DNA of 64,000 nt, taken from IMG/VR virus record IMGVR_UViG_3300045988_109836; one strand, written 5' to 3'. Shown here one piece after another: positions 1-64,000 of the stretch. Under the pieces are notes generated by a model, which saw nothing but the letters and a program-made list of their open reading frames with translations, searched no databases and was not told the origin of the DNA. The DNA comes from a virus. How positions within the stretch are numbered: position 1 is the first letter of the stretch; the number at the start of each line of letters is the position of its first letter. The translations under genes were made by a program, and so were the position numbers.

Positions 1-2
1 TG

Positions 3-66
3 CAAATATAAGGCCTTATTATGACATACGCAACTGCGTATGTCATTTTAACATATAATTAACATA
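3..66 (-). promoter_or_regulatory. conserved promoter-family copy 1, firing leftward out of the window
   Basis: On the minus strand: GTTAA boxes, palindrome GACATACGCAgtTGCGTATGTC (23-44), then -7 box TATATTTG (3-10). The architecture matches the 6 other copies. Confidence 0.6.
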
Positions 67-185
67 ACCTTTCTTTCGGTAATATTATGTTTTTCAGAAA
101 TAGAAGAAAATGATATGTGATTATCAGATAGTTAACCCTAACTATGAAAATTACACCATTTTTCAGTATACAATAAAATAGAGAA

Positions 186-226
186 AATGAAAACCGGGAA
201 CCAGGCAAAAACACCCGAATTCCCGG
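186..226 (-). terminator. rho-independent terminator after 242..487
   Basis: Minus-strand stem CCGGGAA/TTCCCGG (220-226 pairs with 194-200), followed by TTTTCATTTT. Confidence 0.6.
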
Positions 227-241
227 CCATCCCGAAAACAA

Positions 242-487
242 TCAAATTACCTTATCATTAATCCAGTCATCAGAACTGTTAATTTCGTTCTCGTCCATCA
301 AAGGATAGGGATAAACGACCTCTTTCACAATCTCCTCGCCTTCCGGAATCGTCATTGCCGGGAGTACGAGTGAATTGTAGGTCTCCTCATGTAACAGCGC
401 CTTTGTGCCGTCGTTACTTGTCCGTCTTGTCTTCCAGTCCTTATCAAACTGTTTCAAGTCTTCTATAGGTATTTCCAACCATCTCAT
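242..487 (-). CDS. hypothetical protein (81 aa)
   Basis: ATG-initiated ORF followed by a terminator. No motif recognised. Confidence 0.6.
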   Translation of the reverse strand: MRWLEIPIEDLKQFDKDWKTRRTSNDGTKALLHEETYNSLVLPAMTIPEGEEIVKEVVYPYPLMDENEINSSDDWINDKVI

Positions 488-492
488 ATTCC

Positions 493-1509
493 TTAATTTT
501 TACGTTTCAACCATTCTTCATTAAGTCTTTCTTTCTCTGTTTCAATCTCTTCGGGTGTGAGTGACTTATTATAAAGAGCGAAGTAATAGATGACTCCTTG
601 CAAAGCAAAGCCTCTTGTTGTGTCTCTCAATCTGCCAATAAATAAATGGTCAGAATCTTTTCTATTGCCTGCATTAATCGTATTCCCATTATAAGAATTT
701 TTGGTTTGCCATGAAATTTCGCCATTATGTAAATCAATTCTATTGTTGGCACCAAAAGAATGACAATGATTATAAATTTTATCTTGAATAATTTCAAAAA
801 TAAATGCGCCTTCATCAGCAACCTTACTTTTTGAAGCTACTGTATAATAAAAGTAAGGCTTAGTTAATATTATTCTCCTGCATATCACCGTATAATCATC
901 AAGAATAGGAAGTCCAGTACATATACCGTAATCATCCATTCCGTCGAATACCAGCGCGCCTTCATAGGCAAATGGCAGTTGGGTAATGGTGATATTACAA
1001 GTACCAATTACAGATGCAGCAAACCCGGTATATTTCTTGTAGGATATTGGCAGATTATTGATACCATTCTTAAGATAGGTGTATGTTCCGGTACCGTCTT
1101 CGGCATAAGATACATATCTTAACTTTATATCATCCGTTATGCCTTCCACCTTTACTTGGTATGAAGATATTGTTGCGTCTACAGATGTCTGTAAAAACTT
1201 ACTGTCTGCAACCAATATTTCCGTCAGATGAATAACAGAATCGGAGTTTGTGAAATTGGCTGCATTTACATTCTTTGTCCAGGAATTGAAATCTATCTCA
1301 TACTTACCGAACCCGGAAGAAAGAGAATAAGCGAAGTTCTTTAGCTGAATCTCATTACCCTTTACTCCAGTAATAGAGGAAGGTTTGTCATTATTGGAAA
1401 GTCCGGACATGAACCAAGCGTCTACCAGTGCCTTATTAAAAGGCGGTTCGGGAGAACCAGCCTTGCCAGTCCTCCTATCAAACAAAAGACTTGAACCGAT
1501 ACCAATCAT
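493..1509 (-). CDS. LamG/concanavalin-A-like lectin-fold protein, possibly a virion receptor-binding protein
   Basis: 338-aa ORF whose ATG overlaps the upstream stop (ATGA). The C-terminal half reads FDGMDDYG...HLFIGRL...FALQGVIYYFALYNKSLTPEEI, a LamG-like pattern. Confidence 0.6.
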   Translation of the reverse strand: MIGIGSSLLFDRRTGKAGSPEPPFNKALVDAWFMSGLSNNDKPSSITGVKGNEIQLKNFAYSLSSGFGKYEIDFNSWTKNVNAANFTNSDSVIHLTEILVADSKFLQTSVDATISSYQVKVEGITDDIKLRYVSYAEDGTGTYTYLKNGINNLPISYKKYTGFAASVIGTCNITITQLPFAYEGALVFDGMDDYGICTGLPILDDYTVICRRIILTKPYFYYTVASKSKVADEGAFIFEIIQDKIYNHCHSFGANNRIDLHNGEISWQTKNSYNGNTINAGNRKDSDHLFIGRLRDTTRGFALQGVIYYFALYNKSLTPEEIETEKERLNEEWLKRKN

Positions 1510-1826
1510 AAGCCTATATTGAATTGAGCAGTTGTACCATCCTTAAGCACTTTATCAATAAGATAAGGCATAGGAGAACCCATATAAGCGGAAACCTCGG
1601 TTTCGGAAATGGTATATGTATCTGGACCAGTCTCACCGATAAGGTGTACTTTGACAGTACCACTCGTCAATGGAATAATAAGAAACGCCCTTTTATCATC
1701 GGGAACCAAGGTGTACTTTGACAGTACCACATCTTCGGCTGGTGTGCCGACCTCGAAAGCGCGTGAAATCGCTGTTATGCTCTCAAAACCCTTGTTATTT
1801 GCTATGCTTACTTTAGTAGGATACAT
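1506..1826 (-). CDS. hypothetical protein (106 aa)
   Basis: ATG ORF translationally coupled (ATGA) to 493..1509. Confidence 0.7.
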   Translation of the reverse strand: MYPTKVSIANNKGFESITAISRAFEVGTPAEDVVLSKYTLVPDDKRAFLIIPLTSGTVKVHLIGETGPDTYTISETEVSAYMGSPMPYLIDKVLKDGTTAQFNIGL

Positions 1827-1948
1827 AATTATTTCAATTTAAATTTACAAATGATAAAAATACGAAATTTGCAAAATCGCGGCTACAGCATACTGTAGTA
1901 TCGATTGACCCCTAAGTGATAATACTTTTTGGATATAGTAAAATATAT

Positions 1949-2416
1949 TTACGCCTTAAATAGCGTCACTTTCTGTCCGTTGCATAGGTCCATCGTGTCT
2001 ACATGCAGCCAGCTAACCCCGTCCTCCAGTCTGATAGGATAAGGAAGTTTATCGGAATCGTCCACAATGAGTTTACGTGCCGCCTCAGCCTCCATTCCGG
2101 ACACCGTAATATCGAACCCTCGACCCAGGGCGTGAGCCGAAAGATACGGCTTTTCAAGCATTGTTTTTTCCTTGCATAGAACGCACACATTGCATCTTAA
2201 GCCGCGTTGTGAATAGCTGCCTCCATTCTGCCAGTTATTGATAGTGAAGGGCTTACAAATGATTTCTTCCCTCAATACAAGTAGGGTTTCCAGTGCTTCG
2301 GTCGCGAAAAAGCTCCATATCTGCGATTCCGAATACTTCCTGTATACGTGTGGGCATACAAGTTCCGGCAGCGTAAAATACTTTTTCAACCTTTCGATAA
2401 TTTCTTTTCTTTTCAT
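1949..2416 (-). CDS. peptidase M15-type peptidoglycan hydrolase (endolysin)
   Basis: Zn-ligand motifs SAHALGRGFD (H-x6-D) and SWLHVD in a 155-aa protein. ATG start checked. Confidence 0.75.
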   Translation of the reverse strand: MKRKEIIERLKKYFTLPELVCPHVYRKYSESQIWSFFATEALETLLVLREEIICKPFTINNWQNGGSYSQRGLRCNVCVLCKEKTMLEKPYLSAHALGRGFDITVSGMEAEAARKLIVDDSDKLPYPIRLEDGVSWLHVDTMDLCNGQKVTLFKA

Positions 2417-2563
2417 AATACAAAATGAATTAGATAATAAAATAGGGGTTACAGTCGTTGAACCAAGCTTTCACCCTCAGCCATACAGACTTGCAACCCC
2501 TACCGCCTTTGTTAACCTTTAAATACAACGTGATACAACCTTACCAGTTATCTATCACGGTAA

Positions 2564-2571
2564 CAAAGATA
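2564..2571 (-). promoter_or_regulatory. Bacteroidota-type -7 box (TATCTTTG) upstream of the endolysin gene
   Basis: Plus-strand CAAAGATA is minus-strand TATCTTTG, about 150 nt upstream of the ATG at 2416. Confidence 0.4.
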
Positions 2572-2593
2572 GGAATTTTATCTCAAAAATGAA

Positions 2594-2827
2594 CTAAAGT
2601 TCGGAAAATAATCGCTCGCACTCCTCCAATTCCTTTTCCATGCTTTCCTTTATCATCGGGAAATAGGTTTTTGCCATATCCTCGCTGATGTAGAAATAGG
2701 AATCGTAGGAGTTCGTTATTTGTATCTTCCCTTCCATCTCAAACCTGGAAATTCGTTCTAATTGGTCTTTCAAATATTCGATTTTATTATGTAATCTATT
2801 TGCTTCTTTTAATTTCGACTTGTCCAT
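2594..2827 (-). CDS. hypothetical coiled-coil protein (77 aa)
   Basis: Start moved to the ATG at 2827 (MDKSKLKE), because the longer ORF overlaps the terminator hairpin at 2844-2860. Confidence 0.6.
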   Translation of the reverse strand: MDKSKLKEANRLHNKIEYLKDQLERISRFEMEGKIQITNSYDSYFYISEDMAKTYFPMIKESMEKELEECERLFSEL

Positions 2828-2843
2828 AACTGATTGATAATAA

Positions 2844-2860
2844 AGCCCCATTTCGGGGCT
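2844..2860 (-). terminator. hairpin terminator after 2891..3376
   Basis: Stem AGCCCC/GGGGCT with a 5-nt loop. T-rich tracts flank it on both strands. Confidence 0.5.
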
Positions 2861-2890
2861 TTTGTGAAAATAATAAGTATACTGAAAAGA

Positions 2891-3376
2891 TTATTCTACG
2901 ATTTCCGCGTCACTTTCCGGCTCATATTCCTTCTTTTCTTCTTCTTTAGGGGCGTTCTTCCACTGGTCAATGAAATGCTCGATTACACGTCGTCCGTCAG
3001 TCACAACCTTTTCCAGTTTCTCGTCCGGTTCCAGCATCTCGTCTGCCATTGCTGCCGCTACATGCTTTGCCTTCATCACTTCCTCCACAAGGTTTTCATT
3101 GTTTGCCAGCTCGTCAAGATTGCGTTTTGTGAGTAGGTTGAATGTCAGTCCTTCAATGATTTGTTTCCGCTTTGACATAGCTTGCAACATAGCATTCATA
3201 CGGGGTGCAAACTGTTCCGGCTTCATGTTCTCGAATGCCTTGTTGTCGAATCCTTCAAACTTTTCTGCCGCCATGAATGCCACTTCATATTCTTTTGGTG
3301 TCATTACCACGCCTGCCTGCAAACACTCTGTGCAGAATAGGATAAACTTGACGTTGTTTCTCAAATCCTTTTCCAT
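2891..3376 (-). CDS. hypothetical protein (161 aa)
   Basis: ATG ORF with an acidic C-terminus. No motif recognised. Confidence 0.75.
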   Translation of the reverse strand: MEKDLRNNVKFILFCTECLQAGVVMTPKEYEVAFMAAEKFEGFDNKAFENMKPEQFAPRMNAMLQAMSKRKQIIEGLTFNLLTKRNLDELANNENLVEEVMKAKHVAAAMADEMLEPDEKLEKVVTDGRRVIEHFIDQWKNAPKEEEKKEYEPESDAEIVE

Positions 3377-3403
3377 AATTAGCTATTGTTTAATATATTA
3401 GGG

Positions 3404-3811
3404 TTATTCCATTGTTTTATATGTTTTCCCGGTCTCCGTGTCTTTCCATGTTATCACCATGTCCTTTCCTGCCTTGACGCTTACAAGTTCCACGTGTACC
3501 ATATTGCCGTTCTCGTCCTTTATATAGTGCTCCGGTTCATATTCCTTGTCATATTCCCGGTATTTCTTTATGAACGTGTCATAGTCTATTGTCTCCGGTT
3601 TATCCTCCCAGTCCATTATCTGGATAATTAGGGTTTCTATATTCCCGTCTATCACGTTTGATGCTTCCTGGTATGACATCCTCAGTTCTTCGTCCAGCAC
3701 TTCCAGTACCTCCGCTATCCTTCGGTTGCAGTCCTCGTATGTCCTTATGCAAGACGTTAGGTCTATGCGTTTGTTCTTTAAATACTCCTTGAATTCCTTT
3801 TCTCTTTTCAT
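3404..3811 (-). CDS. hypothetical protein (135 aa)
   Basis: The track ORF starts at a GTG. The ATG at 3811 (MKREKEF) is preferred. Confidence 0.7.
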   Translation of the reverse strand: MKREKEFKEYLKNKRIDLTSCIRTYEDCNRRIAEVLEVLDEELRMSYQEASNVIDGNIETLIIQIMDWEDKPETIDYDTFIKKYREYDKEYEPEHYIKDENGNMVHVELVSVKAGKDMVITWKDTETGKTYKTME

Positions 3812-4136
3812 ATCGTTATTAATTGATTGTTCCACGTTTTACAATGATACAAGAACCGTGCCAGGAACATTCCCTGCCGCCATATCGGCTTTCCATATAT
3901 CCTTTCCCTTTCTTTTGCAAATTAACAATTATAGGTTGACGGTTTATAATCATGTTTATATAGGGTCCGGACATAACAACCCTTTCTTTTCCTTTTATGG
4001 TGTAGGGTCTATCCCTTTCCGGTTCTTCTTATCATTGCTTTTTCGCCCTTTCTTGATACCCTATTACCACTATAATAAATGTATAACGGGTTAGTAAATA
4101 TTGGTCTGTAGGGTATCGTAGGGCTGTTTTCCCTTT

Positions 4137-4547
4137 CTATTTCTCCTTGTATATCCCGGTTACAATTCCTTCTTCGTCTGTTATGAATAGGGTGCGGTGT
4201 TCCTTTGATTCGTACACTCTTTCTGATAGTCTGTTTACTGCATAGGTGTTCCCGTTCTCGTCCTCAATGGTGTACATTATCCGGTTTCCTTTCTTGAATG
4301 TCGGTTCTTTGGGTTGGTTCTTTCCCTCCTCTTCTTTCACCCTATAGAAGTCACTGAAGAATTGTTCCACGTGAAACAATGGGCTTTTTGCTGTCTGTTC
4401 TCCTATCAATATAGCGGTGACTTGCTTTGATTTAGAGGCTGTTAAACCCATTGAATCGCAAATATTGAACACTCCGCCAATTTGTGTATCATTGTTATAC
4501 ACTATAATGCTGTTGTCGTACTTTTTTTGAAATTCTTCCTTTTCCAT
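4137..4547 (-). CDS. hypothetical protein (136 aa)
   Basis: The internal ATG at 4547 (MEKEEFQKKY) was chosen. The upstream part of the track ORF looks like leader sequence. Confidence 0.65.
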   Translation of the reverse strand: MEKEEFQKKYDNSIIVYNNDTQIGGVFNICDSMGLTASKSKQVTAILIGEQTAKSPLFHVEQFFSDFYRVKEEEGKNQPKEPTFKKGNRIMYTIEDENGNTYAVNRLSERVYESKEHRTLFITDEEGIVTGIYKEK

Positions 4548-4660
4548 AATCTTTTTATTTTTATGTTCTGTGAAATATCTATATTGGAAACCAGAAAGAT
4601 AGAGGTTACTCTGATTTTCGCCTCTTCTTTCAATGCACTTAAAATTTGTATTGAATTGTG

Positions 4661-4852
4661 TCAAGAGGGTCGGCACCATTGGCGATAAATTCTGTCACAA
4701 ATTGCTTCATCGCTTTCAAAAGGACCAGCAAGTGTATATATCACTTGTTCGGGTTCGCCATGAGGCTTAATTGTCACTTCGTATTCGTCTGGCCCACATG
4801 GATTATGTGCTATTCGCTTGCAGTTAACTATTGCTTTATCATACTCTTTCAT
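4661..4852 (-). CDS. hypothetical small protein (63 aa)
   Basis: The track ORF starts at a TTG. The ATG at 4852 (MKEYDKAIV) is preferred. Confidence 0.5.
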   Translation of the reverse strand: MKEYDKAIVNCKRIAHNPCGPDEYEVTIKPHGEPEQVIYTLAGPFESDEAICDRIYRQWCRPS

Positions 4853-4889
4853 AACCTTATATATTTTGCAGGGCTTTCGCCCTTCTGGG

Positions 4890-5192
4890 CTAATAATTTG
4901 CAACTATCTGCCTTGTATTGGCGATGAAATGTTTGTTGCTTCCGGTCAGCTTTATAGGTCCCAGGTTCTCCCAGTCTCCGTTTGCCCATGTTTTGGTTAT
5001 GCAGGAATTTGTGTATTTGTCCATATTCTCTTTAATCAGTTTCTTTGCAGGTGCCAGGGAATAGAAGGTGAACGTATCTGATACTTCTTCGCATTCTACG
5101 TCATATTCCCATTTCTTCAACTCCTTGTTGAATTTGTCACCCTTGTATTTCACTGTTACTGGTTCACTGAAATATACTGTATAAATCTTCAT
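4890..5192 (-). CDS. hypothetical protein (100 aa)
   Basis: ATG ORF. Confidence 0.7.
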   Translation of the reverse strand: MKIYTVYFSEPVTVKYKGDKFNKELKKWEYDVECEEVSDTFTFYSLAPAKKLIKENMDKYTNSCITKTWANGDWENLGPIKLTGSNKHFIANTRQIVANY

Positions 5193-5219
5193 TTTGTTTT
5201 GATTTTTAGAGGTTGATGA

Positions 5220-5603
5220 TTATCTGTAATATTGTTCCCTTGCTGCTTTCGTTATTGCTTCTCCGTATTCTTCCGGGCTTGCCAGATATGGGATATTGAA
5301 CAGTTCCGATACAAGTTCGAGCTTTTCCTTGTTCGTCATTCCCTTTGCCATATCTTTTATGAAATTTGAACCGTTCAAGTCTACATATTCCTTGTATGCT
5401 TCATAAAGCTCTCCGCGTTCTTCCAGTTCGTGAATTACTCTGAGTGTAGGAATACATCTCATTATCTCTCTGATATATACGTGATAGTCTTCGCTTTCTT
5501 TTATTGCTTCATAGATAGGGTCAAATGATTTCATGTCTATAAAATCCATCACCTTTTCTGCGATTTTCTTTCCTTCTGATTTTACTTTGGGGCTTGCTTT
5601 CAT
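5220..5603 (-). CDS. hypothetical protein (127 aa), first gene behind promoter copy 2
   Basis: The ATG at 5603 (MKASPKV) is preceded by the conserved leader AAGTCAAACAAATTAAAAGATAAGATT. The longer track ORF runs into the promoter. Confidence 0.7.
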   Translation of the reverse strand: MKASPKVKSEGKKIAEKVMDFIDMKSFDPIYEAIKESEDYHVYIREIMRCIPTLRVIHELEERGELYEAYKEYVDLNGSNFIKDMAKGMTNKEKLELVSELFNIPYLASPEEYGEAITKAAREQYYR

Positions 5604-5647
5604 AATCTTATCTTTTAATTTGTTTGACTTATTTCCTTTTGACACTG

Positions 5648-5712
5648 CAAATATAAGTCCTTGTTTAGACATACGCAAGTGCTTATGTGCTTTTAACATA
5701 TAATTAACATAT
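5648..5712 (-). promoter_or_regulatory. conserved promoter-family copy 2
   Basis: -7 box TATATTTG (5648-5655), palindrome at 5668-5689, and GTTAA boxes upstream. Confidence 0.65.
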
Positions 5713-5728
5713 AGGTGGATATAATAAA

Positions 5729-5757
5729 AGCCAGCTATTTATCACAAACTGCTGGCT
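5729..5757 (-). terminator. rho-independent terminator after 5810..6007
   Basis: Stem AGCCAGC/GCTGGCT, followed on the minus strand by TTTTATTAT. Confidence 0.6.
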
Positions 5758-5809
5758 GTCAACTTATTAACTAAACAAGTTTTTATGAACAAAAATTATC
5801 CGCTTAATT

Positions 5810-6007
5810 TTAAATCTCGTAATCCACATCCCATGTTATCGAATCCAAAGATACGAATTTATATCCGGTTTCCTCTTCCAGGACCGATTTTATTTTTTCC
5901 ACTTCTTTGTCTGTAGGTGGAACCTGCATTATTTCCACGTTCATAGGTACGTGTACCTGTGTAATCACGTCCTCATTCATTTTCATTGTTGCGATTGCTA
6001 CTATCAT
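5810..6007 (-). CDS. hypothetical small protein (65 aa)
   Basis: ATG ORF. Confidence 0.6.
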   Translation of the reverse strand: MIVAIATMKMNEDVITQVHVPMNVEIMQVPPTDKEVEKIKSVLEEETGYKFVSLDSITWDVDYEI

Positions 6008-6031
6008 ACTATTTATATATTATAGGGTTAA

Positions 6032-6199
6032 TTAATCGTTGTTTTCTTCCGGTATCGGTTCTTCCTGCATCCATTTAACGTACATCTTTTCCATGCACAT
6101 GTCAATTTCTTTCAATGCCTGCTGTTCGGTAAGACCGTATTCTTTTGTAAGTCTTTTCATCATGCACTTTATTACTTCCTCAACATATATCTTTACCAT
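6032..6199 (-). CDS. hypothetical small protein (55 aa, MVKIYVEEVIKCMMKRL...)
   Basis: Hand-translated minus-strand ORF that fills a gap. It is below the track length cutoff and is co-oriented with its neighbours. Confidence 0.45.
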   Translation of the reverse strand: MVKIYVEEVIKCMMKRLTKEYGLTEQQALKEIDMCMEKMYVKWMQEEPIPEENND

Positions 6200-6305
6200 A
6201 ACTGTTTGGTTTTTAATTGTTTATAAATAGGTGCACTATCTGTCACAGACCATGCACCGTATGAATTTTGAAAATCATAAATTAACTAAAAGTCAAAACA
6301 AAATG

Positions 6306-7445
6306 TCATTGTTTCTTCCCGATTTCAACACCCTTCATCTGTCTTAGACGGTTCAGAAGCCTTTCCCTCGTCTTTGATTTGGAAGGTTCTTCTATTATCT
6401 CGGCCTCGACCACTTTGGGTACCATTTCTTCCACGAATTTCTTGTTTTCCGTTTCTATCTCTTTCCAGTCATAGGACTTAATAAGCGCTCCAGGCAGCAT
6501 CACCTTTTCGGAACCCAAAACCGGGTTGCTTGCAAAGCCGTTGAAATCCTTGTAATAGGAAGTGCAGAGTTGGTACATCAATATTTCGGGCTTTATTCCC
6601 GATTTTGCAGCCACCATGCCCACTATAAGACTGTTAACGGGTATGTCTCGCATTATCCGACTTATGTTCTCCTCACCGTGCAATGTCGCGTTTATGTCTA
6701 TCTTCCCGTCAACTGTAAGTTTAATTTCATTACCTTTTACCTCCTTTCTTGCAGCTTCCAATAAGGCCCGTATTTCTTTTAGGATATTAAGCGCACTTCC
6801 TACGTTTCCTTTGCCCCAAAACTCCTCATATTTTAGCTGTAAGTCTGTCATACAGTCATTTATGACTTCAAGTCTTCCAGCTTCCGTCGCCACCTTATAG
6901 CGGTCTGAACGCATCACGTACTTGCTTTGCCTTGCCTCTATGAGTGACTTATGATTGTTGAAGAATTTTACCAAATCTTCTTCTCCGAGCGAATAACCCT
7001 CTTTTTTACGTATAATCTTGATTATATCTTTAGGGTTGTGCATGGAACCGAACAAGTCCAGTAACATAGGAGTGAGCTTTGCAAGCGCTTTTGCCTTGTC
7101 GTTATGCAGGTCAAAGGCATGGAAATACTCGCTCTTTACCTTGTGGAATTTAGCCAATAGAGGCAACATCACGTTTGTACGGATTTCCGTGGCATCGTTT
7201 ATGGCTTCCTGGGACGCTCCGCGTTTCGCCATGATACCTTTTATATTGACAAGCTTAAGGTCTATCACATAGGTATAGCCTTCGTTCCCCTCATACTGCA
7301 TAAAACGGTCCGGGTGTTCGTCAAGCTCCCTTCTTACCATCTCATAGGCTACATATTTATCTTGCATGTAGGGTGAAGCGATAAGCACGAAATCGGGTGC
7401 ATCTTTTAATATGTCCTCTTTAGTATATTCTATCTTTTTTGCCAT
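6306..7445 (-). CDS. hypothetical protein (379 aa)
   Basis: The ATG at 7445 (MAKKIEY) lies just downstream of a -7-like box TACCTTTG (7464-7471). Confidence 0.8.
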   Translation of the reverse strand: MAKKIEYTKEDILKDAPDFVLIASPYMQDKYVAYEMVRRELDEHPDRFMQYEGNEGYTYVIDLKLVNIKGIMAKRGASQEAINDATEIRTNVMLPLLAKFHKVKSEYFHAFDLHNDKAKALAKLTPMLLDLFGSMHNPKDIIKIIRKKEGYSLGEEDLVKFFNNHKSLIEARQSKYVMRSDRYKVATEAGRLEVINDCMTDLQLKYEEFWGKGNVGSALNILKEIRALLEAARKEVKGNEIKLTVDGKIDINATLHGEENISRIMRDIPVNSLIVGMVAAKSGIKPEILMYQLCTSYYKDFNGFASNPVLGSEKVMLPGALIKSYDWKEIETENKKFVEEMVPKVVEAEIIEEPSKSKTRERLLNRLRQMKGVEIGKKQ

Positions 7446-7598
7446 ATATAGAAGTTTTACTCGCAAAGGTAGGTTTTAATAGGGAAATAAACAATAGTTA
7501 TTTCACCAAATCAATACCATGTACACGAAACCGAAGCTTCTTCCTTTTCCTGTTCGACAAATGAAACTTCCGGTTCCACGTCTTCACTGATTGTTGAT

Positions 7599-7994
7599 TC
7601 AAACCACACAATTTCTTCCGGCTTCGCTGTCATGTCCGGTTCTGCAAATCTTTCTTTGTTCTGCATAATATCTTTCTATTTCCTTTTCTGCCGTTGTCAA
7701 TTCCCACGGCTGTAATAATAAATTCATTTTCATAACCCTGCATTGCGGCATCCATACCCTGTCATTATTGTATCTGACATTCTGAACCGCATGTACATCT
7801 ACTTCTACCAAGTAACGGTTTTCCTTTCCGATAACGACGGGTTCAAAGTTGACCGCATAGCACGCCATCTTATGCACAAAGTCTTCCTTGTCTTTGTATT
7901 CCAGGACGAAATTGCATATAAACCCGTCGTTGCTATCGTTATAAGTCTTCGTAACCTTCTTTTGATAGAGGTAAGCGATTATTTTCTGTATCAT
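7599..7994 (-). CDS. hypothetical protein (131 aa)
   Basis: ATG at 7994 (MIQKIIAY). It overlaps the 3' end of 7939..8886 in another frame, so the start is uncertain. Confidence 0.55.
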   Translation of the reverse strand: MIQKIIAYLYQKKVTKTYNDSNDGFICNFVLEYKDKEDFVHKMACYAVNFEPVVIGKENRYLVEVDVHAVQNVRYNNDRVWMPQCRVMKMNLLLQPWELTTAEKEIERYYAEQRKICRTGHDSEAGRNCVV

Positions 7995-8886
7995 TCTTCG
8001 GTTCCTTTTTATTGTTTTCCACAATATTTTGTATCAAATATCTTTGATACGCACTAAAAATAAATCTGTCCAATAAAGGGCACGAATCATTGTTTTCGTA
8101 TCTCCGTGTATGATTCAGAATAAAACTGTCGTCCGTATTTTCCGTTTCATATATCACACGTTCTTTATTGTTGTCATTGTCCCTATAGGCAATACTTGTC
8201 TTTACCTTGTATTCTTCATCTTCACCTTCCGACTGAATGTTTATTGTTATTGTATGATTCAGTTTATACCGTGTTGGGCTTAAAGTATGTTTCAATTTAT
8301 CAATATTTACATATTGATACGAGCGGTTAAGGGGCGAATTAACTATAATCACATCTTCTTTGTTTATCTTGTGCCATCCGCAACTTTCATCAGAATATGA
8401 AACAATAGCATTTCCCGTCTTTCTGTTATACCCTACAAGCATGGAAATACGCCCTTTCACATCCATTTCTTTCCCGATATGATTTTTAATATACGCTACC
8501 GCTTTAGCAATGAATTCGCCTTCTTTTATAGGTTTTGCTACATGTCCTCCCATCATATAATCCCACTTCAAATAGTAATATTCTTTGGGGAAATAGAGAG
8601 GATGGATAATCTTTACAAAAATTTCATCATTATAACCTCCATATCTCACTTCCCATTCTATAAGAACTTCACTGTTCGTTATATCCACTTCCTTTTCATC
8701 CGCTATTTCCTGCAATTGCTGCAATACTTGTTCTGGTGTGTATTTACATATAAGCTTGCTACTGTATATGTATTCCCCATTATATTTTCTTCCTACCCTT
8801 GCATGTTTTTCAAACGGCAAATGAATAGAGTTTTCCAGTCTGCTTACCGTCTCTTTGAAAATTCTTTCTATGTCTTCTACTTTCAT
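7939..8886 (-). CDS. hypothetical protein (315 aa)
   Basis: ATG ORF. No motif recognised. Confidence 0.8.
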   Translation of the reverse strand: MKVEDIERIFKETVSRLENSIHLPFEKHARVGRKYNGEYIYSSKLICKYTPEQVLQQLQEIADEKEVDITNSEVLIEWEVRYGGYNDEIFVKIIHPLYFPKEYYYLKWDYMMGGHVAKPIKEGEFIAKAVAYIKNHIGKEMDVKGRISMLVGYNRKTGNAIVSYSDESCGWHKINKEDVIIVNSPLNRSYQYVNIDKLKHTLSPTRYKLNHTITINIQSEGEDEEYKVKTSIAYRDNDNNKERVIYETENTDDSFILNHTRRYENNDSCPLLDRFIFSAYQRYLIQNIVENNKKEPKNDTENNRLPLSKEGYEDL

Positions 8887-8898
8887 AATCGTATTGTT

Positions 8899-9066
8899 TT
8901 AAATATCCCAATCTTTTAACGCCATTTCCAGGCATTGGCTTATACTTAATTTCGGGTCTTCCTTTAGGTATTCAAGCGCTGTAACGGCTACTTCCGCTTC
9001 CATCCCATATCTGGCAGCCTTTATCATGCACTCCAACCAATAGGTTCTTTCTTCTGTGTAGGTCAT
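8899..9066 (-). CDS. hypothetical small protein (55 aa, MTYTEERTYWLECMIKAARYG...)
   Basis: Hand-translated ORF. Its ATG overlaps the stop of 9063..9713 (ATGA). Confidence 0.5.
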   Translation of the reverse strand: MTYTEERTYWLECMIKAARYGMEAEVAVTALEYLKEDPKLSISQCLEMALKDWDI

Positions 9067-9713
9067 TCTGGATAATGTTCTTTTACATATTCAACAATCT
9101 CTTTACTTATCGCTTCTTTTTGCAATTTCTCGTAAAAATCCGGGTCAACATATTTTCCCGGTTCTGTATAAAAATAGCATTCTTCGGGTGCAAAATAAAT
9201 AGGGTTAATAACAAAGTCTGCAAGGTCGTTTGGTAATCCTTCATGCTTTTTACTATATGCCAAGCATACTTTAGGCGAATCAATGGGTTCTCCAAGCTGT
9301 TTGGCAATCAAATGTAATTCCGATAATAACTTCCACACCTCATATCCGTTAACAGTTTTCTGTTTCATGTCTTCGCGTTTAGATATTATCACGTTAAACG
9401 GATAGACGGAATCCAAGCGTTCTTGAATTTCTTCTTCTATCACTCCTGCATCATAAAGCGCTTGCAAAACTTCCTCATCTTTTTTCTTCTCTTCTTCTGT
9501 AGGGTGGAATGTTTTTCTTGCTTCTTCATTAGACCATTTAAAAAGTTCTTCCCCTTGTTTTTCTCCGTCTAATCCGTGTTCCCGGTAATACTTTATTCTG
9601 ATTTTTTCACTGAAAACTGTCTCAGCGATTTTTAAAGAATCTGCTTTCTTCTTAATCTGGGAGTAGATGATTCCTACACTATCTATTAATTCTTTCTTTT
9701 CCTTTGTAATCAT
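9063..9713 (-). CDS. hypothetical protein (216 aa)
   Basis: ATG ORF, coupled by ATGA to the upstream gene. Confidence 0.8.
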   Translation of the reverse strand: MITKEKKELIDSVGIIYSQIKKKADSLKIAETVFSEKIRIKYYREHGLDGEKQGEELFKWSNEEARKTFHPTEEEKKKDEEVLQALYDAGVIEEEIQERLDSVYPFNVIISKREDMKQKTVNGYEVWKLLSELHLIAKQLGEPIDSPKVCLAYSKKHEGLPNDLADFVINPIYFAPEECYFYTEPGKYVDPDFYEKLQKEAISKEIVEYVKEHYPE

Positions 9714-9916
9714 ATTTTACCCTCCTCATGCTTTTCTACCAATTCCAGGTTCTGCGGTATAAACGCCCTTTGTTCGCCGTCTATCTTCAAATGATAATAG
9801 CGATTGCTCTCCGTTCCGCATATACTTGCTATTTCCGTAATCTGTCCGATTAACATCATATCGGAACAATGGAGTATTCGTACCTTGTCGCCTACTCCAA
9901 ACTTTTTAGTCTTCAT
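9710..9916 (-). CDS. hypothetical small protein (68 aa)
   Basis: The ATG at 9916 (MKTKKFGV) is preferred over the TTG of the track ORF. Confidence 0.6.
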   Translation of the reverse strand: MKTKKFGVGDKVRILHCSDMMLIGQITEIASICGTESNRYYHLKIDGEQRAFIPQNLELVEKHEEGKI

Positions 9917-10133
9917 AATTCTTGTCAATTTTATAATTAAACGCTTCCAAAAATGATTCTACCACCATCTTGTTGAGTATTGGTTCTCCCTGGTGTGTAT
10001 AGATAGGGATAAGATGGTGTTTCTGGCACCACATGTCCATCATCTTAGATTCTGCAAACTGCCACAAAAGCTTTTCATAGCTTTCTTCCGTGTGTACCTG
10101 GATTTCTCCTTTAGGGTTGGTTATTCGTATCAT
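9906..10133 (-). CDS. hypothetical small protein (75 aa), first gene behind promoter copy 3
   Basis: ATG ORF. Confidence 0.65.
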   Translation of the reverse strand: MIRITNPKGEIQVHTEESYEKLLWQFAESKMMDMWCQKHHLIPIYTHQGEPILNKMVVESFLEAFNYKIDKNYED

Positions 10134-10157
10134 AATACCTTGTTTTTAAGTTCTGCA

Positions 10158-10222
10158 CAAAAATAATATTGTATTATCACATAAGCAACTGCGTATGTCC
10201 TTTTAACACTGTTTTAACATAT
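10158..10222 (-). promoter_or_regulatory. conserved promoter-family copy 3
   Basis: -7 box TATTTTTG (10158-10165), palindrome at 10178-10199, and two GTTAA boxes. Confidence 0.6.
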
Positions 10223-10650
10223 TATTCTTTCTCCACATATTCGATTATAGGAGTTTCCTCTACCTTTGTCAGTCTGCATTCACCTACACAATCCTGCATG
10301 TATTCCAGCGCTTTAGTAGAGGCTTTCACAAAGTCCTCGTGCTGTTGCAATACAATCATCTTGTATTGCCTTATCTTTCCGGAAACGGTTGCCTCGCTGT
10401 ATACGCCCGTGCACTTGTACCATCTTCCCCCGTGTTCCTCGTTGCGTTTCACCGAATCCACAATCACCTCCTTAATAGGGGATATGGCAAAGTCCGCGTC
10501 TATATTAAACATCCCGTACCCGGTTGCCATTGTTTCGGCATCCATGTAATTTTCTGCCTGTACCGCTATGACATCGACAAACTTTTTATAATTACCGCTT
10601 GTCGAATTCGGGTCGGGCGCCATATAGGTAAACGTACACTCGAATATCAT
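10222..10650 (-). CDS. hypothetical protein (142 aa)
   Basis: ATG ORF with ATGA coupling. Confidence 0.75.
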   Translation of the reverse strand: MIFECTFTYMAPDPNSTSGNYKKFVDVIAVQAENYMDAETMATGYGMFNIDADFAISPIKEVIVDSVKRNEEHGGRWYKCTGVYSEATVSGKIRQYKMIVLQQHEDFVKASTKALEYMQDCVGECRLTKVEETPIIEYVEKE

Positions 10651-10982
10651 TCCTTTGTCTCCTCTTCTTTAGGACAAAGCACACATATAGGCACGGCCGG
10701 ATATTGGCATACAAGCGGAATACAAGCCGTTTCCGCGTTCTTATTCTTCCCTCTTATCTCCCCTACAAGGTCATTGAATTCTTCTTTGTCCACGAAAAGA
10801 TATAGAGGGTGAACCTTATAATCCTTATCCTTCTGTATCATGATTTTCTGCTGTTCCATGTGGATATTCAGCATTTCCTGGGTCGGCAGATATTCTTCCA
10901 GTCCTATTACCTTATTGGCACATACAAGTGATACACTCTTTCCCGGTTCTATTACGGGAATATACATTTTCGGTTTCTTCAT
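10647..10982 (-). CDS. hypothetical protein (111 aa)
   Basis: ATG ORF with ATGA coupling at both ends. Confidence 0.7.
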   Translation of the reverse strand: MKKPKMYIPVIEPGKSVSLVCANKVIGLEEYLPTQEMLNIHMEQQKIMIQKDKDYKVHPLYLFVDKEEFNDLVGEIRGKNKNAETACIPLVCQYPAVPICVLCPKEEETKE

Positions 10983-11197
10983 AACTTTAAGTATTTACCT
11001 TTGTCAATTCTTTTTACTTCTCCTTTACTCATTTTCTTTAATAGGAAGTGGTCTATTCCACTTCTAACGGAACCGGGGTGGAAATCCTTTATCTTTGTGA
11101 TAAATTCAATCCGGGAAAACTCCGTGCCCGGTTTCATCCACTTAAATTCGCGGTCTATTTCCGTATATACGGTTTTCTTAGGTTCGTCGTCAAACAT
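10979..11197 (-). CDS. hypothetical small protein (72 aa), possibly a winged-helix protein
   Basis: ATG at 11197 (MFDDEPKK). The fold guess is weak. Confidence 0.5.
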   Translation of the reverse strand: MFDDEPKKTVYTEIDREFKWMKPGTEFSRIEFITKIKDFHPGSVRSGIDHFLLKKMSKGEVKRIDKGKYLKL

Positions 11198-12641
11198 TGC
11201 AATACACAAGCTCCTTTCTTGCCCTGGTTATAGCCACAAACAATAAACATTTTTCATTATATAATGCTTCTTCCGTGTTGGCGTATTTGCTTGGAATCAA
11301 ATTTCTGTTAAGTAAGAAAACACGGTCTGCCTCCAGTCCTTTAGACTTATGGATAGTGGATAACACAATACCCTCCGTATCGTCCTTGTATATCTCTTTG
11401 ATATTATCTTCCAACTTCTTCATATTACCCCAATTCTTGTAAAGCATTTTCAATATGGTACACTTTTCCAGGAAAGCCACATAGGAAGGGTTATTCTTTG
11501 CCTGGATATCAGTAAGACCGCGTTCTTTCAGTTCTGAAATTTTCCTTTCACACATCGCGTCCAGGTCCTCTATATGCTTTATCTTGTCTACCAATGCCAC
11601 AAGCGCATCCCCGTAATCCTTGCCTTTGATTGTCGCTTTCTTTCCCATTTCCAATAAATAGAGGAAGACCGTTGCCAAAGGCAGGTTGTTCCGGCATAGA
11701 ATAAAATCCCCGTTTTCCGCTTCGTCAAATTCTCCTTTTCTTACAATACCATCTATTGCATTAGGCGCGGCAACAATACCATTGTTAAAAACTTTTCTTG
11801 CTTCCTCTACTATGTTTTTACCGCATCTATATGTAATATCCAACGGTAATACTATGGTGTTGGGATAAGATTGCAAAGACTTGAAAACTTCTAAAGAACT
11901 TCCCTGGAAACCGTATATACATTGCCGGGAATCACCGACAACTACAAACCGACCGCTTTTCTTTATATAACGTAAAGCAAGCTCTTTTTGTAAAGTATTC
12001 GCATCTTGTTGTTCATCCAAGGTAACAATATCATATTTAGGAAAATCCTCACTGTCAAGTAATTGGTAAGGGAAATAAAGCATATCGGTAAAATCAATGT
12101 TGATTTCTCTTACTGAATTTATCTTCTTCATTTCCTTGTGCCAGGCATTTCTAATCTGCTCCATATCCCCTACCATACGGTCCTGGAATTCGATATTTTT
12201 CTCAATACAGATATCCGGTATTTCCTTTTCATAATCAGTAATAAGATTAACACGGATATAATTCCATATTATCTGTATCTCGAATAGGTATCGAATCTGT
12301 TGCTTCACGTCCATATCCTTTGTGTCCAAAATTTTCTTTCCGACAACAAAGCATTTATTGTCGTTAATTTTCGGCTTTATACGGAAATTGGAAAGCAACA
12401 CGCGCAAACCCTTGGAATGAAAAGTATTTACATCTATATGAGACGGTAAACGTTCCCTCAATTCTTCCGCAATGCTTTTATTGAATGCCATAAACAGAAC
12501 CTTTTTATTAGGCGGTGTCCTTCTGCAACACTCCACTATACAAGTGGTCTTGCTGCTGCCTGCCGTTGCTTCTATGGCAATATTTTTCCGTGTATTCTCG
12601 TATGCGTCGAAAATGGCTAATTGTCTGTCACTCCATTTCAT
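11190..12641 (-). CDS. UvrD/Rep/PcrA-like superfamily-1 DNA helicase
   Basis: Motifs ATAGSSKTT (Walker A-like), VTLDEQQD, VVVGDSRQCIY, TIHKSKGLEADRVFL and FVAITRARKEL. Confidence 0.85.
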   Translation of the reverse strand: MKWSDRQLAIFDAYENTRKNIAIEATAGSSKTTCIVECCRRTPPNKKVLFMAFNKSIAEELRERLPSHIDVNTFHSKGLRVLLSNFRIKPKINDNKCFVVGKKILDTKDMDVKQQIRYLFEIQIIWNYIRVNLITDYEKEIPDICIEKNIEFQDRMVGDMEQIRNAWHKEMKKINSVREINIDFTDMLYFPYQLLDSEDFPKYDIVTLDEQQDANTLQKELALRYIKKSGRFVVVGDSRQCIYGFQGSSLEVFKSLQSYPNTIVLPLDITYRCGKNIVEEARKVFNNGIVAAPNAIDGIVRKGEFDEAENGDFILCRNNLPLATVFLYLLEMGKKATIKGKDYGDALVALVDKIKHIEDLDAMCERKISELKERGLTDIQAKNNPSYVAFLEKCTILKMLYKNWGNMKKLEDNIKEIYKDDTEGIVLSTIHKSKGLEADRVFLLNRNLIPSKYANTEEALYNEKCLLFVAITRARKELVYCNV

Positions 12642-13108
12642 CTTGTAAAATAGGTTAACTGATTGATATAATCTACCAATGATTTATAGTCTTTTTCGCG
12701 CTTCATGTCCATTTTCTTTTTAATTACGCTAATAACATCACCGAATTCTGCATTATTGTAGTAAACAATTCTGTTATAACTTATCTTATTTACTACCCAT
12801 ATATCCACATCCACATCCTCTATTTTTATACGATATAGAGGACCTGTTTCCGGATATTCGGAAAGGATGTCACTTTTCATGGCCTTGTTTATCCTTGCCA
12901 TTGTATTTAAAACGCGCAGAGAATCGTCGCTTATCCCTTCCATCTCTATATCAAGGTCGTGTGGTTCCACATTGAAACCATGTATATACATGGCCATACT
13001 TCCACCCACAACCATGCGTTTACACTGCAAACTGTTCTTTAATACGTTCAAAACTTTAAACAATTTGTTAACTTTCTCTTCTTTAGCCAAAACAAAATCT
13101 TCATTCAT
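12638..13108 (-). CDS. putative nucleotidyltransferase-fold protein
   Basis: The MVVGGSMAMYIHGF...PHDLDIEM pattern (GG-S...D-x-D) is typical of minimal nucleotidyltransferases. ATG at 13108. Confidence 0.45.
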   Translation of the reverse strand: MNEDFVLAKEEKVNKLFKVLNVLKNSLQCKRMVVGGSMAMYIHGFNVEPHDLDIEMEGISDDSLRVLNTMARINKAMKSDILSEYPETGPLYRIKIEDVDVDIWVVNKISYNRIVYYNNAEFGDVISVIKKKMDMKREKDYKSLVDYINQLTYFTR

Positions 13109-13129
13109 AATTCTATCATTGGTAATTAT

Positions 13130-13149
13130 ATACAAGTTTACACTTGTAT
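13130..13149 (-). other. perfect 8-bp hairpin abutting the tnpB stop codon (transposon-end or omega-RNA element, or terminator)
   Basis: ATACAAGT-TTAC-ACTTGTAT lies directly 3' of the TAG at 13150-13152. Confidence 0.5.
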
Positions 13150-14364
13150 CTATTTATTAATAAATTTCTTAACTGGGTTATACCCAAACCCTCTATAGAG
13201 TGGCATTGCTGCATCCCCTTTTACTTTTCTCATGATGTTGTAGGCTCCGTTTATATCTGCATTGAGTAAAATTCCGTCCCTTGTTCTGAAAAGACCTCTT
13301 TTTACTCTCTTTCCAACATAACTATCATGATGTTTTATCTCCTCTAAATCTAAAGAACTGCATTTCGACGTGTGAGATTCGTTTATTTCAACAAATCTTA
13401 GTCCTTGTCTTTCAGATTTATACCTTAACATTGATATGAACGTCTCAAACGGAATTGAAACAAAATTCTGATTGTTTCTTTTACTCATATTCACTTCCTG
13501 TTTCCATCCGTCATTATGTCCCACTATCAATGTCGTTATGTTGTCTTCCAGGCACATGCCTACAATTTCCTTGCTTGCCTTATGCAAATAATCCTTGACC
13601 TTATTATTTCTTTTTCTTGTAAGGTTCATTAACCATCTCGAATTTTCCTTTCCATTTGTTTTCTTTAATTGTGATTGAATTTTAGCTTTTTTCTTGTTAT
13701 AATACTGATTGATAGACTTCAGTTTCTTTCCATCCACCAAAACAGCCTTATTACTCGTATTCATTACAATAGAAGCAAGATTATTAACCCCCAAATCAAT
13801 AGACATATATCTATTGTTATCCGGTAACTGTTCCTTTACTTCTGATTCATACACCAATTCTATTACATAACAGTCTGATTTCGGAACAAATCTGACTTGC
13901 TTAACCGTTCCTTCCTTACATCTGGTTTTCAATGGTTGCAAACCTTCTTTCTTTGGAAAGTAAATATATTCTCCTCTATGCTTAAATTGTGCATAAGAAT
14001 AAGAAAATATATTTCTTCCTTTTGTTTTATGCTTGTATTTCGGGAATTTAGGACATCCAGTAAATTTCTTGTTATCCCTTTTCCATGCTTTAATGGCTGA
14101 AAAATAAGATTTCAGATTTCTATCCAAAGCCATTAAAATTTGTTGGGAAGAGGAACCACTCAAAGCCCTAAAATCAACGTTGTTTTCTGCAACCATCTTT
14201 TTGTTAAGCTCCACAGACCTTATCCATTTCCCGGAAACAAGAAATTCTTGCTTTATGATATACAAAGCCGCGTTATACAAGTTCTTAGATAAGAAACAAA
14301 TCCGGTCTAAATCCTTGTACCTCTTGTCATTGACTGTTATTATATGTTGCTCCGTTAAATACAT
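13150..14364 (-). mobile_element. tnpB: IS200/IS605-family TnpB (OrfB, IS1341-like) RNA-guided nuclease gene, with no tnpA
   Basis: 404 aa. Motifs SIDLGVNNLA (RuvC-I), GHNDGWKQEV...NQNF, ESHTSKCSSLD and NADINGAYNIMRK (RuvC-III). Confidence 0.8.
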
Positions 14365-14436
14365 ATCGCAAATATAAATAGAATATTTTAAATTTCCTAT
14401 TTATTTATATAATTTTTAGTGCAAAGTTCTATATAG

Positions 14437-14895
14437 TTACCCTATCATTTTATCAAGTTCGTAATCTTCAAAATTCTTGTAATCTGCCAGCATGTCGGCC
14501 ACATGATTTCCGTATATTATAGGGTTGTTTACATCCTTTTCATGCCCTCGGACTTTCATAAACCGTACGACCATCCGTCTACGCTCGCATAGTTCTTGTT
14601 TTATTTTTTCTATAATATCCTTGTTTGCCACTGGTCTTAATTCCGGGTCTGTCATACAGCTAACCGCATACTGGCTGTCGCTCCATATCGTAACCTTTAG
14701 AGGTACCTCCTTTTTTATACTCTGCACTGCATGCAATATCGCTCTTAATTCGCATCTGCTTATGGTGGTGTCACTGTAGCCCTTGGAAATAAAGTATTCT
14801 TTTCCTTCTTCCTGGATATACACACCGCAACCGCCAAGACGCGAACGCCATTCGCAGCTTCCGTCGGTAAATATTGTTATTTCTTTTCTTTCCAT
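14437..14895 (-). CDS. rnhA: ribonuclease HI
   Basis: Motifs IFTDGSC...GGCGVY, ISRCELRAILHA, IWSDSQY and GNHVADMLA, matching the D-E-D-D RNase H pattern. Confidence 0.85.
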   Translation of the reverse strand: MERKEITIFTDGSCEWRSRLGGCGVYIQEEGKEYFISKGYSDTTISRCELRAILHAVQSIKKEVPLKVTIWSDSQYAVSCMTDPELRPVANKDIIEKIKQELCERRRMVVRFMKVRGHEKDVNNPIIYGNHVADMLADYKNFEDYELDKMIG

Positions 14896-16568
14896 TCCTT
14901 CAATTTCTTTATCAGTGCAATATCGGTTGAATCGTCCCGGCTTATCTGTACGTCAATACCCTTGTTGACTGCATCCGTTACCTTTATCTTTCCGTCCAGC
15001 AATTCGCGTATCTGTACATCTATTGTATCATTGGACAAAAGAAAATAGACATTCATCGTCTGCGTCTGTCCCATACGGTCAATTCTTCCGGTTGCCTGTT
15101 CCAGTTCTGCCGGGCGTTGCGGCAATTCGATAAATGCCATATTGTAACAATACTTCTGCAATCCGTCTATACCAGTAGATAAAGATGCAATATTTGCAAA
15201 TAGGAAGGTCTTTTCTTTCTTCCATGTCTCAACTTTTCGCATCTTCTCTTCCGTACTGTATTTGCCCGTCACTACCTCACTGTCCTTAAATTCCTTTCCA
15301 AGTTTTTCCAGTATATCGGTCGTGATACCGAATACTATCATTTTTTCGTCCTCGTTCGCCTCGCTCCACTCTTTCAGAAATTGAACAATAAACTTTATCT
15401 TTCCGTTTATGGATAGTTTTTTCAATCCGGACAATCTCACAAGCTGCTCCGCACGTATGGCACGTTCTGCCGCCTCTATGTCAATATTAGCCAGCCATTC
15501 GATAAAATCCTTTTCTGCTTTCCTATATTCCTTTTTATTGGTTATCGGTACATTCACTGTCTGTTTGATTATAGGCGGCAATTCGTTCACCACGTCTCGC
15601 AATTCCTTCCGGAAATAACAATAATGTCTTATTATTTTATTTAGCTCCATCGTACACGAAGCCCCGGTACACACAAGTCCGAACCGTGTTTTCTTTGCTG
15701 CGCAATACCTATAGAGATAATATAACGAATCCGGGAATATCTCTTTGAACCTTCCAAGAATCCGCAATATATTGATAAGCTCCTGGGGCCTGTTCATAAT
15801 TGCCGTACCGCTTAATCCTATTGTTTTTTCTGCATTCTCCACGATTTTCTGCACACATTTAGAGCGTATAGATTTCGGATTCTTGCATAGGTGTATTTCA
15901 TCAATTACTGCCAATCCCCATTTCTTGGTAAGTGAACGGCTGTAACGAAGTTTTACCTCTTTCTTTCCTTCTTCCTTTGCACTGCGTTTGAAAAGATAGT
16001 CATAATTTATTACCGTCACATCCGCTTTCCAGTCCGTGTTTGTCTCGTCCTTCGAATCAATAATATGGACCGTTCTGTTAGGGTTGCAAAGCTTCCATTC
16101 ATTGACCCAGCTTTGTTTTACTGTTGCTGGGCAAACCACAATGCAGGGGAATAGATTAAGCAATTCTGCCAGCGCTATAGACTGCCTCGTCTTGCCTACA
16201 CCAGGACCGCAACCGTTAAGGCAATTGCCATGATTTACCATATAAGACACACCTTCTATCTGATAATCCCTTAGATGCAGGGGCAATCCCAGATAATCAA
16301 ACATTTCTCTCAATTCCTTTTCGTTTACAAGTGGCTTGATTTCCTTTAGAGGTATTTCTATCTGCCTTTCCGGTTTTTCGTTCTTGAATCCGTTACCTTC
16401 CAAGAAATATTTTAACAAAAGAGATTTTTCTAAAGACGGTTCAAAATACCATTCTTTCAAAGCCGGGTTATATTTGGCTCCAAAATCACGTTTCATTTTA
16501 TTTACAAAATTGGCATTATAATTAAAGCCAATATAAACGTAGTCTTTATCTCTATACCAATATCTCAT
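14877..16568 (-). CDS. SNF2/RAD54-family helicase
   Basis: Motifs LRDYQIEGV, GPGVGKTRQ, DEIHLCKN, SGTAIMNRPQEL and QATGRIDRMGQT. Confidence 0.9.
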   Translation of the reverse strand: MRYWYRDKDYVYIGFNYNANFVNKMKRDFGAKYNPALKEWYFEPSLEKSLLLKYFLEGNGFKNEKPERQIEIPLKEIKPLVNEKELREMFDYLGLPLHLRDYQIEGVSYMVNHGNCLNGCGPGVGKTRQSIALAELLNLFPCIVVCPATVKQSWVNEWKLCNPNRTVHIIDSKDETNTDWKADVTVINYDYLFKRSAKEEGKKEVKLRYSRSLTKKWGLAVIDEIHLCKNPKSIRSKCVQKIVENAEKTIGLSGTAIMNRPQELINILRILGRFKEIFPDSLYYLYRYCAAKKTRFGLVCTGASCTMELNKIIRHYCYFRKELRDVVNELPPIIKQTVNVPITNKKEYRKAEKDFIEWLANIDIEAAERAIRAEQLVRLSGLKKLSINGKIKFIVQFLKEWSEANEDEKMIVFGITTDILEKLGKEFKDSEVVTGKYSTEEKMRKVETWKKEKTFLFANIASLSTGIDGLQKYCYNMAFIELPQRPAELEQATGRIDRMGQTQTMNVYFLLSNDTIDVQIRELLDGKIKVTDAVNKGIDVQISRDDSTDIALIKKLKEWKEKK

Positions 16569-16582
16569 TTCTAAAAAATTTA

Positions 16583-16590
16583 CAAAAATA
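16583..16590 (-). promoter_or_regulatory. -7 box TATTTTTG upstream of the SNF2 gene
   Basis: Minus-strand TATTTTTG lies 15 nt upstream of the ATG at 16568. Confidence 0.4.
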
Positions 16591-16618
16591 AGAGGCTTAT
16601 TTTCTCAAACCAGCCTCT
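16591..16618 (-). terminator. rho-independent terminator after the ligase gene
   Basis: Stem AGAGGCT/AGCCTCT, followed on the minus strand by TATTTTTGTAAATTTTTT. Confidence 0.6.
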
Positions 16619-16650
16619 CCCACTATGTCAAACAAACAAAAGAAACTCAA

Positions 16651-18585
16651 TCAAATGTTGAATTTTTTCTTAAATTCCTCAAACGTGAAAACGGGTATTC
16701 CGTATTGTTCCGCTTTCTTTTCCTTGATGGTTCCCAATCCTTTTTCCTTGACTACCAAACAAGTTGTTTTCTTGCTTACAGAAGAACCTATTTTATGTCC
16801 TTTTTCTGTCAATTTCTTTTCCGTGTCCGGTGAACGAAATCCGGTAAATACAACCGTCATTTGACCATCAAAAGACTTTTCTTCCAGTCCGTAATAGGTA
16901 ATAGGAATGTGTGCAGAATCATCGTCATTTGCCCACCAGTCAATGATACCATAAATAAATGCCAAAGCCGTATTAAATCCAACACCTTCAATCTTATCTT
17001 CAATGTCAGCCGCCCAACTTTCATCACATTCTTTTGCAAAAACGGCTACATCTTCACAATTATATAGCTTCAATCCGTCAAGAATTTTTTGGCATGTCTT
17101 TTCGGCTATTACACCTCCAAATAAATTATAGGCTGTCAATAATTTTGCAAAGTTCGTACCTTTCTTTTTCAACTCCTCAAACTGTCTTGAAAGCACTTTT
17201 GCTGCTACATTTCCGATACCTTCGACTTTCTTAAGGTCTTCTTCTGATAATAGAAGAATACTGTCCGGTGTCTTGTATCCAGCATTAAACAGCTTCTTTA
17301 TTGTCGGTTCTCCGAACTCTTCAAATCCCAAAGTTGTAAAGAAATATACACATTTGGCAAGCATTATACCGTCACAATTTTTGTTGGAACAAATCAAGTC
17401 CACACCGTTTTTATCCATTTCCAAAGGTTTTCCACAAACGGGGCATTTATCGGGCAAACAATCTTTTACCGTAGGATAGGACACCGTACACAAGTGTTTC
17501 GGTATCACGTCACCGGAGCGGCATATAATGACATTGGCACCTGGCATTATATGGTTGTCTCTTACATAACGGGCATTATATGCTGTACATTTGGAAACCG
17601 TAGCACCGCACAAATCAACGGGCATAATGTCAATTACCGGGGATAATCTGCCATCCTTGGAAATCTGCCATCTTACATTTTCTACTTTCGTTTCCTCTCT
17701 TTCCGACCAGTCCGGGTTCTTATAGGCAATCGCATAACGTGGATTACCGTTTGGTAATCTTCCAAGTTCTTTCCGTATTTCTGCACTGTCCACGTCGATA
17801 ACAAGACCGTCGCATTTATAATCGTCCGTTATGTTTTCAAAGATACGGTTCATGTAATCTGTAAACATCTTCTCGCTATGTATGATTGATTCTACAAACG
17901 TTTCCACATAACGGACCTTTACTGCCGAATTATCATTCAGATAGGCGAGCATGCTTACCTTGTCCCAATCCTCATTGGAATACCCATATCTTATATACTG
18001 GATATTACCTACATTAACAGACACAGTAGGTGAATTGATGATACCAGCAACCGCGTTTCTTGCAGACTTATAGCTGGTCTTTTTCTTTAACGTCAAGAAT
18101 GTGGAATTACGGAAAATGGCTTCTCCAAATGTATAATATCCTTCCGTTCTTTTCACATCCTTAAAATCATGGTTAATCATCTGTGAAAAATGAGAAGTAC
18201 AATTTTGACCTACCTCACCATCTCCACGGGTCCACGCCTTCTTATTGTATTCATCCACACATAAAGAGATGCCGTCAAATTTAGGAGTGATAATCAGTCT
18301 ATCCTCGTCTTTCAGTCCACACGATTTTATCCACCTTACAATCTCGTCATAAGTCTTTACCTTTTCAAGACTGTACATGGGAATAGGCAGCTTTTCTTTT
18401 CTTCCGAGAACCTCGTCATTAACTCCTTTCTTGAACCAGTCCGCATTAGGGTTAACTGCATGCAGTTGTTCTACCAGTGCGTCAAATTCCGCATCCGTTA
18501 TTTCCGGCTCGCCTCTACGATAGGCGTTGTTATATTCCCTTATCTTGCCCTCCAATACTTTAGGGTCTAAATTTGATTTTGCCAT
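16651..18585 (-). CDS. ligA: NAD-dependent DNA ligase
   Basis: The N-terminal Ia domain reads YNNAYRRGEPEITDAEFDAL. The adenylation motif is KFDG. A 4-Cys Zn finger (CPVCGKPLE...CSNKNC), HhH region and C-terminal BRCT domain (VVFTGF...) are present. ATG at 18585. Confidence 0.9.
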   Translation of the reverse strand: MAKSNLDPKVLEGKIREYNNAYRRGEPEITDAEFDALVEQLHAVNPNADWFKKGVNDEVLGRKEKLPIPMYSLEKVKTYDEIVRWIKSCGLKDEDRLIITPKFDGISLCVDEYNKKAWTRGDGEVGQNCTSHFSQMINHDFKDVKRTEGYYTFGEAIFRNSTFLTLKKKTSYKSARNAVAGIINSPTVSVNVGNIQYIRYGYSNEDWDKVSMLAYLNDNSAVKVRYVETFVESIIHSEKMFTDYMNRIFENITDDYKCDGLVIDVDSAEIRKELGRLPNGNPRYAIAYKNPDWSEREETKVENVRWQISKDGRLSPVIDIMPVDLCGATVSKCTAYNARYVRDNHIMPGANVIICRSGDVIPKHLCTVSYPTVKDCLPDKCPVCGKPLEMDKNGVDLICSNKNCDGIMLAKCVYFFTTLGFEEFGEPTIKKLFNAGYKTPDSILLLSEEDLKKVEGIGNVAAKVLSRQFEELKKKGTNFAKLLTAYNLFGGVIAEKTCQKILDGLKLYNCEDVAVFAKECDESWAADIEDKIEGVGFNTALAFIYGIIDWWANDDDSAHIPITYYGLEEKSFDGQMTVVFTGFRSPDTEKKLTEKGHKIGSSVSKKTTCLVVKEKGLGTIKEKKAEQYGIPVFTFEEFKKKFNI

Positions 18586-18587
18586 AA

Positions 18588-18899
18588 TCAAAATTCGTTT
18601 TTCTTGTTAGCAATAAAGTAAATGTAATCGTCATTTCCGAACTTAAAATCCTTTCTCGGTCTTCCCTGCAACCGGGTATCTATTCCGATAGGGTTCAATT
18701 CAGACAACTGGAAAGTAAGGTGTCTAACATCCTCGGTTATATCCACCGCACCGCGTACCTCATTAAAAGGGTTATCCCTTGTCTTCGTAGCAAAATTTTC
18801 CACCAGAAACACTTTGTATGTTCCTAAAAAATTCACTGTTATAAACTTGTAGCCCGTGAGAGCTACAAGCGTCCAAATATTTTCTACTAATTCGTTCAT
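18588..18899 (-). CDS. hypothetical protein (103 aa), first gene behind promoter copy 4
   Basis: ATG ORF. Confidence 0.7.
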   Translation of the reverse strand: MNELVENIWTLVALTGYKFITVNFLGTYKVFLVENFATKTRDNPFNEVRGAVDITEDVRHLTFQLSELNPIGIDTRLQGRPRKDFKFGNDDYIYFIANKKNEF

Positions 18900-18924
18900 A
18901 ATCTATATCTCACTTCTCACTTCG

Positions 18925-18988
18925 CAAAGATAATCTTATGTTATCACATACGCAAGTGCTTATGTCCTTTTAACACTGTTTTAACATA
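18925..18988 (-). promoter_or_regulatory. conserved promoter-family copy 4
   Basis: -7 box TATCTTTG (18925-18932), palindrome at 18945-18966, and two GTTAA boxes. Confidence 0.65.
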
Positions 18989-19321
18989 TCAGACACCGAA
19001 AAAGTCCTTAGTCATTTTATCCCTTTTGGCTTGTATCTTTTCATTAATACCCTCTTTTTCAATGCCTTTCTTATATCGCGCCTTAAGGATAGAGGCTTTA
19101 TTTTCGTTGGACTGGGAACCGAAAGAGGCGAACGCCACGTTTATATCACCGTCGCTTTCCGGCAATTCTTCCCTATATCCCATCTGTTTTCCGCATACCT
19201 TACAATAAGGTATATTAATAGGTACGGTTCCCTTGTCGGTGTATTTAAACATAGGGTTTGTCTCTATGGTTTCCTTCCCGAACTCCGTACATTCCTTGTT
19301 TTCACATTTCCAGTATATCAT
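18989..19321 (-). CDS. zinc-ribbon protein (110 aa)
   Basis: CENKEC...CKVCGK four-Cys arrangement. ATG ORF. Confidence 0.65.
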   Translation of the reverse strand: MIYWKCENKECTEFGKETIETNPMFKYTDKGTVPINIPYCKVCGKQMGYREELPESDGDINVAFASFGSQSNENKASILKARYKKGIEKEGINEKIQAKRDKMTKDFFGV

Positions 19322-19656
19322 CTTTCTTTTATTTTAACTGGTAGTCCTTCCAATACCAAGGTTACACAATCCTCGAAACTCATAACTTTTGCACCGTCTT
19401 CTTTCCACCTGTTGATATCTTCTTCCTCTTCTTCCGGTGTCGGTCTGAATATCTTCCGGCACAACTCCCTTTGATACTCTTTGTTCTTTTCCTTATTATC
19501 ACCATACATTCGGCATTCTCCCAATATATTATAATAATCTTCTTCCGTCATTCCTGCCTTAAAGCAAGCAACCTTTATTGCTACATTAGGCACAATAAAA
19601 CTTTTTCTTATGTATTCTTCTTCCATACCATTATCATTTAAAATGTCTTCGTCCAT
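19318..19656 (-). CDS. hypothetical protein (112 aa)
   Basis: ATG ORF with ATGA coupling downstream. Confidence 0.7.
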   Translation of the reverse strand: MDEDILNDNGMEEEYIRKSFIVPNVAIKVACFKAGMTEEDYYNILGECRMYGDNKEKNKEYQRELCRKIFRPTPEEEEEDINRWKEDGAKVMSFEDCVTLVLEGLPVKIKER

Positions 19657-20149
19657 ATTCAGCCATCAATAAGGAATCTGCAAAGTTATCATCATCCTTT
19701 AAACTTCTATTTGTTCTTTTTAAGCTCACATCCGGAAAAATACGGTGTGCGGCAACAATACTCATTTTCTTTACGTCCTTTACCGTCTTGGTTCCGTCAT
19801 TCTTGGTTACCATCTTTATACCTTTGTGCATGTCTGACTGCCATTTCTTGGGCGGTATCTTTGTATAGGGTAATCCGGCAATTGCACAAAAGAATTCCGG
19901 CACGCACGAATTATAACCGAACGTAAACGTTCCTTTTGCCGAAGAACCATACAGTGCATGCACGTCCTCTATCACGACGTGCCGGACCTCGTAGCCTTCG
20001 ACAAAAGCAAGCAACCTGTTTGCCGTCTCTATCATATCCACTACCTTGATATCCCTAAAGATAGGTTCTGCCTTGATAAAAGACCCGTCTTCCGCAATCA
20101 TTGACACAAACCCCTTTGTTCCAGGGTCAAATCCCATAAATACTTTCAT
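19634..20149 (-). CDS. RuvC-like Holliday-junction resolvase
   Basis: Motifs GFDPGTKG, VVIEDV and DDNFADSLLMAEYG, giving the acidic catalytic pattern of RuvC-fold resolvases. Confidence 0.7.
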   Translation of the reverse strand: MKVFMGFDPGTKGFVSMIAEDGSFIKAEPIFRDIKVVDMIETANRLLAFVEGYEVRHVVIEDVHALYGSSAKGTFTFGYNSCVPEFFCAIAGLPYTKIPPKKWQSDMHKGIKMVTKNDGTKTVKDVKKMSIVAAHRIFPDVSLKRTNRSLKDDDNFADSLLMAEYGRRHFK

Positions 20150-20150
20150 T

Positions 20151-22151
20151 CTACACCTCCAATCTTGAAATTCCGTTTTCCTTGATTACTTTCAGTTGTT
20201 TTATCTCGTCATTAAGTTTTGGCACATGGGTAACAATCAATATAGTTTGTTTCAGAAATTCCGTAGAGGAAATTATGTTTTCTATACCCAAAGAATCGCT
20301 ACTTTCCAACACCTCATCCAACAATAAAAAATCCATGCCTCCGTATTGTTTTGTAGCGTTAATCATGCTTTGTATCGCAATGATAAGAGCCACTTCCACA
20401 CGTGCCTGTTCACCGCCGGAATAGAAGAAAAAGCTTTCCATTTCGTCACGGAAAACATAGGGCGTTATCTCCTCTTTCAACGTTCCGTTTGCGTTCCGTT
20501 TAAAGCCTTCAATCATCAGACGTAAATCACTTTTCATTTTCTTAAGTACGTCATTGGCTGCGTTCTGAATATTCTTTATCTGCTCCATAGCCAGGTACAT
20601 CTTGAAATCCTTGAATCGGCTGTCCCACTGCTGTACCTTGAAAATACCGTTCTTTATGTCAAGAATTTTTTTGCTGCCTTCCTCTATGTCCTTAGAAAGT
20701 TTTTCTACCGCCTTTTCCTGGTCTTTAATAGAGGGTCTTTCCGCTTTCTGCTTTTTCAACTCCTCTATATACCCGGTCTTTGATTCAATAAGGGAACGGT
20801 TTGTTTCGACCTCTGAACGCATCTTTACAATGGAGTTTTCATACCCCTTCTTCTCGCGTTCAAATTCCCTTATACGGTCTTCAACCTCCATCATCTTGTC
20901 AACCACCTTTCCACGACGTACACGCAATTTACGTTCTTCCTCTTCCGTTTCCTTCCGTACATCCTGGTATTGGGAGATAAGGTCTTCCAGTTCGTTTATA
21001 GAGGTCTCATATTCGTTTTTCTTTACCGTATTTTTGTCAATGGCTGTTTTATAAGCCTCTTTGTCAGCCTCCAATTCTTCAAAATCCTTGTCAGCATCCA
21101 TAAAAAACTTATGATTGCAGTTAGGACACACAATGACACCAGAAAGCAATACTTCGACCTTCTGTAATTTCTTCTCATAATCAGCTAATTTCAGCGCATA
21201 ATCTTTGCGCCTTTCTTCCTTGTTTGACTTGTCTTTCCTTAACCCGGCTATTTCCGTGTCTATTTCCTTATAGGTATCCTTGTAAGCATCCATATCAAAA
21301 CTTTCAAGTTCTTTGCTTACATCTTCTTTTAACTTTACAAGGTCTTCAATATCCTTGTCTACATTTTCAATGTTCTTTTCCGCTTTAGGAATACGCATCT
21401 TTACAAGGTCTTCATTGAGTATTTGCAAAGAATAGATTTCGGACTGGATTTCGCCTATAATACCTTTTTTCTTTTCTTCCGGGTCTTCGTTCAACACTTG
21501 CTGTATCTGTTCTTCATAAGCTTGTTTCTTGCCTTCCGCAACGCTTTTCAAACATTCTTCTTTGTGCAATTCTTGTTCCAATATTCCGACCTTTTCGGAA
21601 ATCACACCTTTTGTCTTGTCAATATTGGAGAAATTGACAAAGCGGCTTATCAAAGCAAGTTTTTCCGTATTGGACGAACGAAAGAAAGACGAATAATTAC
21701 CCTTGGTTACGATATAATAGGACTTAGCATCTTCCGGTGTAATCTCAATCCAGCTAATCACATATTTATTCGCATCCAATACAGTAGCTACCGTTACGGG
21801 CGTCTCTACATCATCTTTCTTTAGGGTTAACAATACTTTGGAAGAACTTTTCAACGGAATTGTACGCTCAATTATCAGTGTTTCTTTCCGTTTTTGACAA
21901 AATATTTCAACCTTAGTATAGGCTTCTTTCGTACCTTTACGTATCAGTTTCTTGTCTTCTTTTCCTCTTAGATTAACGCCATATATCGCATAGAACAAGC
22001 CTTGTGCGATTGTAGATTTGCCCACCCCGTTCGTTAGCTGGTCTTCCTCTGTCCGGTTCTCCCCAGTCACTCCCAAAGTTTCTTTTGTAAAGGTGTAATC
22101 AAGTTCTTCAAATGACAAAAAATTTCTTAATATCAATCTTTCGGGGTACAT
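20151..22151 (-). CDS. SbcC/Rad50-like (T4 gp46-like) recombination ATPase
   Basis: The N-terminal Walker A reads NGVGKST. A long coiled coil carries the CPNC zinc hook. The signature is SGGEQARV and the Walker B is FLLLDEV. Confidence 0.85.
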   Translation of the reverse strand: MYPERLILRNFLSFEELDYTFTKETLGVTGENRTEEDQLTNGVGKSTIAQGLFYAIYGVNLRGKEDKKLIRKGTKEAYTKVEIFCQKRKETLIIERTIPLKSSSKVLLTLKKDDVETPVTVATVLDANKYVISWIEITPEDAKSYYIVTKGNYSSFFRSSNTEKLALISRFVNFSNIDKTKGVISEKVGILEQELHKEECLKSVAEGKKQAYEEQIQQVLNEDPEEKKKGIIGEIQSEIYSLQILNEDLVKMRIPKAEKNIENVDKDIEDLVKLKEDVSKELESFDMDAYKDTYKEIDTEIAGLRKDKSNKEERRKDYALKLADYEKKLQKVEVLLSGVIVCPNCNHKFFMDADKDFEELEADKEAYKTAIDKNTVKKNEYETSINELEDLISQYQDVRKETEEEERKLRVRRGKVVDKMMEVEDRIREFEREKKGYENSIVKMRSEVETNRSLIESKTGYIEELKKQKAERPSIKDQEKAVEKLSKDIEEGSKKILDIKNGIFKVQQWDSRFKDFKMYLAMEQIKNIQNAANDVLKKMKSDLRLMIEGFKRNANGTLKEEITPYVFRDEMESFFFYSGGEQARVEVALIIAIQSMINATKQYGGMDFLLLDEVLESSDSLGIENIISSTEFLKQTILIVTHVPKLNDEIKQLKVIKENGISRLEV

Positions 22152-23104
22152 AATTTATCTGTCAATTTATTTTTAATTTCATTAAACAAATCCTTATCAG
22201 ATAGCGCTTTCTTGGCGTTATCCATTCCCTGCCCCAACCGGGTTTCTCCATAATAGAACCAAGCACCCTTTTTAGAGCAAATTCCCTCTCTTATAGACAT
22301 ATCTATAAGCTCCTGTACCGTATCAAAACCTACACCGTACTCTAACATTACCTGGCATACACGAAAAGGGGGCGCAATCTTGTTTTTTACAATTTTAATC
22401 TGGGTCTTGTTGGCTGTTGCTATCCCGTCCGTCTTTTCCGTACCTATACGGGCAAATTCAGCTCTCTGTGTGGCATAGAACTTAAGAGCTTCTCCTCCTG
22501 GTGTGGTTGTTGTTGGCCCAAATCCCATACCCCCGATTTTCTGCCTTGTCTGATTGATACATAGGAGTATGTTGTTATTCTTTTTGCATACATTTTTTAA
22601 AATGCTTAGCTGCTGTGACATAAGGCGCGCTACAAGCGCTATTTTTGCATCTCCTGCCTCGCCCTGCAAAACAGCTTCTGGCACCAGCCCGGCAACAGAA
22701 TCCAATACCACCAATCCGATTTCTGGTGCTTCCAGCATTTCACGCGCGATTTCAAGCGCTTGCTCTGCACTATCCGGCTGTGACATTATCCACTTGTCCC
22801 GACCTAAATCAACTCCAAGCGCTTTTGCATACTCCAAGTCAAGTGCTTGTTCCGTATCTACATACCCCACCGCTTTTCCAAGCGTTTTTTGTACGGACGC
22901 GCTTAGATGCAATGCCGCGGAGCTTTTGCCACTGGAAAATCCGCCGTATATTTCGTGTATTCTTCCAAGCGCAAAACCTCCTCCTAATATCTCGTCAAAT
23001 GCCATGCTGCCGGAAGACACGGTGTCTACCTTTACTTCATTTCCTACTACCGCTTCCTTTCCGAAACGCTTCTCTATTCTTCCAAATAATTCTTCAAGAC
23101 CCAT
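22133..23104 (-). CDS. recA: RecA-family recombinase
   Basis: IEKRFGKEAV, SSGSMAFDEILGGGFALGRIHEIYGGFSSGKSS and YVDTEQALD are collinear with bacterial RecA. Confidence 0.85.
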   Translation of the reverse strand: MGLEELFGRIEKRFGKEAVVGNEVKVDTVSSGSMAFDEILGGGFALGRIHEIYGGFSSGKSSAALHLSASVQKTLGKAVGYVDTEQALDLEYAKALGVDLGRDKWIMSQPDSAEQALEIAREMLEAPEIGLVVLDSVAGLVPEAVLQGEAGDAKIALVARLMSQQLSILKNVCKKNNNILLCINQTRQKIGGMGFGPTTTTPGGEALKFYATQRAEFARIGTEKTDGIATANKTQIKIVKNKIAPPFRVCQVMLEYGVGFDTVQELIDMSIREGICSKKGAWFYYGETRLGQGMDNAKKALSDKDLFNEIKNKLTDKLCTPKD

Positions 23105-24132
23105 TATAACACCTCCTTCAATATTTCCATTCCTTCATTATAGGAGTAATCATTTTGTTTGCAAAACTCCTTGAACTTGTCCGCAATATCGGAACCGGAC
23201 AAAGCTTTGATTTCTTCTGCTGTCTCCACCTCTTCCGTTTCCAGTTCTACGGATTTGACCTTGACATCTACACCAAGCTTTCTGTACTCCTCTTTGTCAA
23301 TAGAGGAAATTGCATCTTTGGTTCCGACAAATTCCACGCGCACAAAATCCCTCTTGTTCTTCTTTTGAAAATCCTTTACAATCTTGTCGGCTTGCTTGAA
23401 CGTCGTATTTTCCAGATTCACGGTAACCTTCTTGTATCGTTTCCCTTTTGACGGGATAAACGCATAGGTCAAATCATCATCCAATAACCAGAACCCCTTT
23501 TTATCGTCTTCCCCGAAATTGTTTTGTGTAATGCTTCCAAGGTGTACAATATTCTTTCCTATTTCCTGGGTATCGTGATAATGCCCGGAAAACACCATAC
23601 CGAAGTTTTTAAACAGAGAGGGTTTTATATCGCTTTCCACCTCGCTACCATCATTATTCCTGCTTCCTTGAAATGCGATATGAGTAAAAAGTACATGCGT
23701 CTTATGATTCTTTTCCTTTAATACGTCCGACATTCCTTTTAACCATATCGAATTGTCGAAAAACGGCATAAAATAACATATTACACTGCCTATCTCGAAA
23801 GCGTCCAGGTCAGTTATTAACTTGAACCCTTTATGGTATTTAAACGCATCCAAAAACGACCTGTCCGAACTATAATCGCTCTTATCGTGGTTCCCTGGAA
23901 TGCAATATACTGTGTGTTCCATCCTCGCGTACATGTCAAGGATAGAGGAAAAAGCGTTTAGAACATCCTGCCTTTGTGATATACGGGAATCGAATATATC
24001 GCCAAGCCACACATGATTTGTTATACCGTTGTCTTCCGCTACACTTAATTCCTGCCTTTGTAATTCCATTATCTCTTCGATATTGGAAGATTTCAAATGC
24101 CAATCAGTGCTTATTATCATTTTCCCTGTCAT
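23104..24132 (-). CDS. SbcD/Mre11-like (T4 gp47-like) nuclease
   Basis: Calcineurin-like phosphoesterase motifs DWH, GDIFD, GNHD, FTH and GHYH. Confidence 0.85.
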   Translation of the reverse strand: MTGKMIISTDWHLKSSNIEEIMELQRQELSVAEDNGITNHVWLGDIFDSRISQRQDVLNAFSSILDMYARMEHTVYCIPGNHDKSDYSSDRSFLDAFKYHKGFKLITDLDAFEIGSVICYFMPFFDNSIWLKGMSDVLKEKNHKTHVLFTHIAFQGSRNNDGSEVESDIKPSLFKNFGMVFSGHYHDTQEIGKNIVHLGSITQNNFGEDDKKGFWLLDDDLTYAFIPSKGKRYKKVTVNLENTTFKQADKIVKDFQKKNKRDFVRVEFVGTKDAISSIDKEEYRKLGVDVKVKSVELETEEVETAEEIKALSGSDIADKFKEFCKQNDYSYNEGMEILKEVL

Positions 24133-24332
24133 AACGCAGTCACTTTTAATGTATTGTCAAGATTTTTCAAAACATTGTCCTTTTCTTCTTCCTTGTCAAA
24201 ATAGAAGCTTTCCCAGACATTGGATATCTTCAAAGCTATTCTAAACTTCTTTGTTGACTGTGAATACCCCTCGTCATTGTATCTGCTGATAGAGGAAATC
24301 TTTATCCTCTTGTTGTTTATCTGTACAAACAT
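24129..24332 (-). CDS. hypothetical small protein (67 aa)
   Basis: ATG ORF with ATGA coupling. Confidence 0.6.
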   Translation of the reverse strand: MFVQINNKRIKISSISRYNDEGYSQSTKKFRIALKISNVWESFYFDKEEEKDNVLKNLDNTLKVTAL

Positions 24333-24336
24333 TTTC

Positions 24337-24957
24337 CTACCAAATTAAATACGTTCCACTCAATCCTACAAACACGTCAAAATCCTTATTGAATACTCCG
24401 TATCCGGCACCTACTGACACACCGAAACCGAATCTTTTCTTTTTTTCCGGTTTGGTCCACATCGTAACATCGCCTATCTTTCCGGGCAATTGAGACGTTA
24501 TCTCCATACGGTTATTGTCTCCTATACGCTGGTTTGTCAATAAAAATTTGTTGGTTATATTAAAGTTAATCTTATACTTTGCCAGGTGTGTAGCCCATAC
24601 CTGCAAGTCATATCCCACTGTGTCGGTTTCTTCCTTAAATGTATAGAGGCTGTCCGTTTTTCTTAATTCGGAAACCTGCTTTTCCAGTCCTTCATACCTG
24701 TATTTCCATTCAAATTCTATTGCCTCTACGAGTGCTTCCTTTTCCTTCAATCGACTGTACAATTCTTTGTTTTCTTTTTTCAATTTAGAAAAGCTTTCGG
24801 AATTATAAACCTTTGTGTATCTGTTTAAGGAATCTGTGTAAAATTCTACTTCATATAATAACCTTTCGTTTTCCCTCGCTTTCTTGATAGATAGGAATAA
24901 CAATACAAGTATTATTATCATACCTGCAATAAGAATTACTCTGTAAAGATTTTTCAT
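24337..24957 (-). CDS. membrane-anchored hypothetical protein (206 aa)
   Basis: N-terminal hydrophobic helix (VILIAGMIIILVLLFL). Confidence 0.7.
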   Translation of the reverse strand: MKNLYRVILIAGMIIILVLLFLSIKKARENERLLYEVEFYTDSLNRYTKVYNSESFSKLKKENKELYSRLKEKEALVEAIEFEWKYRYEGLEKQVSELRKTDSLYTFKEETDTVGYDLQVWATHLAKYKINFNITNKFLLTNQRIGDNNRMEITSQLPGKIGDVTMWTKPEKKKRFGFGVSVGAGYGVFNKDFDVFVGLSGTYLIW

Positions 24958-24972
24958 AATAGTAGGAATAAT

Positions 24973-24996
24973 GGAAGGGTATAATATTACCCTTCC
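24973..24996 (-). terminator. hairpin terminator after the SSB-like gene
   Basis: 9-bp stem GGAAGGGTA/TACCCTTCC with a 6-nt loop. Confidence 0.5.
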
Positions 24997-25008
24997 TTGT
25001 AATGATTT

Positions 25009-26349
25009 TTATTTTGAAGTTCTTGCTTTAAGGTTTCTCAACCGTGATGCAATAGAGTTAGGAACGCTTGCTGACGCTTCCTTTTCTTCCACTGCCGTAT
25101 CTTCCGGTTTCGGGTCTTCTGCTGCTACCGAATCTTCGTCTTCCGGCTCTTCGTAATCTTCAAAAGGCAGCTCGCCGCCTTCTTGTGCGATATCGTACCA
25201 TTTACGGAGTTCTGCTACCGTCAACTCTTCCGGTAATTCCTTGTCTTCGTAGTTATCGGCAATGTAGGCGCGAAGTTCTTTTTTAAGGTTGGTAAGTGTA
25301 GGATAACCACCTACTTTCTTTTCCGGTCTCGCTGGCTCTTCTTTCGGTTCTTCCTGTTTAACCTTCTTTGTTTCGGGGGCTTTTTTGGGTGATTTCTTTT
25401 CCTTGATTTCGTCTTCTTCCGGTACAAGCTTGTCAAGTTCTTCGAGTTTGTTTAGGAAGGCATCGTTCTGGAAAATACCGTATGATTGTTCTTCGTCGAT
25501 TCTTTCCAGTCCTTCCAACTGCATATCCCAGTCTTTACGTGAGAATACATCCACATACATATCATCCAAAGTAGGCAGTTCTTCCATAATGCCGAATACT
25601 TCGTCAGATACACGGTTTTTCGCAAAGAAATCATCCCAGCTTTGACGTTTATTCGCATCCGGCATTCCGCAAGAAATATCGAAATTTTTCTTCTTGTTTT
25701 CATCCGTGGCAACATTGATAATCAATGGATAACCTTCGTCCGGGTCAGAAAAGATGTCAAGATTAATTATTCCATCATCCGAACCTCCGGCACGTTCCAT
25801 AGAGATGTTCTTCATTCTCTTCCACCAATCCGGGCGCAAATCAAGGCGATACACGTCACTTTCTGCCCATACATAAGCCACGTAGTTAAGTATGGGTTTC
25901 ATGCCCCACGTCCACTGCTTTTGCTTGTTACGATAGCCACTAATTGGATAGAGGAATTTTGCGCGTTCGTCCTTGTCCTGGATATCGTTTGCCAGATTAT
26001 ACACATGACTGATATAGGTCAACGCTGCATCCTCGCCATTCATGCGGTTACTGTGGATATCAGAGGTAAAAATGTCTTTTTGTCTGATTTCCTTCTTCCC
26101 GGTGTCTTTCCCGTCCTTATCATATACCGCACATTCGATAGGAAGTTTAACCGTCTTTCTCGGCATATAGGGTTTCCCTGTCAACGACGGCAATACGCGC
26201 AATACATATCTTCCGTCTTCGCTCAGATTAAAAAATGAGGCTCTGCCGCCTTGTCCAAAACCACCGCCCATTGTTGCGGCTGCTTTTCCTACTGTTTCAT
26301 CAATTGATTCTACACTCGCTTTTTTGTACTTACTTCTATCAAATGCCAT
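25009..26349 (-). CDS. T4 gp32-like single-stranded DNA-binding protein
   Basis: Collinear by eye with gp32 (FFNLSEDGRYVLRVLPS versus ...AVIRFLPS; YVAYVWA; YRLDLRPDWWKRM). It has a long acidic C-terminal tail and sits in the replication module. Confidence 0.55.
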   Translation of the reverse strand: MAFDRSKYKKASVESIDETVGKAAATMGGGFGQGGRASFFNLSEDGRYVLRVLPSLTGKPYMPRKTVKLPIECAVYDKDGKDTGKKEIRQKDIFTSDIHSNRMNGEDAALTYISHVYNLANDIQDKDERAKFLYPISGYRNKQKQWTWGMKPILNYVAYVWAESDVYRLDLRPDWWKRMKNISMERAGGSDDGIINLDIFSDPDEGYPLIINVATDENKKKNFDISCGMPDANKRQSWDDFFAKNRVSDEVFGIMEELPTLDDMYVDVFSRKDWDMQLEGLERIDEEQSYGIFQNDAFLNKLEELDKLVPEEDEIKEKKSPKKAPETKKVKQEEPKEEPARPEKKVGGYPTLTNLKKELRAYIADNYEDKELPEELTVAELRKWYDIAQEGGELPFEDYEEPEDEDSVAAEDPKPEDTAVEEKEASASVPNSIASRLRNLKARTSK

Positions 26350-26367
26350 AACACAAAATTTTTAAAA

Positions 26368-26898
26368 TTAATAATTGGTTTTTACTACATTAAAAGTATT
26401 TATTTTTCCTTCAATAAGCTCTTTTTCAAAGTCTTGCGGTACAATCTTAGGTAACAAATTGTTAAGTTTCTTGTCCTTGCTTTGTACTGCCCAAAATAGG
26501 GTGTCTAACTTGTCTCTTTTCGATTCTATCTCAATAAGATTCATCAGATTTTTCTGATATTGTTCATTAAGCAATATCGCGTCTTCCAACCCTTTTTCAG
26601 TCAGCTTAAAAGATTCTCCATCAATCGTTATTCTTCCTCCATTTGTAGCCGCTTCCCTCCTTAATTTCTTCCTCAAATTAGCTGCAAACACATCGCAAAA
26701 CAGTTTCTCTTCCTTCGCTTTCTTCTCATATTCAACCTTCATCAGACCGACTTTGTTAAGCAATCCGGACACCGTTACCGCCTCTCCATAGAGGTTAGAG
26801 TAATTGATTGTCGTAACATCGTCCAATTCTATTTCTTCGTCCTTATCCGGTGATACCAAAACAACGGTCTTGGTACCGATTTCTACCATAATTTTCAT
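26368..26898 (-). CDS. hypothetical protein (176 aa)
   Basis: ATG ORF between the SSB-like gene and dnaE. Confidence 0.7.
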   Translation of the reverse strand: MKIMVEIGTKTVVLVSPDKDEEIELDDVTTINYSNLYGEAVTVSGLLNKVGLMKVEYEKKAKEEKLFCDVFAANLRKKLRREAATNGGRITIDGESFKLTEKGLEDAILLNEQYQKNLMNLIEIESKRDKLDTLFWAVQSKDKKLNNLLPKIVPQDFEKELIEGKINTFNVVKTNY

Positions 26899-26910
26899 AT
26901 CAAAAATATT

Positions 26911-29283
26911 TTACGTCAATACTGTAAACAATGAATTAACATTCGCCTGCAAAATATATTCTCCTCTAAACTTATCCCACACAATCACGCCATTAACCAA
27001 CAAAATGTTCTTTTTACTACCCCTTAAAAACTCTCCGTATTCTTCAAACAACTCTGGAAAAATCGTTACATTTATAAACTCGTAATTACTTTCCAATACT
27101 ATAGTGGCAAATATGCCTTTCTTACTTTTCCTCTCTATTATCTCAATCACATAGCCGCCTATCACGGCACGACGGGTTTTCTTTGAATTAATGTCCCAAA
27201 ATTTTATCTGAGACACATCCTGGAATTCCGTTTCGTCGTCTAATTTAGGCATATGATATTCATTCACCAAATCATAATAATCAAAAAATGCAAAACCGGA
27301 CGTTCTTTTTTGCTGTAATAGCCACCACCAATTATTGCGTTCTTTACGGACTTTCATAATATTGGTAAGTAAATCCTTATCTTCCAATATCTTAACCCTT
27401 TTGTTCTCGCGGTACATCTCAATAAGGGACAAACGGTCTTTCGGTTCCTGGATATTTTCCAGTTCGTCGAACGCCCCTGCAAATATCAAATTCTCAATGA
27501 CCGATTTATTTACCGGACTGCCTTTAATTACGCATCTATCTATAAATTCCTCCAAAGAGAAAAACGGGCCGTTCTTCTTTTTCTCTTCCGATATGTATTC
27601 CTGTGCCCTTTCTCCGCATTGCTTTACTGCGTTGAATGCCCAGTACATGCTGTTTGTTCGGTAATCAGACACGATATTTACGTCTGACTTGTTGATGTCT
27701 ACCGGGTGTATCTTTATCTCACCAGACTGCTGTATCTCGTTTACATAATAAGGTATCTTTTCATCCTTCGCAAACGAGAATGTAGCACTCCAATACTCAA
27801 TAGGATAGTGTACCTTAAGCCATAGGCATATATAGGCGGTCATACCATAGCATACGGAATGACTATTACATGTTACGATACCTTCCCCAGTAACAAAGTT
27901 ATGTTCCGGATGGTCTATCTCAACGTCATAGGTCGGTTCCGCATCCATCACATAAGCAAAAACGACTTCCACATTTACCCTCATACCATGTTTATAGGTA
28001 TACAATACATCACCTTTTCTTAAAAGAAAAGCATATTTGCGCCCTTCCGGTGTGGGGAATTTGTGGTTTCCGGAACATCTTACTGTAGCCCCGTCACTTG
28101 TCTGTATCTTATAGATGAAACGCTTCCCTGCATATCTTATTTCCTTTACTTTGGTAGGAATAAATTCACCATACTTTCCCATCGTTATTGCCGGAATGTC
28201 CTCAACTCCTTTTTCATACAGTTCTTTGATTGTCAATTCATTGGGATAAATCTTCTCGTCTCCATGCAAGCACTTGTTGAATGAATACTTTGCAAATTCT
28301 TCCATCTGATTCCAAAGATTTTCCGCATATTCTTTTGTAACCCCCTTAGAAGCAAATCTTTCTGCATAATTGGTAACGAACTTATCTTTATAAAGTTTTA
28401 TCTTCTTTAAATCTTTCTTTCCCAAGCATTTACGCAAAAGGTCTGTAGTTTCAGAATCAAACCCAGCAAGTTTTTGCGCCAATAACATTATACTTTCTTG
28501 ATAGACAAGAAGACCAAAGTCTTTCTTTACTACTTCTTCCCCACCTATAGGCATTTCTTCCGTCCAGTCCTTTTCTCCGTTCTTCCGCAAAATATACTCG
28601 TTGTGGAAATTGTTTTCCATAGGTCCAGGTCTATAGAGGGCCACGCATGCAGACAGTTCGTTTATGTTTTCCGGTTTCATCTTTACACAATATCCAGATA
28701 ATCCGGCTGAACCAAGCTGGAAAACATCGCCCAGCCATCCTTTGCCTGCATACTCGAATACTTGCTTATCATCCAAAGGCAAACTATATATATCAACGTC
28801 TATTCCGTGGTTTTCCTTTATCAAGCGTAACATTTCCTCGAACTTATCCAACTGGATAATCCCCAAAACATCTTCCTTTAGGAATCCTGCCGCTTCCACT
28901 TCCGAACCTTCCCAGTCCGTAACTACAAGTCCTTTTTGTGTATGTACGGGCATCCATTCATAAGATGTTTTTCCGTCCGGCAATACTACGGTTCCGCACG
29001 CATGCACTGACTGGCTTTTAGGCGAGCCAAGAATAACCATCATATCGTTAAACGTCTCTGTATGTTCCTTGACGAATTTCTTTAGGTCTTCTTTCCCACA
29101 TACAGTCTTGAAAAACTCCTCTATCGTCTTTTCCTTGTCGTCTCCGATACAAGCGGTAAACCATCTGTATAACTGTACTGGTATACCGTCTGCACGTGCC
29201 ATGTCCGATATTGCTTCTTTTAGCTGGAAAGTGGTGTAGGTGCCAAGCGAACAAACCTGCTCCTTTCCAAACCTTTCTTCCAT
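26911..29283 (-). CDS. dnaE: DNA polymerase III alpha (DnaE) C-terminal part, containing a mini-intein
   Basis: Motifs ALYRPGPME, GLLVYQESIMLLAQKLAGF, FNK/SHS and a C-terminal OB-like region. The frame stays open upstream to the TGA at 29350-29352 and encodes IDTDFPGRRRDEIKAY before the first ATG. Confidence 0.85.
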   Translation of the reverse strand: MEERFGKEQVCSLGTYTTFQLKEAISDMARADGIPVQLYRWFTACIGDDKEKTIEEFFKTVCGKEDLKKFVKEHTETFNDMMVILGSPKSQSVHACGTVVLPDGKTSYEWMPVHTQKGLVVTDWEGSEVEAAGFLKEDVLGIIQLDKFEEMLRLIKENHGIDVDIYSLPLDDKQVFEYAGKGWLGDVFQLGSAGLSGYCVKMKPENINELSACVALYRPGPMENNFHNEYILRKNGEKDWTEEMPIGGEEVVKKDFGLLVYQESIMLLAQKLAGFDSETTDLLRKCLGKKDLKKIKLYKDKFVTNYAERFASKGVTKEYAENLWNQMEEFAKYSFNKCLHGDEKIYPNELTIKELYEKGVEDIPAITMGKYGEFIPTKVKEIRYAGKRFIYKIQTSDGATVRCSGNHKFPTPEGRKYAFLLRKGDVLYTYKHGMRVNVEVVFAYVMDAEPTYDVEIDHPEHNFVTGEGIVTCNSHSVCYGMTAYICLWLKVHYPIEYWSATFSFAKDEKIPYYVNEIQQSGEIKIHPVDINKSDVNIVSDYRTNSMYWAFNAVKQCGERAQEYISEEKKKNGPFFSLEEFIDRCVIKGSPVNKSVIENLIFAGAFDELENIQEPKDRLSLIEMYRENKRVKILEDKDLLTNIMKVRKERNNWWWLLQQKRTSGFAFFDYYDLVNEYHMPKLDDETEFQDVSQIKFWDINSKKTRRAVIGGYVIEIIERKSKKGIFATIVLESNYEFINVTIFPELFEEYGEFLRGSKKNILLVNGVIVWDKFRGEYILQANVNSLFTVLT
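27865..28272 (-). mobile_element. 136-aa mini-intein in DnaE with no endonuclease domain
   Basis: It is inserted between FNK and SHS of the conserved FNKSH motif. It starts CLHGDEK, has block B RCSGNHKF and blocks F/G TYDVEIDHPEHNFVTGEGIVTCN, and is followed by a +1 Ser. Confidence 0.8.
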
Positions 29284-29300
29284 GTAAGCTTTTATTTCGT

Positions 29301-29389
29301 CCCGTCTTCTGCCGGGAAAATCTGTGTCAATTCGTTTCCCCCGAAGGGGTCAGATATCGGGCATTGACCCTAATACGGTCTTTGCCCGA
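29301..29389 (-). other. GC-rich structured RNA region within the dnaE gap (three hairpins)
   Basis: Minus-strand hairpins are UCGGGCA-AA-GACC-loop-GGUC-AA-UGCCCGA (29357-29389), CCCC-UUCG-GGGG (29339-29349) and CCCG-loop-CGGG (29301-29316). Confidence 0.5.
29329..29355 (-). other. candidate recoding site: AUC-UGA-hairpin-AUU interrupting the catalytic SMPDIDTDF motif
   Basis: The minus strand reads atg ccc gat ATC TGA ccc ctt cgg ggg aaa cga ATT gac aca gat ttt. Deleting 24 nt restores SMPDIDTDF in frame. Confidence 0.45.
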
Positions 29390-29418
29390 CGCTTTATTTC
29401 AATATTTTTTACTTTCAT
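29350..29418 (-). CDS. dnaE: 22-codon micro-ORF MKVKNIEIKRRAKTVLGSMPDI*, a possible true start of the DnaE C-part
   Basis: ATG at 29416-29418. It ends with the first half of the DnaE catalytic motif, then a TGA. Confidence 0.4.
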   Translation of the reverse strand: MKVKNIEIKRRAKTVLGSMPDI

Positions 29419-29423
29419 ACAAA

Positions 29424-31019
29424 TTATTGGTTTATCAGTTCGTCACCTTCTTTTAATTCTTTGGCTCTGATTATCATTTTCTCACCGTTCCGGACAACCT
29501 TTATAAAGTCATTTCCGGATATTTCCTTTTCTCCGTTTATCGTCACTATCTCTTCCTCTTCATGTCGAATTAAACGACCCTTTGTCAAAAACCTACTAAA
29601 TAGCAATTCATATTCCAACGGATTTACTTTTACTATTCCAAGCAAATAAGATACGACACTTCCTCCGGCAGAGCCTCTCCCAAGTCCGACCAAAATGTTA
29701 TTGTCTCTTCCCCATCTGATAATATCCCTCAACATCAGAAAGTAGTCCACTACATCGCCTTCCTCAATGATGGATATTTCTGTGTTCAATCTCTCTGTTA
29801 GTTCTTCTTCGCTATATTTGTCTAATATTTCCGGGTGTTCTGCCAGTCCGTCAAATACAAGCGATTCAAACATTTCTGTATTAGAGGTATATTTCTTTTT
29901 CTCCTCTTCCGTCATTACATATTTGGGCGCATGTCTTACTTGTGTCTCCAACAAATAGTTGCAGTTTACCGATATGTAATTAAGATTTACCAAAGATTCT
30001 TCAAACAATCCGAAAAACTTATCCTCGTCTGGTATCAGCCTTGAAAGTTCTTCGTAATATTCCTGGTAATTCTTCATGTACTGATTATCACTCTCATAAT
30101 TCACTACCTTTGCCAGTCTATTAAGCTTTTCCCTTATAGGGGCATACCGTCTTTCAAGATACCAAGCATCACATACTGCCACGGGCTTATATACTCCTAC
30201 GAACTTTTTTAGATTGTCAAGATATTTTTTATCCCTGTCATTCTTCTTGTATTCCACCGTATCAAGCTGATAATAGGTATCATCCCATTTTCTTGACAAT
30301 ATAGGAAGGTTTTCAAACATACATGTTTTCGGGTCCAGTAACAAGAAACACCCGTCTTTCATTTCCTGTAATTCTTTTTCCGATATAAAACCTTTTTCAT
30401 CAACATTCAGAATTTTGTTTATCCTCAATAGATTGTCCCATCCTTCCTTATTCTTGACTATCAGTTTTACCGTATACCGCACATCCTTTTGCTCGTTGTA
30501 TACTGAAACCTCCATTCCGAATATAGGTCTTATTTCCGCATTAAGGCACGCATTCTGAAATTTGAACGCTGATGCAAGCGTATTCTTTTCGCATATTCCA
30601 AGCGCTTTTATCCCCAGGAATTTAGCCTTTTCCACCCAATCGGAATATGAGTGCATCCCGTTCATCAATTCAAAATTTCCATGTATACCTATATAGGTGT
30701 CAAACCTCAGACTTTCATCAAACAGATTTGCTTTTCCGATATACTGCAATCGGTTAAGTTTTACTTTATTCTCGTCTCCCTTTTTAAGGTAATACCATAC
30801 ATCACCGAACCGGAAGACGTAATTGTCGCATTCCGTCCTGTCTCCCACCCACTGGAACGAATCGTCAAAGAAAATTCCGTTATCTTCCTTGTCCCATTGG
30901 AAAGGTTCAAACAACTCGAATGTTTGCCCGTCAATCTCTATAATATTGTTATCTAAAGCATTGAAAGACAAAAAGTTATCCTCCAAATATTTGATTAAAT
31001 CTTTATACAACTCTTCCAT
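29424..31019 (-). CDS. dnaE: DNA polymerase III alpha (DnaE) N-terminal part (PHP region to RFL motif)
   Basis: GLGRGSAGGSVVSYLLGIVKVNPLEYELLFSRFL matches the conserved DnaE block that immediately precedes the catalytic PDxDxDF. A 49-aa non-DnaE tail then runs to a TAA. Confidence 0.85.
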   Translation of the reverse strand: MEELYKDLIKYLEDNFLSFNALDNNIIEIDGQTFELFEPFQWDKEDNGIFFDDSFQWVGDRTECDNYVFRFGDVWYYLKKGDENKVKLNRLQYIGKANLFDESLRFDTYIGIHGNFELMNGMHSYSDWVEKAKFLGIKALGICEKNTLASAFKFQNACLNAEIRPIFGMEVSVYNEQKDVRYTVKLIVKNKEGWDNLLRINKILNVDEKGFISEKELQEMKDGCFLLLDPKTCMFENLPILSRKWDDTYYQLDTVEYKKNDRDKKYLDNLKKFVGVYKPVAVCDAWYLERRYAPIREKLNRLAKVVNYESDNQYMKNYQEYYEELSRLIPDEDKFFGLFEESLVNLNYISVNCNYLLETQVRHAPKYVMTEEEKKKYTSNTEMFESLVFDGLAEHPEILDKYSEEELTERLNTEISIIEEGDVVDYFLMLRDIIRWGRDNNILVGLGRGSAGGSVVSYLLGIVKVNPLEYELLFSRFLTKGRLIRHEEEEIVTINGEKEISGNDFIKVVRNGEKMIIRAKELKEGDELINQ

Positions 31020-31030
31020 AATTTTAGGGT

Positions 31031-31066
31031 ATAAAAAGGGAGTGAAGCGTATTTACTTACACTCCC
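31031..31066 (-). terminator. rho-independent terminator immediately upstream of the dnaE start
   Basis: Stem GGGAGTG/CACTCCC (31038-31044 / 31060-31066), followed on the minus strand by TTTTTAT. The dnaE ATG is at 31019. Confidence 0.6.
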
Positions 31067-31100
31067 CGTGAAAAATCAAATCTAAATAAAAACGGCAAGT

Positions 31101-31460
31101 TTATGATTTGTCAAAATGGTTTCTACAGCAAACGGAAACAACGTTGTAATGCGTTCCCAGCTCTTTTGCAATCCGGCTGAATGACCGACCGTCATTCTTT
31201 GCAAGTTCTTCCCATACCTTATATGATATACTCCCTTTCTTGTACGGGTTTTCTCCTTTAGGTGAAAGATTGAACTTTTTCTTTACATACCCTTTTGGGG
31301 TGTTTACAGATACCTCCTTTGCATATTCTTCAAGCGTCTTTCCTTTTACTTCCAATCTTTCAATGACCTGTTGCAAAAGGTCTTCTTTTCTGAATCCGGA
31401 AACATTCTGCATTCCAAGCTTCCGACCGACATTTCTTAAAGTCAACAAAGAAAATTCCAT
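31101..31460 (-). CDS. putative DNA-binding protein (Rho-N/SAP-like N-terminus, HTH-like C-terminus)
   Basis: LRNVGRKLGMQNVSGFRKEDLLQQV resembles SAP/Rho-N motifs. RSFSRIAKELGTHYNVVSV is HTH-like. Confidence 0.45.
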   Translation of the reverse strand: MEFSLLTLRNVGRKLGMQNVSGFRKEDLLQQVIERLEVKGKTLEEYAKEVSVNTPKGYVKKKFNLSPKGENPYKKGSISYKVWEELAKNDGRSFSRIAKELGTHYNVVSVCCRNHFDKS

Positions 31461-31463
31461 ACA

Positions 31464-32048
31464 TCAGCCCTCCTTTTTTCCGAATACGGCATCTTTAATC
31501 TGCTGTACTCTTTCTTCCGTTGAACCGGAAACAGAAATGTAGGGTATTCCGTAATTATCGACAATCTGCTTTATTTTCCGGTCTATTTCTTTCTGGTATT
31601 CTTCATCTTCTGAACGGACCTCGTCACCTTGTAAACCGAACGAAATAGGAAGATAAACAAGCAACGGAAACTCGTATTTCCGCTTTACAATCTGACGCTT
31701 TTCTTTAAAGTCCTCTTCTGCAAGATTGTTATAATCCTTGTCTTTCGGGTTGCAATTGTCAAAGAGCCAAGAAGTATAGGCGTTCACATCAATAATACAC
31801 CTGTCACTTACAGAAGGTTGTCTCATGGCATCCTCCATTATTTGGGTGTATTTGTCGAATATTTTCTTTTGGGATTCGGAATTTCCTTCTTCATTAATGG
31901 TTATTTCTTCCTCCTCAACCATCGTTCTGACAACACCAGTATAAAATTTCCAGTTGTCAAATTCCGGTTCATTCTGTAAGGCTTTCAGTAGGGTTGTCTT
32001 CCCCGTTCCCTGTGCCCCCGTCATTAATATTTTGTCAAACTTTTTCAT
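31464..32048 (-). CDS. P-loop NTPase, nucleotide-kinase-like
   Basis: Walker A MTGAQGTGKTT at the N-terminus. About 190 aa. Confidence 0.6.
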   Translation of the reverse strand: MKKFDKILMTGAQGTGKTTLLKALQNEPEFDNWKFYTGVVRTMVEEEEITINEEGNSESQKKIFDKYTQIMEDAMRQPSVSDRCIIDVNAYTSWLFDNCNPKDKDYNNLAEEDFKEKRQIVKRKYEFPLLVYLPISFGLQGDEVRSEDEEYQKEIDRKIKQIVDNYGIPYISVSGSTEERVQQIKDAVFGKKEG

Positions 32049-32572
32049 CTATTGTCTCCTGCTCCGTGAATTTTACCACGTTGTTTACGTGAAAACAGTT
32101 TTTCTATATTTTGCTCTGCAATCTTTTCCGTATCAAGTCCTACGCGGTTAATCATGCTGTTTATTACCTTCCAAGCATTCTTCCAGGCTTCCAAAACGGC
32201 TTTCTTTCTTGCTTCCGGGAATACGTTCTGTTCGGCTTCCTTCCAGTCATCACGCAACCACTTTTTAACCTGGTCCGCAATCTTTCCAACTTCTACGGGC
32301 AAATCAAACACGCCTGCACCTTCTGCATTTGCCAAAGCTTCTTTCCAATCCCAGCCTTCAATGTCAAGATTGCACTCTTTACGAATCATGGCAAGGTACC
32401 AGAACATATCTCCGATTTCTTTAGAGATTTCTTCCGTTTCCGCCTCGTTATTGATTTTCTCGTAGGTTTCTCCCATCTCCGAACACAAACCAAGTGTTAC
32501 ATAGGACAAAGCCACTTTTTCATTATAGCAAGCTGTAGTAGCTGCCTTTTCTTCATACTCGAAATACGTCAT
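32045..32572 (-). CDS. mazG: MazG-like nucleoside triphosphate pyrophosphohydrolase
   Basis: LCSEMGETYEKI...EEISKEIGDMFWYLA matches the EExxE/D MazG helix pair. ATG at 32572. Confidence 0.7.
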   Translation of the reverse strand: MTYFEYEEKAATTACYNEKVALSYVTLGLCSEMGETYEKINNEAETEEISKEIGDMFWYLAMIRKECNLDIEGWDWKEALANAEGAGVFDLPVEVGKIADQVKKWLRDDWKEAEQNVFPEARKKAVLEAWKNAWKVINSMINRVGLDTEKIAEQNIEKLFSRKQRGKIHGAGDNR

Positions 32573-32639
32573 ATCTTTTATTTTTAATTGTGATGCAAAA
32601 TAAGAATTAAATTTTGAGATAAACAAATATTATCTCCAA

Positions 32640-33131
32640 TTATTTTAAATCTTTCATATCAATTTCTTCTAACCACCTCATTTTGAAGTAGGTATACGGA
32701 ATCTGTTCCGGTATGCCATCAATCCATATCACTACATTGTCGTCGTTCGGGTGATTTATCTTCACCTTATATTCCTTTCCCTTATATATCACCGGGGTAC
32801 CCGGTTTCAATAGGTGAAACCTATCCCAAAACATTACCGACTTTTTTGTTTTCTCCGAATACTGCAAGTTCGGCAACCCGTATTCCTGCAAAAATTCCTT
32901 CTGATAAAAACTTGAAAACGCATTGTCATTATCAAACATCGTTCCAAGACGGAACCTCTGTTTTAAATTCAGAATCTTTGCCTTCTTCTTTTCCGCAATA
33001 TCCTTGTATATCTTTACAAGTTCTACACTCTCTATACGATTGTAAACTATCGAACGCAATTTACAGCTTAAATACTCCAACTGCAAATTAAATACAAACT
33101 GTTCCAAACTGATTTTCCGTGATTTCTCCAT
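32640..33131 (-). CDS. hypothetical protein (163 aa)
   Basis: ATG at 33131 (MEKSRKISLEQ). Confidence 0.7.
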   Translation of the reverse strand: MEKSRKISLEQFVFNLQLEYLSCKLRSIVYNRIESVELVKIYKDIAEKKKAKILNLKQRFRLGTMFDNDNAFSSFYQKEFLQEYGLPNLQYSEKTKKSVMFWDRFHLLKPGTPVIYKGKEYKVKINHPNDDNVVIWIDGIPEQIPYTYFKMRWLEEIDMKDLK

Positions 33132-33189
33132 GTCCTTAATTTTGACTTCAAATCTAACAAAAATTAGGATAAATGGCAAAAAATCAACA

Positions 33190-34191
33190 CTATAAATGCT
33201 TGGTATAGTAATTAATCGGTTCTGTCATATTGTCAAGCGCCCATAGGAGTTCTTCTTGTGTCGCGTCCCCAGGGTCTTTCTTCTTGTCTTCCAGTTCAGC
33301 AATCTGCACATTGAAATATCTTTGCAAGGTCATTGATACCGTCTTAATCATTTCCGGCTTGTCCGGGTCATACATCAGAATCACGTTCCTTATACCGAGT
33401 TTATCCCTCAATAACCTTATCTGACTTAACCCCATATTGTTACCGAACGTAAACACGCACTTTATATCCGGTGATTCATAGAGGTGTAATTTCGTGTCTA
33501 CAGATATGTAGTCAAACATCCCCTCCACGATTATAACCGTGTCCGTCTCGTCCGTTATATTGTCATACCCTCCTATCACATGGGAAAACCCGTCTCGCGA
33601 ATTCTCGTACCTCAATACAAGCTTTTCTGTGCCCTCCTTGAACTTTTTCAAATTCTCCTCGTGCCATTCTTTGCTTTTCTTTGAACGTGCCAGCCATGCG
33701 GCTAACTTACCGTTCATAGTAAACTGGAATATGAACTTATCGTGCAGCTTTCTTTCGAGAAAAAACCTTGTTTCTGCCGGGCGAAATTCTTCGTAATATC
33801 TTTTTACAAACCCTCTTTTATCCAAATATTCGTCCTTCTCTATATATTCCAGTTTTTTAGGTAAAACACATTCCTTGATTTTCTCTATCGTTTCTTCCTC
33901 TTCTTCATTTATTAGAGGGGTCAATTTCTGCATTTTTACTGTGTTTTCATAATCCTGCTTTATAAGGTCCTTTCTTCCTATCTTTTCCAAGAACTTTTTT
34001 AAGGTGGTTTTTGTGCCACATTTGAAACAATGGAAAGCACCGTTATTCCCTGCCTCATTGAACTTTATACCCCATTTCCCCTTTTTATTGCAAAAAGGAC
34101 ATTCCTTGTTCCGGTCCTGCATGAAACCTTTTGCTCCGAACAAGGACAAATTCAGTTCGGATATTACTTCGTTTTTGTCAACTCTGAACAT
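33190..34191 (-). CDS. DnaG-type DNA primase (zinc finger plus TOPRIM)
   Basis: Motifs CPFCNKKG...HCFKCG, VIIVEGMFDYISV and ILMYDPD. Confidence 0.8.
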   Translation of the reverse strand: MFRVDKNEVISELNLSLFGAKGFMQDRNKECPFCNKKGKWGIKFNEAGNNGAFHCFKCGTKTTLKKFLEKIGRKDLIKQDYENTVKMQKLTPLINEEEEETIEKIKECVLPKKLEYIEKDEYLDKRGFVKRYYEEFRPAETRFFLERKLHDKFIFQFTMNGKLAAWLARSKKSKEWHEENLKKFKEGTEKLVLRYENSRDGFSHVIGGYDNITDETDTVIIVEGMFDYISVDTKLHLYESPDIKCVFTFGNNMGLSQIRLLRDKLGIRNVILMYDPDKPEMIKTVSMTLQRYFNVQIAELEDKKKDPGDATQEELLWALDNMTEPINYYTKHL

Positions 34192-34198
34192 CTTAAAC

Positions 34199-34345
34199 TT
34201 AAGCTCTTTCTAACGTTACTCGTTCGTTACCTCTTTTATAATTCTGATACCAAAAACAATCTGACGTTTTTACAAAACCTTGTGATTTAAGTTCTTTTTC
34301 TAACTTCCACATCTCTGAATTACTTTTGTACTGAATCGTTTTCAT
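34199..34345 (-). CDS. hypothetical small protein (48 aa, MKTIQYKSNSEMWKLEKELKSQGF...)
   Basis: Hand-translated ORF. It is preceded by the conserved leader AAGTCAAACAAATAAAAGATAAGGTT behind promoter copy 5. Confidence 0.5.
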   Translation of the reverse strand: MKTIQYKSNSEMWKLEKELKSQGFVKTSDCFWYQNYKRGNERVTLERA

Positions 34346-34402
34346 AACCTTATCTTTTATTTGTTTGACTTCTTGTTTCTTGCCTCCCTTAAGAAGACAC
34401 TA

Positions 34403-34467
34403 CAAAGATAAGATTATGTTATGACATACGCAAGTGCTTATGTCTAAATCATCTCTGTTTTAACATC
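34403..34467 (-). promoter_or_regulatory. conserved promoter-family copy 5
   Basis: -7 box TATCTTTG (34403-34410), palindrome at 34423-34444, and a GTTAA box inside the 3' end of the helicase gene. Confidence 0.65.
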
Positions 34468-35898
34468 ATTTTGCATTTCATTGTCTCCTTCCTTCTTTTT
34501 CCTCTTTTTCTTGTCAGAAGTAGAAGATGTGAAACCCTTATCGCCTCCGTAATATTCGGCTGTCAACGCCTTATCGCAAAAACGTCCCCTTCCGTAATCC
34601 GTCACAATAGGAAAGGTATCTTTTACTGTATCGTAATCGCGTACCTTATCCATATAGATACGCATCTTGTTTTGTTTCTTTTCCTCCCTTGTCCGGTTCC
34701 CGGTAAACACAAAAGAAAACGGCTTTACAAGCGTCCTGTCTCCTTCCGTATAGCTTCTGTCTATCACCTTGTCTGCATTATCCCATATTTCCAACGGCAC
34801 ATTCCCGGCTTGTGCTGCCGTGAATCCTACCATCTTAAACTCTACACATAAGTTTTTCAAAAGCTGTGCGCACGTCTGTAGCTTTTCTTTTTTGAATGTA
34901 GGGTTATTGTCCACAACACGATTTGTCCCGGTTGCTACAAGGTCCAAAGAATCCAATATCAATACATGCGGATAATAACCGTTTTTCTTATAATAGGATA
35001 TTATCACATTACGGACATCCACCATTGTAGCCTGTCCGAATTTTTCAAAAGAATATACGTCTATGTCCTTAGAATAGGATTTTATATTTTCAAACGCCTT
35101 GTCAAGCTTTTCTGCCAGCTTATCATCTATAACACCCTTTCGGATATTCCCGTATTTTTGCCCCGTCCAGAACTGGTCGTATCTTTCCAAGCACGCACGT
35201 GCTCCACCTTCCAACTGTATATGCAAGACCGGGTGTCCGTCAAAGGCTGCCTGCATGCCGTGATATCTCAATGCCGTGGATTTTCCCACGCCGGACCTCA
35301 TTATCCATAACACCGTATCTTCTATCGTGGCGCCGCCTTCCGAAATATCGTCTATCTTGTCAAGTCCGAACATTACACGTGACGGAATTTCCCCGTCTTC
35401 CTCTTCCCGTCTTCCCCTCATTCGCTTGTCAAAATCGGCAAAGACCTTTTGGAAACCGCCTGCCTCATGTCTTAATGATAGGGATAATATTCTTTGGCTC
35501 TCTTCCGCATTTACCCGTATAGCGTCTTCCTTCTTTCCTTCTTCGTACAAATCATGTACTTTTTTGGAAAGTAGCTGGAATTCCACGTCTTTAATGTACG
35601 CTTCCAACTGGTCTATAATGATTTCCTTATCTACTTTAGCGGCTGACTGTACAGCATCTACCGCCTCGATTACAAAATCGCTGTCAGCGTATTTTTGCGA
35701 AACAACACCTAAAGAAGGAACCTTATCTTTCTCTTTTAATACCTCTGTAGCTTCTTTTAATAGAAATTTGAATCCTGCCCACTCTTTGGGTATCAATTGA
35801 TAAGACAGATGATTTACCACTATCCGGGTAATACTCAAATCCATATATACAAGCTTGAATAATTCTGCCATAAATCCGGCAGACAACTTTTGAGCCAT
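34444..35898 (-). CDS. DnaB-like replicative helicase
   Basis: Walker A RSGVGKST, Walker B VLILDSLD, and a RecA-like C-terminal domain with an N-terminal helical domain. Confidence 0.8.
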   Translation of the reverse strand: MAQKLSAGFMAELFKLVYMDLSITRIVVNHLSYQLIPKEWAGFKFLLKEATEVLKEKDKVPSLGVVSQKYADSDFVIEAVDAVQSAAKVDKEIIIDQLEAYIKDVEFQLLSKKVHDLYEEGKKEDAIRVNAEESQRILSLSLRHEAGGFQKVFADFDKRMRGRREEEDGEIPSRVMFGLDKIDDISEGGATIEDTVLWIMRSGVGKSTALRYHGMQAAFDGHPVLHIQLEGGARACLERYDQFWTGQKYGNIRKGVIDDKLAEKLDKAFENIKSYSKDIDVYSFEKFGQATMVDVRNVIISYYKKNGYYPHVLILDSLDLVATGTNRVVDNNPTFKKEKLQTCAQLLKNLCVEFKMVGFTAAQAGNVPLEIWDNADKVIDRSYTEGDRTLVKPFSFVFTGNRTREEKKQNKMRIYMDKVRDYDTVKDTFPIVTDYGRGRFCDKALTAEYYGGDKGFTSSTSDKKKRKKKEGDNEMQNDVKTEMI

Positions 35899-35917
35899 TT
35901 TATTAGATTTTAGAAAT

Positions 35918-35939
35918 TAGGGCTACAAACATAGCCCTA
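35918..35939 (-). terminator. hairpin (possible terminator or attenuator) upstream of the helicase gene
   Basis: 8-bp stem TAGGGCTA/TAGCCCTA with a 6-nt loop. Confidence 0.4.
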
Positions 35940-35966
35940 TAATATGAAGAAAACAAATTGTTGTTG

Positions 35967-36131
35967 TTAAATCAATCCAACCGCTTTTCTTAAGAAATCT
36001 CCTGCATTCTCTACCGATACACCCAATTTCTTTTGTATTAGAGTTATCATTTCATTAACTTGTTCTTGTGAATCCAAATTCCCTTTTACAAACTCCATCA
36101 TGATGAACTTTTCTAAAACTCTTGCTTTCAT
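35967..36131 (-). CDS. hypothetical small protein (54 aa)
   Basis: ATG at 36131 (MKARVLEKF), preceded by the conserved leader AAGTCAAACAAGTAAAAGAAATAAGATT. Confidence 0.55.
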   Translation of the reverse strand: MKARVLEKFIMMEFVKGNLDSQEQVNEMITLIQKKLGVSVENAGDFLRKAVGLI

Positions 36132-36181
36132 AATCTTATTTCTTTTACTTGTTTGACTTATCATCTCTTAATCTCACAGTA

Positions 36182-36248
36182 CAAAGATAATATTATGTTA
36201 TGACATACGCAAGTGCGTATGTCTAAATTGTTAGTTATTTAACATCAT
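36182..36248 (-). promoter_or_regulatory. conserved promoter-family copy 6 (most perfect palindrome)
   Basis: -7 box TATCTTTG (36182-36189). The palindrome GACATACGCA-ct-TGCGTATGTC (36202-23) has perfect 10-bp arms. Confidence 0.65.
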
Positions 36249-36249
36249 T

Positions 36250-36711
36250 TCACAATAAAAGCAAGCCTATTACTAAAACAATAGTCATAATGAAAAATAT
36301 CAATGCAAGACATTTCCATATTTTTGCAGTAGCCTCCAAACCGTGTTTCCGCTTGTCAAACTCGCTTAACGCATAATTCAAAGCCTCGTCTTTCAGTCCT
36401 TTAAACTTATCATTCAAAGCCTCGGTTATATCGTCTGCGATAACATGCTTCACCTTTTCTGACACGGATTCCGGATATCCTCTTTCCTCATAGTTCAATT
36501 CACTCAACAAGTCATGATGAAATATATAAGGCATTCCGTTCACTTCATAGGAAAGTTTGATACCGCTTTCTTTGACGTATTTCAAGAACCTTTCCTCAGC
36601 AATCTCGTTTACCCTTTCCTGGTTAAATTCTGCCTTCTTCTTTATCTCATTAAAATATTCCTCGTCAACAATCACACAGTTGTTTTCAAGCTTCATTACA
36701 TGTGCTTCCAT
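36250..36711 (-). CDS. hypothetical protein with a C-terminal transmembrane helix (153 aa)
   Basis: ATG ORF. The C-terminus reads LALIFFIMTIVLVIGLLLL. Confidence 0.7.
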   Translation of the reverse strand: MEAHVMKLENNCVIVDEEYFNEIKKKAEFNQERVNEIAEERFLKYVKESGIKLSYEVNGMPYIFHHDLLSELNYEERGYPESVSEKVKHVIADDITEALNDKFKGLKDEALNYALSEFDKRKHGLEATAKIWKCLALIFFIMTIVLVIGLLLL

Positions 36712-36713
36712 AA

Positions 36714-37127
36714 CTATTCTTTAGTTTTAATATATCCTTTCTCAATACACCAGCATAACGTATAATAGGCGGCATCTATTGCTTGAAGTGATTTTTCAAA
36801 ATGAAATGATTTATCCTCATATCCATCTGTATACATAAAATACCATAAACCAACTTTTTTAAACATGTAAAAATCATATATCTGTATATGTTCCGGTAGC
36901 TTATCGAGAATATCCTGCAAAGTATAAGTAGGAAAGGTTTCATATGACATAAACCCACAAGTCTGAAACCCCTTCTGTAAGCTCAAGAACCATTTACCTT
37001 TTGATTTATCATCAACACGACTTCCATGTGACACCCTCGCCCAATACATACTTGCATCACTTGTATTTAATCCAAGTTCTTGCAAGTGCTTCATCTGTTC
37101 GATTAATAATACTTGTTCTGACTTCAT
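36714..37127 (-). CDS. hypothetical protein (137 aa)
   Basis: ATG ORF. Confidence 0.7.
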   Translation of the reverse strand: MKSEQVLLIEQMKHLQELGLNTSDASMYWARVSHGSRVDDKSKGKWFLSLQKGFQTCGFMSYETFPTYTLQDILDKLPEHIQIYDFYMFKKVGLWYFMYTDGYEDKSFHFEKSLQAIDAAYYTLCWCIEKGYIKTKE

Positions 37128-37246
37128 TTCTCACTCCTTTCTTTCTCCTTTTTAGCCTTATCACATACCAACTTCTTCATTACATACGAACAATCGCAAT
37201 TCCCGTATCTTTCATTATACCAACAGCAATAATTACACTGGTGCAT
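37124..37246 (-). CDS. Cys-rich micro-protein (40 aa, MHQCNYCCWYNERYGNCDCSYV...)
   Basis: Hand-translated ORF, ATGA-coupled to 36714..37127. Confidence 0.4.
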   Translation of the reverse strand: MHQCNYCCWYNERYGNCDCSYVMKKLVCDKAKKEKERSEK

Positions 37247-37249
37247 TAT

Positions 37250-37459
37250 TTATTCCTCCTTATCTATCTTAATATCCGTTACTTTGCCACGATTGACAAA
37301 ATACATACAATCAATAAGCCTGCAAATCCATTCATCACAACGATTCTCTAATTCATCACATTCCTTGCGAAGAGAACATATACTACAAGAACTATCATTA
37401 CTATAATTCACAGCTTCATGTAATACTCCATCTATTATTATTCCGTTCTTTACTTCCAT
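37250..37459 (-). CDS. hypothetical small Cys-containing protein (69 aa)
   Basis: ATG ORF. Confidence 0.55.
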   Translation of the reverse strand: MEVKNGIIIDGVLHEAVNYSNDSSCSICSLRKECDELENRCDEWICRLIDCMYFVNRGKVTDIKIDKEE

Positions 37460-37467
37460 AGCCTTTT

Positions 37468-37653
37468 CTATTTCTTTTTAAGTTTTAAAAACAACATTAT
37501 CCTGTCCCATAATACCATATAGCTATCCCAGTAATCGCTAAAGTCGAAATAATACCAACTCATTTGCAGGTACCATATCGGCAGATAGACAATGAATATG
37601 GCGAACCACAAAGGGATGAGCAACCATCGGAGTATCAGTCTTATTTTCCTCAT
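37468..37653 (-). CDS. small membrane protein (61 aa)
   Basis: Hydrophobic segment LLIPLWFAIFIVYLPIW. Confidence 0.55.
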   Translation of the reverse strand: MRKIRLILRWLLIPLWFAIFIVYLPIWYLQMSWYYFDFSDYWDSYMVLWDRIMLFLKLKKK

Positions 37654-37656
37654 ACT

Positions 37657-37875
37657 TCAATCATTTTTAAAAGTTACACCCAAACACAACACTTTGTTTG
37701 AAACACCTATATCTTCAAATTCCAGAATTAAATACTCTGTATCATAAGGATAAGGGTATCTGCAATGTCTCAATTCTTCATCCGTTAATTTGCGTCTGAC
37801 GCGCATCTCGATTTCAAAATCATCGGGAAGATTCTCTATGATTTTTCTAAGTTGTCCTACGTTCTTTATTTCCAT
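37657..37875 (-). CDS. hypothetical small protein (72 aa)
   Basis: The ATG at 37875 (MEIKNVG) is preferred. The track start is a TTG. Confidence 0.55.
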   Translation of the reverse strand: MEIKNVGQLRKIIENLPDDFEIEMRVRRKLTDEELRHCRYPYPYDTEYLILEFEDIGVSNKVLCLGVTFKND

Positions 37876-37966
37876 ATTCAAATACAATTAGGGCATTCAG
37901 CCAATTTGTTACCTTTATTATCTGTATATACATAAATACTTTTTCCTTTTGAAGAAGTCACGTCAA

Positions 37967-38134
37967 CTATGCAGCCGCCCTCTCTATATCGACATCATTC
38001 CCATAGGTGTTTTGAAAGATACGTTTAACTTCCTCTTTCACAATTGGAATCATAATTTCCTTTATATCCTCTTTAGTCAACTTTAGTTCGTTGTGGATAT
38101 AGTTCTTCACTTCATTGTATATATATTTACTCAT
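37967..38134 (-). CDS. hypothetical small protein (55 aa, MSKYIYNEVKNYIHNELKL...)
   Basis: Hand-translated ORF, ATGA-coupled to 38131..38436. Confidence 0.45.
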   Translation of the reverse strand: MSKYIYNEVKNYIHNELKLTKEDIKEIMIPIVKEEVKRIFQNTYGNDVDIERAAA

Positions 38135-38436
38135 ATTAACCCAATCCTCTTTAATCTTTTTCTAAAATTCTTTTCATTCAAAGCTTGTTCGTAATAGCAA
38201 TCCGGCTCAATAACTGTTTTGGTTTCCATTATAGGTTTCCCGTTTAATCCAATTGAAACTTCGTTAGTAATAGAAGCTCTCTTTATCTCTTTCGTTTTCA
38301 GATTGAATGAAAATAAAATATGGCCCGGAACCCTCCTCTTCTTGTCCGTCAATTTATATTCATGCTGTTTCTTTTGAATATATTCTACCTGGTTTTTAGA
38401 TATATTACTTTTTGTTAAATCCGGAACTATTTCCAT
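38131..38436 (-). CDS. hypothetical protein (101 aa)
   Basis: The ATG at 38436 is preferred over the GTG. Confidence 0.6.
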   Translation of the reverse strand: MEIVPDLTKSNISKNQVEYIQKKQHEYKLTDKKRRVPGHILFSFNLKTKEIKRASITNEVSIGLNGKPIMETKTVIEPDCYYEQALNEKNFRKRLKRIGLI

Positions 38437-38486
38437 ATCAATCACCGTTTAAAATATACAACAACTCTCTTGCTTTCCTATAGGTA

Positions 38487-38612
38487 TCAAAACCTTTTAC
38501 ATTCCACCCATTCAGACGAAAGACGTTTGTCTTTTCTTACTTGTACGCAATACACGACTATCGGAATACAGCCGCTATACCTTATTTCTTTCACAATCCT
38601 ATATCTTTCCAT
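38487..38612 (-). CDS. hypothetical micro-protein (41 aa)
   Basis: Hand-translated ORF. Its ATG lies 1 nt after the upstream stop. Confidence 0.35.
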   Translation of the reverse strand: MERYRIVKEIRYSGCIPIVVYCVQVRKDKRLSSEWVECKRF

Positions 38613-38613
38613 G

Positions 38614-38874
38614 TCAGATACAATTTCTCATAAAAGTTCCCCTATCAAGCATACCGTTTTCCGATTCTTCTACCAAGTCTAAAAATGTATCAATAAAACA
38701 AACATGTTCTTCTATCATTATACATATTCCATCACCGGGATAATATTCACACGAAACATCATTGTTCCAATCTATATGCTTTTGTACTTCTTTAGCTACA
38801 CAGTCACAAGCAATCATATACTCTATGTATTTATTAGATGCTTTTCTTATTTTGTCAAATATATTTCCTTTCAT
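38614..38874 (-). CDS. hypothetical small protein (86 aa)
   Basis: ATG ORF. Confidence 0.6.
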   Translation of the reverse strand: MKGNIFDKIRKASNKYIEYMIACDCVAKEVQKHIDWNNDVSCEYYPGDGICIMIEEHVCFIDTFLDLVEESENGMLDRGTFMRNCI

Positions 38875-38885
38875 GGCTTTTTCAA

Positions 38886-39140
38886 TTACTCAATATATAA
38901 AACAAGACCTCTATGTATCATATCCTCTATTTCTCTTTCCAAAAACTCATCAAATGTGTGTTTGTCCATAGTACAGAAATGATACCTTACAGAATGCTTT
39001 TCATAATTGATGTTTTTATGATAATCAATCATTACGTCACTTATAACCGTCTCAACAATCTTACCATTTACAACAAAAGAAAAACGTGTTCCAACATCAT
39101 AACATGTCTTTTTAAACAAAAGAACTTTCCTTTCATTCAT
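38886..39140 (-). CDS. hypothetical small protein (84 aa)
   Basis: ATG at 39140. Confidence 0.6.
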   Translation of the reverse strand: MNERKVLLFKKTCYDVGTRFSFVVNGKIVETVISDVMIDYHKNINYEKHSVRYHFCTMDKHTFDEFLEREIEDMIHRGLVLYIE

Positions 39141-39142
39141 TT

Positions 39143-39328
39143 TCAATCTCCTTTCTCCTTAATGTATTTTTCTGTAAATTCAATAATTGAGTTCAAGAAA
39201 ATAGGGGTTGCATTATCAGATATAATACACCTACCTCCACTATTCCCGATTTCGTGTCTTTGAATTGAAAAGAACGCATATTCTTTTCTTGTAAGGGCAT
39301 ACCAAGCTACCTTTATTCGTTCAATCAT
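39143..39328 (-). CDS. hypothetical small protein (61 aa)
   Basis: ATG ORF. Confidence 0.55.
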   Translation of the reverse strand: MIERIKVAWYALTRKEYAFFSIQRHEIGNSGGRCIISDNATPIFLNSIIEFTEKYIKEKGD

Positions 39329-39329
39329 C

Positions 39330-39572
39330 TCATTTCAGTTTTTCTTCAAATTCTGCAATTATACAGTCTGCATCACCACCATGTACCCAGTCCTCCAGTA
39401 CAGAAGACAAAGCTTCAATAGCTTTCTCCTTCTGCCATTCAGCACCACTATTAAAACCATTAACAATCATTTCCTTGATGTCAGAAATTCCATTCGGTAC
39501 CCCACATGTTCCAAATGAACGAATAACCGATTCAGCATATTCTATTGAAGCCTTTTCTACTGTCTGTTTCAT
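39330..39572 (-). CDS. hypothetical small protein (80 aa)
   Basis: ATG at 39572, directly after the upstream TGA. Confidence 0.55.
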   Translation of the reverse strand: MKQTVEKASIEYAESVIRSFGTCGVPNGISDIKEMIVNGFNSGAEWQKEKAIEALSSVLEDWVHGGDADCIIAEFEEKLK

Positions 39573-39573
39573 A

Positions 39574-39738
39574 TCAATAACTTTTGGTTTTCTTGTATCT
39601 GCCACATTTCTTGCAGACGTAATATCTGGCGATATATTTATTACATCCTAACTCATCCCATGCCGTAACCTTTCTCTCATACATCAGCTCCCATTCATGG
39701 CGACAGAACCATTTCTTTATGATAGCATTCAGATTCAT
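39574..39738 (-). CDS. small Zn-ribbon-like protein (54 aa, ...FCRHEWE...CKKCGRY...)
   Basis: Hand-translated ORF with a C-x-H...C-x2-C pattern. Confidence 0.45.
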   Translation of the reverse strand: MNLNAIIKKWFCRHEWELMYERKVTAWDELGCNKYIARYYVCKKCGRYKKTKSY

Positions 39739-39741
39739 ACC

Positions 39742-39903
39742 CTAAAACAAAATCTTGAATTTCTTCCCTTTCAATGTCGGCAACCTTTCTTCCACAAACT
39801 TCCTTAACTCTTCCTCCTCAATAGGAAACAAAGGATTATATTTATATTTGAATGTGTGTATGTATTGCTCATTCAGCATCACATCAAAAATTAATATCTT
39901 CAT
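39742..39903 (-). CDS. hypothetical small protein (53 aa)
   Basis: Hand-translated ORF, ATGA-coupled to 39900..40169. Confidence 0.45.
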   Translation of the reverse strand: MKILIFDVMLNEQYIHTFKYKYNPLFPIEEEELRKFVEERLPTLKGKKFKILF

Positions 39904-40169
39904 CTAAAATACCCCTCCATCCACAATACGGCTTCCTCTATCGTTTCCACCTTCTTAAACTCCTTTGTAACACAACGTTGCATATACTCACAACATATAT
40001 TTTCTTCATCATCGAAATAGATGTTATATGCTCCGTTATCATCAGCCCCGGTACAAGCTATTTCAAGCTCCAAAGCCTTTCTTACCTTTTCCGGTTCGGT
40101 TGAAAAATAGGCATAAACCTTTCCACCCTTTACACCCATCAATCCGTTAAGTTCTATGATATTGTTCAT
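39900..40169 (-). CDS. hypothetical small protein (89 aa), first gene behind promoter copy 7
   Basis: ATG ORF. Confidence 0.6.
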   Translation of the reverse strand: MNNIIELNGLMGVKGGKVYAYFSTEPEKVRKALELEIACTGADDNGAYNIYFDDEENICCEYMQRCVTKEFKKVETIEEAVLWMEGYFR

Positions 40170-40243
40170 ATTCGAGATAATATTTGTGTATGTCTGACCC
40201 GATTAAGAAAGGGAGCTTTCATACTCCCTTATCAATCACACCA

Positions 40244-40310
40244 CAAAGATAAGATTTGTTTATGACATACGCAATAGCTTATTCCCAATAAAATTGCATA
40301 TTTAACATTT
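40244..40310 (-). promoter_or_regulatory. conserved promoter-family copy 7 (degenerate palindrome) at the structural/early boundary
   Basis: -7 box TATCTTTG (40244-40251) and half-conserved palindrome (40264-40285). A GGGAG/CTCCC hairpin lies in the leader (40211-40228). Confidence 0.5.
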
Positions 40311-40839
40311 CTTGTGTTTCCTTCTTGATAGGCTTATATCTCGTTTCTGTGGTTAAGTCCCTCTCTGCAACGTTGTTATACTCTTCCAAAGCCTTTTCCT
40401 TATCTATGCTTCTTTCAACCCATATACCTATCATCTGGTCCGGCTGCATATCTCCAATAGACACCGGATTATCTTCTGTAGCCTCGTAAAACTGTACCGT
40501 ATAGGGTCTGCTATATATATTAGGTGCACTTCCCATATATCGGCTTCCGTCTTCTCCTTCCATCATTCCTACTGCACCCACCTTGAACGAACACACATTT
40601 GTTTCCGGATTTTCAAACCATATCTTCACATCCCTTGCCGCTTCCTGGCTGTCATTATGCAGCACTATAGCCCGGTATTCATTCCTTGCATTTCTTATTG
40701 TATTTACACTCAATTCGTCAAACAAATTACCGAACATGTCATTAGGTATTGCCGTCGAAGACACAAAACCACCCAGTGAATAGGAAACATTCTGTTGTTC
40801 TGCCATATAGCCGGAACTCACTGTATACAATAGCCTCAT
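40279..40839 (-). CDS. hypothetical virion protein (186 aa)
   Basis: ATG ORF and last gene of the tail-fibre cluster. The function is inferred from position only. Confidence 0.7.
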   Translation of the reverse strand: MRLLYTVSSGYMAEQQNVSYSLGGFVSSTAIPNDMFGNLFDELSVNTIRNARNEYRAIVLHNDSQEAARDVKIWFENPETNVCSFKVGAVGMMEGEDGSRYMGSAPNIYSRPYTVQFYEATEDNPVSIGDMQPDQMIGIWVERSIDKEKALEEYNNVAERDLTTETRYKPIKKETQEMLNMQFYWE

Positions 40840-40852
40840 ACCTTGTCCTCCT

Positions 40853-41689
40853 TTATTTCTTTGATTGTGGCATTCCTGCCAAAGACCAATATTCTTTTTT
40901 TGCTGTATTATCTATCGTAACCGTTCCTCCATTATTTCGTACACGAGCTATAAAAAACTCATTGTTTGATTTCGTAGGGGCTGTTTCCAATGTTACTTCT
41001 TGCGTCAATCCCAATGTAAACCAGTCGTATGTATAAAGTCCTCCCATCTGTGCATCCGTAAACACTTTTCCCAATGGCACGGTTCCCAATATCACTACTT
41101 GCAGATTTGTTTCTGCCACAAAATCAGATTCCGAAGTCAGCACGATATTCTTGTTGTCTATTATATTGACAATTTCGTATACACCGTTATTTAGAGGCTG
41201 TGACCCATCGTCTTTCAAAAATTTTATCGCTACCGGGGTTTTCCCTGCCTGTCCTCTCACCTTGCCGGAAAAGTCCACCGTTCCAGTTACAACTCCTTTC
41301 TGGTTGATACTCACATATCCGTTTTCATAGTTTTTTGTCGAATACCCGATTTTCAACCAGTAATAAACACTATCTGCCGGGATAGCATAATTATCGTATA
41401 TATTCGCAATATTTATCACTTGTCCCAACGAATTTACTGCCATACCCGGTAATATCTTTACCGTTCCTCCCTGTGTTCCTTGCTGTACATCAAAAGCCTT
41501 ATTGTCCACAAAATCCTCTTCCGTCTTGAAATCAGACTTGAATTTAATAGGATTATTTGTCACTATGCCGAAAGAGTAGCTTCCGGCAATTAAAATCTTT
41601 CCCAACAGAGAATTCTGTAGGAAAGACTGCATATTCATCACTTCTTCCTTTTCCAGGAAAGTGTTTCTGTTAACATTTATTTGAGCCAT
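40853..41689 (-). CDS. hypothetical virion protein (278 aa)
   Basis: ATG ORF downstream of the fibre gene. Confidence 0.75.
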   Translation of the reverse strand: MAQINVNRNTFLEKEEVMNMQSFLQNSLLGKILIAGSYSFGIVTNNPIKFKSDFKTEEDFVDNKAFDVQQGTQGGTVKILPGMAVNSLGQVINIANIYDNYAIPADSVYYWLKIGYSTKNYENGYVSINQKGVVTGTVDFSGKVRGQAGKTPVAIKFLKDDGSQPLNNGVYEIVNIIDNKNIVLTSESDFVAETNLQVVILGTVPLGKVFTDAQMGGLYTYDWFTLGLTQEVTLETAPTKSNNEFFIARVRNNGGTVTIDNTAKKEYWSLAGMPQSKK

Positions 41690-41715
41690 ATATCAATAAA
41701 TTTTTATTTACAAAA

Positions 41716-44700
41716 TTAGAACCATGACGGATGTTGTTTCTTGTAATCTTCGTAACTGAACATCCTTGTACATCCTGCAAAACAACCGTTTCCATCAATT
41801 CTATCTATAGAAGGGAATCCAATTTGTGCGCCGAATATTCTACCTAAATCAAATATCAAAGGCATATATGCGGCTAGTAATGTAGCGCCGCCTATCTTAC
41901 CAACCCATCTCGGCTGTGCCGTCATACTTGAACAGTCTTTAAACGTATTTACACAATTAAATACATGTTTCAAAACGCCGGATTCTATAAAAGCATTAAG
42001 TCCGCTTGAATTTGTTACATCACCAAACGTGTATTCTGATGTCTGTAAGTTACTACACCCCTCAAACATACTTTTAATGCTTACCGATACAGAATGTCCC
42101 GGTGGTGTAACGGGGTTGCCTTGTGAACCTGCTGTTCTCAAATTAATACACCCACTGAAACACTCTACATAAGTATAACATTCCGTCGATTCTGAAAACA
42201 AAGAAGATGTTATCGTTGTTAGTCCACTATTCTTAAACATTGCTAATGCACTAACTATGTTAGGAATTATTACCCCACTCACATTCAACAGACTGCTGCA
42301 CCTCTCAAACATTCTGTCACAAAACACTCTGTTTGCACTAAAATTAAATGCACTTGAACTTATACTTGTCAAATTTTCACATTCATAAAACGCCTGAGCC
42401 ATCGTTAATTCCTGTACAGAGCCAGAAAACATATTAGACGGAAGAGAAGATATACCGGAATCAATACAAAATGCGTTTGCGACTTGTCTTTTCCCCGAAA
42501 AATACTTGAATACTATTCTACAAGGAGATTGTAAATTAGTACAACCGCTAAACATATATTGGCAACTACTTATGTTTAATGCGCCTATATCGTTACTTAT
42601 ACTTGACATTCCTGTACATTTAGAAAACATATAATCCAAGAATGTTCCATTACTTGATGTCCTTAATTGTCCTTGTACCGAAGATATACCCTTACATCCG
42701 CTAAAACAATAGGAGTAATCGTTTATTATACTTCCTCCAAGTATGCTTGACAAATTTATGGGACCACTCAATCCGCTATCCTTATATGTCTGCACGAATG
42801 TACCACTTGATACAAACCCAAATAATCCTTCTGGTACGCCTTTCAGACTTGAACATCCCTCAAAAAAAGAATCGGTAGAACCGCTCATTAAACTTGTAGT
42901 CCAACTTACAACCGAATAGAGGCTGCTGCAATTCTTGAACGCCCCTTTATTCCACGAAGTCCTTACATCTTCCACAAACCATTTTATTACCTTTGTCAAG
43001 CAATTCTGGAAACCTGCAAAATTAGAAGCACTCCATGACAAATTAGCCTGCATGCCGTTAAAATCAAACAAAATTATCTTCGTTCCGCTTGAATTATAGG
43101 TGTGTGAGCTTGTTCCTATTGTCTGCTCGCCGTCACCCCATTTTACACGCAAATTGTTAAGTCCTGTAGAGGTTGTATTCATCACCGGAAGTGTCAAGTT
43201 CATACCATTTGACACAAGAACCTCCAATACCGCACCATCTTCCATCGTGATGTTGATTGTCTTTTGAAATTCTTCCGGACCTACCGTATAATTTCCTCTT
43301 TCCGTAAAATAATTCTGACTTGTAGCTACCCACGCATAGGTATCGTTACATGGCACAATCCATGATACAGAACCGGAAGAGCTTGTTACTCCAGAACTTA
43401 CATTGTCCTCTATAGTCACTCCAGAAATAGGAGAGCCGTTTTTGGTACGCACATTATATGTCACCTGGCATTTATTCCTCGGCATCGTAACATTAACATA
43501 TACATCATCATCTTGTACACTCACAGCGCCATTCTGGCTTTGATATCCTGCTTTTGTGGTCTGCCAGTTAAAATTGCGTGGCGGTACATATCCACCAAAA
43601 GTGGCTTTTCCGTTTGCGGTCGTATATTGTGATTCATTGCCAAGAACTACCTTCACTCTTTCGATAGGATTTCCGGTATCATCCACAACCGTAAAGTAAA
43701 CCCTGTACAGATTAACGCTCAATATAATAGTCGCGTTTGTGTCCGTTTCCTCTACCTGCACAAACGTGTATCCTTGTGTATATTCCGGTAACTTGCTTGC
43801 ATAGGCGTTTCCGCTTGTTCCGGCCTCTACAATGAAAGAACACTGTCCCGTCTGACCTGTATATTGCGTTTGTCCGTTAAACGTCACCTGTGCGTTCTTT
43901 ACTACACTTCCGTATCTATCTTTCACGAAGATAGTCAGTGTTACCATCTTTACAGTAAAGTTAACCGGAACCTGTGTATTTCCATATACAGAGAACGAAG
44001 ACACCACATCGTTACAATATCTATAAGAAGCCCTGTAATTATAACTTCCGGAAACCAATTGCGTAGTCACCAAACCAAGTTCATTAGTTATTAGTGGTTC
44101 GCCTTGTCCTATAACCTCAATTTCAGCGCCAGAAGCCTGTACGCCACCAACAGAAGCGTTAAACGTCACATTGTAAGGAACCGCAGCTTTCTCACTCATT
44201 CTTATGGTATATTCATTATCACCTGCCTTTATATTGACGTTTCCCTTTGCCGGGTTATAATCCTGGTGAGACGCGCTCCACTCCCATACGCCAAGTTCAA
44301 GCGTCCAACTTGCAGCAATACCGTTATTGTTAGAATACCTCGTTTCCCCGTTTATTGTCACCACTGCATTTTGAATAGGAGCTTCTGTCTGTATATCAAT
44401 AACCTTTACTGTCAGTCTTCCCGTTTGCTTTATCAAGTCTACAGTTATTGCCAACGGCTGGTTTATGACGACTGCCGTTCCGGTTCTTGTCTCATACCCT
44501 TCTCTTGTTACGCTCCACGGATAACTACCTGGTACCCTGTTGAATACAGCGTTACCGCTCGCGTCCGTGTTGGCCGTCTGTTGTTCTTCCCCTACACCCA
44601 GGACTATAGGCTGATTCTTTACTGGTTGGTTATTTATTCTAACTGTAAATATAATGTCATAGGTTACAAGCTTCAATTGCACCTCCACACGTTTGTTTTC

Positions 44701-47160
44701 CCCATTCACCGTTACGACACCTTGTTTGGTATAATAACCTTCTTTTTGTACGGTCCAGTTGTAACCACCGGATATCCGGATAAATTGTGCCTGCCCACCA
44801 CTCGTGCTTATCGCTTCCGTTCCTATGGTAACCAAAGCATCGTCAAGCGGTGTATCGTTATCGTCCGTAACATAGAAATCAATCAAATAGCCTATCTGTA
44901 CCAAATCGACTTCTACTGTCACATCCCTATCCACGACTTCTACCGTTCCTTCTTGTCCTTTAAACTCTGTTTTTGACACCTTCCAGGAATAGGAACCTGC
45001 TATCTCCACAAACTTTGCAATACCATTACTTGCCGTTTGTAGCGTCGTGCCGTTGAAAGTAACATTCGCTTTTGCTACCGGTAATCCGTTGCTTCTCACG
45101 ACAAAGTTTATATTGTATTTCGGTATAGGATTAAATTGTATGTCTATAACCGCATTTCCGTATATGGTAAAATCCTTTTCTACGGTTATATATCCTTCTT
45201 TCACGACCTTATAATGATACGTTCCTGCCGGATATACAAACCCTGTTGCAAGACCCTGTGCATTAGAGCTTCCGGTTTGATTAGGAATATCCTTGCCTGT
45301 CACCAATACAGAGGCACCGGACACCGGGTCTACGCCATCCCTTATACGGAATGTCACGTTATAGTACGGTATCTTTTCCATCTCAATTTCTATGTTGGTG
45401 GAATCCACAATTTCCGCGTTTCTTCTTACCGTATAGTAGTCTTCGTATTCTGCCGTATATTCGTATATTCCCGGAAATACCTCGAACGTCGCTATGCCGT
45501 TTTGTCCGGTATACTGAACTTTTCCTGCAAACGTTACCTTCACGTTCTGCATCCAGTCTTTCGTTTCCTTGTCACGGACAAAGAATGTCACGACACGTTC
45601 ATAGGCAGCACCTTTCAACTGTATGTATTCTACCGCATCCTTGTCCACTAATAGAGAATTCTCTACGCTTTCAAAGTTATCGGCTTCCACCTCATAATAC
45701 CATTGTCCGCGCGGTAATATTATCTTTGCTTCTCCGTTTACATCCGTTACAAGCTCTTCCCCGTTTATTGTAATTCTCGCATTCGGTATGTACTTGTTCC
45801 GATTAGAAAACACCTTGAACAATATCTGATATTCCTCTTCTCCAATATATGGTCTTATTAATTCGCTGCCGAATATGTTCTTATATCCAACAAGGTAGTT
45901 TTTTAGGAAGGTCTCTACAGTGAATTGCTTCTGATATGCGTTGTTTTTATAATAGGCGGCTATAATATCTCTTTCCCCCAAATATCCCTGTGAAAACGGC
46001 AAATACAACGGCTTTACATGAAAATCGTAAATATATACATACGGCTGGTTGGAAGTCGTTCTTTCCTGCACGAATATCGGTGCTATATACTTCATACCCG
46101 GCTTTATTGACAAGGCACGTCCGGACGGGAAATTAAGCGCTGGCGCATTCAAAAACTTCTCGTTCGTTGACAACAGTATTCCTTTTATGTAGTAATATAT
46201 ACCGTCGTTCTTTATGTCCAGATATTCGTTTTCGTGGAACCATAGAGAGCTTCCGGTTATCTGTCCGTTCTCCAGTATACCCATAGGCAACGGTTCACCG
46301 TCTACCGTCTCATATCCTGCCACTCCAAATTTAAGGTTCTGGTTCTCTATTGCAGATACCTTTACTTGTAATGATATTTCGTATGATAAATTAGGGTCTA
46401 TGATAATAAGCTTGTCCAAGTCAACCCTTCCGTCTATACCTACAGTCTGGCTACCGAAAAAAGTCATTGCATTAAATATCTCTTCATCATCTCCGTTTTC
46501 GTCCTGGGTAATGCTTATACTTTCCGGTATCAATAGAGGGTAATTATTCAAGTCCTCTACTCCTTTTGTATATTCATACGCTTTTGATACGTTCATTACC
46601 GTATTCGTCCGGTCACATGTGGGTGAGCTATATCCCATCGCCCATCCTGTAGCTTCCGGTCTCAACAAGGCAAATATAAACTCGTCCAAAGAATTATACC
46701 TTATCAATCGCAACAACTCACCCAATATCTCACCTTCCTTGCTTATGATGTCAAGTCTTCCACGTTTTGAATATTCTTCCAGGTAGTTGTAAAATAGATA
46801 TTCCATTTGTTCCTGGCTATCTACCATATTAGTAACCAAACCTCTATTCTGGATAAACATCTCAAACAGAATCTGATTCGTGTCTATCTTCTTGTATTGC
46901 CTTGCATACAACACTATCAAAGCGAATATATGGGTTATAGTTCCCCAAAAGACACGGAAATCCTCGTTCTCTTTCTTTTTTAGGAACGTAGGCAAAATTC
47001 CCCTTCCTTCCAGTTTTTCGAGCACGTTTTCTGCCCACCGTATCACTTCCTTGTCGTTTTCCTCGAAAAAACGACTGAAAGGCAAATTATCATATATAGG
47101 TGTGGACTGGGGTAAAAATAATCCCCCACACGGGTTTTCTTTCTTTATTCTTTTTTCCAT
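41716..47160 (-). CDS. giant tail-fibre protein with about 10 Ig-like/CarboxypepD_reg-like beta-sandwich repeats and a C-terminal BspA-type LRR domain
   Basis: 1814 aa from the ATG at 47160. It has repeated modules of about 85 aa (...V.V.F.V.D....P...A.V...G...TD..G.A.F....G.Y.Y.V.K.GY...). The C-terminal repeats read F.xC.sL.s (FKNCSSLYSV, FEGCSSLKGV, FSGCTNLQSP, FYECENLTSI, FERCSSLLNV and others). Confidence 0.85.
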   Translation of the reverse strand: MEKRIKKENPCGGLFLPQSTPIYDNLPFSRFFEENDKEVIRWAENVLEKLEGRGILPTFLKKKENEDFRVFWGTITHIFALIVLYARQYKKIDTNQILFEMFIQNRGLVTNMVDSQEQMEYLFYNYLEEYSKRGRLDIISKEGEILGELLRLIRYNSLDEFIFALLRPEATGWAMGYSSPTCDRTNTVMNVSKAYEYTKGVEDLNNYPLLIPESISITQDENGDDEEIFNAMTFFGSQTVGIDGRVDLDKLIIIDPNLSYEISLQVKVSAIENQNLKFGVAGYETVDGEPLPMGILENGQITGSSLWFHENEYLDIKNDGIYYYIKGILLSTNEKFLNAPALNFPSGRALSIKPGMKYIAPIFVQERTTSNQPYVYIYDFHVKPLYLPFSQGYLGERDIIAAYYKNNAYQKQFTVETFLKNYLVGYKNIFGSELIRPYIGEEEYQILFKVFSNRNKYIPNARITINGEELVTDVNGEAKIILPRGQWYYEVEADNFESVENSLLVDKDAVEYIQLKGAAYERVVTFFVRDKETKDWMQNVKVTFAGKVQYTGQNGIATFEVFPGIYEYTAEYEDYYTVRRNAEIVDSTNIEIEMEKIPYYNVTFRIRDGVDPVSGASVLVTGKDIPNQTGSSNAQGLATGFVYPAGTYHYKVVKEGYITVEKDFTIYGNAVIDIQFNPIPKYNINFVVRSNGLPVAKANVTFNGTTLQTASNGIAKFVEIAGSYSWKVSKTEFKGQEGTVEVVDRDVTVEVDLVQIGYLIDFYVTDDNDTPLDDALVTIGTEAISTSGGQAQFIRISGGYNWTVQKEGYYTKQGVVTVNGENKRVEVQLKLVTYDIIFTVRINNQPVKNQPIVLGVGEEQQTANTDASGNAVFNRVPGSYPWSVTREGYETRTGTAVVINQPLAITVDLIKQTGRLTVKVIDIQTEAPIQNAVVTINGETRYSNNNGIAASWTLELGVWEWSASHQDYNPAKGNVNIKAGDNEYTIRMSEKAAVPYNVTFNASVGGVQASGAEIEVIGQGEPLITNELGLVTTQLVSGSYNYRASYRYCNDVVSSFSVYGNTQVPVNFTVKMVTLTIFVKDRYGSVVKNAQVTFNGQTQYTGQTGQCSFIVEAGTSGNAYASKLPEYTQGYTFVQVEETDTNATIILSVNLYRVYFTVVDDTGNPIERVKVVLGNESQYTTANGKATFGGYVPPRNFNWQTTKAGYQSQNGAVSVQDDDVYVNVTMPRNKCQVTYNVRTKNGSPISGVTIEDNVSSGVTSSSGSVSWIVPCNDTYAWVATSQNYFTERGNYTVGPEEFQKTINITMEDGAVLEVLVSNGMNLTLPVMNTTSTGLNNLRVKWGDGEQTIGTSSHTYNSSGTKIILFDFNGMQANLSWSASNFAGFQNCLTKVIKWFVEDVRTSWNKGAFKNCSSLYSVVSWTTSLMSGSTDSFFEGCSSLKGVPEGLFGFVSSGTFVQTYKDSGLSGPINLSSILGGSIINDYSYCFSGCKGISSVQGQLRTSSNGTFLDYMFSKCTGMSSISNDIGALNISSCQYMFSGCTNLQSPCRIVFKYFSGKRQVANAFCIDSGISSLPSNMFSGSVQELTMAQAFYECENLTSISSSAFNFSANRVFCDRMFERCSSLLNVSGVIIPNIVSALAMFKNSGLTTITSSLFSESTECYTYVECFSGCINLRTAGSQGNPVTPPGHSVSVSIKSMFEGCSNLQTSEYTFGDVTNSSGLNAFIESGVLKHVFNCVNTFKDCSSMTAQPRWVGKIGGATLLAAYMPLIFDLGRIFGAQIGFPSIDRIDGNGCFAGCTRMFSYEDYKKQHPSWF

Positions 47161-47239
47161 GTTGAGACACAATTAATTGCGCAGTAAAAATACGATTAAT
47201 TTTGGATATTACGAAAACAAACGCAACGAAAATACTGTA

Positions 47240-47320
47240 GAACCGTTCCACTACCTCAATCTCCTTTGTTCAAGACAGTACAATAACAATAGAGGCTCTG
47301 AAGGTAGGGGTGTGGGTGAA
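47240..47320. repeat. 81-bp inverted repeat, left copy (IR-L)
   Basis: It is the exact reverse complement of 50280-50360, verified base by base. Confidence 0.95.
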
Positions 47321-48773
47321 CAACAGAAGAGTAGAACAATATTCTACATATATAGGCATATATGATAAACCGTATAAAGGGGCTTATACTGGTGTTGTAA
47401 ATTTACCAAGTGAAGAAAGTAAATTGTATGCTATTAGTAATTCTTTTGGTATTGTATTCCCTATGTATTATAGGGATACATATATGGTTGGGTATTCTGT
47501 CTATCTGGCCAGTAGTAAATTTAATGAATGGCTTATAGCTAAGTTATATAAAGGTAATAATATATGGAGTAATAATTATCCAAATTCAATAGATGATTAT
47601 AATATTTTTGGTTTATCAATAAGTTATCCTTATTATTATTTTAAAGAAAATAATAATTCAGTAATTACATTTATTTCTTATGCAATTGACTTAAGAATAA
47701 CTTGGTATGTGATACTAATTTATGGAGATACCAGTTCTAAGTTAAGTTCATATATGTCGCAAAGATTTTATACCAGTAATGCAGTAGGAGACCAACATAA
47801 ATATTTTAATAATTATTCTGTAAAGAAATATGCTTCTGTTATTAAATGTATTCCTTCTTCAAGAGGTTATGTTTATATTTATACTATTGGAAACCACGGT
47901 AATTCTTTTTTTCGGATAATAAGAGGTGAAACATCGAATAATGGTTATCCAACTGAATATCAAATTAGTTATTTAGATATATCGGGATATCCTTACAAAG
48001 ACGAAGGTAGAGTAGAACATATGGGATGGTTAGTATTGAGAAGTGATAACGAAAAAGTGATTATTTTAGTAAAATCACAAGATAGAACATATGGAGATAC
48101 GCATGCTAAATTTTATTACGGAATATGGAAAGCGTCTGTAGGGCAATATGGAGAAAGTTTATTATCAAGTAGTAATTATAGATGTTATTACAACATTCCC
48201 TCTGCAATTACATCTGTAATAGGTGGTGATTACTGGGTATCGCCAGATTTAAAATGGTTATTCTACATATCACTAAGTGGAGCTAATTACCAAGGATTTT
48301 CTAAAGGATTACATACTATAAAAGGGTCATCAGCTCTTTTTGGAGATAATGGATGGACTGGAGTTTCTTATGAAATGGAAGGAGGAGGTACAGATATTTT
48401 AAACGCTTGTCAGAACTATTATATATTAGATGTTCAATTTAATAGCAAATCTGATAAAATAATGGTTCTTGGGAATTCTTCTAAAGGTGCATTTACAGAT
48501 GTGGAACCTCGATATAGTTATGCAGAAGGTATTCAACCAGATATAATACTTTATTTTATTTGGGTGGAAAATAAGAAAAAATTTATCAAATTAAATAGTT
48601 CTTTTATAGGAGGAGATGCGCTTTGGAATGATTATAATAACTCTATATCTGGAGGCAAAGGTAATGCCTATAAACCTTTAATCAATTTTGTAAATGGAGA
48701 AATTAACTTCATGTATCCTGGAGGGAATGAGCCGTTTAATGCGTATAGATATAATTTGAGTTTCGGAGATTGA
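47241..48773 (+). CDS. silent alternative C-terminal cassette for the 3420-aa fibre protein (no promoter or own start)
   Basis: It is the only plus-strand coding region. The frame opens right after the TAG at 47238-47240 and reads NRSTTSISFVQDSTITIEALKVGVWV through the IR, identical to the giant protein. It then diverges, and its last ~200 aa are paralogous to the giant protein C-terminus. Confidence 0.75.
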   Translation, partial: NRSTTSISFVQDSTITIEALKVGVWVNNRRVEQYSTYIGIYDKPYKGAYTGVVNLPSEESKLYAISNSFGIVFPMYYRDTYMVGYSVYLASSKFNEWLIAKLYKGNNIWSNNYPNSIDDYNIFGLSISYPYYYFKENNNSVITFISYAIDLRITWYVILIYGDTSSKLSSYMSQRFYTSNAVGDQHKYFNNYSVKKYASVIKCIPSSRGYVYIYTIGNHGNSFFRIIRGETSNNGYPTEYQISYLDISGYPYKDEGRVEHMGWLVLRSDNEKVIILVKSQDRTYGDTHAKFYYGIWKASVGQYGESLLSSSNYRCYYNIPSAITSVIGGDYWVSPDLKWLFYISLSGANYQGFSKGLHTIKGSSALFGDNGWTGVSYEMEGGGTDILNACQNYYILDVQFNSKSDKIMVLGNSSKGAFTDVEPRYSYAEGIQPDIILYFIWVENKKKFIKLNSSFIGGDALWNDYNNSISGGKGNAYKPLINFVNGEINFMYPGGNEPFNAYRYNLSFGD

Positions 48774-48785
48774 TAGTTTATAAAA

Positions 48786-48818
48786 AGCGTCCATACCAAT
48801 TAAAAAAGTATGGACGCT
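48786..48818. terminator. bidirectional rho-independent terminator at the centre of the invertible segment
   Basis: 11-bp stem AGCGTCCATAC/GTATGGACGCT with T-runs on both strands. Confidence 0.75.
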
Positions 48819-48826
48819 CGTTTTAT

Positions 48827-51800
48827 TTAATCATTAAAAGTAAGAGAAGCATAATATGCTGTCGCATTCTCACTATACGATGGATAAACATAACTCATAT
48901 CCCATGTGTTCCCTAAATAATTCTGGTTAATACTAAAGAATGGTCTCAATTTACCACTTCCAGAAGCGTTATATTTGTTCCAGAAATTAGTAAATCCTAC
49001 TATATTATATGGTATATTTATCCATTTACCACCATTTAGCATTTCAAAACAAAATATATTAGTAGGATGTATACCTTCTACATAGGAATTAGCAATAATC
49101 GCTCCTCCTTGTGCTCCCTTTTGTCCATTACAGAGAACAATCATTTTAGAACCATCTTTATTAAATATAACGTCAAGAACATAATAATTAGCAAGAGTGC
49201 TTCTTAATTCTGATACAAAGTTATCATTAATAGTTATTGATGTTGCAGCCCAGCCGTTTTCATTAACTAAAACGGAAGTGCTTCTTACTATATTTATTCC
49301 TTTCGACGCTCCCCCAGAACCCTTGCCAACATAAAACATAAATCTCTTATCTTTTGACATCCACACATTACCTCCCATATTGTTAGTAATAGAAGAAGGT
49401 ATGTTATTGTAACAATGCCAATATTGCAAACTACTACTACCTTTTATATAATTCCATGTAGAAGAACCTTTCCATACCAATACATAAAAATCAAAAGTTA
49501 GATTTTCTTCTGAAAAAGTCTTTTGAGGGCCGTATACAAACAATATCAATTGATGTTTGGACAGATTAATATACACTCTCTTGTAAAAGAATATATTGAT
49601 TTTTCTTCCAACAGTAGGCCCATTAACTTTTAAGCTATAAGAACTCATAGAAGAGCCGATATCCCAAGATTGAAGTCTTATACTAATTTGATTGTTATTA
49701 TTTGGTGTTTCGGGTATCGCAATTATTTCTTGACTATTAATGCTTTCATTAATTGAATTCACTTCTTCTTGTGTTACTAAAACACATAAAGAATTACGTA
49801 CAGAATAATTATTACTATTTTGAAATACTGAACCTAAAGTGCTATCATTATCGCCTTTTACATAATTTAAAAAGCCTTTTCTTATATTCAATTGCCCCCA
49901 TGTTAACCTATTTGCACCACTAAATCCACAACATACGTAGTTCAAGTTTTGAAAATCACCATTAGAAGAAGGACTTAAATAAAAACTACCTTGTATATGA
50001 CTATATCCATACAGTCTATATGAACCATTCGCTCTATTAGAATCAAAAAATGTTGAAACTCCATATACATTAGGGGAGTCAACGAAAAGAGAAGCTACCG
50101 TTTTTAGATTTATCATCTCTAATTCATTTACTTTACTGGGGTCATATGTCAATACAGCTGCACACGAACTACTTGGATATGTCTTATTTGCCTCTATAAC
50201 TGGTTCTACATATAACCCAGAATACGAATTTTTACGAGATGTTGCGTCTCTTCCGAAATTACTGCTGCTAAATTCGTCCTTCACCCACACCCCTACCTTC
50301 AGAGCCTCTATTGTTATTGTACTGTCTTGAACAAAGGAGATTGAGGTAGTGGAACGGTTCGGATAATTAAAGTTTCCTGTTCCTGTTCCTCCCCATGTCG
50401 TGCTTCCTCCAGCTTCCCACCAGTAGTTACCCGGCTTTATCTTCAAAACTACCTGTCCGCTCGTGTTTGTAGTGCCGCTGTATGATGTACTACTGTTGTT
50501 GCTTGACAACTTCACTATTACACCGCTTCCTACTCTTGAACCTGTACTCACGTTGTTTACGTTTATTGTTATCGTTACTTCACTCGGTGTCAAATTGATT
50601 GTCAAACCTCCTGTGTTATTGCTTGTCGTATTTGACGTGACGTATCTTGTAGCGGTTACTACATATCTATTTGTCAGTCCAGATACGTATACAGTTGCTT
50701 GTCCTGCGCTGTTTGTCGTTACTGTCTGTGTTGCATGTCCTGCACCTACTTCACCAGAAGTCTGGTAACTACCATTTATACCGTACATATTTATTGTAGC
50801 ACCACTTACAGCCGCACCTGTATAAATATTCCGCACTATCACCGTCATACTCTTTATTGCAGTAGAATAAAATGCTGTAGCGTCACTGTTATGTCCTATA
50901 TTGCTAAAATTATAATTAGGAGTGATGGAATACGGTGTTTCGGTTGTCGTTGTACCTGTCACGAAATAATTCGCCAATTTTGCCGTTATCGTTGTAGTAA
51001 GACCTGCTATCCATGTATATGTAGCCAAATAATACACTACGTTATTTGCCGTCAATGATACTGTTGTTGCTACTCCTGCCGTTGTAAATACTGGCTTTAC
51101 CAGATTAGCAGTTCCCCACCATCCTAATACTGGCGTCGAAAATGGTATTTTTAGCCTAAATTCTGTACCTACACTCTTCGTCAATCTTACCGCATTCTGT
51201 GTAGTAGTTGCCAAAGGCATTGTTATCGTCGTGCTTCCGGCTACCCAATAACTCGTACCACCACCCCATGACAATGTATATGAACCTACTATCATTGGAC
51301 CGAATGACACTTGACCGCTGCTGTTCGTCGTTCCGGAAAATGTAACAGAAGAAAGGCTCTTGTTCGTCAACGTTACCGGACATCCGTTCGCATTTCCTTT
51401 TACTGCTCCTTGATAGTAGTCCTTTATGGTGAATGTTATAGAAGAACTTGTCTCGCTCATTTTCAGACTGTATGGGCTTGCCTGTCCTGCTGATAATGTA
51501 CCGGATAACGAATTATAATTCGTTTTTGAGAATGAGTAGCTTCTTCCGATACCACTCCTGTATGCAGTCCAGTTACCGCTACTGTCTGTCGTTCCTGTCT
51601 GTCCGAAATAGGAACATGATACACCGCTTATGTTTGTTCCATAATTAGAACTCTTTATATTGAATGTAAGACGTGCAGTTATATTGAGCGTCATTGTCCA
51701 GGATTGATTTTCAGATACCCACGTCCATTCTTGGCTTGCATTACTATAGTAACTTGCATAGTTTTTCGACGTATAGGTGTAATTAATACCAGCATATACA

Positions 51801-54800
51801 GTATTTGACTTTTTACCGCTTCCGTCCAACGTTATTTCTCCTGCCGGGGCATTTGAACCAGTAGGTACACTTCTTACTATCACCGCCCCACTTAAAGGAT
51901 AAGTGGCGGTAATGTTTGGAATTTTCTCTACAACCGTCAATGTCACCGTCCTTGTCGTTCTGTTCATCGTCACTGTATAGGGTGATGTCTGTGTGGCGGT
52001 TACTGTTCCTACATAGTTATTGAAATACTGTGCCGTGGCAGTCATTTGTCTATCAAGTCCACTTCTGTAAAAATCTCCTCCAGATGCTTTTGTCTGTCCG
52101 AAATAGGTGATTGTTCCCAAAAGCGCATTACTTGTATTGTAAATATTTGCTACCGTATTAATAGTTATCTTCTGATTACAAGCCAGCCATACATTTATAA
52201 GTTGCCCTGCTGATGTATAGGTAATCTTCTGGCTCGCATTGCTGTAATAATTCGGTCTTGTTACTGGTGATATTGTAATAGGTGTACCAAGATAAGTCAC
52301 AAAAGATACACTACCGTTCGCATCCAACGTTAACGGACTTGTAGAAGCTGCTGGACTGAAATTCATCTTCATAGATGAGTATTGTTCCATTGCAAAATTG
52401 ACAAATGTATCTGTTCCAGAAGCTGCCTTTCTTGTTATTTTTACAGCATTTGAACCACTGCTATTGTTATATACATTTACGTTATTCATCCCTTTATCAA
52501 AAAAGAAGTCTCTATAGGCGTTTAGTATCTTGTCATAGGTACATTTACTTAAAATTGTAGCATCTGACGCATTTTGTACATTACTTCCAGTTATGTCGTA
52601 TACAGTAGCCATTTCGAGATACCATGTAACTGGTCTGCTTCCGCCATTCAGATAAAAGAAGTTGGTTGTTGAAAAACTTCCAGTAGAACCACATCTTACA
52701 TAATAGGCATAAGTATACCATCCCCCTGTTCCGTTTCCATTATTAGAATCAACCCATTTTCTTACTGTATTATCTCCTGTTGCATTACTTGCAAAAACCA
52801 ATTGTCTTCCTGCCGGAACCTTTGCTCTGAAATATGCTACAAATTCCTTGTTTGCTGCTGTTGGTGTACCAAGATAGAAGCCGCCTAATCCAGGCGTTAC
52901 GGCAGAACTTGCATCCGTAGTGATTTCAAGCATATATTTAGGAGTGACTGGTATAACTTCACTTACCGACAAACTTACTGTAGCGGTTGAACGTGTCATT
53001 ACTACATTGAAAGGTGATGCAGTGCTTGACGTTATACTGCCTCTGTAATTGCCGTGATAAGTGGCTGTAACATCTACGTTTCTTGTTACAGAACTTCTAT
53101 ACAACGACACATTACCGCTGCTGTCTGTCTTTCCCGTCTGATGGAAATATGATACCGTAGCTCCACTTAGATTTGTTCCACTCGGCACATTTGACTTGAC
53201 GTTTATAGTTATCTTTGCCGTTACCGTCAAATCCATAGTCCATGACTGGTTGGCGGCTGTATAGGTATGTTTCTGTGTCGGATTGCTGTAGAAGTTCGGA
53301 TGTCCTACTACTGTAAACGTCATTTCCGTACCTATATATCCGTTGAATGTCACTGCACCGTTCGCGTTCGTAGTAAGTGTTCCGGTTGTACTTCCTGCCG
53401 TGTATTTTATCTGCAAGTTCTGATAATAGGTTGTCTGTGCTGGCGTTACTTCTCTTACTACAAGTGTAACCGGATTGGCTGCACGTGTCATTATGATATT
53501 GAATGGGTTTGGTGAGTTGTAAGCTATCTGTCCGGTATAGGATCCCAGATTTGATGCACTTACTGATATATTACGAGTGTTAGCACTCCAATATAATACT
53601 GCATTACCGCTACTGTCTGTTGTCTTCGTTTGACTGAAATAAGTTACTGTAGCTCCCGACACATTCGTTCCAGGCACGTTGTCCTTCACATTTACAGTTA
53701 TCTGTTTTGCACAAGTGAGATTCATGTTCCATTTCTCACTGGATGTAGTAAATATATGTGTTTGTTGATAATTCGTGTAAAACGGTCTTCTGTCCGGTGC
53801 TGATATGGTGAATGTGATGGGAATACCTAAATATGCCTCAAAAGTGTTTTTACCTGCATCTACTGTTCCATTTCCTGCTGCGGATGTATAAGCAAGTGTA
53901 AAGTTGGTATTATTGTCAAGAATTACACTCGCACCACCTGGTATCACTTCATATTGCTGCACTGTCACTACATGTTTGTTTCTCAACATAGTAACATTAA
54001 GCGGTGAAGCCGTGGTAGGTGCAATGGTTCCATTTACTGTACTATAATCGTCCTTGTCAAGCGAATACTCTTTACTCAATGCAGACCTGTACAACGAAGC
54101 GTTGCCGCTCGCGTCCGTCTTCACTATCTGTTCACTGTACGCAACCGTTACACCCTGGATATTCGTTTTCGCATATACATCTTTTACATTTACAGTTATC
54201 TTTGCAGTCACATTCAAATCGAACTTCCAGATTATACCGTCTTCATTCCATGTATACTTCTGTGTTGGGTTACTGTAAAAGTTAGAGTAGGAATCAGTCG
54301 TGAACGTGTATTCGAGACCCTTAATCAATAACTCGTTCGTATATCCGTTCTCATCCAATGTCAATTTTATTGTTCCTGCCCTGGAAGTCATTGTTACAGT
54401 CTTATTTGCAAGAAACGCTCTTCCCGCTGTACCGTATATTTCCGATACCTGTATACCTGCGTTAATCAGTTCGTATTGTACTTCTACATCCAACACTGTG
54501 CCATTCTCATTCTGCGGATGTATGAATGTATCTGTAGTAACTTCACCTGCAAGTACGGAATAGGTGTAATTACCTATCGGAACATTCTGCATCGTAACTA
54601 CACCGTTCGCGTTCGTTTCACCCTCAAACACGAGGTCTTTCAATACAGTGTTTTGTATTCTTACCAAAATTCCGTCCGGTGGTAAAACTCCTTGTGTAGA
54701 AACATTGAACGTTACCGGATATGACTTTGCAGCCAATTCTATATCCATTCTCGTTTCCGAACCCGTAGGCTTGAAATTCCCGGTCTTGGTTGTATAATAT

Positions 54801-57800
54801 TGCTTACTTGCACTGTAAGACATATTTACTGGAGACAGATACATATACACTATCCCGTCTGTATTTGTCGTTTGTGTCTGATTTACAGACATTCCGCTAA
54901 ATACAACCGTTACTCCACTCAATTTCCCGTACAAGTCGGAAATCACATATACCGGAATTCTCTTTGAACATGTATATACAAGGTCTTTTGTATTCGCATC
55001 TCTATAATTGATTATAGCTGTTGTACCGTTGCCGGAATAGAATCCTACTGGCTGCACCTGGAAACGTTCTGCAATCCCTGCATATACTGTTTTTGTAAAT
55101 TGTCCGCTTGCATTCGTCGTTACGTTCACACCGGAAGATGTACTATTGTCGTTGTAATAGCATGCAAGAACAAGACCTGTCTTTACCGGATTTGATGCTG
55201 TAGTCGAAATAGAGGGTATTATTTCTTTTACCGTGAATGTGACTGATTTTGTTCTTCTTGTTAATACTGCTGAATGTGTCTTGTCCGTAGGCAGATAGAT
55301 GTTTTCTGTCTTGCTGTTGAAATTACTGTTTCCTCCTCCATAGGTTATCGTATAATTTCCAGGCGGTATATTGAAATTTCCATTTCCTTGCGATATCAAT
55401 TGTCCGCTTGCATTCGTTGTTCCAGAAAAACTATATGCTTGTGAAGATGTTCCACCCCATGCACTCGTAACCGTTACCGGACAACTTTCTGCTGCTTTTG
55501 AATAGGGATTATTTGCTGTCAACGTCAGACTGAATGTCATTGCAGCATAACCCATGATTATATCTATATAGTCAACCGACAACGGGGGTGTAAATGTTCC
55601 GGTCTTTTTCGTATGGTCTGCCACTGTACACTCGTAGCTCATTGCGATAGGTGAGATATACACTCTTGCTGAACCATCACTTCCGGACGTAACGGTTTGA
55701 GGCAGTGACATTCCGGACACCTTTATAGTCGCATTTTCAAGCGGTCTTAGAGTGTTCTGCTGTTTTACTCTTAATTCAAGTCTTTTTGAAGCTGTTATTT
55801 CCATGAGTGTAGGTACACTCGCTCCGAAATCCCAGTTCTTAATCAGCAACCCTTCGTTCTCATAGAAGCCTTTCTGTTTGATTGTCAACTGATAATCAAT
55901 ACCTGGCATTACTTCCGGAAATATCTTGCCTTGTGCGTTTGTCGTATATTCTTTTACTGTACTATTGTACATATTTTTTACTGACACGACAATTCCTGCT
56001 TTTACCGGATTGAAATTCAGTGCAGCCTTTTGTTCTGCCACTATCTTAACGGTTACCTGGCTTACTGGTGTTGTTATCGTCACATCCACATAGAAAGACC
56101 TTGCAGCCGCATCACGTGTAGTGTTCGGCTGCACTGTCAGTACGGAACCCTTAAATGATGCTATATCGTCACTTGACACGTTAAACGTCAATTCTGCGCC
56201 ACCATCTGCAAAATTATATGGTTCGTCCTCACCGCCTAACTCTACCCGTCTGAATGTCTTTATATAGTCCATCAAGTCAAACGTTGCCCCTTTGTTGGGT
56301 ATGATTAGGTTTTCGGGTGTATGGACTATATAATAATAGCTATCGTTCGACAACGTTTCTGCCGTATTCTCACCATTGAATCTTACTGTCGTCGCGTCAC
56401 CAGATACACCAGGTATACTTTCGATTACATCTACTTCCGGCTCTATCTCCTTTCTCGTCATAGTGAAAGGAAGTTCTATGTCTTTCAGCTTTTCAAGTGT
56501 TACCGCCTGGTTTTCTACCGCATTGTAATATCTATGCGAAGCGTTCCAAGTATATTCCCCCGCCTCTGCTCCAAGCAACAACACGCCTATATCGTTCGTA
56601 TAGCCGGAATCCACCTTTATTCCCGTACCCTTGTTTATCAATTCGATATATACTCCAGAAATAGGGTCTTTTGTTATTGCGTCTGTCGCAGTGTATGTTA
56701 TTACCGTGTCCCTCAACTCTAAAAAGATTGTTTCGGGTACATCCTGGTCCTTAATAGTCACCGTTCCGGTATATCTCTTGTAATTTCTGTGTGTTACCGT
56801 ATATTCATAATCACCATTGGGTAATGTTATACTCGATACACCATTGACATTCGTTATATGCGTTTCTCCGTTAATCTGGATTTCCGCACCTTGTATGTAG
56901 TTACCGTTCTCTATGTCTCTGACAGTTAGTCTGAATGTATAGAATGCCTGTTCAAGTTCAATTATTTTTGATACCTCCGTACCATCCACAACAACGAAGT
57001 CGTTGACCGACATATAACCGGACTTAAAAGCGGTATATTCGTATGTTCCATTAGGAAGGCTGACAATCGCCACACCTTCTGAATCTGTTAAATATGTCGA
57101 TTCGTTGATTTTTATTGTCGCTCCTTCCAACACCATTTGTGTTGCCGCATCCAATACGGTAAACTTTATGGCATACGGAATCGCGGTCATTTCAACAAGT
57201 ATACAATTAGGGTCTTCTGCCGTTACCTCAATCTCCTTGTTGAGTTCTTGGTAGTCCTTTTTTACTACCTTCATTTCATACCTTCCTGTCTGCAATCCGA
57301 TTGTTGCCTGCCCTTCCTTGTCTGTTGTCTCTGTAATATCCTTTATGATAATATCGGCTTCCGGAACATAAATATTTCTATTTCTGTCTATTACAGCAAA
57401 ATTAACTTCCTTGGTTGTAAGAAACATTCTTTGGAATACCTCTACTGGCTGGTTTTCTACTGTAAAAACACTCTCTATAGTTTGAAAACCTGCCTTCTCT
57501 AAAGTGTATTCGTATATACCAGGTTCGAGACTTATTGTCGCTGTTCCGTCCTCTCCTGTTTCAGATGTGTAAACACTTGTCTTTACCGTAACACCTTGTA
57601 ACGGTGCTTCTCCTTCATATACAGTAAACGTTACTGGATAAGGTGTTGCAACAAAATCGTTTATATTTATGTATATAGGGTTGTTCAAAACCACAAACTC
57701 ACCCTTCTTTTGAGTCCAGTTCGTTTTTGAAAGGATGTATTCATATTCCCCGTTTTCGAGAAGAATGTTTGCCGTACCGTTACTGTCCGTAATGATTACC

Positions 57801-59089
57801 TTGTTTCCTATTGTTATATATGCACCCGGTACGGCTACATTCTTGGTATTTGTCACTGTAAACGAACACAAATATTTCTGTGACGCTATGACTGATTGCG
57901 ACCCTTTATATATATCACTTTCCCCTGCCGGATAGAAAATATTGGATAGACTGCTTCCCGAATCATACAAGATGTTTCCTTCCAAATCTCGCATTCTGAA
58001 ACCCTTGATACGCGGCAACATGTTCAAAGGAACCTCTTCGTCAAAGTAGGGGAAGAAGTATTCATCTGGTACATATTTCACGCCTTCTGCTGTCTTCACG
58101 ACTTCCAACAAATCATCCCATTCTACCTTTTTACCTGCTTCCCAGAAACGGAAATCAAGATATTTTGTCATTGCAATCTGGATATTTTTTCTTACATCCG
58201 CAATCACTGCATTAGGTGACAATTCCACACGGAAATCTACCCCCTCTTCACCACCTACATACATCCATTTTGCATTTTCAATCACTATTCCAAGCGTATT
58301 CCCTTGCAAGTCAAGTTCTGTCAATCCGAAATAGGGTGTTGCTTTTGTCAATAATTCTTCCAATTCATCATCCGTAAAGAAAGAACCGTTTTGCGTCACA
58401 AGGTAGATATGTGTCTTTCCATCCTCGCCCAAACCGACATTCATAACCTTTAGAATGCGTGAATCCAAATCCTGGAATATCTGTGTCCAGCCTTCCATTG
58501 TATCGGTGGAAAGCTTGTTGTTGTAATTTATTATTCTGTTTCTGAATGTCTCGTCGTCCTCATAGTCACGTCCACCAATAGCTGCGTATTCATTAGTGCA
58601 CTCTATATGTGTCAACGGTCTTGGCGATACCTCTGTAATACTATTCGCCTCCACATTCGTAGCCGACCCGGTTATAACACTGCGTACACTGATATATCCA
58701 TATCCCGACTTATCAACAGTAAACGGCTGGTCTACAATGAATTGTACTCCATTCTTTGATATAAACTTTGTGCCTACCTCGTACTGTGTACCTGGTTCAG
58801 CGAATACACGTACATAAGTAGAGGAACCAAGCGCTTCTTTTCTCGGACTGACACCGAACAACGCTGCCGACTTGTCAAGATAATTTCCTGTTGCCGATTT
58901 CGGGAAAATCTGTGCCTCCACTATGGCAATATCCTTTATCGCTTTTTGTGCCACCTTTGCGGTGCCATAGGCAACACCATTAAGTACAGAACCGTCCGCA
59001 ATATTTGAAACACGGTCGGTCTTGTTCAAGAACATTTCAATCCACAAATTTTTTAAATTTGCAATCGTATTCGCTGTTTTAGTAATCAT
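48827..59089 (-). CDS. 3420-aa baseplate-J-like/tail-fibre fusion protein (currently expressed variant A)
   Basis: An uninterrupted ATG ORF. The N-terminal ~400 aa are collinear with baseplate J/gp6-type proteins (...GSVLNGVAYGTAKVA..., ...AIGGRDYEDDETFRNRI...). Many Ig-like repeats follow, then tandem modules of about 165 aa, then the variable C-terminus. Confidence 0.9.
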   Translation of the reverse strand: MITKTANTIANLKNLWIEMFLNKTDRVSNIADGSVLNGVAYGTAKVAQKAIKDIAIVEAQIFPKSATGNYLDKSAALFGVSPRKEALGSSTYVRVFAEPGTQYEVGTKFISKNGVQFIVDQPFTVDKSGYGYISVRSVITGSATNVEANSITEVSPRPLTHIECTNEYAAIGGRDYEDDETFRNRIINYNNKLSTDTMEGWTQIFQDLDSRILKVMNVGLGEDGKTHIYLVTQNGSFFTDDELEELLTKATPYFGLTELDLQGNTLGIVIENAKWMYVGGEEGVDFRVELSPNAVIADVRKNIQIAMTKYLDFRFWEAGKKVEWDDLLEVVKTAEGVKYVPDEYFFPYFDEEVPLNMLPRIKGFRMRDLEGNILYDSGSSLSNIFYPAGESDIYKGSQSVIASQKYLCSFTVTNTKNVAVPGAYITIGNKVIITDSNGTANILLENGEYEYILSKTNWTQKKGEFVVLNNPIYININDFVATPYPVTFTVYEGEAPLQGVTVKTSVYTSETGEDGTATISLEPGIYEYTLEKAGFQTIESVFTVENQPVEVFQRMFLTTKEVNFAVIDRNRNIYVPEADIIIKDITETTDKEGQATIGLQTGRYEMKVVKKDYQELNKEIEVTAEDPNCILVEMTAIPYAIKFTVLDAATQMVLEGATIKINESTYLTDSEGVAIVSLPNGTYEYTAFKSGYMSVNDFVVVDGTEVSKIIELEQAFYTFRLTVRDIENGNYIQGAEIQINGETHITNVNGVSSITLPNGDYEYTVTHRNYKRYTGTVTIKDQDVPETIFLELRDTVITYTATDAITKDPISGVYIELINKGTGIKVDSGYTNDIGVLLLGAEAGEYTWNASHRYYNAVENQAVTLEKLKDIELPFTMTRKEIEPEVDVIESIPGVSGDATTVRFNGENTAETLSNDSYYYIVHTPENLIIPNKGATFDLMDYIKTFRRVELGGEDEPYNFADGGAELTFNVSSDDIASFKGSVLTVQPNTTRDAAARSFYVDVTITTPVSQVTVKIVAEQKAALNFNPVKAGIVVSVKNMYNSTVKEYTTNAQGKIFPEVMPGIDYQLTIKQKGFYENEGLLIKNWDFGASVPTLMEITASKRLELRVKQQNTLRPLENATIKVSGMSLPQTVTSGSDGSARVYISPIAMSYECTVADHTKKTGTFTPPLSVDYIDIIMGYAAMTFSLTLTANNPYSKAAESCPVTVTSAWGGTSSQAYSFSGTTNASGQLISQGNGNFNIPPGNYTITYGGGNSNFNSKTENIYLPTDKTHSAVLTRRTKSVTFTVKEIIPSISTTASNPVKTGLVLACYYNDNSTSSGVNVTTNASGQFTKTVYAGIAERFQVQPVGFYSGNGTTAIINYRDANTKDLVYTCSKRIPVYVISDLYGKLSGVTVVFSGMSVNQTQTTNTDGIVYMYLSPVNMSYSASKQYYTTKTGNFKPTGSETRMDIELAAKSYPVTFNVSTQGVLPPDGILVRIQNTVLKDLVFEGETNANGVVTMQNVPIGNYTYSVLAGEVTTDTFIHPQNENGTVLDVEVQYELINAGIQVSEIYGTAGRAFLANKTVTMTSRAGTIKLTLDENGYTNELLIKGLEYTFTTDSYSNFYSNPTQKYTWNEDGIIWKFDLNVTAKITVNVKDVYAKTNIQGVTVAYSEQIVKTDASGNASLYRSALSKEYSLDKDDYSTVNGTIAPTTASPLNVTMLRNKHVVTVQQYEVIPGGASVILDNNTNFTLAYTSAAGNGTVDAGKNTFEAYLGIPITFTISAPDRRPFYTNYQQTHIFTTSSEKWNMNLTCAKQITVNVKDNVPGTNVSGATVTYFSQTKTTDSSGNAVLYWSANTRNISVSASNLGSYTGQIAYNSPNPFNIIMTRAANPVTLVVREVTPAQTTYYQNLQIKYTAGSTTGTLTTNANGAVTFNGYIGTEMTFTVVGHPNFYSNPTQKHTYTAANQSWTMDLTVTAKITINVKSNVPSGTNLSGATVSYFHQTGKTDSSGNVSLYRSSVTRNVDVTATYHGNYRGSITSSTASPFNVVMTRSTATVSLSVSEVIPVTPKYMLEITTDASSAVTPGLGGFYLGTPTAANKEFVAYFRAKVPAGRQLVFASNATGDNTVRKWVDSNNGNGTGGWYTYAYYVRCGSTGSFSTTNFFYLNGGSRPVTWYLEMATVYDITGSNVQNASDATILSKCTYDKILNAYRDFFFDKGMNNVNVYNNSSGSNAVKITRKAASGTDTFVNFAMEQYSSMKMNFSPAASTSPLTLDANGSVSFVTYLGTPITISPVTRPNYYSNASQKITYTSAGQLINVWLACNQKITINTVANIYNTSNALLGTITYFGQTKASGGDFYRSGLDRQMTATAQYFNNYVGTVTATQTSPYTVTMNRTTRTVTLTVVEKIPNITATYPLSGAVIVRSVPTGSNAPAGEITLDGSGKKSNTVYAGINYTYTSKNYASYYSNASQEWTWVSENQSWTMTLNITARLTFNIKSSNYGTNISGVSCSYFGQTGTTDSSGNWTAYRSGIGRSYSFSKTNYNSLSGTLSAGQASPYSLKMSETSSSITFTIKDYYQGAVKGNANGCPVTLTNKSLSSVTFSGTTNSSGQVSFGPMIVGSYTLSWGGGTSYWVAGSTTITMPLATTTQNAVRLTKSVGTEFRLKIPFSTPVLGWWGTANLVKPVFTTAGVATTVSLTANNVVYYLATYTWIAGLTTTITAKLANYFVTGTTTTETPYSITPNYNFSNIGHNSDATAFYSTAIKSMTVIVRNIYTGAAVSGATINMYGINGSYQTSGEVGAGHATQTVTTNSAGQATVYVSGLTNRYVVTATRYVTSNTTSNNTGGLTINLTPSEVTITINVNNVSTGSRVGSGVIVKLSSNNSSTSYSGTTNTSGQVVLKIKPGNYWWEAGGSTTWGGTGTGNFNYPNRSTTSISFVQDSTITIEALKVGVWVKDEFSSSNFGRDATSRKNSYSGLYVEPVIEANKTYPSSSCAAVLTYDPSKVNELEMINLKTVASLFVDSPNVYGVSTFFDSNRANGSYRLYGYSHIQGSFYLSPSSNGDFQNLNYVCCGFSGANRLTWGQLNIRKGFLNYVKGDNDSTLGSVFQNSNNYSVRNSLCVLVTQEEVNSINESINSQEIIAIPETPNNNNQISIRLQSWDIGSSMSSYSLKVNGPTVGRKINIFFYKRVYINLSKHQLILFVYGPQKTFSEENLTFDFYVLVWKGSSTWNYIKGSSSLQYWHCYNNIPSSITNNMGGNVWMSKDKRFMFYVGKGSGGASKGINIVRSTSVLVNENGWAATSITINDNFVSELRSTLANYYVLDVIFNKDGSKMIVLCNGQKGAQGGAIIANSYVEGIHPTNIFCFEMLNGGKWINIPYNIVGFTNFWNKYNASGSGKLRPFFSINQNYLGNTWDMSYVYPSYSENATAYYASLTFND
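50280..50360. repeat. 81-bp inverted repeat, right copy (IR-R), inside the 3420-aa gene
   Basis: It is the exact reverse complement of 47240-47320. Confidence 0.95.
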
Positions 59090-59100
59090 TGTAAATATAT

Positions 59101-60018
59101 TTAAATAGGAACATTAATAACAAAATCTTCTCTCGTCACAGTTGTAGCCTTCACCTTCATAAATACCGCATCTTCTTTTTTTATCAAATCAAGAAGCTCT
59201 GCACTCGCCCATCGGTTATCTCTTTGGAACATGTTCATAAGAGCCTTGAATATTACCGGGTATTGTATTGCGTTCGTTGTCTGCCCTACAAAATCAGATG
59301 GCAGTCCATAATCTTTAAATTCCGGAATACAGCCTTTCAAAGCCTCTAATATGATTTTCAACGCCTGCTCCATAGATGTACCGAATTTCTTTACCTTCAA
59401 ATCATCATTCTTAAACTCGAATTCCGTATCTATGTCTTTGCCCAGCACGTTCTCGCCTACCAGTGTATCTACCACATTATCCACATAGTTTACACCGATA
59501 TTGCGAAGATTTACGGCAAAAGTATTGCTTCCTTGTCCTGCCTTATAATCCTCTTCTATAATGTATTGTGGTGTGGTTATAGAAGTCCAGTCGTCCTCCG
59601 GGTCCGTCATTGCAATTTCTTCCGCTACATTCTCAAACGTCTCGCCTGTCCTTAGCTGCTTGTCAAGCTGTAGGGTGTTCTGTCTTCCAAGCGTTGCACT
59701 TCTTAACCATCTGTCAGAATTTTTTATTGTCAATATCTTTGTTTCCACTTCCGAAAAGTTATCCAGTATTTCCCACATAGAAATATCGTCCAACTTGTTT
59801 TCATGAAGTTGAAACATGGGTTCTACGATATTGATTTGCGCAATCATCTTGTCAAGTTCATAGAATGACTGTGCGTTTATCTCGCCTCCCTGGTAGTAAT
59901 CCACTATATAGGGATAATGATTGTTGCAGAAGTCCACATAACTCTGGAAGAACTTTTTTATGTCATACCCGGTTATATTCTTAAATTTGGCGTATGCCGT
60001 TTCCATCACTGCATCCAT
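59101..60018 (-). CDS. hypothetical baseplate-module protein (305 aa)
   Basis: ATG ORF immediately upstream of the J-like gene. The function is inferred from position only. Confidence 0.75.
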   Translation of the reverse strand: MDAVMETAYAKFKNITGYDIKKFFQSYVDFCNNHYPYIVDYYQGGEINAQSFYELDKMIAQINIVEPMFQLHENKLDDISMWEILDNFSEVETKILTIKNSDRWLRSATLGRQNTLQLDKQLRTGETFENVAEEIAMTDPEDDWTSITTPQYIIEEDYKAGQGSNTFAVNLRNIGVNYVDNVVDTLVGENVLGKDIDTEFEFKNDDLKVKKFGTSMEQALKIILEALKGCIPEFKDYGLPSDFVGQTTNAIQYPVIFKALMNMFQRDNRWASAELLDLIKKEDAVFMKVKATTVTREDFVINVPI

Positions 60019-60032
60019 CCTTTACCCTCCTT

Positions 60033-60809
60033 TTATAACAACGTTGCTAAAGAAGCCGCCAAATCATTTACGCCTTTCTGTATTGCTGCGGCTGTACAAA
60101 TTTTAGTGAGTGCCGTTTTTGCTTTCTGTTCCCCTGCTACAGCTTCCAAAGGCGCTATCGCTGTCATTGTAAGCGAATATTCCCAAATCATATTGCGCTG
60201 CAAACTCTGATTTAATACCAACCCTGTAGGGGGCACAACTACCAAATAGCTCTCACCCAAAGCCATATTATAAAAGTAAAGACGGAATGGCAAACCGTCC
60301 TTATCCACACCGTTACTTTTTGATATGATGGCTTGCAATATCTTCGTACATCCATATCCATTTTTTACAGACGGGTCAAATGAAGCTGATTTTAAAGAAT
60401 TTGTACTTTTCCCCGAAACATCGCTTAAACTCCATTTCCCGGCTGATAGGCTATAGGCTGCACCCGCCAGACTTGACGCACCACCACCAAGCGACAAAAG
60501 CAATTTAAATGTTCGTCCGAAATCCCCTCTTATCGTTATGTCCTGCGGTACAAAAGTAGGAGAAGACAACACCGTAACGCCCCCTGCCGTATTCCTTATG
60601 TTTTCCCTTTTTGCTTCCGTTTTGCTTATCGCATTCGGGTTAATCGGGAACGTGAAAAAATCTATCGTATTGTTCTTTGAATCCGCCAATTCAAGCGTAC
60701 AAAGATACACCTCAAAATCATTAGGAAATTGAGATGCAAGTAAAGCTCTTCCGGCTGTCTCTATCAAAGACCCTGCTTTCTGTATTGCTGATTGTGCGAC
60801 GTTTGCCAT
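60033..60809 (-). CDS. hypothetical baseplate/tail protein (258 aa)
   Basis: ATG ORF. The FTFPINPNAISK...GGVTVL...ITIRGDFG pattern is reminiscent of tube/baseplate-initiator folds, but this is weak. Confidence 0.7.
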   Translation of the reverse strand: MANVAQSAIQKAGSLIETAGRALLASQFPNDFEVYLCTLELADSKNNTIDFFTFPINPNAISKTEAKRENIRNTAGGVTVLSSPTFVPQDITIRGDFGRTFKLLLSLGGGASSLAGAAYSLSAGKWSLSDVSGKSTNSLKSASFDPSVKNGYGCTKILQAIISKSNGVDKDGLPFRLYFYNMALGESYLVVVPPTGLVLNQSLQRNMIWEYSLTMTAIAPLEAVAGEQKAKTALTKICTAAAIQKGVNDLAASLATLL

Positions 60810-60847
60810 AATCTTTTCTTATCGTTTTCAAAAATACAAAATAAATA

Positions 60848-61894
60848 TCAATCCGAAAAAGTTACCGTGCTTTTTATTCCGTCGAACTGTAACGGATTCA
60901 CAGCCGATACCGCACCGACACCTGCCCCGAATCCGGCTTTTCCGCCGTCCATCGCTGCCGAACCTGCAAGCGCTGTTTGCCATGCGTTCTTTAATGTCAT
61001 TATCTGATTTTCTACATTGTTCAACAACTGTATCAAAGTGTTGGCTAATGTCAAAGGCTCTTTCGCATTGTTTATATTCACCTTCTGCCCAGTTATAAGT
61101 TTTATTAGGTTCTGCGTCAATTGAATCATTTCCGCATCATTGTCATAGCCCAGCACTACACCGCTTTCATCCATTGTTATATGGCTTTTCCCGTCGTGAA
61201 AATTGACATCTACCGTATTAGGGTCTACCTTTACCGTTGTCGTCTTGTCCTGGACCTTCCATGTAAAATTAGCCTCTTCCTGGTTTATCGTCAGTCTTCG
61301 TATCTCCTTGTCCTTTTCTTTTACATCCTCAACCACATTCACGACTTCCGTAACGACTTCATTGTACCCCGTTACTTTCACTTTCTTAGAGGCTATTATT
61401 TCCGCTTCTCCCGAACTTTGCAATCTTATCTTGTTCTCCTCATTGCCTCCCAGTGTAACGTTGAAATTTACGGGTTTCTCGATAGAAGTAACATTCACAT
61501 TCCATTCCCGGTTCCGTGGGTCTATCGTCATTGACATGGTAACGTCTTTTATCTGTTTCTTAATACGTACAACATCCTCGCTCCATGCCGGGACCTCATC
61601 ATTTCCAATAAACGTTCCTATCACTATAGGCTGGTTCAAAAACTCACCGCTTGCTATAACTACTTGTGCTCCAAGCTCTCCAGGCTCTTCCGGAAACCAT
61701 ATATTATTAATCGCCTCATTTGTAATACGCACGTCGTTTCTGAAAACACCGCCTTCCATCATAACGGCAACAAGATTAGTACGGAAAACGGTATCTATGT
61801 AACTTTCCCTGCCTACATCTGTAGGCAGCACTATATACCCTTTTGATATATACGGCAAATTGTTATTACTTATCCTTGGTTTTCCTCCTGCCAT
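60848..61894 (-). CDS. hypothetical baseplate-module protein (348 aa), possibly spike or hub
   Basis: ATG ORF whose start overlaps the upstream stop (TAATG). The function is inferred from position only. Confidence 0.7.
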   Translation of the reverse strand: MAGGKPRISNNNLPYISKGYIVLPTDVGRESYIDTVFRTNLVAVMMEGGVFRNDVRITNEAINNIWFPEEPGELGAQVVIASGEFLNQPIVIGTFIGNDEVPAWSEDVVRIKKQIKDVTMSMTIDPRNREWNVNVTSIEKPVNFNVTLGGNEENKIRLQSSGEAEIIASKKVKVTGYNEVVTEVVNVVEDVKEKDKEIRRLTINQEEANFTWKVQDKTTTVKVDPNTVDVNFHDGKSHITMDESGVVLGYDNDAEMIQLTQNLIKLITGQKVNINNAKEPLTLANTLIQLLNNVENQIMTLKNAWQTALAGSAAMDGGKAGFGAGVGAVSAVNPLQFDGIKSTVTFSD

Positions 61895-64000
61895 TATTCA
61901 AGTCCTCCAAAAAATTTTCTGTTCAAAAAATAATCAAACTGTTGCTTGTCAACTTTAGGGTTATCGTAATTCGTTATCTCTCCACTTTCTGCTTCCTTTG
62001 CCTTTTGCCTCAATCCGCTTAAATCCACCAACTTGAAATAATCTGGCGTAAATCCAGACGCTGATTTTTCAGAAACGGAGTTGTCATTTCTTTTTACTGC
62101 TTCCATCAGATTTCCTTTCAGTATAGGAACATAGAACCCTCTTTCTACCTGCAAAACTGTACGTCTGTCCACCCCGTCACGATTAAATGATATGGTATTG
62201 GTTACATTCGTCACATAGAAAAATTCGTTCGTACTTTGATTCAGTACAAAGGTGCCTATCTTTATACGTCTGTCTCCGTTTATTTCAATTGTTCCACAAC
62301 GTGTAAAAGGCACGTACATATTACTTTCAACAAGATAAATCAAGTCGTTCAACATCGTTGCCTGGTAAGTAGAAAATATCTTCTTGTTTTCCGCTCCGTT
62401 CTGTATCATACGAATACAGTACATGTCCACGAAATCCATCTTTCTGTTTCCCCATCTTTCTACATATTCTTCCAGGTACACAATAGGGACAAATGCCAAT
62501 CCCGGCTTGTCTTTTCCACCAACTTGTGAATTCTGTCCGTGTAACTGGAACCAGGTGTAAACCCGTGGGTCATAACTCAAATTATAGGAGATAACGTTGT
62601 CCGGCGTTATGGTTATATAGTTTTCCGACTTGAACGCATCCTTTATCGCCTTTTCCGTAAACGGGGGTTGTCTTACAATAATGTCTATCGTGTTTATATA
62701 GGTGTCAAAGAAAAATTCTGTCAAAGGATATTGACAAATCCTGTCCATATATTCCATCAACGTTCCGTTCGGATTTCCAAGGCCCGTATCGGTCACAATC
62801 CTTTCCATTATTTCGTTGGATATCTCCAGTTTCACAATCTGCCATATTCCACGTACCGGGACACCGCTTGTTCCGGGTATATCATAAGCGCTTGTTCTTT
62901 TGTCCTTCCAGGAAGAAAACACATCATCCTTGCATACCCCGATAGAAGACATTATGTTTATGATGAACCAGATACATTCGTTTATCGTCTTGTACCCCAA
63001 ATTCCATATAAACTGGTATGCTCCGCCTATTACATTTCTCCCATCCCATACACCACCAGTTTTCCGCGCCAACCAATTCTGCACCGTATTATTGACGTTT
63101 TCAAGCGGTATAAAATAACTTCCATCCTCTACAAACATCTTTGTAATGTCCCGTCCGCTTATAACAGTGCTCTTTGAATTGTCTTCCGAAGAATAGGTTT
63201 CCATTACGCTATCTACAAAGCCTATCATATCCCACACGTTATAATTCGGCCCGTTATTTGCAAGCTTATTCAGAGATACAAACAAGTTGTTGGCATCCTC
63301 ACTGTCCGAACTCCCTTCAAGCCTCAACCGTTCAAACCGGACAAACACTATATCGTTTATCTGCACCACCTTTTCAAGATATGATTTGTAATCATATCCT
63401 TTAGGTGTCACAACCGGGAATATATCATAATATCCAGCCCCGTACACATTCGATAAATTAGCATCCTTAAAAGGCGTTATATTGATTGAAAATGTTCCGT
63501 TCTTGAATCCCTTGTCAGTAGAACAAGTATTTACAAACTGGCTTACATCCACCACCTTGTTTATCGCCTTGCAATATATCCATACCTTTATATTGATAGG
63601 CTGTACTTTCGTTCTTACCGCCTTCTCCTCGTCCATTGCGACAACGTTATCCGGCACATACCCCTCCTTATCTTCCAAAAGCTTTTTCAAGTTTTCGGAC
63701 CAATAAGCGGAAAACGGGCGTTGCTTCATGAACATCTCGCTTTTTGCCGCCTTCTGAATAAGCAAGGGAGAATCTTTTATGGTGAAAGATAGAGGTGTAT
63801 TCGGCTTTATATACGGCAAATCCTTGCTGGAATACTCGGCTTTATATTTCTCTTTCTCCCAATCGTCATATGTAGCCCATATAGCATCCAGGTTTGATAT
63901 TCCGGACACCTCGTTTACAATATCCATAAATTCCGGAACCGTCAGTTTTTTTGCTTCTGGTGTATCTGGTCCCAATCCCTTTTGCCACTCCTCTATAAAA
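61894..64000 (-). CDS. hypothetical tail/baseplate protein, 5'-truncated by the window edge
   Basis: The frame stays open to position 63999 (...FIEEWQKGLGPDTPEAKK...), so the true start lies beyond the window. Confidence 0.75.
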   Translation of the reverse strand, partial: FIEEWQKGLGPDTPEAKKLTVPEFMDIVNEVSGISNLDAIWATYDDWEKEKYKAEYSSKDLPYIKPNTPLSFTIKDSPLLIQKAAKSEMFMKQRPFSAYWSENLKKLLEDKEGYVPDNVVAMDEEKAVRTKVQPINIKVWIYCKAINKVVDVSQFVNTCSTDKGFKNGTFSINITPFKDANLSNVYGAGYYDIFPVVTPKGYDYKSYLEKVVQINDIVFVRFERLRLEGSSDSEDANNLFVSLNKLANNGPNYNVWDMIGFVDSVMETYSSEDNSKSTVISGRDITKMFVEDGSYFIPLENVNNTVQNWLARKTGGVWDGRNVIGGAYQFIWNLGYKTINECIWFIINIMSSIGVCKDDVFSSWKDKRTSAYDIPGTSGVPVRGIWQIVKLEISNEIMERIVTDTGLGNPNGTLMEYMDRICQYPLTEFFFDTYINTIDIIVRQPPFTEKAIKDAFKSENYITITPDNVISYNLSYDPRVYTWFQLHGQNSQVGGKDKPGLAFVPIVYLEEYVERWGNRKMDFVDMYCIRMIQNGAENKKIFSTYQATMLNDLIYLVESNMYVPFTRCGTIEINGDRRIKIGTFVLNQSTNEFFYVTNVTNTISFNRDGVDRRTVLQVERGFYVPILKGNLMEAVKRNDNSVSEKSASGFTPDYFKLVDLSGLRQKAKEAESGEITNYDNPKVDKQQFDYFLNRKFFGGLE

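Follow-up and report, generated by a model that had tools for sequence, protein, structure and literature searches.

Positions 47240–50360 most probably constitute an invertible module for gene splicing, located at the 3′ end of a tail-fibre gene that encodes a baseplate-anchored protein of 3420 aa; we assign this reading a probability of about 0.75. The module comprises two convergent β-propeller-like heads, a putative bidirectional terminator between them, and in-frame repeat arms of 81 nt on the outside. In the present orientation, one head, cassette B, would be joined after residue 2936 and expressed. The other, cassette A, would be a spare. It lacks both an ATG and an upstream open reading frame (ORF), is closed by a TAG where the repeat begins, and is most probably absent from virion proteins until the arms recombine reciprocally. 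The flip would provide cassette A with a promoter, a start codon and 2,936 N-terminal residues, and its likely outcome is a switch of receptor or host specificity. The window, that is, the whole stretch of 64 kb analysed here, derives from an uncultured phage of about 104 kb, which apparently is lytic and infects gut Bacteroidota.

Architecture of the repeat, the cassettes and the fibre protein

The inverted repeat is perfect, 81 nt in length, with 100% complementary arms at 47240–47320 (IR-L) and 50280–50360 (IR-R). It is the sole long perfect inverted repeat within the 64-kb window. IR-R lies within the 3420-aa ORF, and IR-L, when translated in the cassette frame, reads (N)RSTTSISFVQDSTITIEALKVGVWV. 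Between the arms are two convergent, homologous cassettes of 510 codons each, giving a flippable segment of ~3.1 kb. Cassette B (type 3; 48827–50359, minus strand, with its TAA stop at 48827–48829) is the currently fused C-terminal head and presumably the one expressed in this orientation. Cassette A (type 1; 47241–48773, plus strand) is the alternative C-terminal head in the non-fused position. Its frame contains no stop from 47241 until the TGA at 48771–48773, as a first-pass annotation of this DNA had described, and thus spans 510 codons in DNA of ~30% GC; its variable portion begins at codon 27 (47319). An open frame of 510 codons together with a perfect 81-nt repeat is far above chance. 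The two cassettes share 29% identity over their full length (BLASTP E 9e-39), and both arms have the same codon phase and the same cassette length of 510 codons. Cassette A is the only long ORF on the plus strand, compared with more than 60 genes on the minus strand. At cassette A alone, the plus strand shows a positive GC skew, indicating that it is a genuine coding sequence on the strand opposite to all other genes.

The spacer from cassette to cassette is 53 nt long and contains only a hairpin; tail-fibre assembly genes of the U/U′ type are absent from the segment. The hairpin (48782–48818) is located between the convergent stop codons, is accompanied by U-rich tracts on both strands (ΔG −22.4 kcal/mol, z −6.2) and looks like a bidirectional terminator. 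It was overlooked by a consensus terminator scan because its loop is 9 nt long. The same position is occupied in all relatives, by four different stem sequences. A search of the window against Rfam returned no match.

The constant part of the giant tail/baseplate protein (50361–59089, minus strand; residues 1–2910) is composed of an N-terminal Baseplate_J domain (PF04865; residues 68–194 of the 3420-aa protein, 59.6 bits against a Pfam gathering cut-off of 21.1) followed by CarboxypepD_reg/Ig-like repeats. Adding the 26 residues encoded by the repeat brings the shared N-terminal total to 2,936, in line with the ~2900 constant residues proposed earlier; the junction peptide predicted at the same time (...ALKVGVWVNNRRVEQY...) also matches the encoded sequence. 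Downstream lies a 1814-aa tail protein with CarboxypepD_reg repeats (41716–47160, minus strand), the start of which is 79 nt from IR-L. The AF2 model of the cassette is all-β and propeller-like, folded from about residue 26 on, and is predicted to be a β-propeller as in sialidases and viral attachment heads. Foldseek with this model retrieved generic β-propellers only (TM 0.2–0.37), and Pfam searches with the cassettes gave no match. The cassette family has no relatives in GTDB representative bacterial genomes, and no match was obtained among INPHARED phages by megablast or tblastn.

Cassette states in relatives and the proposed recombination of the arms

The comparison set comprised 31 IMG/VR loci with the same architecture and about 25 related phage contigs. 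Of the 31 loci, 13 have the cassette A homologue fused behind more than 2,666 open codons and 16 have it behind a TAG. There are ten cassette types, and each type with n ≥ 3 occurs both fused in frame and silent behind a TAG; type 1, the silent type of the window, is fused in five relatives and silent in 11. Near-identical modules are also found in opposite orientations, with 99.2% identity in one pair (L027 and L029) and 98.9% in another (L024 and L026), the latter with a downstream flank that is 100% identical. For the type 1+3 module of the window itself, the flipped module of L010 gives a full-length alignment at 79%. These comparative data strongly support the first-pass proposal that cassette A is a variable arm of the Sv/Sv′ type joined by inversion, and not an independent gene. 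At least ten putatively exchangeable head types are shared across the lineage.

Cassette partners reassort between phages. A 50-mer from the repeat is absent from IMG/VR and has one match in the JGI metagenomes, L185, in which an identical repeat and cassette B are present in the same orientation with a different partner cassette. In 26 of 27 genomes, neither cassette is interrupted. That silent cassettes stay intact despite a divergence of 27–48% between types argues for selection through expression. Flipping probably takes place within populations. The silent cassette of L025 carries a premature stop.

The arms are identical in 20 of 25 genomes, yet different between genomes. Arm difference is 0.32 nt within genomes versus 5.15 nt between genomes, with 21 haplotypes, and many of the changes are synonymous, indicating that the arms evolve in concert along the whole repeat. 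The outer edge of the repeat is the point at which the coding and intergenic flanks diverge; the inner edge, at 47–86 nt, depends on the cassette pair. A perfect repeat of sufficient length for homologous pairing, with boundaries set by flank divergence and with concerted arms, is as expected for a flip-flop by homologous recombination. Concerted arms are not specific to that mechanism, because the repeats of invertase-driven systems, such as the P1 C segment, also evolve in concert.

The comparison with Mu implicit in the first-pass proposal would call for a dedicated invertase, and this part found no support. No intact serine or tyrosine recombinase (PF00239 or other), including a flanking tyrosine recombinase of the kind that marks shufflons, turned up in the window, in 20 kb of flanking sequence or in the remainder of the 108-kb genome of a relative, a survey of ~104–108 kb in which ORFs below ~70 aa and Pfam-less proteins could still be recombinases. 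At up to two mismatches, the arms contain neither gix/hix/cix-type sites of ~26 bp (AAACCnnGGTTT core) nor the Mpi consensus ARACGTWCGT. The phage does have a cluster of homologous-recombination genes (19637–24132, minus strand), coding for a Holliday-junction resolvase (19637–20149), an SbcC-like protein (20154–22151), a UvsX/RecA-like protein (22136–23104) and an SbcD-like protein (23107–24132), which are candidate catalysts of arm recombination. Given the lack of a detected recombinase, the concerted arms and this gene set, we favour homologous recombination as the cause of flipping. Catalysis would then most likely come from the general recombination machinery, acting through the phage UvsX/RecA-like protein, SbcCD and resolvase or through host RecA, an assignment that we place just short of even odds.

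The same switch may instead be operated by a site-specific recombinase, either a host Bacteroidales invertase or an unrecognized phage protein, acting at a core site in the repeat; we regard this as a serious, if tentative, possibility. The classical tail-fibre switches of Mu, P1 and e14 all use such an enzyme, as does the shufflon of BV01-like phages (PMC13596623). All close relatives share the outer 10 nt of the repeat without variation (GAACCGTTCC, which includes the 9-bp palindrome GAACCGTTC), and conservation is also unusually high in the adjoining intergenic stretch of 75 nt, as might be expected of an accessory site or an enhancer. However, the divergent L028 lineage keeps the architecture with neither the conserved intergenic stretch nor, on the silent side, the outer ~15 nt of the repeat. 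Moreover, crossover at a fixed point cannot account for the homogenization of the arms at positions 11–73. A further candidate under this explanation is a degenerate, IS607-TnpA-like protein with HTH and Resolvase-like regions, which might serve as a DNA-binding accessory. It is conserved in all 33 close relatives; in a relative, it is the only Resolvase-like ORF and is encoded at a distance from the segment. As the invertase itself it was rejected, its nucleophilic serine being replaced by methionine and its D/R/R residues being lost.

We tentatively suggest, with rather less than even confidence, that the module is a programmed switch without a dedicated invertase, in which UvsX/RecA-like recombination on the 81-nt in-frame repeat would flip the segment continually and, during co-infection, swap heads between phages.

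Expression and orientation of the non-fused cassette

The intergenic stretch between the ATG of the 1814-aa gene (47160) and IR-L extends from 47161 to 47239 and ends ...CTGTA|G. The first-pass annotation had placed a TAG exactly at the outer boundary of IR-L, and this was confirmed: the TAG (47238–47240, plus strand) is in frame, closes the cassette A frame at the outer edge of the repeat and contributes its G as the first base of IR-L. On the opposite arm, the matching site is CCG (Pro2910) in the 3420-aa ORF. The TAG alone is not significant because the repeat fixes the G, so that only the preceding TA is needed; we estimate the chance of an edge TAG in AT-rich intergenic DNA at roughly 10%. 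The TA|G is present at the repeat edge in all close relatives, and the L028 lineage has instead a TAA seven codons upstream. Reassignment of TAG was dismissed: 9 of 54 genes stop at this codon, the standard code leaves the giant ORFs uninterrupted, and neither a suppressor tRNA nor any other tRNA gene is present.

On the plus strand, no ORF lies upstream of cassette A, positions 47205–47361 are free of ATG codons, and the ATG that comes first after them (47362) is in another frame. The only start-like codon had been described as a GTG inside the repeat. Its location is correct, but it is not single, as two in-frame GTGs (47310 and 47316) are present there, followed by an in-frame TTG at 47424 and, at codon 75, the first in-frame ATG (47463). 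From these features, cassette A is plausibly silent in the present orientation and would at present go untranslated.

The further claim that no TAnnTTTG box lies upstream proved wrong. The sequence TAATTTTG is found on the plus strand at 47197–47204, 35 nt before IR-L, and represents a Bacteroidota-type, promoter-like signal in this genome: the motif has a density of 3.7 per kb in sense-strand intergenic DNA versus 0.5 per kb in coding DNA, and its intergenic sense matches are mostly 3–75 nt upstream of gene starts. Some stand-alone expression of cassette A may thus arise from this box and the two in-frame GTGs. That cassette A is, additionally or instead, an independent gene, transcribed from the TAATTTTG box, started at GTG 47310 or 47316 and yielding a free β-propeller of 485–487 aa, appears unlikely. 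The box is preceded, 17 nt upstream, by a TTG, and the motif predicts gene starts well here, with only four antisense-strand intergenic matches in 64 kb. The box is also kept in 22 of 25 close relatives, although its conservation is not specific, because the whole 47161–47239 stretch is near-invariant in 24 of 25 relatives while neighbouring coding DNA is 75–95% identical. Moreover, L006, L019 and L025, which have lost the box, and the L028 lineage, in which it is absent, keep the cassette. Gene callers give a 485-aa ORF followed by the terminator hairpin, and the AF2 model, folded from about residue 26, makes a stand-alone domain structurally conceivable. However, this ORF has no ATG, the first one past the box being out of frame, and it starts inside a repeat that is common to the giant gene and read in the same codon phase. 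Relatives use the same cassette types as fused C termini, and a free head would have no evident means of attachment to the virion.

An exact look-up of the flipped-state ORF (MKDEFSS..., 485 aa) gave no record. With the junction protein predicted for the flipped state as query, only silent-type ORFs were retrieved; this search is uninformative because even the window's own giant protein was missed. For the same reason, the length of ~485 aa shared by all matches to the cassette protein is no evidence against fusion.

Many public assemblies end at IR-R. Logan contigs end exactly k−1 = 30 nt into the repeat and one SPAdes scaffold ends after 78 nt. Mixed populations were rejected as the cause of these ends, as the break positions are explained by the assembler k. 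A MEGAHIT contig that breaks 53 nt into the repeat is ambiguous. At 81 nt, the repeat is longer than the k-mers of some assemblers and shorter than those of others. Because contigs systematically break at the repeat, orientations that were assembled through it could be wrong in some contigs; the MEGAHIT k141 contigs span the 81 nt, so at least their orientations are supported by reads. Opposite orientations could also reflect module exchange between phages rather than flipping in situ.

A static arrangement, left by past module exchange (donor segments having entered in either orientation through double crossovers in identical arms) and/or by assembler orientation errors, with cassette A rarely or never used, would fit the single orientation of all 4–5 contigs of the exact same phage, the lack of a fully isogenic opposite-orientation pair among the compared loci (flanks differ by 0–25%), the failure of assemblers at the repeat, the reassorting partners and the one interrupted silent cassette, but it is improbable given the intact silent cassettes of the diverged types, the arms held identical within genomes, the in-frame design, equal lengths and symmetric terminator conserved across two diverged lineages, and the k141 contigs that cross the repeat.

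Significance and relation to known systems

Bacteroidales vary their capsules and surface proteins through DNA inversion. If the invertible-module reading is true, this abundant, uncultured lineage of ~104-kb phages would possess a counter-switch, and phages would hedge their bets likewise. The splice point is defined (...ALKVGVWV|), and the catalogue of at least ten receptor-binding heads that can be interchanged there could be of use in phage engineering and in the prediction of host range. If the switch works without an invertase, ordinary recombination on a short, in-frame inverted repeat would suffice to make a gene phase-variable, and such switches would escape searches anchored on recombinases; under homologous recombination, inversion and modular exchange would be one mechanism. 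In practice, the repeat systematically breaks, and may mis-orient, metagenome assemblies, and leads gene callers to list the spare head as a 'hypothetical protein' of its own.

Invertible tail-fibre segments are known from the Mu G segment (Sc with Sv/Sv′ and U/U′; Gin), the P1/P7 C segment (Cin) and the e14 P segment (Pin). In Mu-type segments, the non-joined part has neither promoter nor start codon, and the result of inversion is an alternative host specificity. Their Hin/Gin-type systems also have a Fis-dependent recombinational enhancer. Like the G, C and P segments, the module described here is flanked by repeats, lies inside a tail-fibre gene and combines a constant N terminus with two opposed C-terminal parts. 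It differs from all three in that the analysis detected no serine invertase, whether adjacent or intact, Baseplate_J is fused into a constant part of 2,910 residues, at least ten head types exist, the arms are concerted over their whole length and the phage is apparently lytic and Bacteroidota-infecting. Unlike in Mu and P1, the repeat is 81 nt long and not a gix/cix site of ~26–34 bp, and, unlike in Mu, the segment has no chaperone (U/U′) gene.

For the BV01-like temperate phages of Phocaeicola vulgatus, a tail-fibre shufflon has been described (preprint, September 2026; PMC13596623). In that Bacteroidota phage, as is proposed here, DNA inversion produces alternative C termini at the distal end of a tail-fibre gene, the fibre there being carbohydrate-binding. 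In the BV01-like shufflon, however, three short cassettes that are not homologous occupy 1.7 kb, the directional motifs are 10 bp long and a recombinase gene flanks the array, in a temperate phage (PMC13596623), whereas here we find two homologous heads of 484 aa, an 81-nt coding repeat and no detected recombinase in a ~104-kb phage without an integrase. Shufflons in general (R64 with Rci; BV01-like) have three or more cassettes with directional repeats of 10–19 bp, as opposed to two cassettes and a single 81-nt pair. Bacteroidales invertons of the Mpi/Tsr type have short inverted repeats that carry the invertase consensus, whereas the arms here contain no Mpi consensus at up to two mismatches.

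In Neisseria (pilE/pilS) and Borrelia (vlsE), antigenic variation arises from silent cassettes in a RecA-dependent manner. The module would resemble these systems in its diverse cassette pool and in having spares with neither promoter nor start, which become active once homologous recombination joins them to an expression site. They operate, however, by non-reciprocal gene conversion from many cassettes in bacteria, whereas the flip proposed here would be reciprocal, involve two cassettes and take place in a phage. Recombinase-independent genome isomerization is familiar from the inverted-repeat flip-flop of plastid and herpesvirus genomes. It has also been reported for a ~30-kb invertible region of an Anabaena cyanophage (bioRxiv 10.64898/2026.02.14.705889), which shares with the module perfect inverted repeats, both orientations among close relatives and no identified dedicated invertase, and for which homologous recombination is discussed. 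The cyanophage repeats are 400–700 nt long and invert large blocks of genes with no gene splicing, whereas here an 81-nt in-frame repeat would re-splice a single structural gene.

A probably invertible module in a giant tail gene

A perfect inverted repeat of 81 nt has its left arm (IR-L) at 47240–47320 and its right arm (IR-R) at 50280–50360; no second long perfect inverted repeat was found in the whole 64-kb window. The right arm lies within an ORF of 3420 aa (48827–59089, minus strand), the product of which carries a Baseplate_J domain at its N terminus, followed by CarboxypepD_reg/Ig-like repeats (Pfam). The gene is surrounded by other tail genes: the one upstream encodes a tail-tube initiator-like protein, the one downstream a repeat protein of 1814 aa. 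Between the arms lie two convergent cassettes, the non-fused cassette A (47241–48773, plus strand) and cassette B (48827–50359, minus strand), which is the fused head of the 3420-aa protein. Each is exactly 510 codons long from repeat to stop codon, and homology between the two extends from end to end (29% identity, E = 9e-39). The arms share one codon phase: the fused side reads ...NYP(CCG) NRSTTSISFVQDSTITIEALKVGVWV KDEFSS... and the non-fused side TAG NRSTT...GVWV NNRRVEQY..., the first repeat base being the G of CCG or of TAG, respectively. The first-pass annotation had read cassette A as a variable arm, closed by a TAG at 47238–47240 and awaiting inversion to acquire about 2,900 N-terminal residues. 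The TAG is present, the frame is open to 48773, the predicted junction peptide is what the sequence encodes, and the constant part amounts to 2,910 residues, plus 26 encoded by the repeat.

GC content is ~30% in the invertible segment versus ~42% in the flanks. The plus-strand GC skew switches sign exactly across cassette A, and every other gene of the window is on the opposite strand; cassette A is thus a real coding sequence on the opposite strand. The convergent stops are 53 nt apart, and the spacer contains a strong hairpin (ΔG −22.4 kcal/mol, z −6.2) flanked by U-rich tracts on both strands.

A Pfam search of the cassettes gave no match. An AlphaFold model built from 30 homologues is all-β (pLDDT 68, pTM 0.77), and its structural matches are generic β-propellers only (TM 0.2–0.37), including GH43 enzymes, sialidases, a PL24 lyase and paramyxovirus attachment heads. 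From this model a distal head binding or cleaving glycans can reasonably be inferred, and nothing stronger. The 24 repeat-encoded residues are predicted to be disordered, which fits a linker.

Cassettes in both states among related phages

The window's phage (~104 kb) occurs in several public assemblies, all sharing the window's orientation. Searching IMG/VR with an alignment of cassette homologues yielded 31 loci from relatives of ~105 kb. In 16 of these the cassette-A homologue lies behind TAG, and in 13 it forms an in-frame fusion with more than 2,666 upstream codons; a perfect repeat of 44–86 nt is found at the equivalent place, with arms ~3 kb apart. All cassettes of 27 genomes cluster into 10 types, 27–48% identical to one another, and each type seen at least three times is found both fused and silent. 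Type 1, to which cassette A belongs, occurs fused in 5 genomes and as the silent cassette in 11. The core of the first-pass reading, a variable arm spliced on by inversion, is supported by these fused C termini of the same types.

Near-identical modules also occur in opposite orientations relative to their flanks (L027 and L029, 99.2% over 2,965 nt; L024 and L026, 98.9%, with a 100% identical downstream flank; L006 and L009, 96.8%), and the window's module of types 1 and 3 aligns end to end with one flipped (L010) and three unflipped counterparts (L011, L007 and L008). Both cassettes are intact in 26 of the 27 genomes. The only disrupted cassette of 54, a silent right-hand type-6 cassette in L025, has a premature stop at codon 95, caused by the decay of a spare or by an error in sequencing. 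The hairpin between the cassettes is always present, with four different stem sequences. The diverged L028 lineage keeps the design, but its repeat is shorter (62 nt), its intergenic region differs and its stop is a TAA that lies seven codons upstream. These comparisons of sequence lead us to put the probability that inversion re-splices alternative heads onto the constant part at roughly 0.75.

The cassettes are also exchanged between phages, since a JGI contig (L185) combines the identical repeat and cassette B with another silent cassette. In addition, the last 2 kb of the constant part (50361–52360 and equivalents) show 75–89% nucleotide identity between relatives, whereas in the same genome pairs the invertible module is 95–99% identical; this lower divergence indicates that the module moves between phage backgrounds.

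Public assemblies break systematically at the repeat. A MEGAHIT contig stops 53 nt into it, and sample ERZ19666779 has the genome in two contigs, of 15,947 and 88,275 nt. Many such ends arise by construction: Logan contigs (k = 31) extend exactly 30 nt into the repeat, and a SPAdes scaffold covers 78 nt of it. Some through-assembled orientations might therefore be unreliable or reflect module exchange rather than flipping in situ. Very long proteins seem not to be retrievable from the large protein database, which returned neither the 3420-aa protein nor truncated versions of ~2,915 aa, with which the query shared 176 identical residues; the uniformly ~485-aa matches there thus say nothing on fusion.

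Expression of the non-fused cassette

TAG is a genuine stop in this genome: it ends 9 of 54 genes, the standard code leaves the giant ORFs open, and no tRNA genes were found. By our own estimate, the chance of a TAG falling exactly at the repeat edge is roughly 10%, hence not improbable, and its conservation in relatives accompanies that of an almost invariant 75-nt intergenic stretch.

Silence of cassette A in the present orientation is plausible, and its production as a stand-alone protein appears unlikely. The first-pass annotation was only partly right on this point, and in one respect mistaken: it saw no TAnnTTTG box upstream, but a promoter-like box, TAATTTTG, lies on the plus strand at 47197–47204, suitably spaced and directed into cassette A, and 22 of 25 close relatives retain it. 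In 4.1 kb of intergenic DNA this motif matches the sense strand 15 times, mostly 3–75 nt before start codons, and the antisense strand only four times; its density in coding DNA is 0.5 per kb. Likewise, the GTG inside the repeat, described as the only start-like codon, is there, but it is one of two in frame (47310 and 47316), followed by a TTG at 47424 and an ATG at 47463; a terminator also lies 3′ of the ORF. However, L006, L019 and L025 have lost the box and L028 lacks it, and, because it sits in a stretch conserved throughout, its conservation is not specific. Moreover, cassette A has neither an ATG start nor an upstream ORF, is closed by the stop at the repeat edge, and is the sole plus-strand ORF of gene size; the first plus-strand ATG past the intergenic region (47362) is out of frame, and the same cassette types serve as fused C termini in relatives.

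The 75-nt stretch itself adjoins IR-L (within 47161–47239; equivalents in L004–L031), next to coding DNA that is only 75–95% identical. It may act as promoter of the 1814-aa gene, as a promoter reading into the silent cassette, or as an accessory site for recombination. Elsewhere, plus-strand TAnnTTTG boxes at 10996 and 11090, in the intergenic gap 10983–11243, adjoin small plus-strand ORFs (10840–11064 and 11001–11243); this region may be a second, short plus-strand transcription unit in an otherwise minus-strand genome. A palindromic intergenic element, ATGACATACGCAA(C/G)TGCGTATGTCAT, recurs at 18–46, 34421–34449, 36187–36228 and 40236–40282, each copy adjoining a sense-strand TAnnTTTG box, and could serve a shared promoter class as operator or terminator.

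Probable inversion without a recognized invertase, and known systems

Searches of the window (Pfam and PHROGs on 51 ORFs and on two subsets), of 10 kb on either side, and of the remaining ~22 kb via a 108-kb relative revealed no integrase and no intact serine or tyrosine recombinase. A lone Resolvase-domain protein of 151–153 aa, with an N-terminal MerR/HTH_17-like HTH, is encoded outside the window (1645–2103 of the relative L044, IMGVR_UViG_3300045988_107958) and shows 95–100% conservation across 33 close relatives. Its best alignment is with the catalytic domains of IS607-family TnpA, but it has VIYARVMN-KHN in place of VIYARVSSSDQ and RKSLSGTD in place of KDRLTRFG, and has thus lost both the nucleophile Ser (replaced by Met) and the Asp/Arg residues. 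The protein appears to be a domesticated recombinase that is catalytically dead, and these replacements led us to reject it as the inversion catalyst.

Other genes noted include a TnpB/OrfB_IS605 gene with a Cas12f-like TNB domain (13153–14364, minus strand; second copy at L044:7704–8915), with no active TnpA adjacent to either. In the window's phage, the large terminase (L037:130–2244) carries a Hom_end_hint intein and is 704 aa long, against 560 aa in close relatives (L035:561–2243); a NUMOD1 protein is encoded beside the terminase. In one relative, the portal gene (L142:12084–15095) contains an intein with a LAGLIDADG endonuclease, and the head genes include Zeta-toxin-domain (L142:15105–16031) and NUDIX+DUF5856 (L142:18478–20340) proteins.

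Within a genome, the two arms show an average difference of 0.32 nt (they are identical in 20 of 25), compared with 5.15 nt between genomes; 21 haplotypes were counted, with 24 polymorphic sites spread over positions 11–73, many of them synonymous. The arms are evolving in concert, judging from these alignments; such homogenization comes from gene conversion, not from crossover at a fixed point. In addition, a single phage gene cluster (19637–24132) contains genes for a Holliday-junction resolvase, a UvsX/RecA-like recombinase, SbcC and SbcD. Given this concerted evolution and these recombination genes, we tentatively favour homologous recombination between the arms, which would invert the segment. 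A host or unrecognized site-specific invertase is nearly as likely. Hin/Gin-type and Mpi-type site motifs are absent from the arms.

The Mu G, P1 C and e14 P segments follow the same logic, inversion joining a constant part to either of two variable parts. Unlike those systems, we found here no adjacent active invertase, no gix-like sites and no chaperone genes within the segment. The nearest Bacteroidota precedent, a BV01-like tail-fibre shufflon (September 2026 preprint, PMC13596623), comprises three short cassettes with 10-bp motifs and is flanked by a recombinase. A 2026 paper presents its candidates as the first putative invertons among viral genomes assembled from gut metagenomes, and recombinase-free flipping has been proposed for a 30-kb cyanophage region with repeats of 400–700 nt (bioRxiv 10.64898/2026.02.14.705889). 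The context here is unfamiliar: a 3420-aa Baseplate_J fusion in a lytic-type Bacteroidota phage of ~104 kb, a pool of at least 10 propeller heads that can be exchanged, and an in-frame repeat of 81 nt, with no invertase detected. What is familiar is gene-splicing inversion in a tail-fibre gene.

Follow-up and report, generated by a model that had tools for sequence, protein, structure and literature searches.

Results

Organization of the cassette

A repeat search of the window (the whole 64-kb stretch of viral DNA that we analysed) revealed two inverted copies of an 81-nt sequence, at 47240-47320 and 50280-50360, which are 100% complementary, have 2959 nt between them and delimit a unit of 3121 bp (47240-50360). 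This inverted repeat (IR) is the sole long exact repeat across the window; its 35-nt core matched these two sites and no others, and shuffled sequences gave zero matches. The right copy (50280..50360, minus strand) lies inside an expressed gene, in frame within a minus-strand ORF of 3420 aa (48827..59089), and encodes NRSTTSISFVQDSTITIEALKVGVWV; the left copy (47240..47320, plus strand) is in frame with a silent plus-strand arm, its codons starting at 47241. A preliminary description of this DNA had reported a perfect 81-bp inverted repeat inside coding sequence and an inversion that would span 3121 bp, both of which are confirmed. It had also stated that the two copies encode the same peptide. 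This is correct as regards the reading frame on both sides, but the repeat opens on the third position of a codon (TAG on the left, CCG on the right), so the shared peptide begins one base in, at 47241 and 50359.

The constant part of the expressed gene, residues 1-2910 of the 3420-aa protein (50361..59089, minus strand), consists of a Baseplate_J/baseplate-wedge N-terminus followed by many Ig-like CarboxypepD_reg repeats. The Pfam Baseplate_J match covers residues 68-194 (E=3.8e-16), the CarboxypepD_reg match has an E-value of 5e-33, and the protein also matches phrog_6, a baseplate wedge subunit. The expressed arm, type A06 (48827..50279, minus strand), comprises 483 aa past the repeat plus the stop codon and is predicted to form an all-beta, propeller-like tip; the silent alternative arm, type A10 (47321..48773, plus strand), likewise comprises 483 aa past the repeat plus a stop codon. 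Each arm is thus a single ORF running from the repeat to the central hairpin described below. Counted from the repeat both are 510 aa long, and they are paralogues (29% identity, E=1e-42) between which DNA identity collapses exactly at the repeat edges. Structure modelling gave an all-beta arm that most resembles beta-propeller proteins acting on glycans, with moderate model confidence (pLDDT 69.6) and low TM-scores for the fold matches (0.27-0.35). On the strength of position and fold class, and with those scores in mind, we infer that the arms may bind receptors; that they set host range is also an inference, made without adsorption or host-range data.

The silent arm is promoterless, lacks an ATG from which to start and is encoded on the strand opposite to all other genes. 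An in-frame TAG (47238..47240, plus strand) stands just 5' of its repeat copy, the last base of the TAG being the first base of the repeat. As far as can be judged from sequence, the upstream TAG and the missing ATG are consistent with the silent arm being untranslated in the present orientation. The sign of the GC skew flips in 47-49 kb only, which agrees with a real plus-strand coding arm amid minus-strand genes. Between the two convergent stop codons is a 53-nt spacer (48774..48826) whose strong hairpin (48779-48796 / 48808-48825) has runs of U on each strand; the RNA folds of this hairpin have energies of -21.0 and -22.4 kcal/mol (z -5.7 and -6.2), and it looks like a bidirectional terminator. 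On the silent side the fixed outer flank (47173..47237, from the flank consensus) is a short conserved intergenic stretch leading from the cassette to the downstream gene, which encodes an 1818-aa Ig-repeat (CarboxypepD_reg) structural protein (41716..47172, minus strand) and is a fixed neighbour of the cassette.

Comparison with related phages

The cassette was found in dozens of human-gut assemblies. For comparison we used 25 unique cassettes from related ~105-kb gut phages. The repeat was kept in 25/25 (78-85 nt, 96-100% identical, spacer 2956-3060 nt), as was a strong central hairpin, the latter belonging to several distinct sequence families. The outer boundary of the repeat falls at the identical nucleotide in every genome, and the two outer flanks have no likeness to each other past the repeat. 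In relatives, the N-terminal 400 aa of the 3420-aa protein are 99% conserved and the last 410 aa just 68-88%; the N-terminus of the 1818-aa protein is 93-96% conserved.

The arms are drawn from a pool of at least 18 types. Expressed-side flanks were found at 48 IR copies and silent-side flanks at 42, the latter with the sequence CTGTA, and the TAG was present ahead of all 16 silent copies checked. Both slots were occupied by types A01-A05 and A07-A09, and nearly all common types occurred in both. The type expressed in the window, A06, was also found in the silent slot of two relatives (L268 and L269; 96% aa identity in L269), and homologues ~70% identical to the silent A10 were fused to the constant part in five others (L002, L007, L008, L013 and L017). 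There were 23 different ON/OFF pairings among the 25 cassettes. In every genome examined the expressed type differed from the silent type, which indicates that exchange is reciprocal rather than a copy-paste conversion.

The preliminary description had pointed to related genomes as a place to look for both orientations, and three arm pairs, including the window's own, did occur in both, with collinear flanks. L004 and L007 carry the same arm pair inverted over 3200 nt at 96.8% identity, and L008 and L009 over 3129 nt at 95.7%; between the window and L269, 2603 nt are reversed at 91.3%, with flanks at 82-87% and a rare IR haplotype in common. The L001 cassette is identical to the window's. Both L269 and L001 are MEGAHIT contigs assembled with k=141, so their k-mers span the 81-nt repeat. 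The central proposal of the preliminary description, that inversion swaps the C-terminus of the 3420-aa protein, is therefore supported by the repeat in 25/25 cassettes, by the arm types that occur both fused and silent, and by the three inverted arm pairs. The closest well-supported ON/OFF pairs of one arm type were 98.3-99.7% identical, none fully. The sole near-identical pair in opposite orientation, L241 and L238 (99.9%), rests on a SPAdes contig of 1.35x coverage, in which a chimeric path through the repeat is possible. Most ~105-kb assemblies run straight through the cassette, suggesting that one orientation usually dominates in a sample and that flipping may be slow. Frequent flipping within one population is an inference, as both isomers have not been shown in one population.

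Silent arms were intact in 34/35 cases and expressed arms in 39/41, and dN/dS was 0.35 for OFF-OFF pairs, 0.36 for ON-ON pairs and 0.35 for mixed pairs. Silent arms are under purifying selection and are as constrained as expressed arms.

The two repeat copies differed on average by 0.68 nt within a genome and by 5.07 nt between genomes, and 0/10,000 permutations gave a within-genome value as low as that observed. The IR haplotype tracks the genome, not the arm type, and where the two copies are not identical their mismatches lie in patches that begin and end at varying positions. The repeat evolves in concert along its whole length, with patchy conversion tracts, which bears out the earlier argument that perfect identity of the copies reflects ongoing recombination. 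The outermost 10 nt of the repeat, GAACCGTTCC, were invariant in 50/50 copies, three synonymous sites included, and contain the palindrome GAAC-C-GTTC; they could be a protein recognition site.

Search for a recombinase

Pfam searches of the window's ORFs, PHROGs searches of the unannotated ones and a search of 75 ORFs from the rest of a relative's genome revealed no active serine or tyrosine recombinase; none of these ORFs has a Resolvase, Recombinase or Phage_integrase domain in which the catalytic residues are intact. A recombinase gene adjoined the cassette in 0/25 genomes. The lone recombinase-related match, outside the window, was a 153-aa HTH + resolvase-like, IS607-TnpA-like protein of a relative (L178:18329-18787; Pfam Resolvase, E=1.4e-7, plus HTH_17), whose best solved match is the ISC1926 TnpA catalytic domain. 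It is nearly invariant across 56 loci, and in every copy the nucleophile motif RVSS is replaced by RVMN, so that the catalytic serine is missing. Its resolvase domain reaches only position 101 of the 145 in the Resolvase profile, which leaves out the long E-helix required for the synaptic tetramer; its gene is distant from the cassette, in the head/packaging region. About a dozen ORFs remain unannotated and could hide a new recombinase, and a host-encoded invertase lies outside the sequence search.

Crossover sites of the gix/hix/cix type are 26 bp long with the core AAACC-NN-GGTTT, and Mpi-type invertons of Bacteroidales have repeats with the motif ARACGTWCGT that are flipped by the host Mpi. 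Neither a gix-like core (≤2 mismatches) nor an Mpi-type motif (≤1 mismatch) was present in either repeat arm, and window-wide gix-like matches were at chance level. The window and the rest of the relative's genome gave no RVT_1-type match, the lone RVT_3 match lying within an RNase H protein, and no template/variable direct-repeat pair was present in the window.

The phage does encode a RecA (22133..23104, minus strand; Pfam RecA, E=6e-75, plus RecA_C). On either side of recA (20151..24132, minus strand) are a putative SbcC/Rad50-like ORF (20151-22151), whose AAA_23 match is weak and falls short of the Pfam threshold (E=0.009), and a phosphoesterase resembling SbcD/Mre11 (23104-24132). The phage further has helicases of the UvrD and SNF2 types. 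We infer that the genes flanking recA form a recombination module with it and that RecA could carry out both homologous recombination and gene conversion at the repeats; the tie to the switch is likewise inferred.

Discussion

The anatomy of the cassette, the conservation of its repeat, the occurrence of both orientations among relatives, the purifying selection on silent arms, the concerted evolution of the repeat and the lack of a detectable canonical invertase are observations, from which we put forward, at roughly even odds, a two-cassette gene-splicing inversion switch that acts on the distal domain of a giant baseplate-anchored fibre and is flipped most likely by general homologous recombination. 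The constant 2910 residues close with a junction peptide of 27 residues, specified by the 81-bp repeat, and are followed by two convergent ~483-aa beta-propeller-like arms with the terminator-like hairpin between them. The second arm opens with the same repeat inverted, with an in-frame stop ahead of it and no ATG of its own. In the proposed model, reciprocal recombination between the repeat copies would flip the 3121-bp segment, making the silent arm the in-frame C-terminus and silencing the earlier arm, and leaving everything outside the segment unchanged. The enzyme would be general homologous recombination by the phage RecA and the flanking nuclease genes, or by host machinery; its substrate would be the 78-85-bp identical repeat itself, whose identity gene conversion in the same process would maintain. 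Phage populations would then have two receptor-binding specificities per genome, drawn from the pool of arm types re-assorting between genomes.

We favour flipping by homologous recombination on three grounds: the search of the window and of the rest of a relative's genome found no active recombinase, the two copies of the repeat show concerted evolution, and RecA is among the phage's own proteins. Two features expected of a homologous-recombination flip-flop, namely an identical repeat with concerted evolution along its whole length and an encoded general recombination system, are present, but RecA-type recombination as the flipping mechanism remains an inference, and 81 bp is short for efficient exchange. 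The same switch could instead be flipped by an unrecognised site-specific recombinase, which we regard as a real but lesser possibility; the enzyme could be a novel one of the phage or an invertase that the Bacteroidota host supplies in trans. It would act at a site within the repeat, for which the invariant outer palindrome GAACCGTTC is one candidate, and concerted evolution of the remaining repeat would be a by-product of occasional gene conversion. Such an enzyme would fit the invariance in 50 copies of palindromic IR positions 1-10, the outer repeat boundary at the identical nucleotide in each genome, the many ORFs without annotation and the fact that the well-studied tail-fibre C-terminus switches all depend on a dedicated recombinase (Mu Gin, P1 Cin, e14 Pin, p15B Min; Milman 2023, PMC9881135). 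However, neither the window nor the rest of the relative's genome yielded a recombinase domain with its catalytic residues intact, no recombinase gene lies beside the cassette in 25 genomes, unlike in the known systems, the repeat has no gix-like or Mpi-like motif, and the outer flanks share no similarity past the repeat. Furthermore, a crossover fixed at the outer end would tie the repeat haplotype to the arm, whereas haplotypes track the genome. The 153-aa protein, as a non-canonical invertase or an essential inversion cofactor, is a very unlikely candidate: although it is the genome's only recombinase-related protein (with its Resolvase, HTH_17 and ISC1926 TnpA matches) and is near-invariant in 56 loci, it has RVMN for RVSS in all copies, lacks the E-helix and is encoded far from the cassette.

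It is also conceivable, though we think it improbable, that the phage has no programmed switching within its genome. The conserved 81-bp junction and the palindrome of the central hairpin would then be homology linkers for arm swaps between co-infecting phages, and the second arm a stored spare that reaches the expressed slot by rare intergenomic recombination or by rare inversions on evolutionary timescales. The free re-assortment of arms (23 pairings in 25 cassettes), the lack of full identity between the closest well-supported same-type ON/OFF pairs and the usual assembly of long contigs via the cassette in a single orientation would all be accommodated. Yet within-genome identity of both copies requires intragenomic exchange, equal selection on silent and expressed arms would be hard to maintain under rare expression, and whole arm pairs are seen inverted as units with collinear flanks. 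One intramolecular crossover at inverted repeats separated by 3 kb is also a simpler event than a double crossover between two genomes in antiparallel alignment. Mis-assembly across the repeat, as a source of the repeat or of the alternative orientations, is scarcely credible. The 81-nt repeat does exceed common SPAdes k-mers, four contigs (L229, L235, L012 and L014) end at or inside it, and the one discordant contig has 1.35x coverage, but more than 25 independent assemblies from different assemblers each have their own IR haplotype and arm pair, both orientations occur in the MEGAHIT k=141 contigs, and the two intact, selected arms per genome do not depend on orientation calls.

Gut Bacteroidota evade phages by phase-varying capsules and surface layers. 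The cassette is a concrete, widespread candidate for how virulent gut phages keep pace with this variation. It would equip each genome with two exchangeable fibre tips and the population with a common stock of at least 18. The fullest form of our proposal, which we hold more tentatively, at somewhat short of an even chance, is that a virulent gut phage has a programmed receptor-binding-protein switch without a dedicated invertase, in which an 81-bp repeat kept by gene conversion is flipped by the phage's RecA-type machinery, each burst contains both beta-propeller tips and arms are traded between genomes. If true, the phage would have its own equivalent of the phase-variable capsules on its Bacteroidota hosts. 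If flipping is by general recombination, programmed gene-splicing inversions would be possible wherever a short intragenic inverted repeat is maintained, and surveys that start from an adjacent recombinase gene would overlook them. For phage retargeting, the cassette offers a natural scaffold of modular design, with the junction peptide and the central hairpin as clean swap points.

The preliminary description had likened the cassette to the Mu G, P1 C and e14 P switches, and the logic is indeed shared with these and with p15B. As in Mu G (Gin), P1/P7 C (Cin), e14 P (Pin) and p15B Min, an invertible segment has its inverted repeats inside a tail-fibre gene, a constant N-terminal part is spliced to either of two opposite-strand C-termini, the unexpressed arm is silent and the expected outcome is an alternative receptor specificity. 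The cassette is not a member of that family, since no Gin/Cin/Pin-type invertase lies beside the segment or was detectable in the genome, which leaves no such gene to house a Fis-dependent recombinational enhancer, there is no gix-like 26-bp site, and the segment has no U/U'-type tail-fibre assembly (chaperone) genes, so that the S/U + S'/U' pairing is absent. It differs further in its 78-85-bp repeat with concerted evolution over the full length, in the terminator-like hairpin between the arms, in the population pool of arm types, in the 3420-aa Baseplate_J fusion that is switched and in its carrier, which looks like a virulent gut phage of ~105 kb and of Bacteroidota type rather than a temperate phage of enterobacteria.

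Among Bacteroidales and on plasmids, shufflons and intragenic invertons (R64 Rci/pilV; SusC/D shufflons; B. fragilis Type I R-M hsdS, PMC7641763; survey in PMC9881135) also exchange specificity-determining C-termini of surface or recognition proteins via opposite-strand silent partial genes. They have an adjacent tyrosine or serine recombinase, short specific repeats and often several segments, whereas here a single repeat pair without an adjacent recombinase lies in a phage genome; the traits of the R64 Rci type are lacking, as there are not several segments with 19-bp repeats and no Phage_integrase domain was found in the window or the rest of the relative's genome. In Neisseria pilE/pilS, silent promoterless variants are brought to the expression site by RecA-dependent recombination at short conserved blocks, but by non-reciprocal gene conversion from many donors; here inversion is reciprocal, between exactly two arms whose types are never equal. 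The diversity-generating retroelements (DGRs) of gut Bacteroides phages (e.g. Hankyphage) resemble the cassette in being phage-encoded variation of the receptor-binding tip against phase-variable host surfaces. They diversify a variable repeat by directed mutagenesis with a reverse transcriptase, and neither the enzyme nor the template/variable repeat was found here.

Recombination-driven inverted-repeat isomerisation has been described in virulent phages, for a ~30-kb segment of the cyanophages A-1(L)/N-1/Elbi (bioRxiv 10.64898/2026.02.14.705889) and for modules of Campylobacter phage CP21 (PMC4546147). In these, as in herpesviruses and plastids, close relatives differ in the orientation of a repeat-flanked segment, a dedicated recombinase has yet to be identified, and the proposed cause is general recombination as the genome replicates, all of which resembles the present cassette. 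Their repeats are 400-700 bp or longer and flip whole-gene blocks with the coding sequence unchanged, whereas here an 81-bp intragenic repeat re-splices the C-terminus of one protein.

Organization of the cassette

Repeat searching of the window confirmed that the inverted repeat (IR) at 47240-47320 and 50280-50360, claimed in the preliminary description as perfect over 81 bp, is exact: the two 81-nt copies are 100% complementary, have 2959 nt between them, and bound a segment of 3121 bp (47240-50360). The pair is the sole long exact repeat in the 64-kb window, and a 35-nt core of the IR has only two sites there, one in each copy, with no matches in shuffled sequences. The reading frames also bore out the claim that both copies are coding. 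The right copy forms an in-frame part of the 3420-aa ORF (48827-59089, minus strand), and the left copy is in frame in the silent arm, a plus-strand ORF that ends at 48773 and has an in-frame TAG (47238-47240) directly 5' of the repeat. From the repeat onward each arm is 510 aa long, and the two are clear, diverged paralogues (29% identity, E=1e-42), with DNA identity changing from 100% to background exactly at both IR edges. All other genes in the window are on the minus strand, and GC skew reverses sign only at 47-49 kb. The GC content of the arms and segment (window 47001-50000) is ~31%, versus ~40% elsewhere in the genome, a composition in keeping with arms that circulate as exchangeable modules and have had a separate history.

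The convergent stop codons are separated by a 53-nt spacer containing a strong hairpin, which forms on either strand (z -5.7 and -6.2) and has U-runs in both directions; because of these two properties we read it as a putative bidirectional terminator. A simple terminator scan of the cassette gave no match since the hairpin loop exceeds the limit of the scan, and the hairpin was visible by direct folding instead.

In Pfam and PHROGs searches the 3420-aa protein has a Baseplate_J/baseplate-wedge N-terminus followed by many CarboxypepD_reg Ig-like repeats. Its gene lies downstream of a tail-tube-initiator-like gene and baseplate-like genes, and is followed by one encoding a further Ig-repeat structural protein of 1818 aa. 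Thirteen IMG/VR contigs (L025, L028, L029, L035, L038, L041, L044, L046, L047, L050, L052, L071 and L073) terminate close to the start codon of the 3420-aa gene, no more than a few tens of bases away (locus ~17,740-17,790); either a genome end or an assembly break that recurs could account for this.

The arms have no match in Pfam or PHROGs, and tblastn of the arm against deposited phages found none. An exhaustive search of 1.84 billion representative proteins returned only 22 homologues, nearly all of them standalone ORFs of 480-500 aa, together with one 3417-aa fusion. Given so few matches, the arm is an orphan family limited to this phage lineage. Searches of clustered homologous proteins cannot be used as a census of fused versus standalone arms, because fusions cluster by their constant part and stay hidden. 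An AlphaFold model of the arm (30 homologues) had an almost entirely beta fold, predicted with moderate confidence (pLDDT 69.6, pTM 0.77). Its Foldseek neighbours were beta-propellers (neuraminidases, a PL24 polysaccharide lyase, GH43 and carotenoid oxygenases) with TM-scores of 0.27-0.35. As these scores are low, we infer from the model only a fold class, beta-propeller, and assign no enzymatic activity.

The phage and its relatives

The source of the window is a human-gut scaffold of 104,195 nt (ERZ28599142, scaffold_93), of which it makes up the first 64 kb. Dozens of related contigs of ~105 kb occur in IMG/VR and among ENA gut assemblies. No useful relative emerged when the cassette and 20 kb of the window were compared with deposited phages by megablast, and the exact 35-nt IR core is absent from IMG/VR because the IR haplotype of the window is rare; relatives with the cassette were recovered by protein-based and degenerate-pattern searches. 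Two different phage contigs among these relatives, ERZ27274232 k141_63334 (L001, whose A06/A10 cassette matches that of the window exactly) and ERZ654277/UAEF01000002 NODE_2 (L219/L231/L268, with an A12/A06-like cassette), are both reported with a length of 104,281, which is either coincidence or a labelling issue.

The phage was absent from 185,579 representative bacterial genomes, a scan that gave no prophage or host hint, and no integrase was found in it. It encodes a full replication and recombination set comprising a split PolIII alpha, a DnaB-like helicase, primase, NAD ligase, RNase H, and RecA with flanking nuclease genes. We take the phage to be virulent. Distant relatives of the baseplate domain in the Bacteroides thetaiotaomicron phages DAC16-23 and SJC03 (38%) and in a Chryseobacterium phage (40%) are consistent with a Bacteroidota host. 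A closer relative, MT835500.1 (44,461-52,602), with 63% identity in the baseplate domain, lacks the inverted-repeat cassette; its gene is shorter (2714 aa), and the ORFs that follow are on the same strand. The cassette is therefore specific to, and arose within, the ~105-kb lineage.

TnpB (OrfB_IS605 plus Cas12f-like TNB, 404 aa) is encoded in the replication module at 13150-14364 (minus strand) without an adjacent TnpA, and a second copy lies at a different site, the head region, in a relative (L054:2599-3810), so the element appears mobile within the lineage. The genome is also rich in selfish elements: PolIII alpha is encoded by two separate ORFs and includes an intein-like stretch (26911-31019, minus strand), the portal gene (L178:3619-6621) carries an intein with a LAGLIDADG domain, and two free-standing GIY-YIG-type ORFs (L054:7240-8166 and L178:16597-17490) include one that also has NUMOD1/NUMOD3 motifs. 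Direct repeats of ~66-70 nt occupy intergenic positions in the window (1-66, 5646-5711, 10156-10221, 18923-18988, 34401-34466, 36180-36245 and 40239-40308), each with the hairpin GACATACGCAnnTGCGTATGTC. The clearest of them (1-66 and 5646-5711) have on the coding (minus) strand a TAnnTTTG box, which resembles the Bacteroidota -7 promoter motif. These repeats look like terminator-plus-promoter units dividing gene clusters.

Evidence for inversion

We located the constant part of the protein, the two types of arm and the gene that follows the cassette in 17 IMG/VR loci. The module of the type that is silent in the window was fused to the constant part in 5 loci and silent in 12. Relatives carrying the arms without a conserved IR would have refuted the predicted switch, and none did so: every locus spanning the cassette has the IR at the same position (78-85 nt, 96-100% identical, spacer 2956-3060 nt). 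With 47 metagenome stretches added to these loci, 48 IR copies had the expressed-side flank and 42 the silent-side flank. The arms fell into 18 types at 85% amino acid identity; A01-A05 and A07-A09 each occur in both slots, and A06, the type expressed in the window, is also silent in L268 and L269. The 25 unique cassettes contain 23 different pairings of expressed and silent arms, and never the same type in both slots.

Comparison of related genomes, as the preliminary description had proposed, also revealed both orientations. Three arm pairs are present as whole units in either orientation with collinear flanks: L004 and L007 (3200 nt reversed, 96.8% identity), L008 and L009 (3129 nt, 95.7%), and the window and L269 (2603 nt, 91.3%, with flanks at 82-87%). 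The window and L269 share an otherwise rare IR haplotype. MEGAHIT at k=141 built both L269 and L001, the latter with the same cassette as the window; k-mers of this length span the 81-nt IR, and their orientation is therefore not an assembler's guess. L241 and L238 are 99.9% identical, with the reciprocal junction in L241, but as L241 is a SPAdes contig of 1.35x coverage we treat this possible very recent same-strain flip as a hint only.

Independent of any orientation call, silent arms were intact in 34/35 cases versus 39/41 for expressed arms, and dN/dS was 0.35 between silent arms, 0.36 between expressed arms and 0.35 for mixed pairs. Silent arms as intact and constrained as expressed ones make sense only if they are expressed regularly. 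The predicted inversion, joining the constant part to the alternative arm and so swapping the fibre C-terminus, is thus supported in its logic by the arm types found in both slots and by the reversed pairs, on the basis of compared relatives and without read-level or experimental proof.

Rare defective cassettes were also seen: a deletion in L245 (PPYF01267469.1) fuses the IR out of frame to an arm of the type silent in the window, L251 (ULPF01039283.1) has TGG changed to TGA inside the expressed IR copy, and the silent arm of L236 (OYYQ01000024.1) is truncated. Either genuinely defective genomes or errors of assembly may explain them. Four contigs (L229, L235, L012 and L014) end inside the IR or within tens of bases of it, L229 at 55 nt into the IR; such ends are expected if orientations conflict, but equally for any repeat longer than k.

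Mechanism of inversion

Among the minus-strand ORFs of the window down to about 100 aa, Pfam searches detected neither a serine nor a tyrosine recombinase, and PHROGs searches found no recombinase among the unannotated window ORFs. The part of the genome outside the window was rebuilt from a relative (L085, L178 and L054, overlaps verified), and all of its 75 ORFs were scanned. The sole recombinase-related match was a 153-aa protein with HTH_17 (MerR-like HTH) and Resolvase domains (L178:18329-18787, IMGVR 3300045988_103629). Among solved structures it is best matched by the catalytic domain of the IS607-type ISC1926 TnpA. The protein has RVMN in place of the nucleophile motif RVSS, and its domain reaches only position 101 of the 145-position profile, without the E-helix. 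It hardly varies among 56 loci, always with RVMN, and is set among head and packaging genes, far from the cassette. Serine recombinase activity is very unlikely for this protein, and domestication as a DNA-binding protein is possible. The ORF was spotted by eye and then confirmed; the first batch of Pfam candidates had missed it, and probing with Hin, Gin and resolvase sequences and with a small custom HMM was not sensitive enough to detect it. An IS607 TnpA+TnpB element was rejected, as neither TnpB copy is next to a TnpA and the resolvase-like gene, which is without the catalytic serine, is located at another site. Also rejected were gix and Mpi sites as crossover sites, the IR having no gix/hix-type core and no Mpi motif by consensus matching. 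A DGR was rejected as the class of the cassette because no reverse transcriptase or template/variable repeat pair was found, and a shufflon because there is a single repeat pair and no tyrosine recombinase was found.

The identity of the IR copies had been proposed to reflect ongoing recombination or selection, and comparison among genomes agrees with recombination: copies differ by a mean of 0.68 nt within a genome versus 5.07 nt between genomes, a contrast reached in 0/10,000 permutations. Flipping by a site-specific recombinase nevertheless remains possible, if less likely. The outermost 10 nt of the IR (GAACCGTTCC) are invariant in 50/50 copies, including three synonymous sites, and contain a 9-bp palindrome (GAACCGTTC); in addition, several phage ORFs are without annotation and a host-encoded invertase is not excluded. 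However, the IR haplotype tracks the genome and not the arm type, which is the opposite of what a crossover fixed at one IR end predicts.

The few imperfect IRs have patchy mismatches with variable end points (positions 13-28 in L259; 49 and 58 in L017; 11, 56 and 70 in L018), patches that look like conversion tracts. The phage RecA is bona fide (E=6e-75); its gene lies between that of an SbcD-like phosphoesterase and an SbcC-like ORF whose match is weak. The minimal efficient processing segment of RecA-type exchange is shorter than 80 bp of perfect identity, and phages that replicate by recombination have high recombination rates between short homologies. We favour general homologous recombination because of the concerted IRs, the conversion-like patches, the phage RecA and the sufficiency of 80 bp of identity: exchange between the IR copies would flip the segment, and gene conversion would hold the copies identical. 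Inversion is probably driven in this way, although the mechanism is without experimental proof.

Comparison with known inversion systems

The preliminary description likened the cassette to the Mu G, P1 C and e14 P switches. The likeness holds for the layout, as in these systems and in p15B Min a constant N-terminal part is joined to one of two C-termini by inversion; it fails for the adjacent serine invertase, the gix-like site and the chaperone genes inside the segment, all absent here. The intragenic invertons and shufflons of Bacteroidales hosts also resemble the cassette, but those carry adjacent recombinases (PMC9881135, PMC7641763). Inverted-repeat isomerisation without a recombinase has been reported for cyanophages (bioRxiv 10.64898/2026.02.14.705889) and Campylobacter phages (PMC4546147); there, however, the repeats are 400-700 bp or longer, whole gene blocks flip and, unlike in the cassette, no gene is re-spliced. 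A full-text literature search found no description of the cassette or of a recombinase-less tail-fibre splice switch, although absence is not proven. It is best regarded as a C-terminal switch of the Mu-G-like type, carried by a virulent gut phage, without a detectable invertase and probably driven by homologous recombination; a large, re-assorting pool of orphan beta-propeller arms accompanies it.
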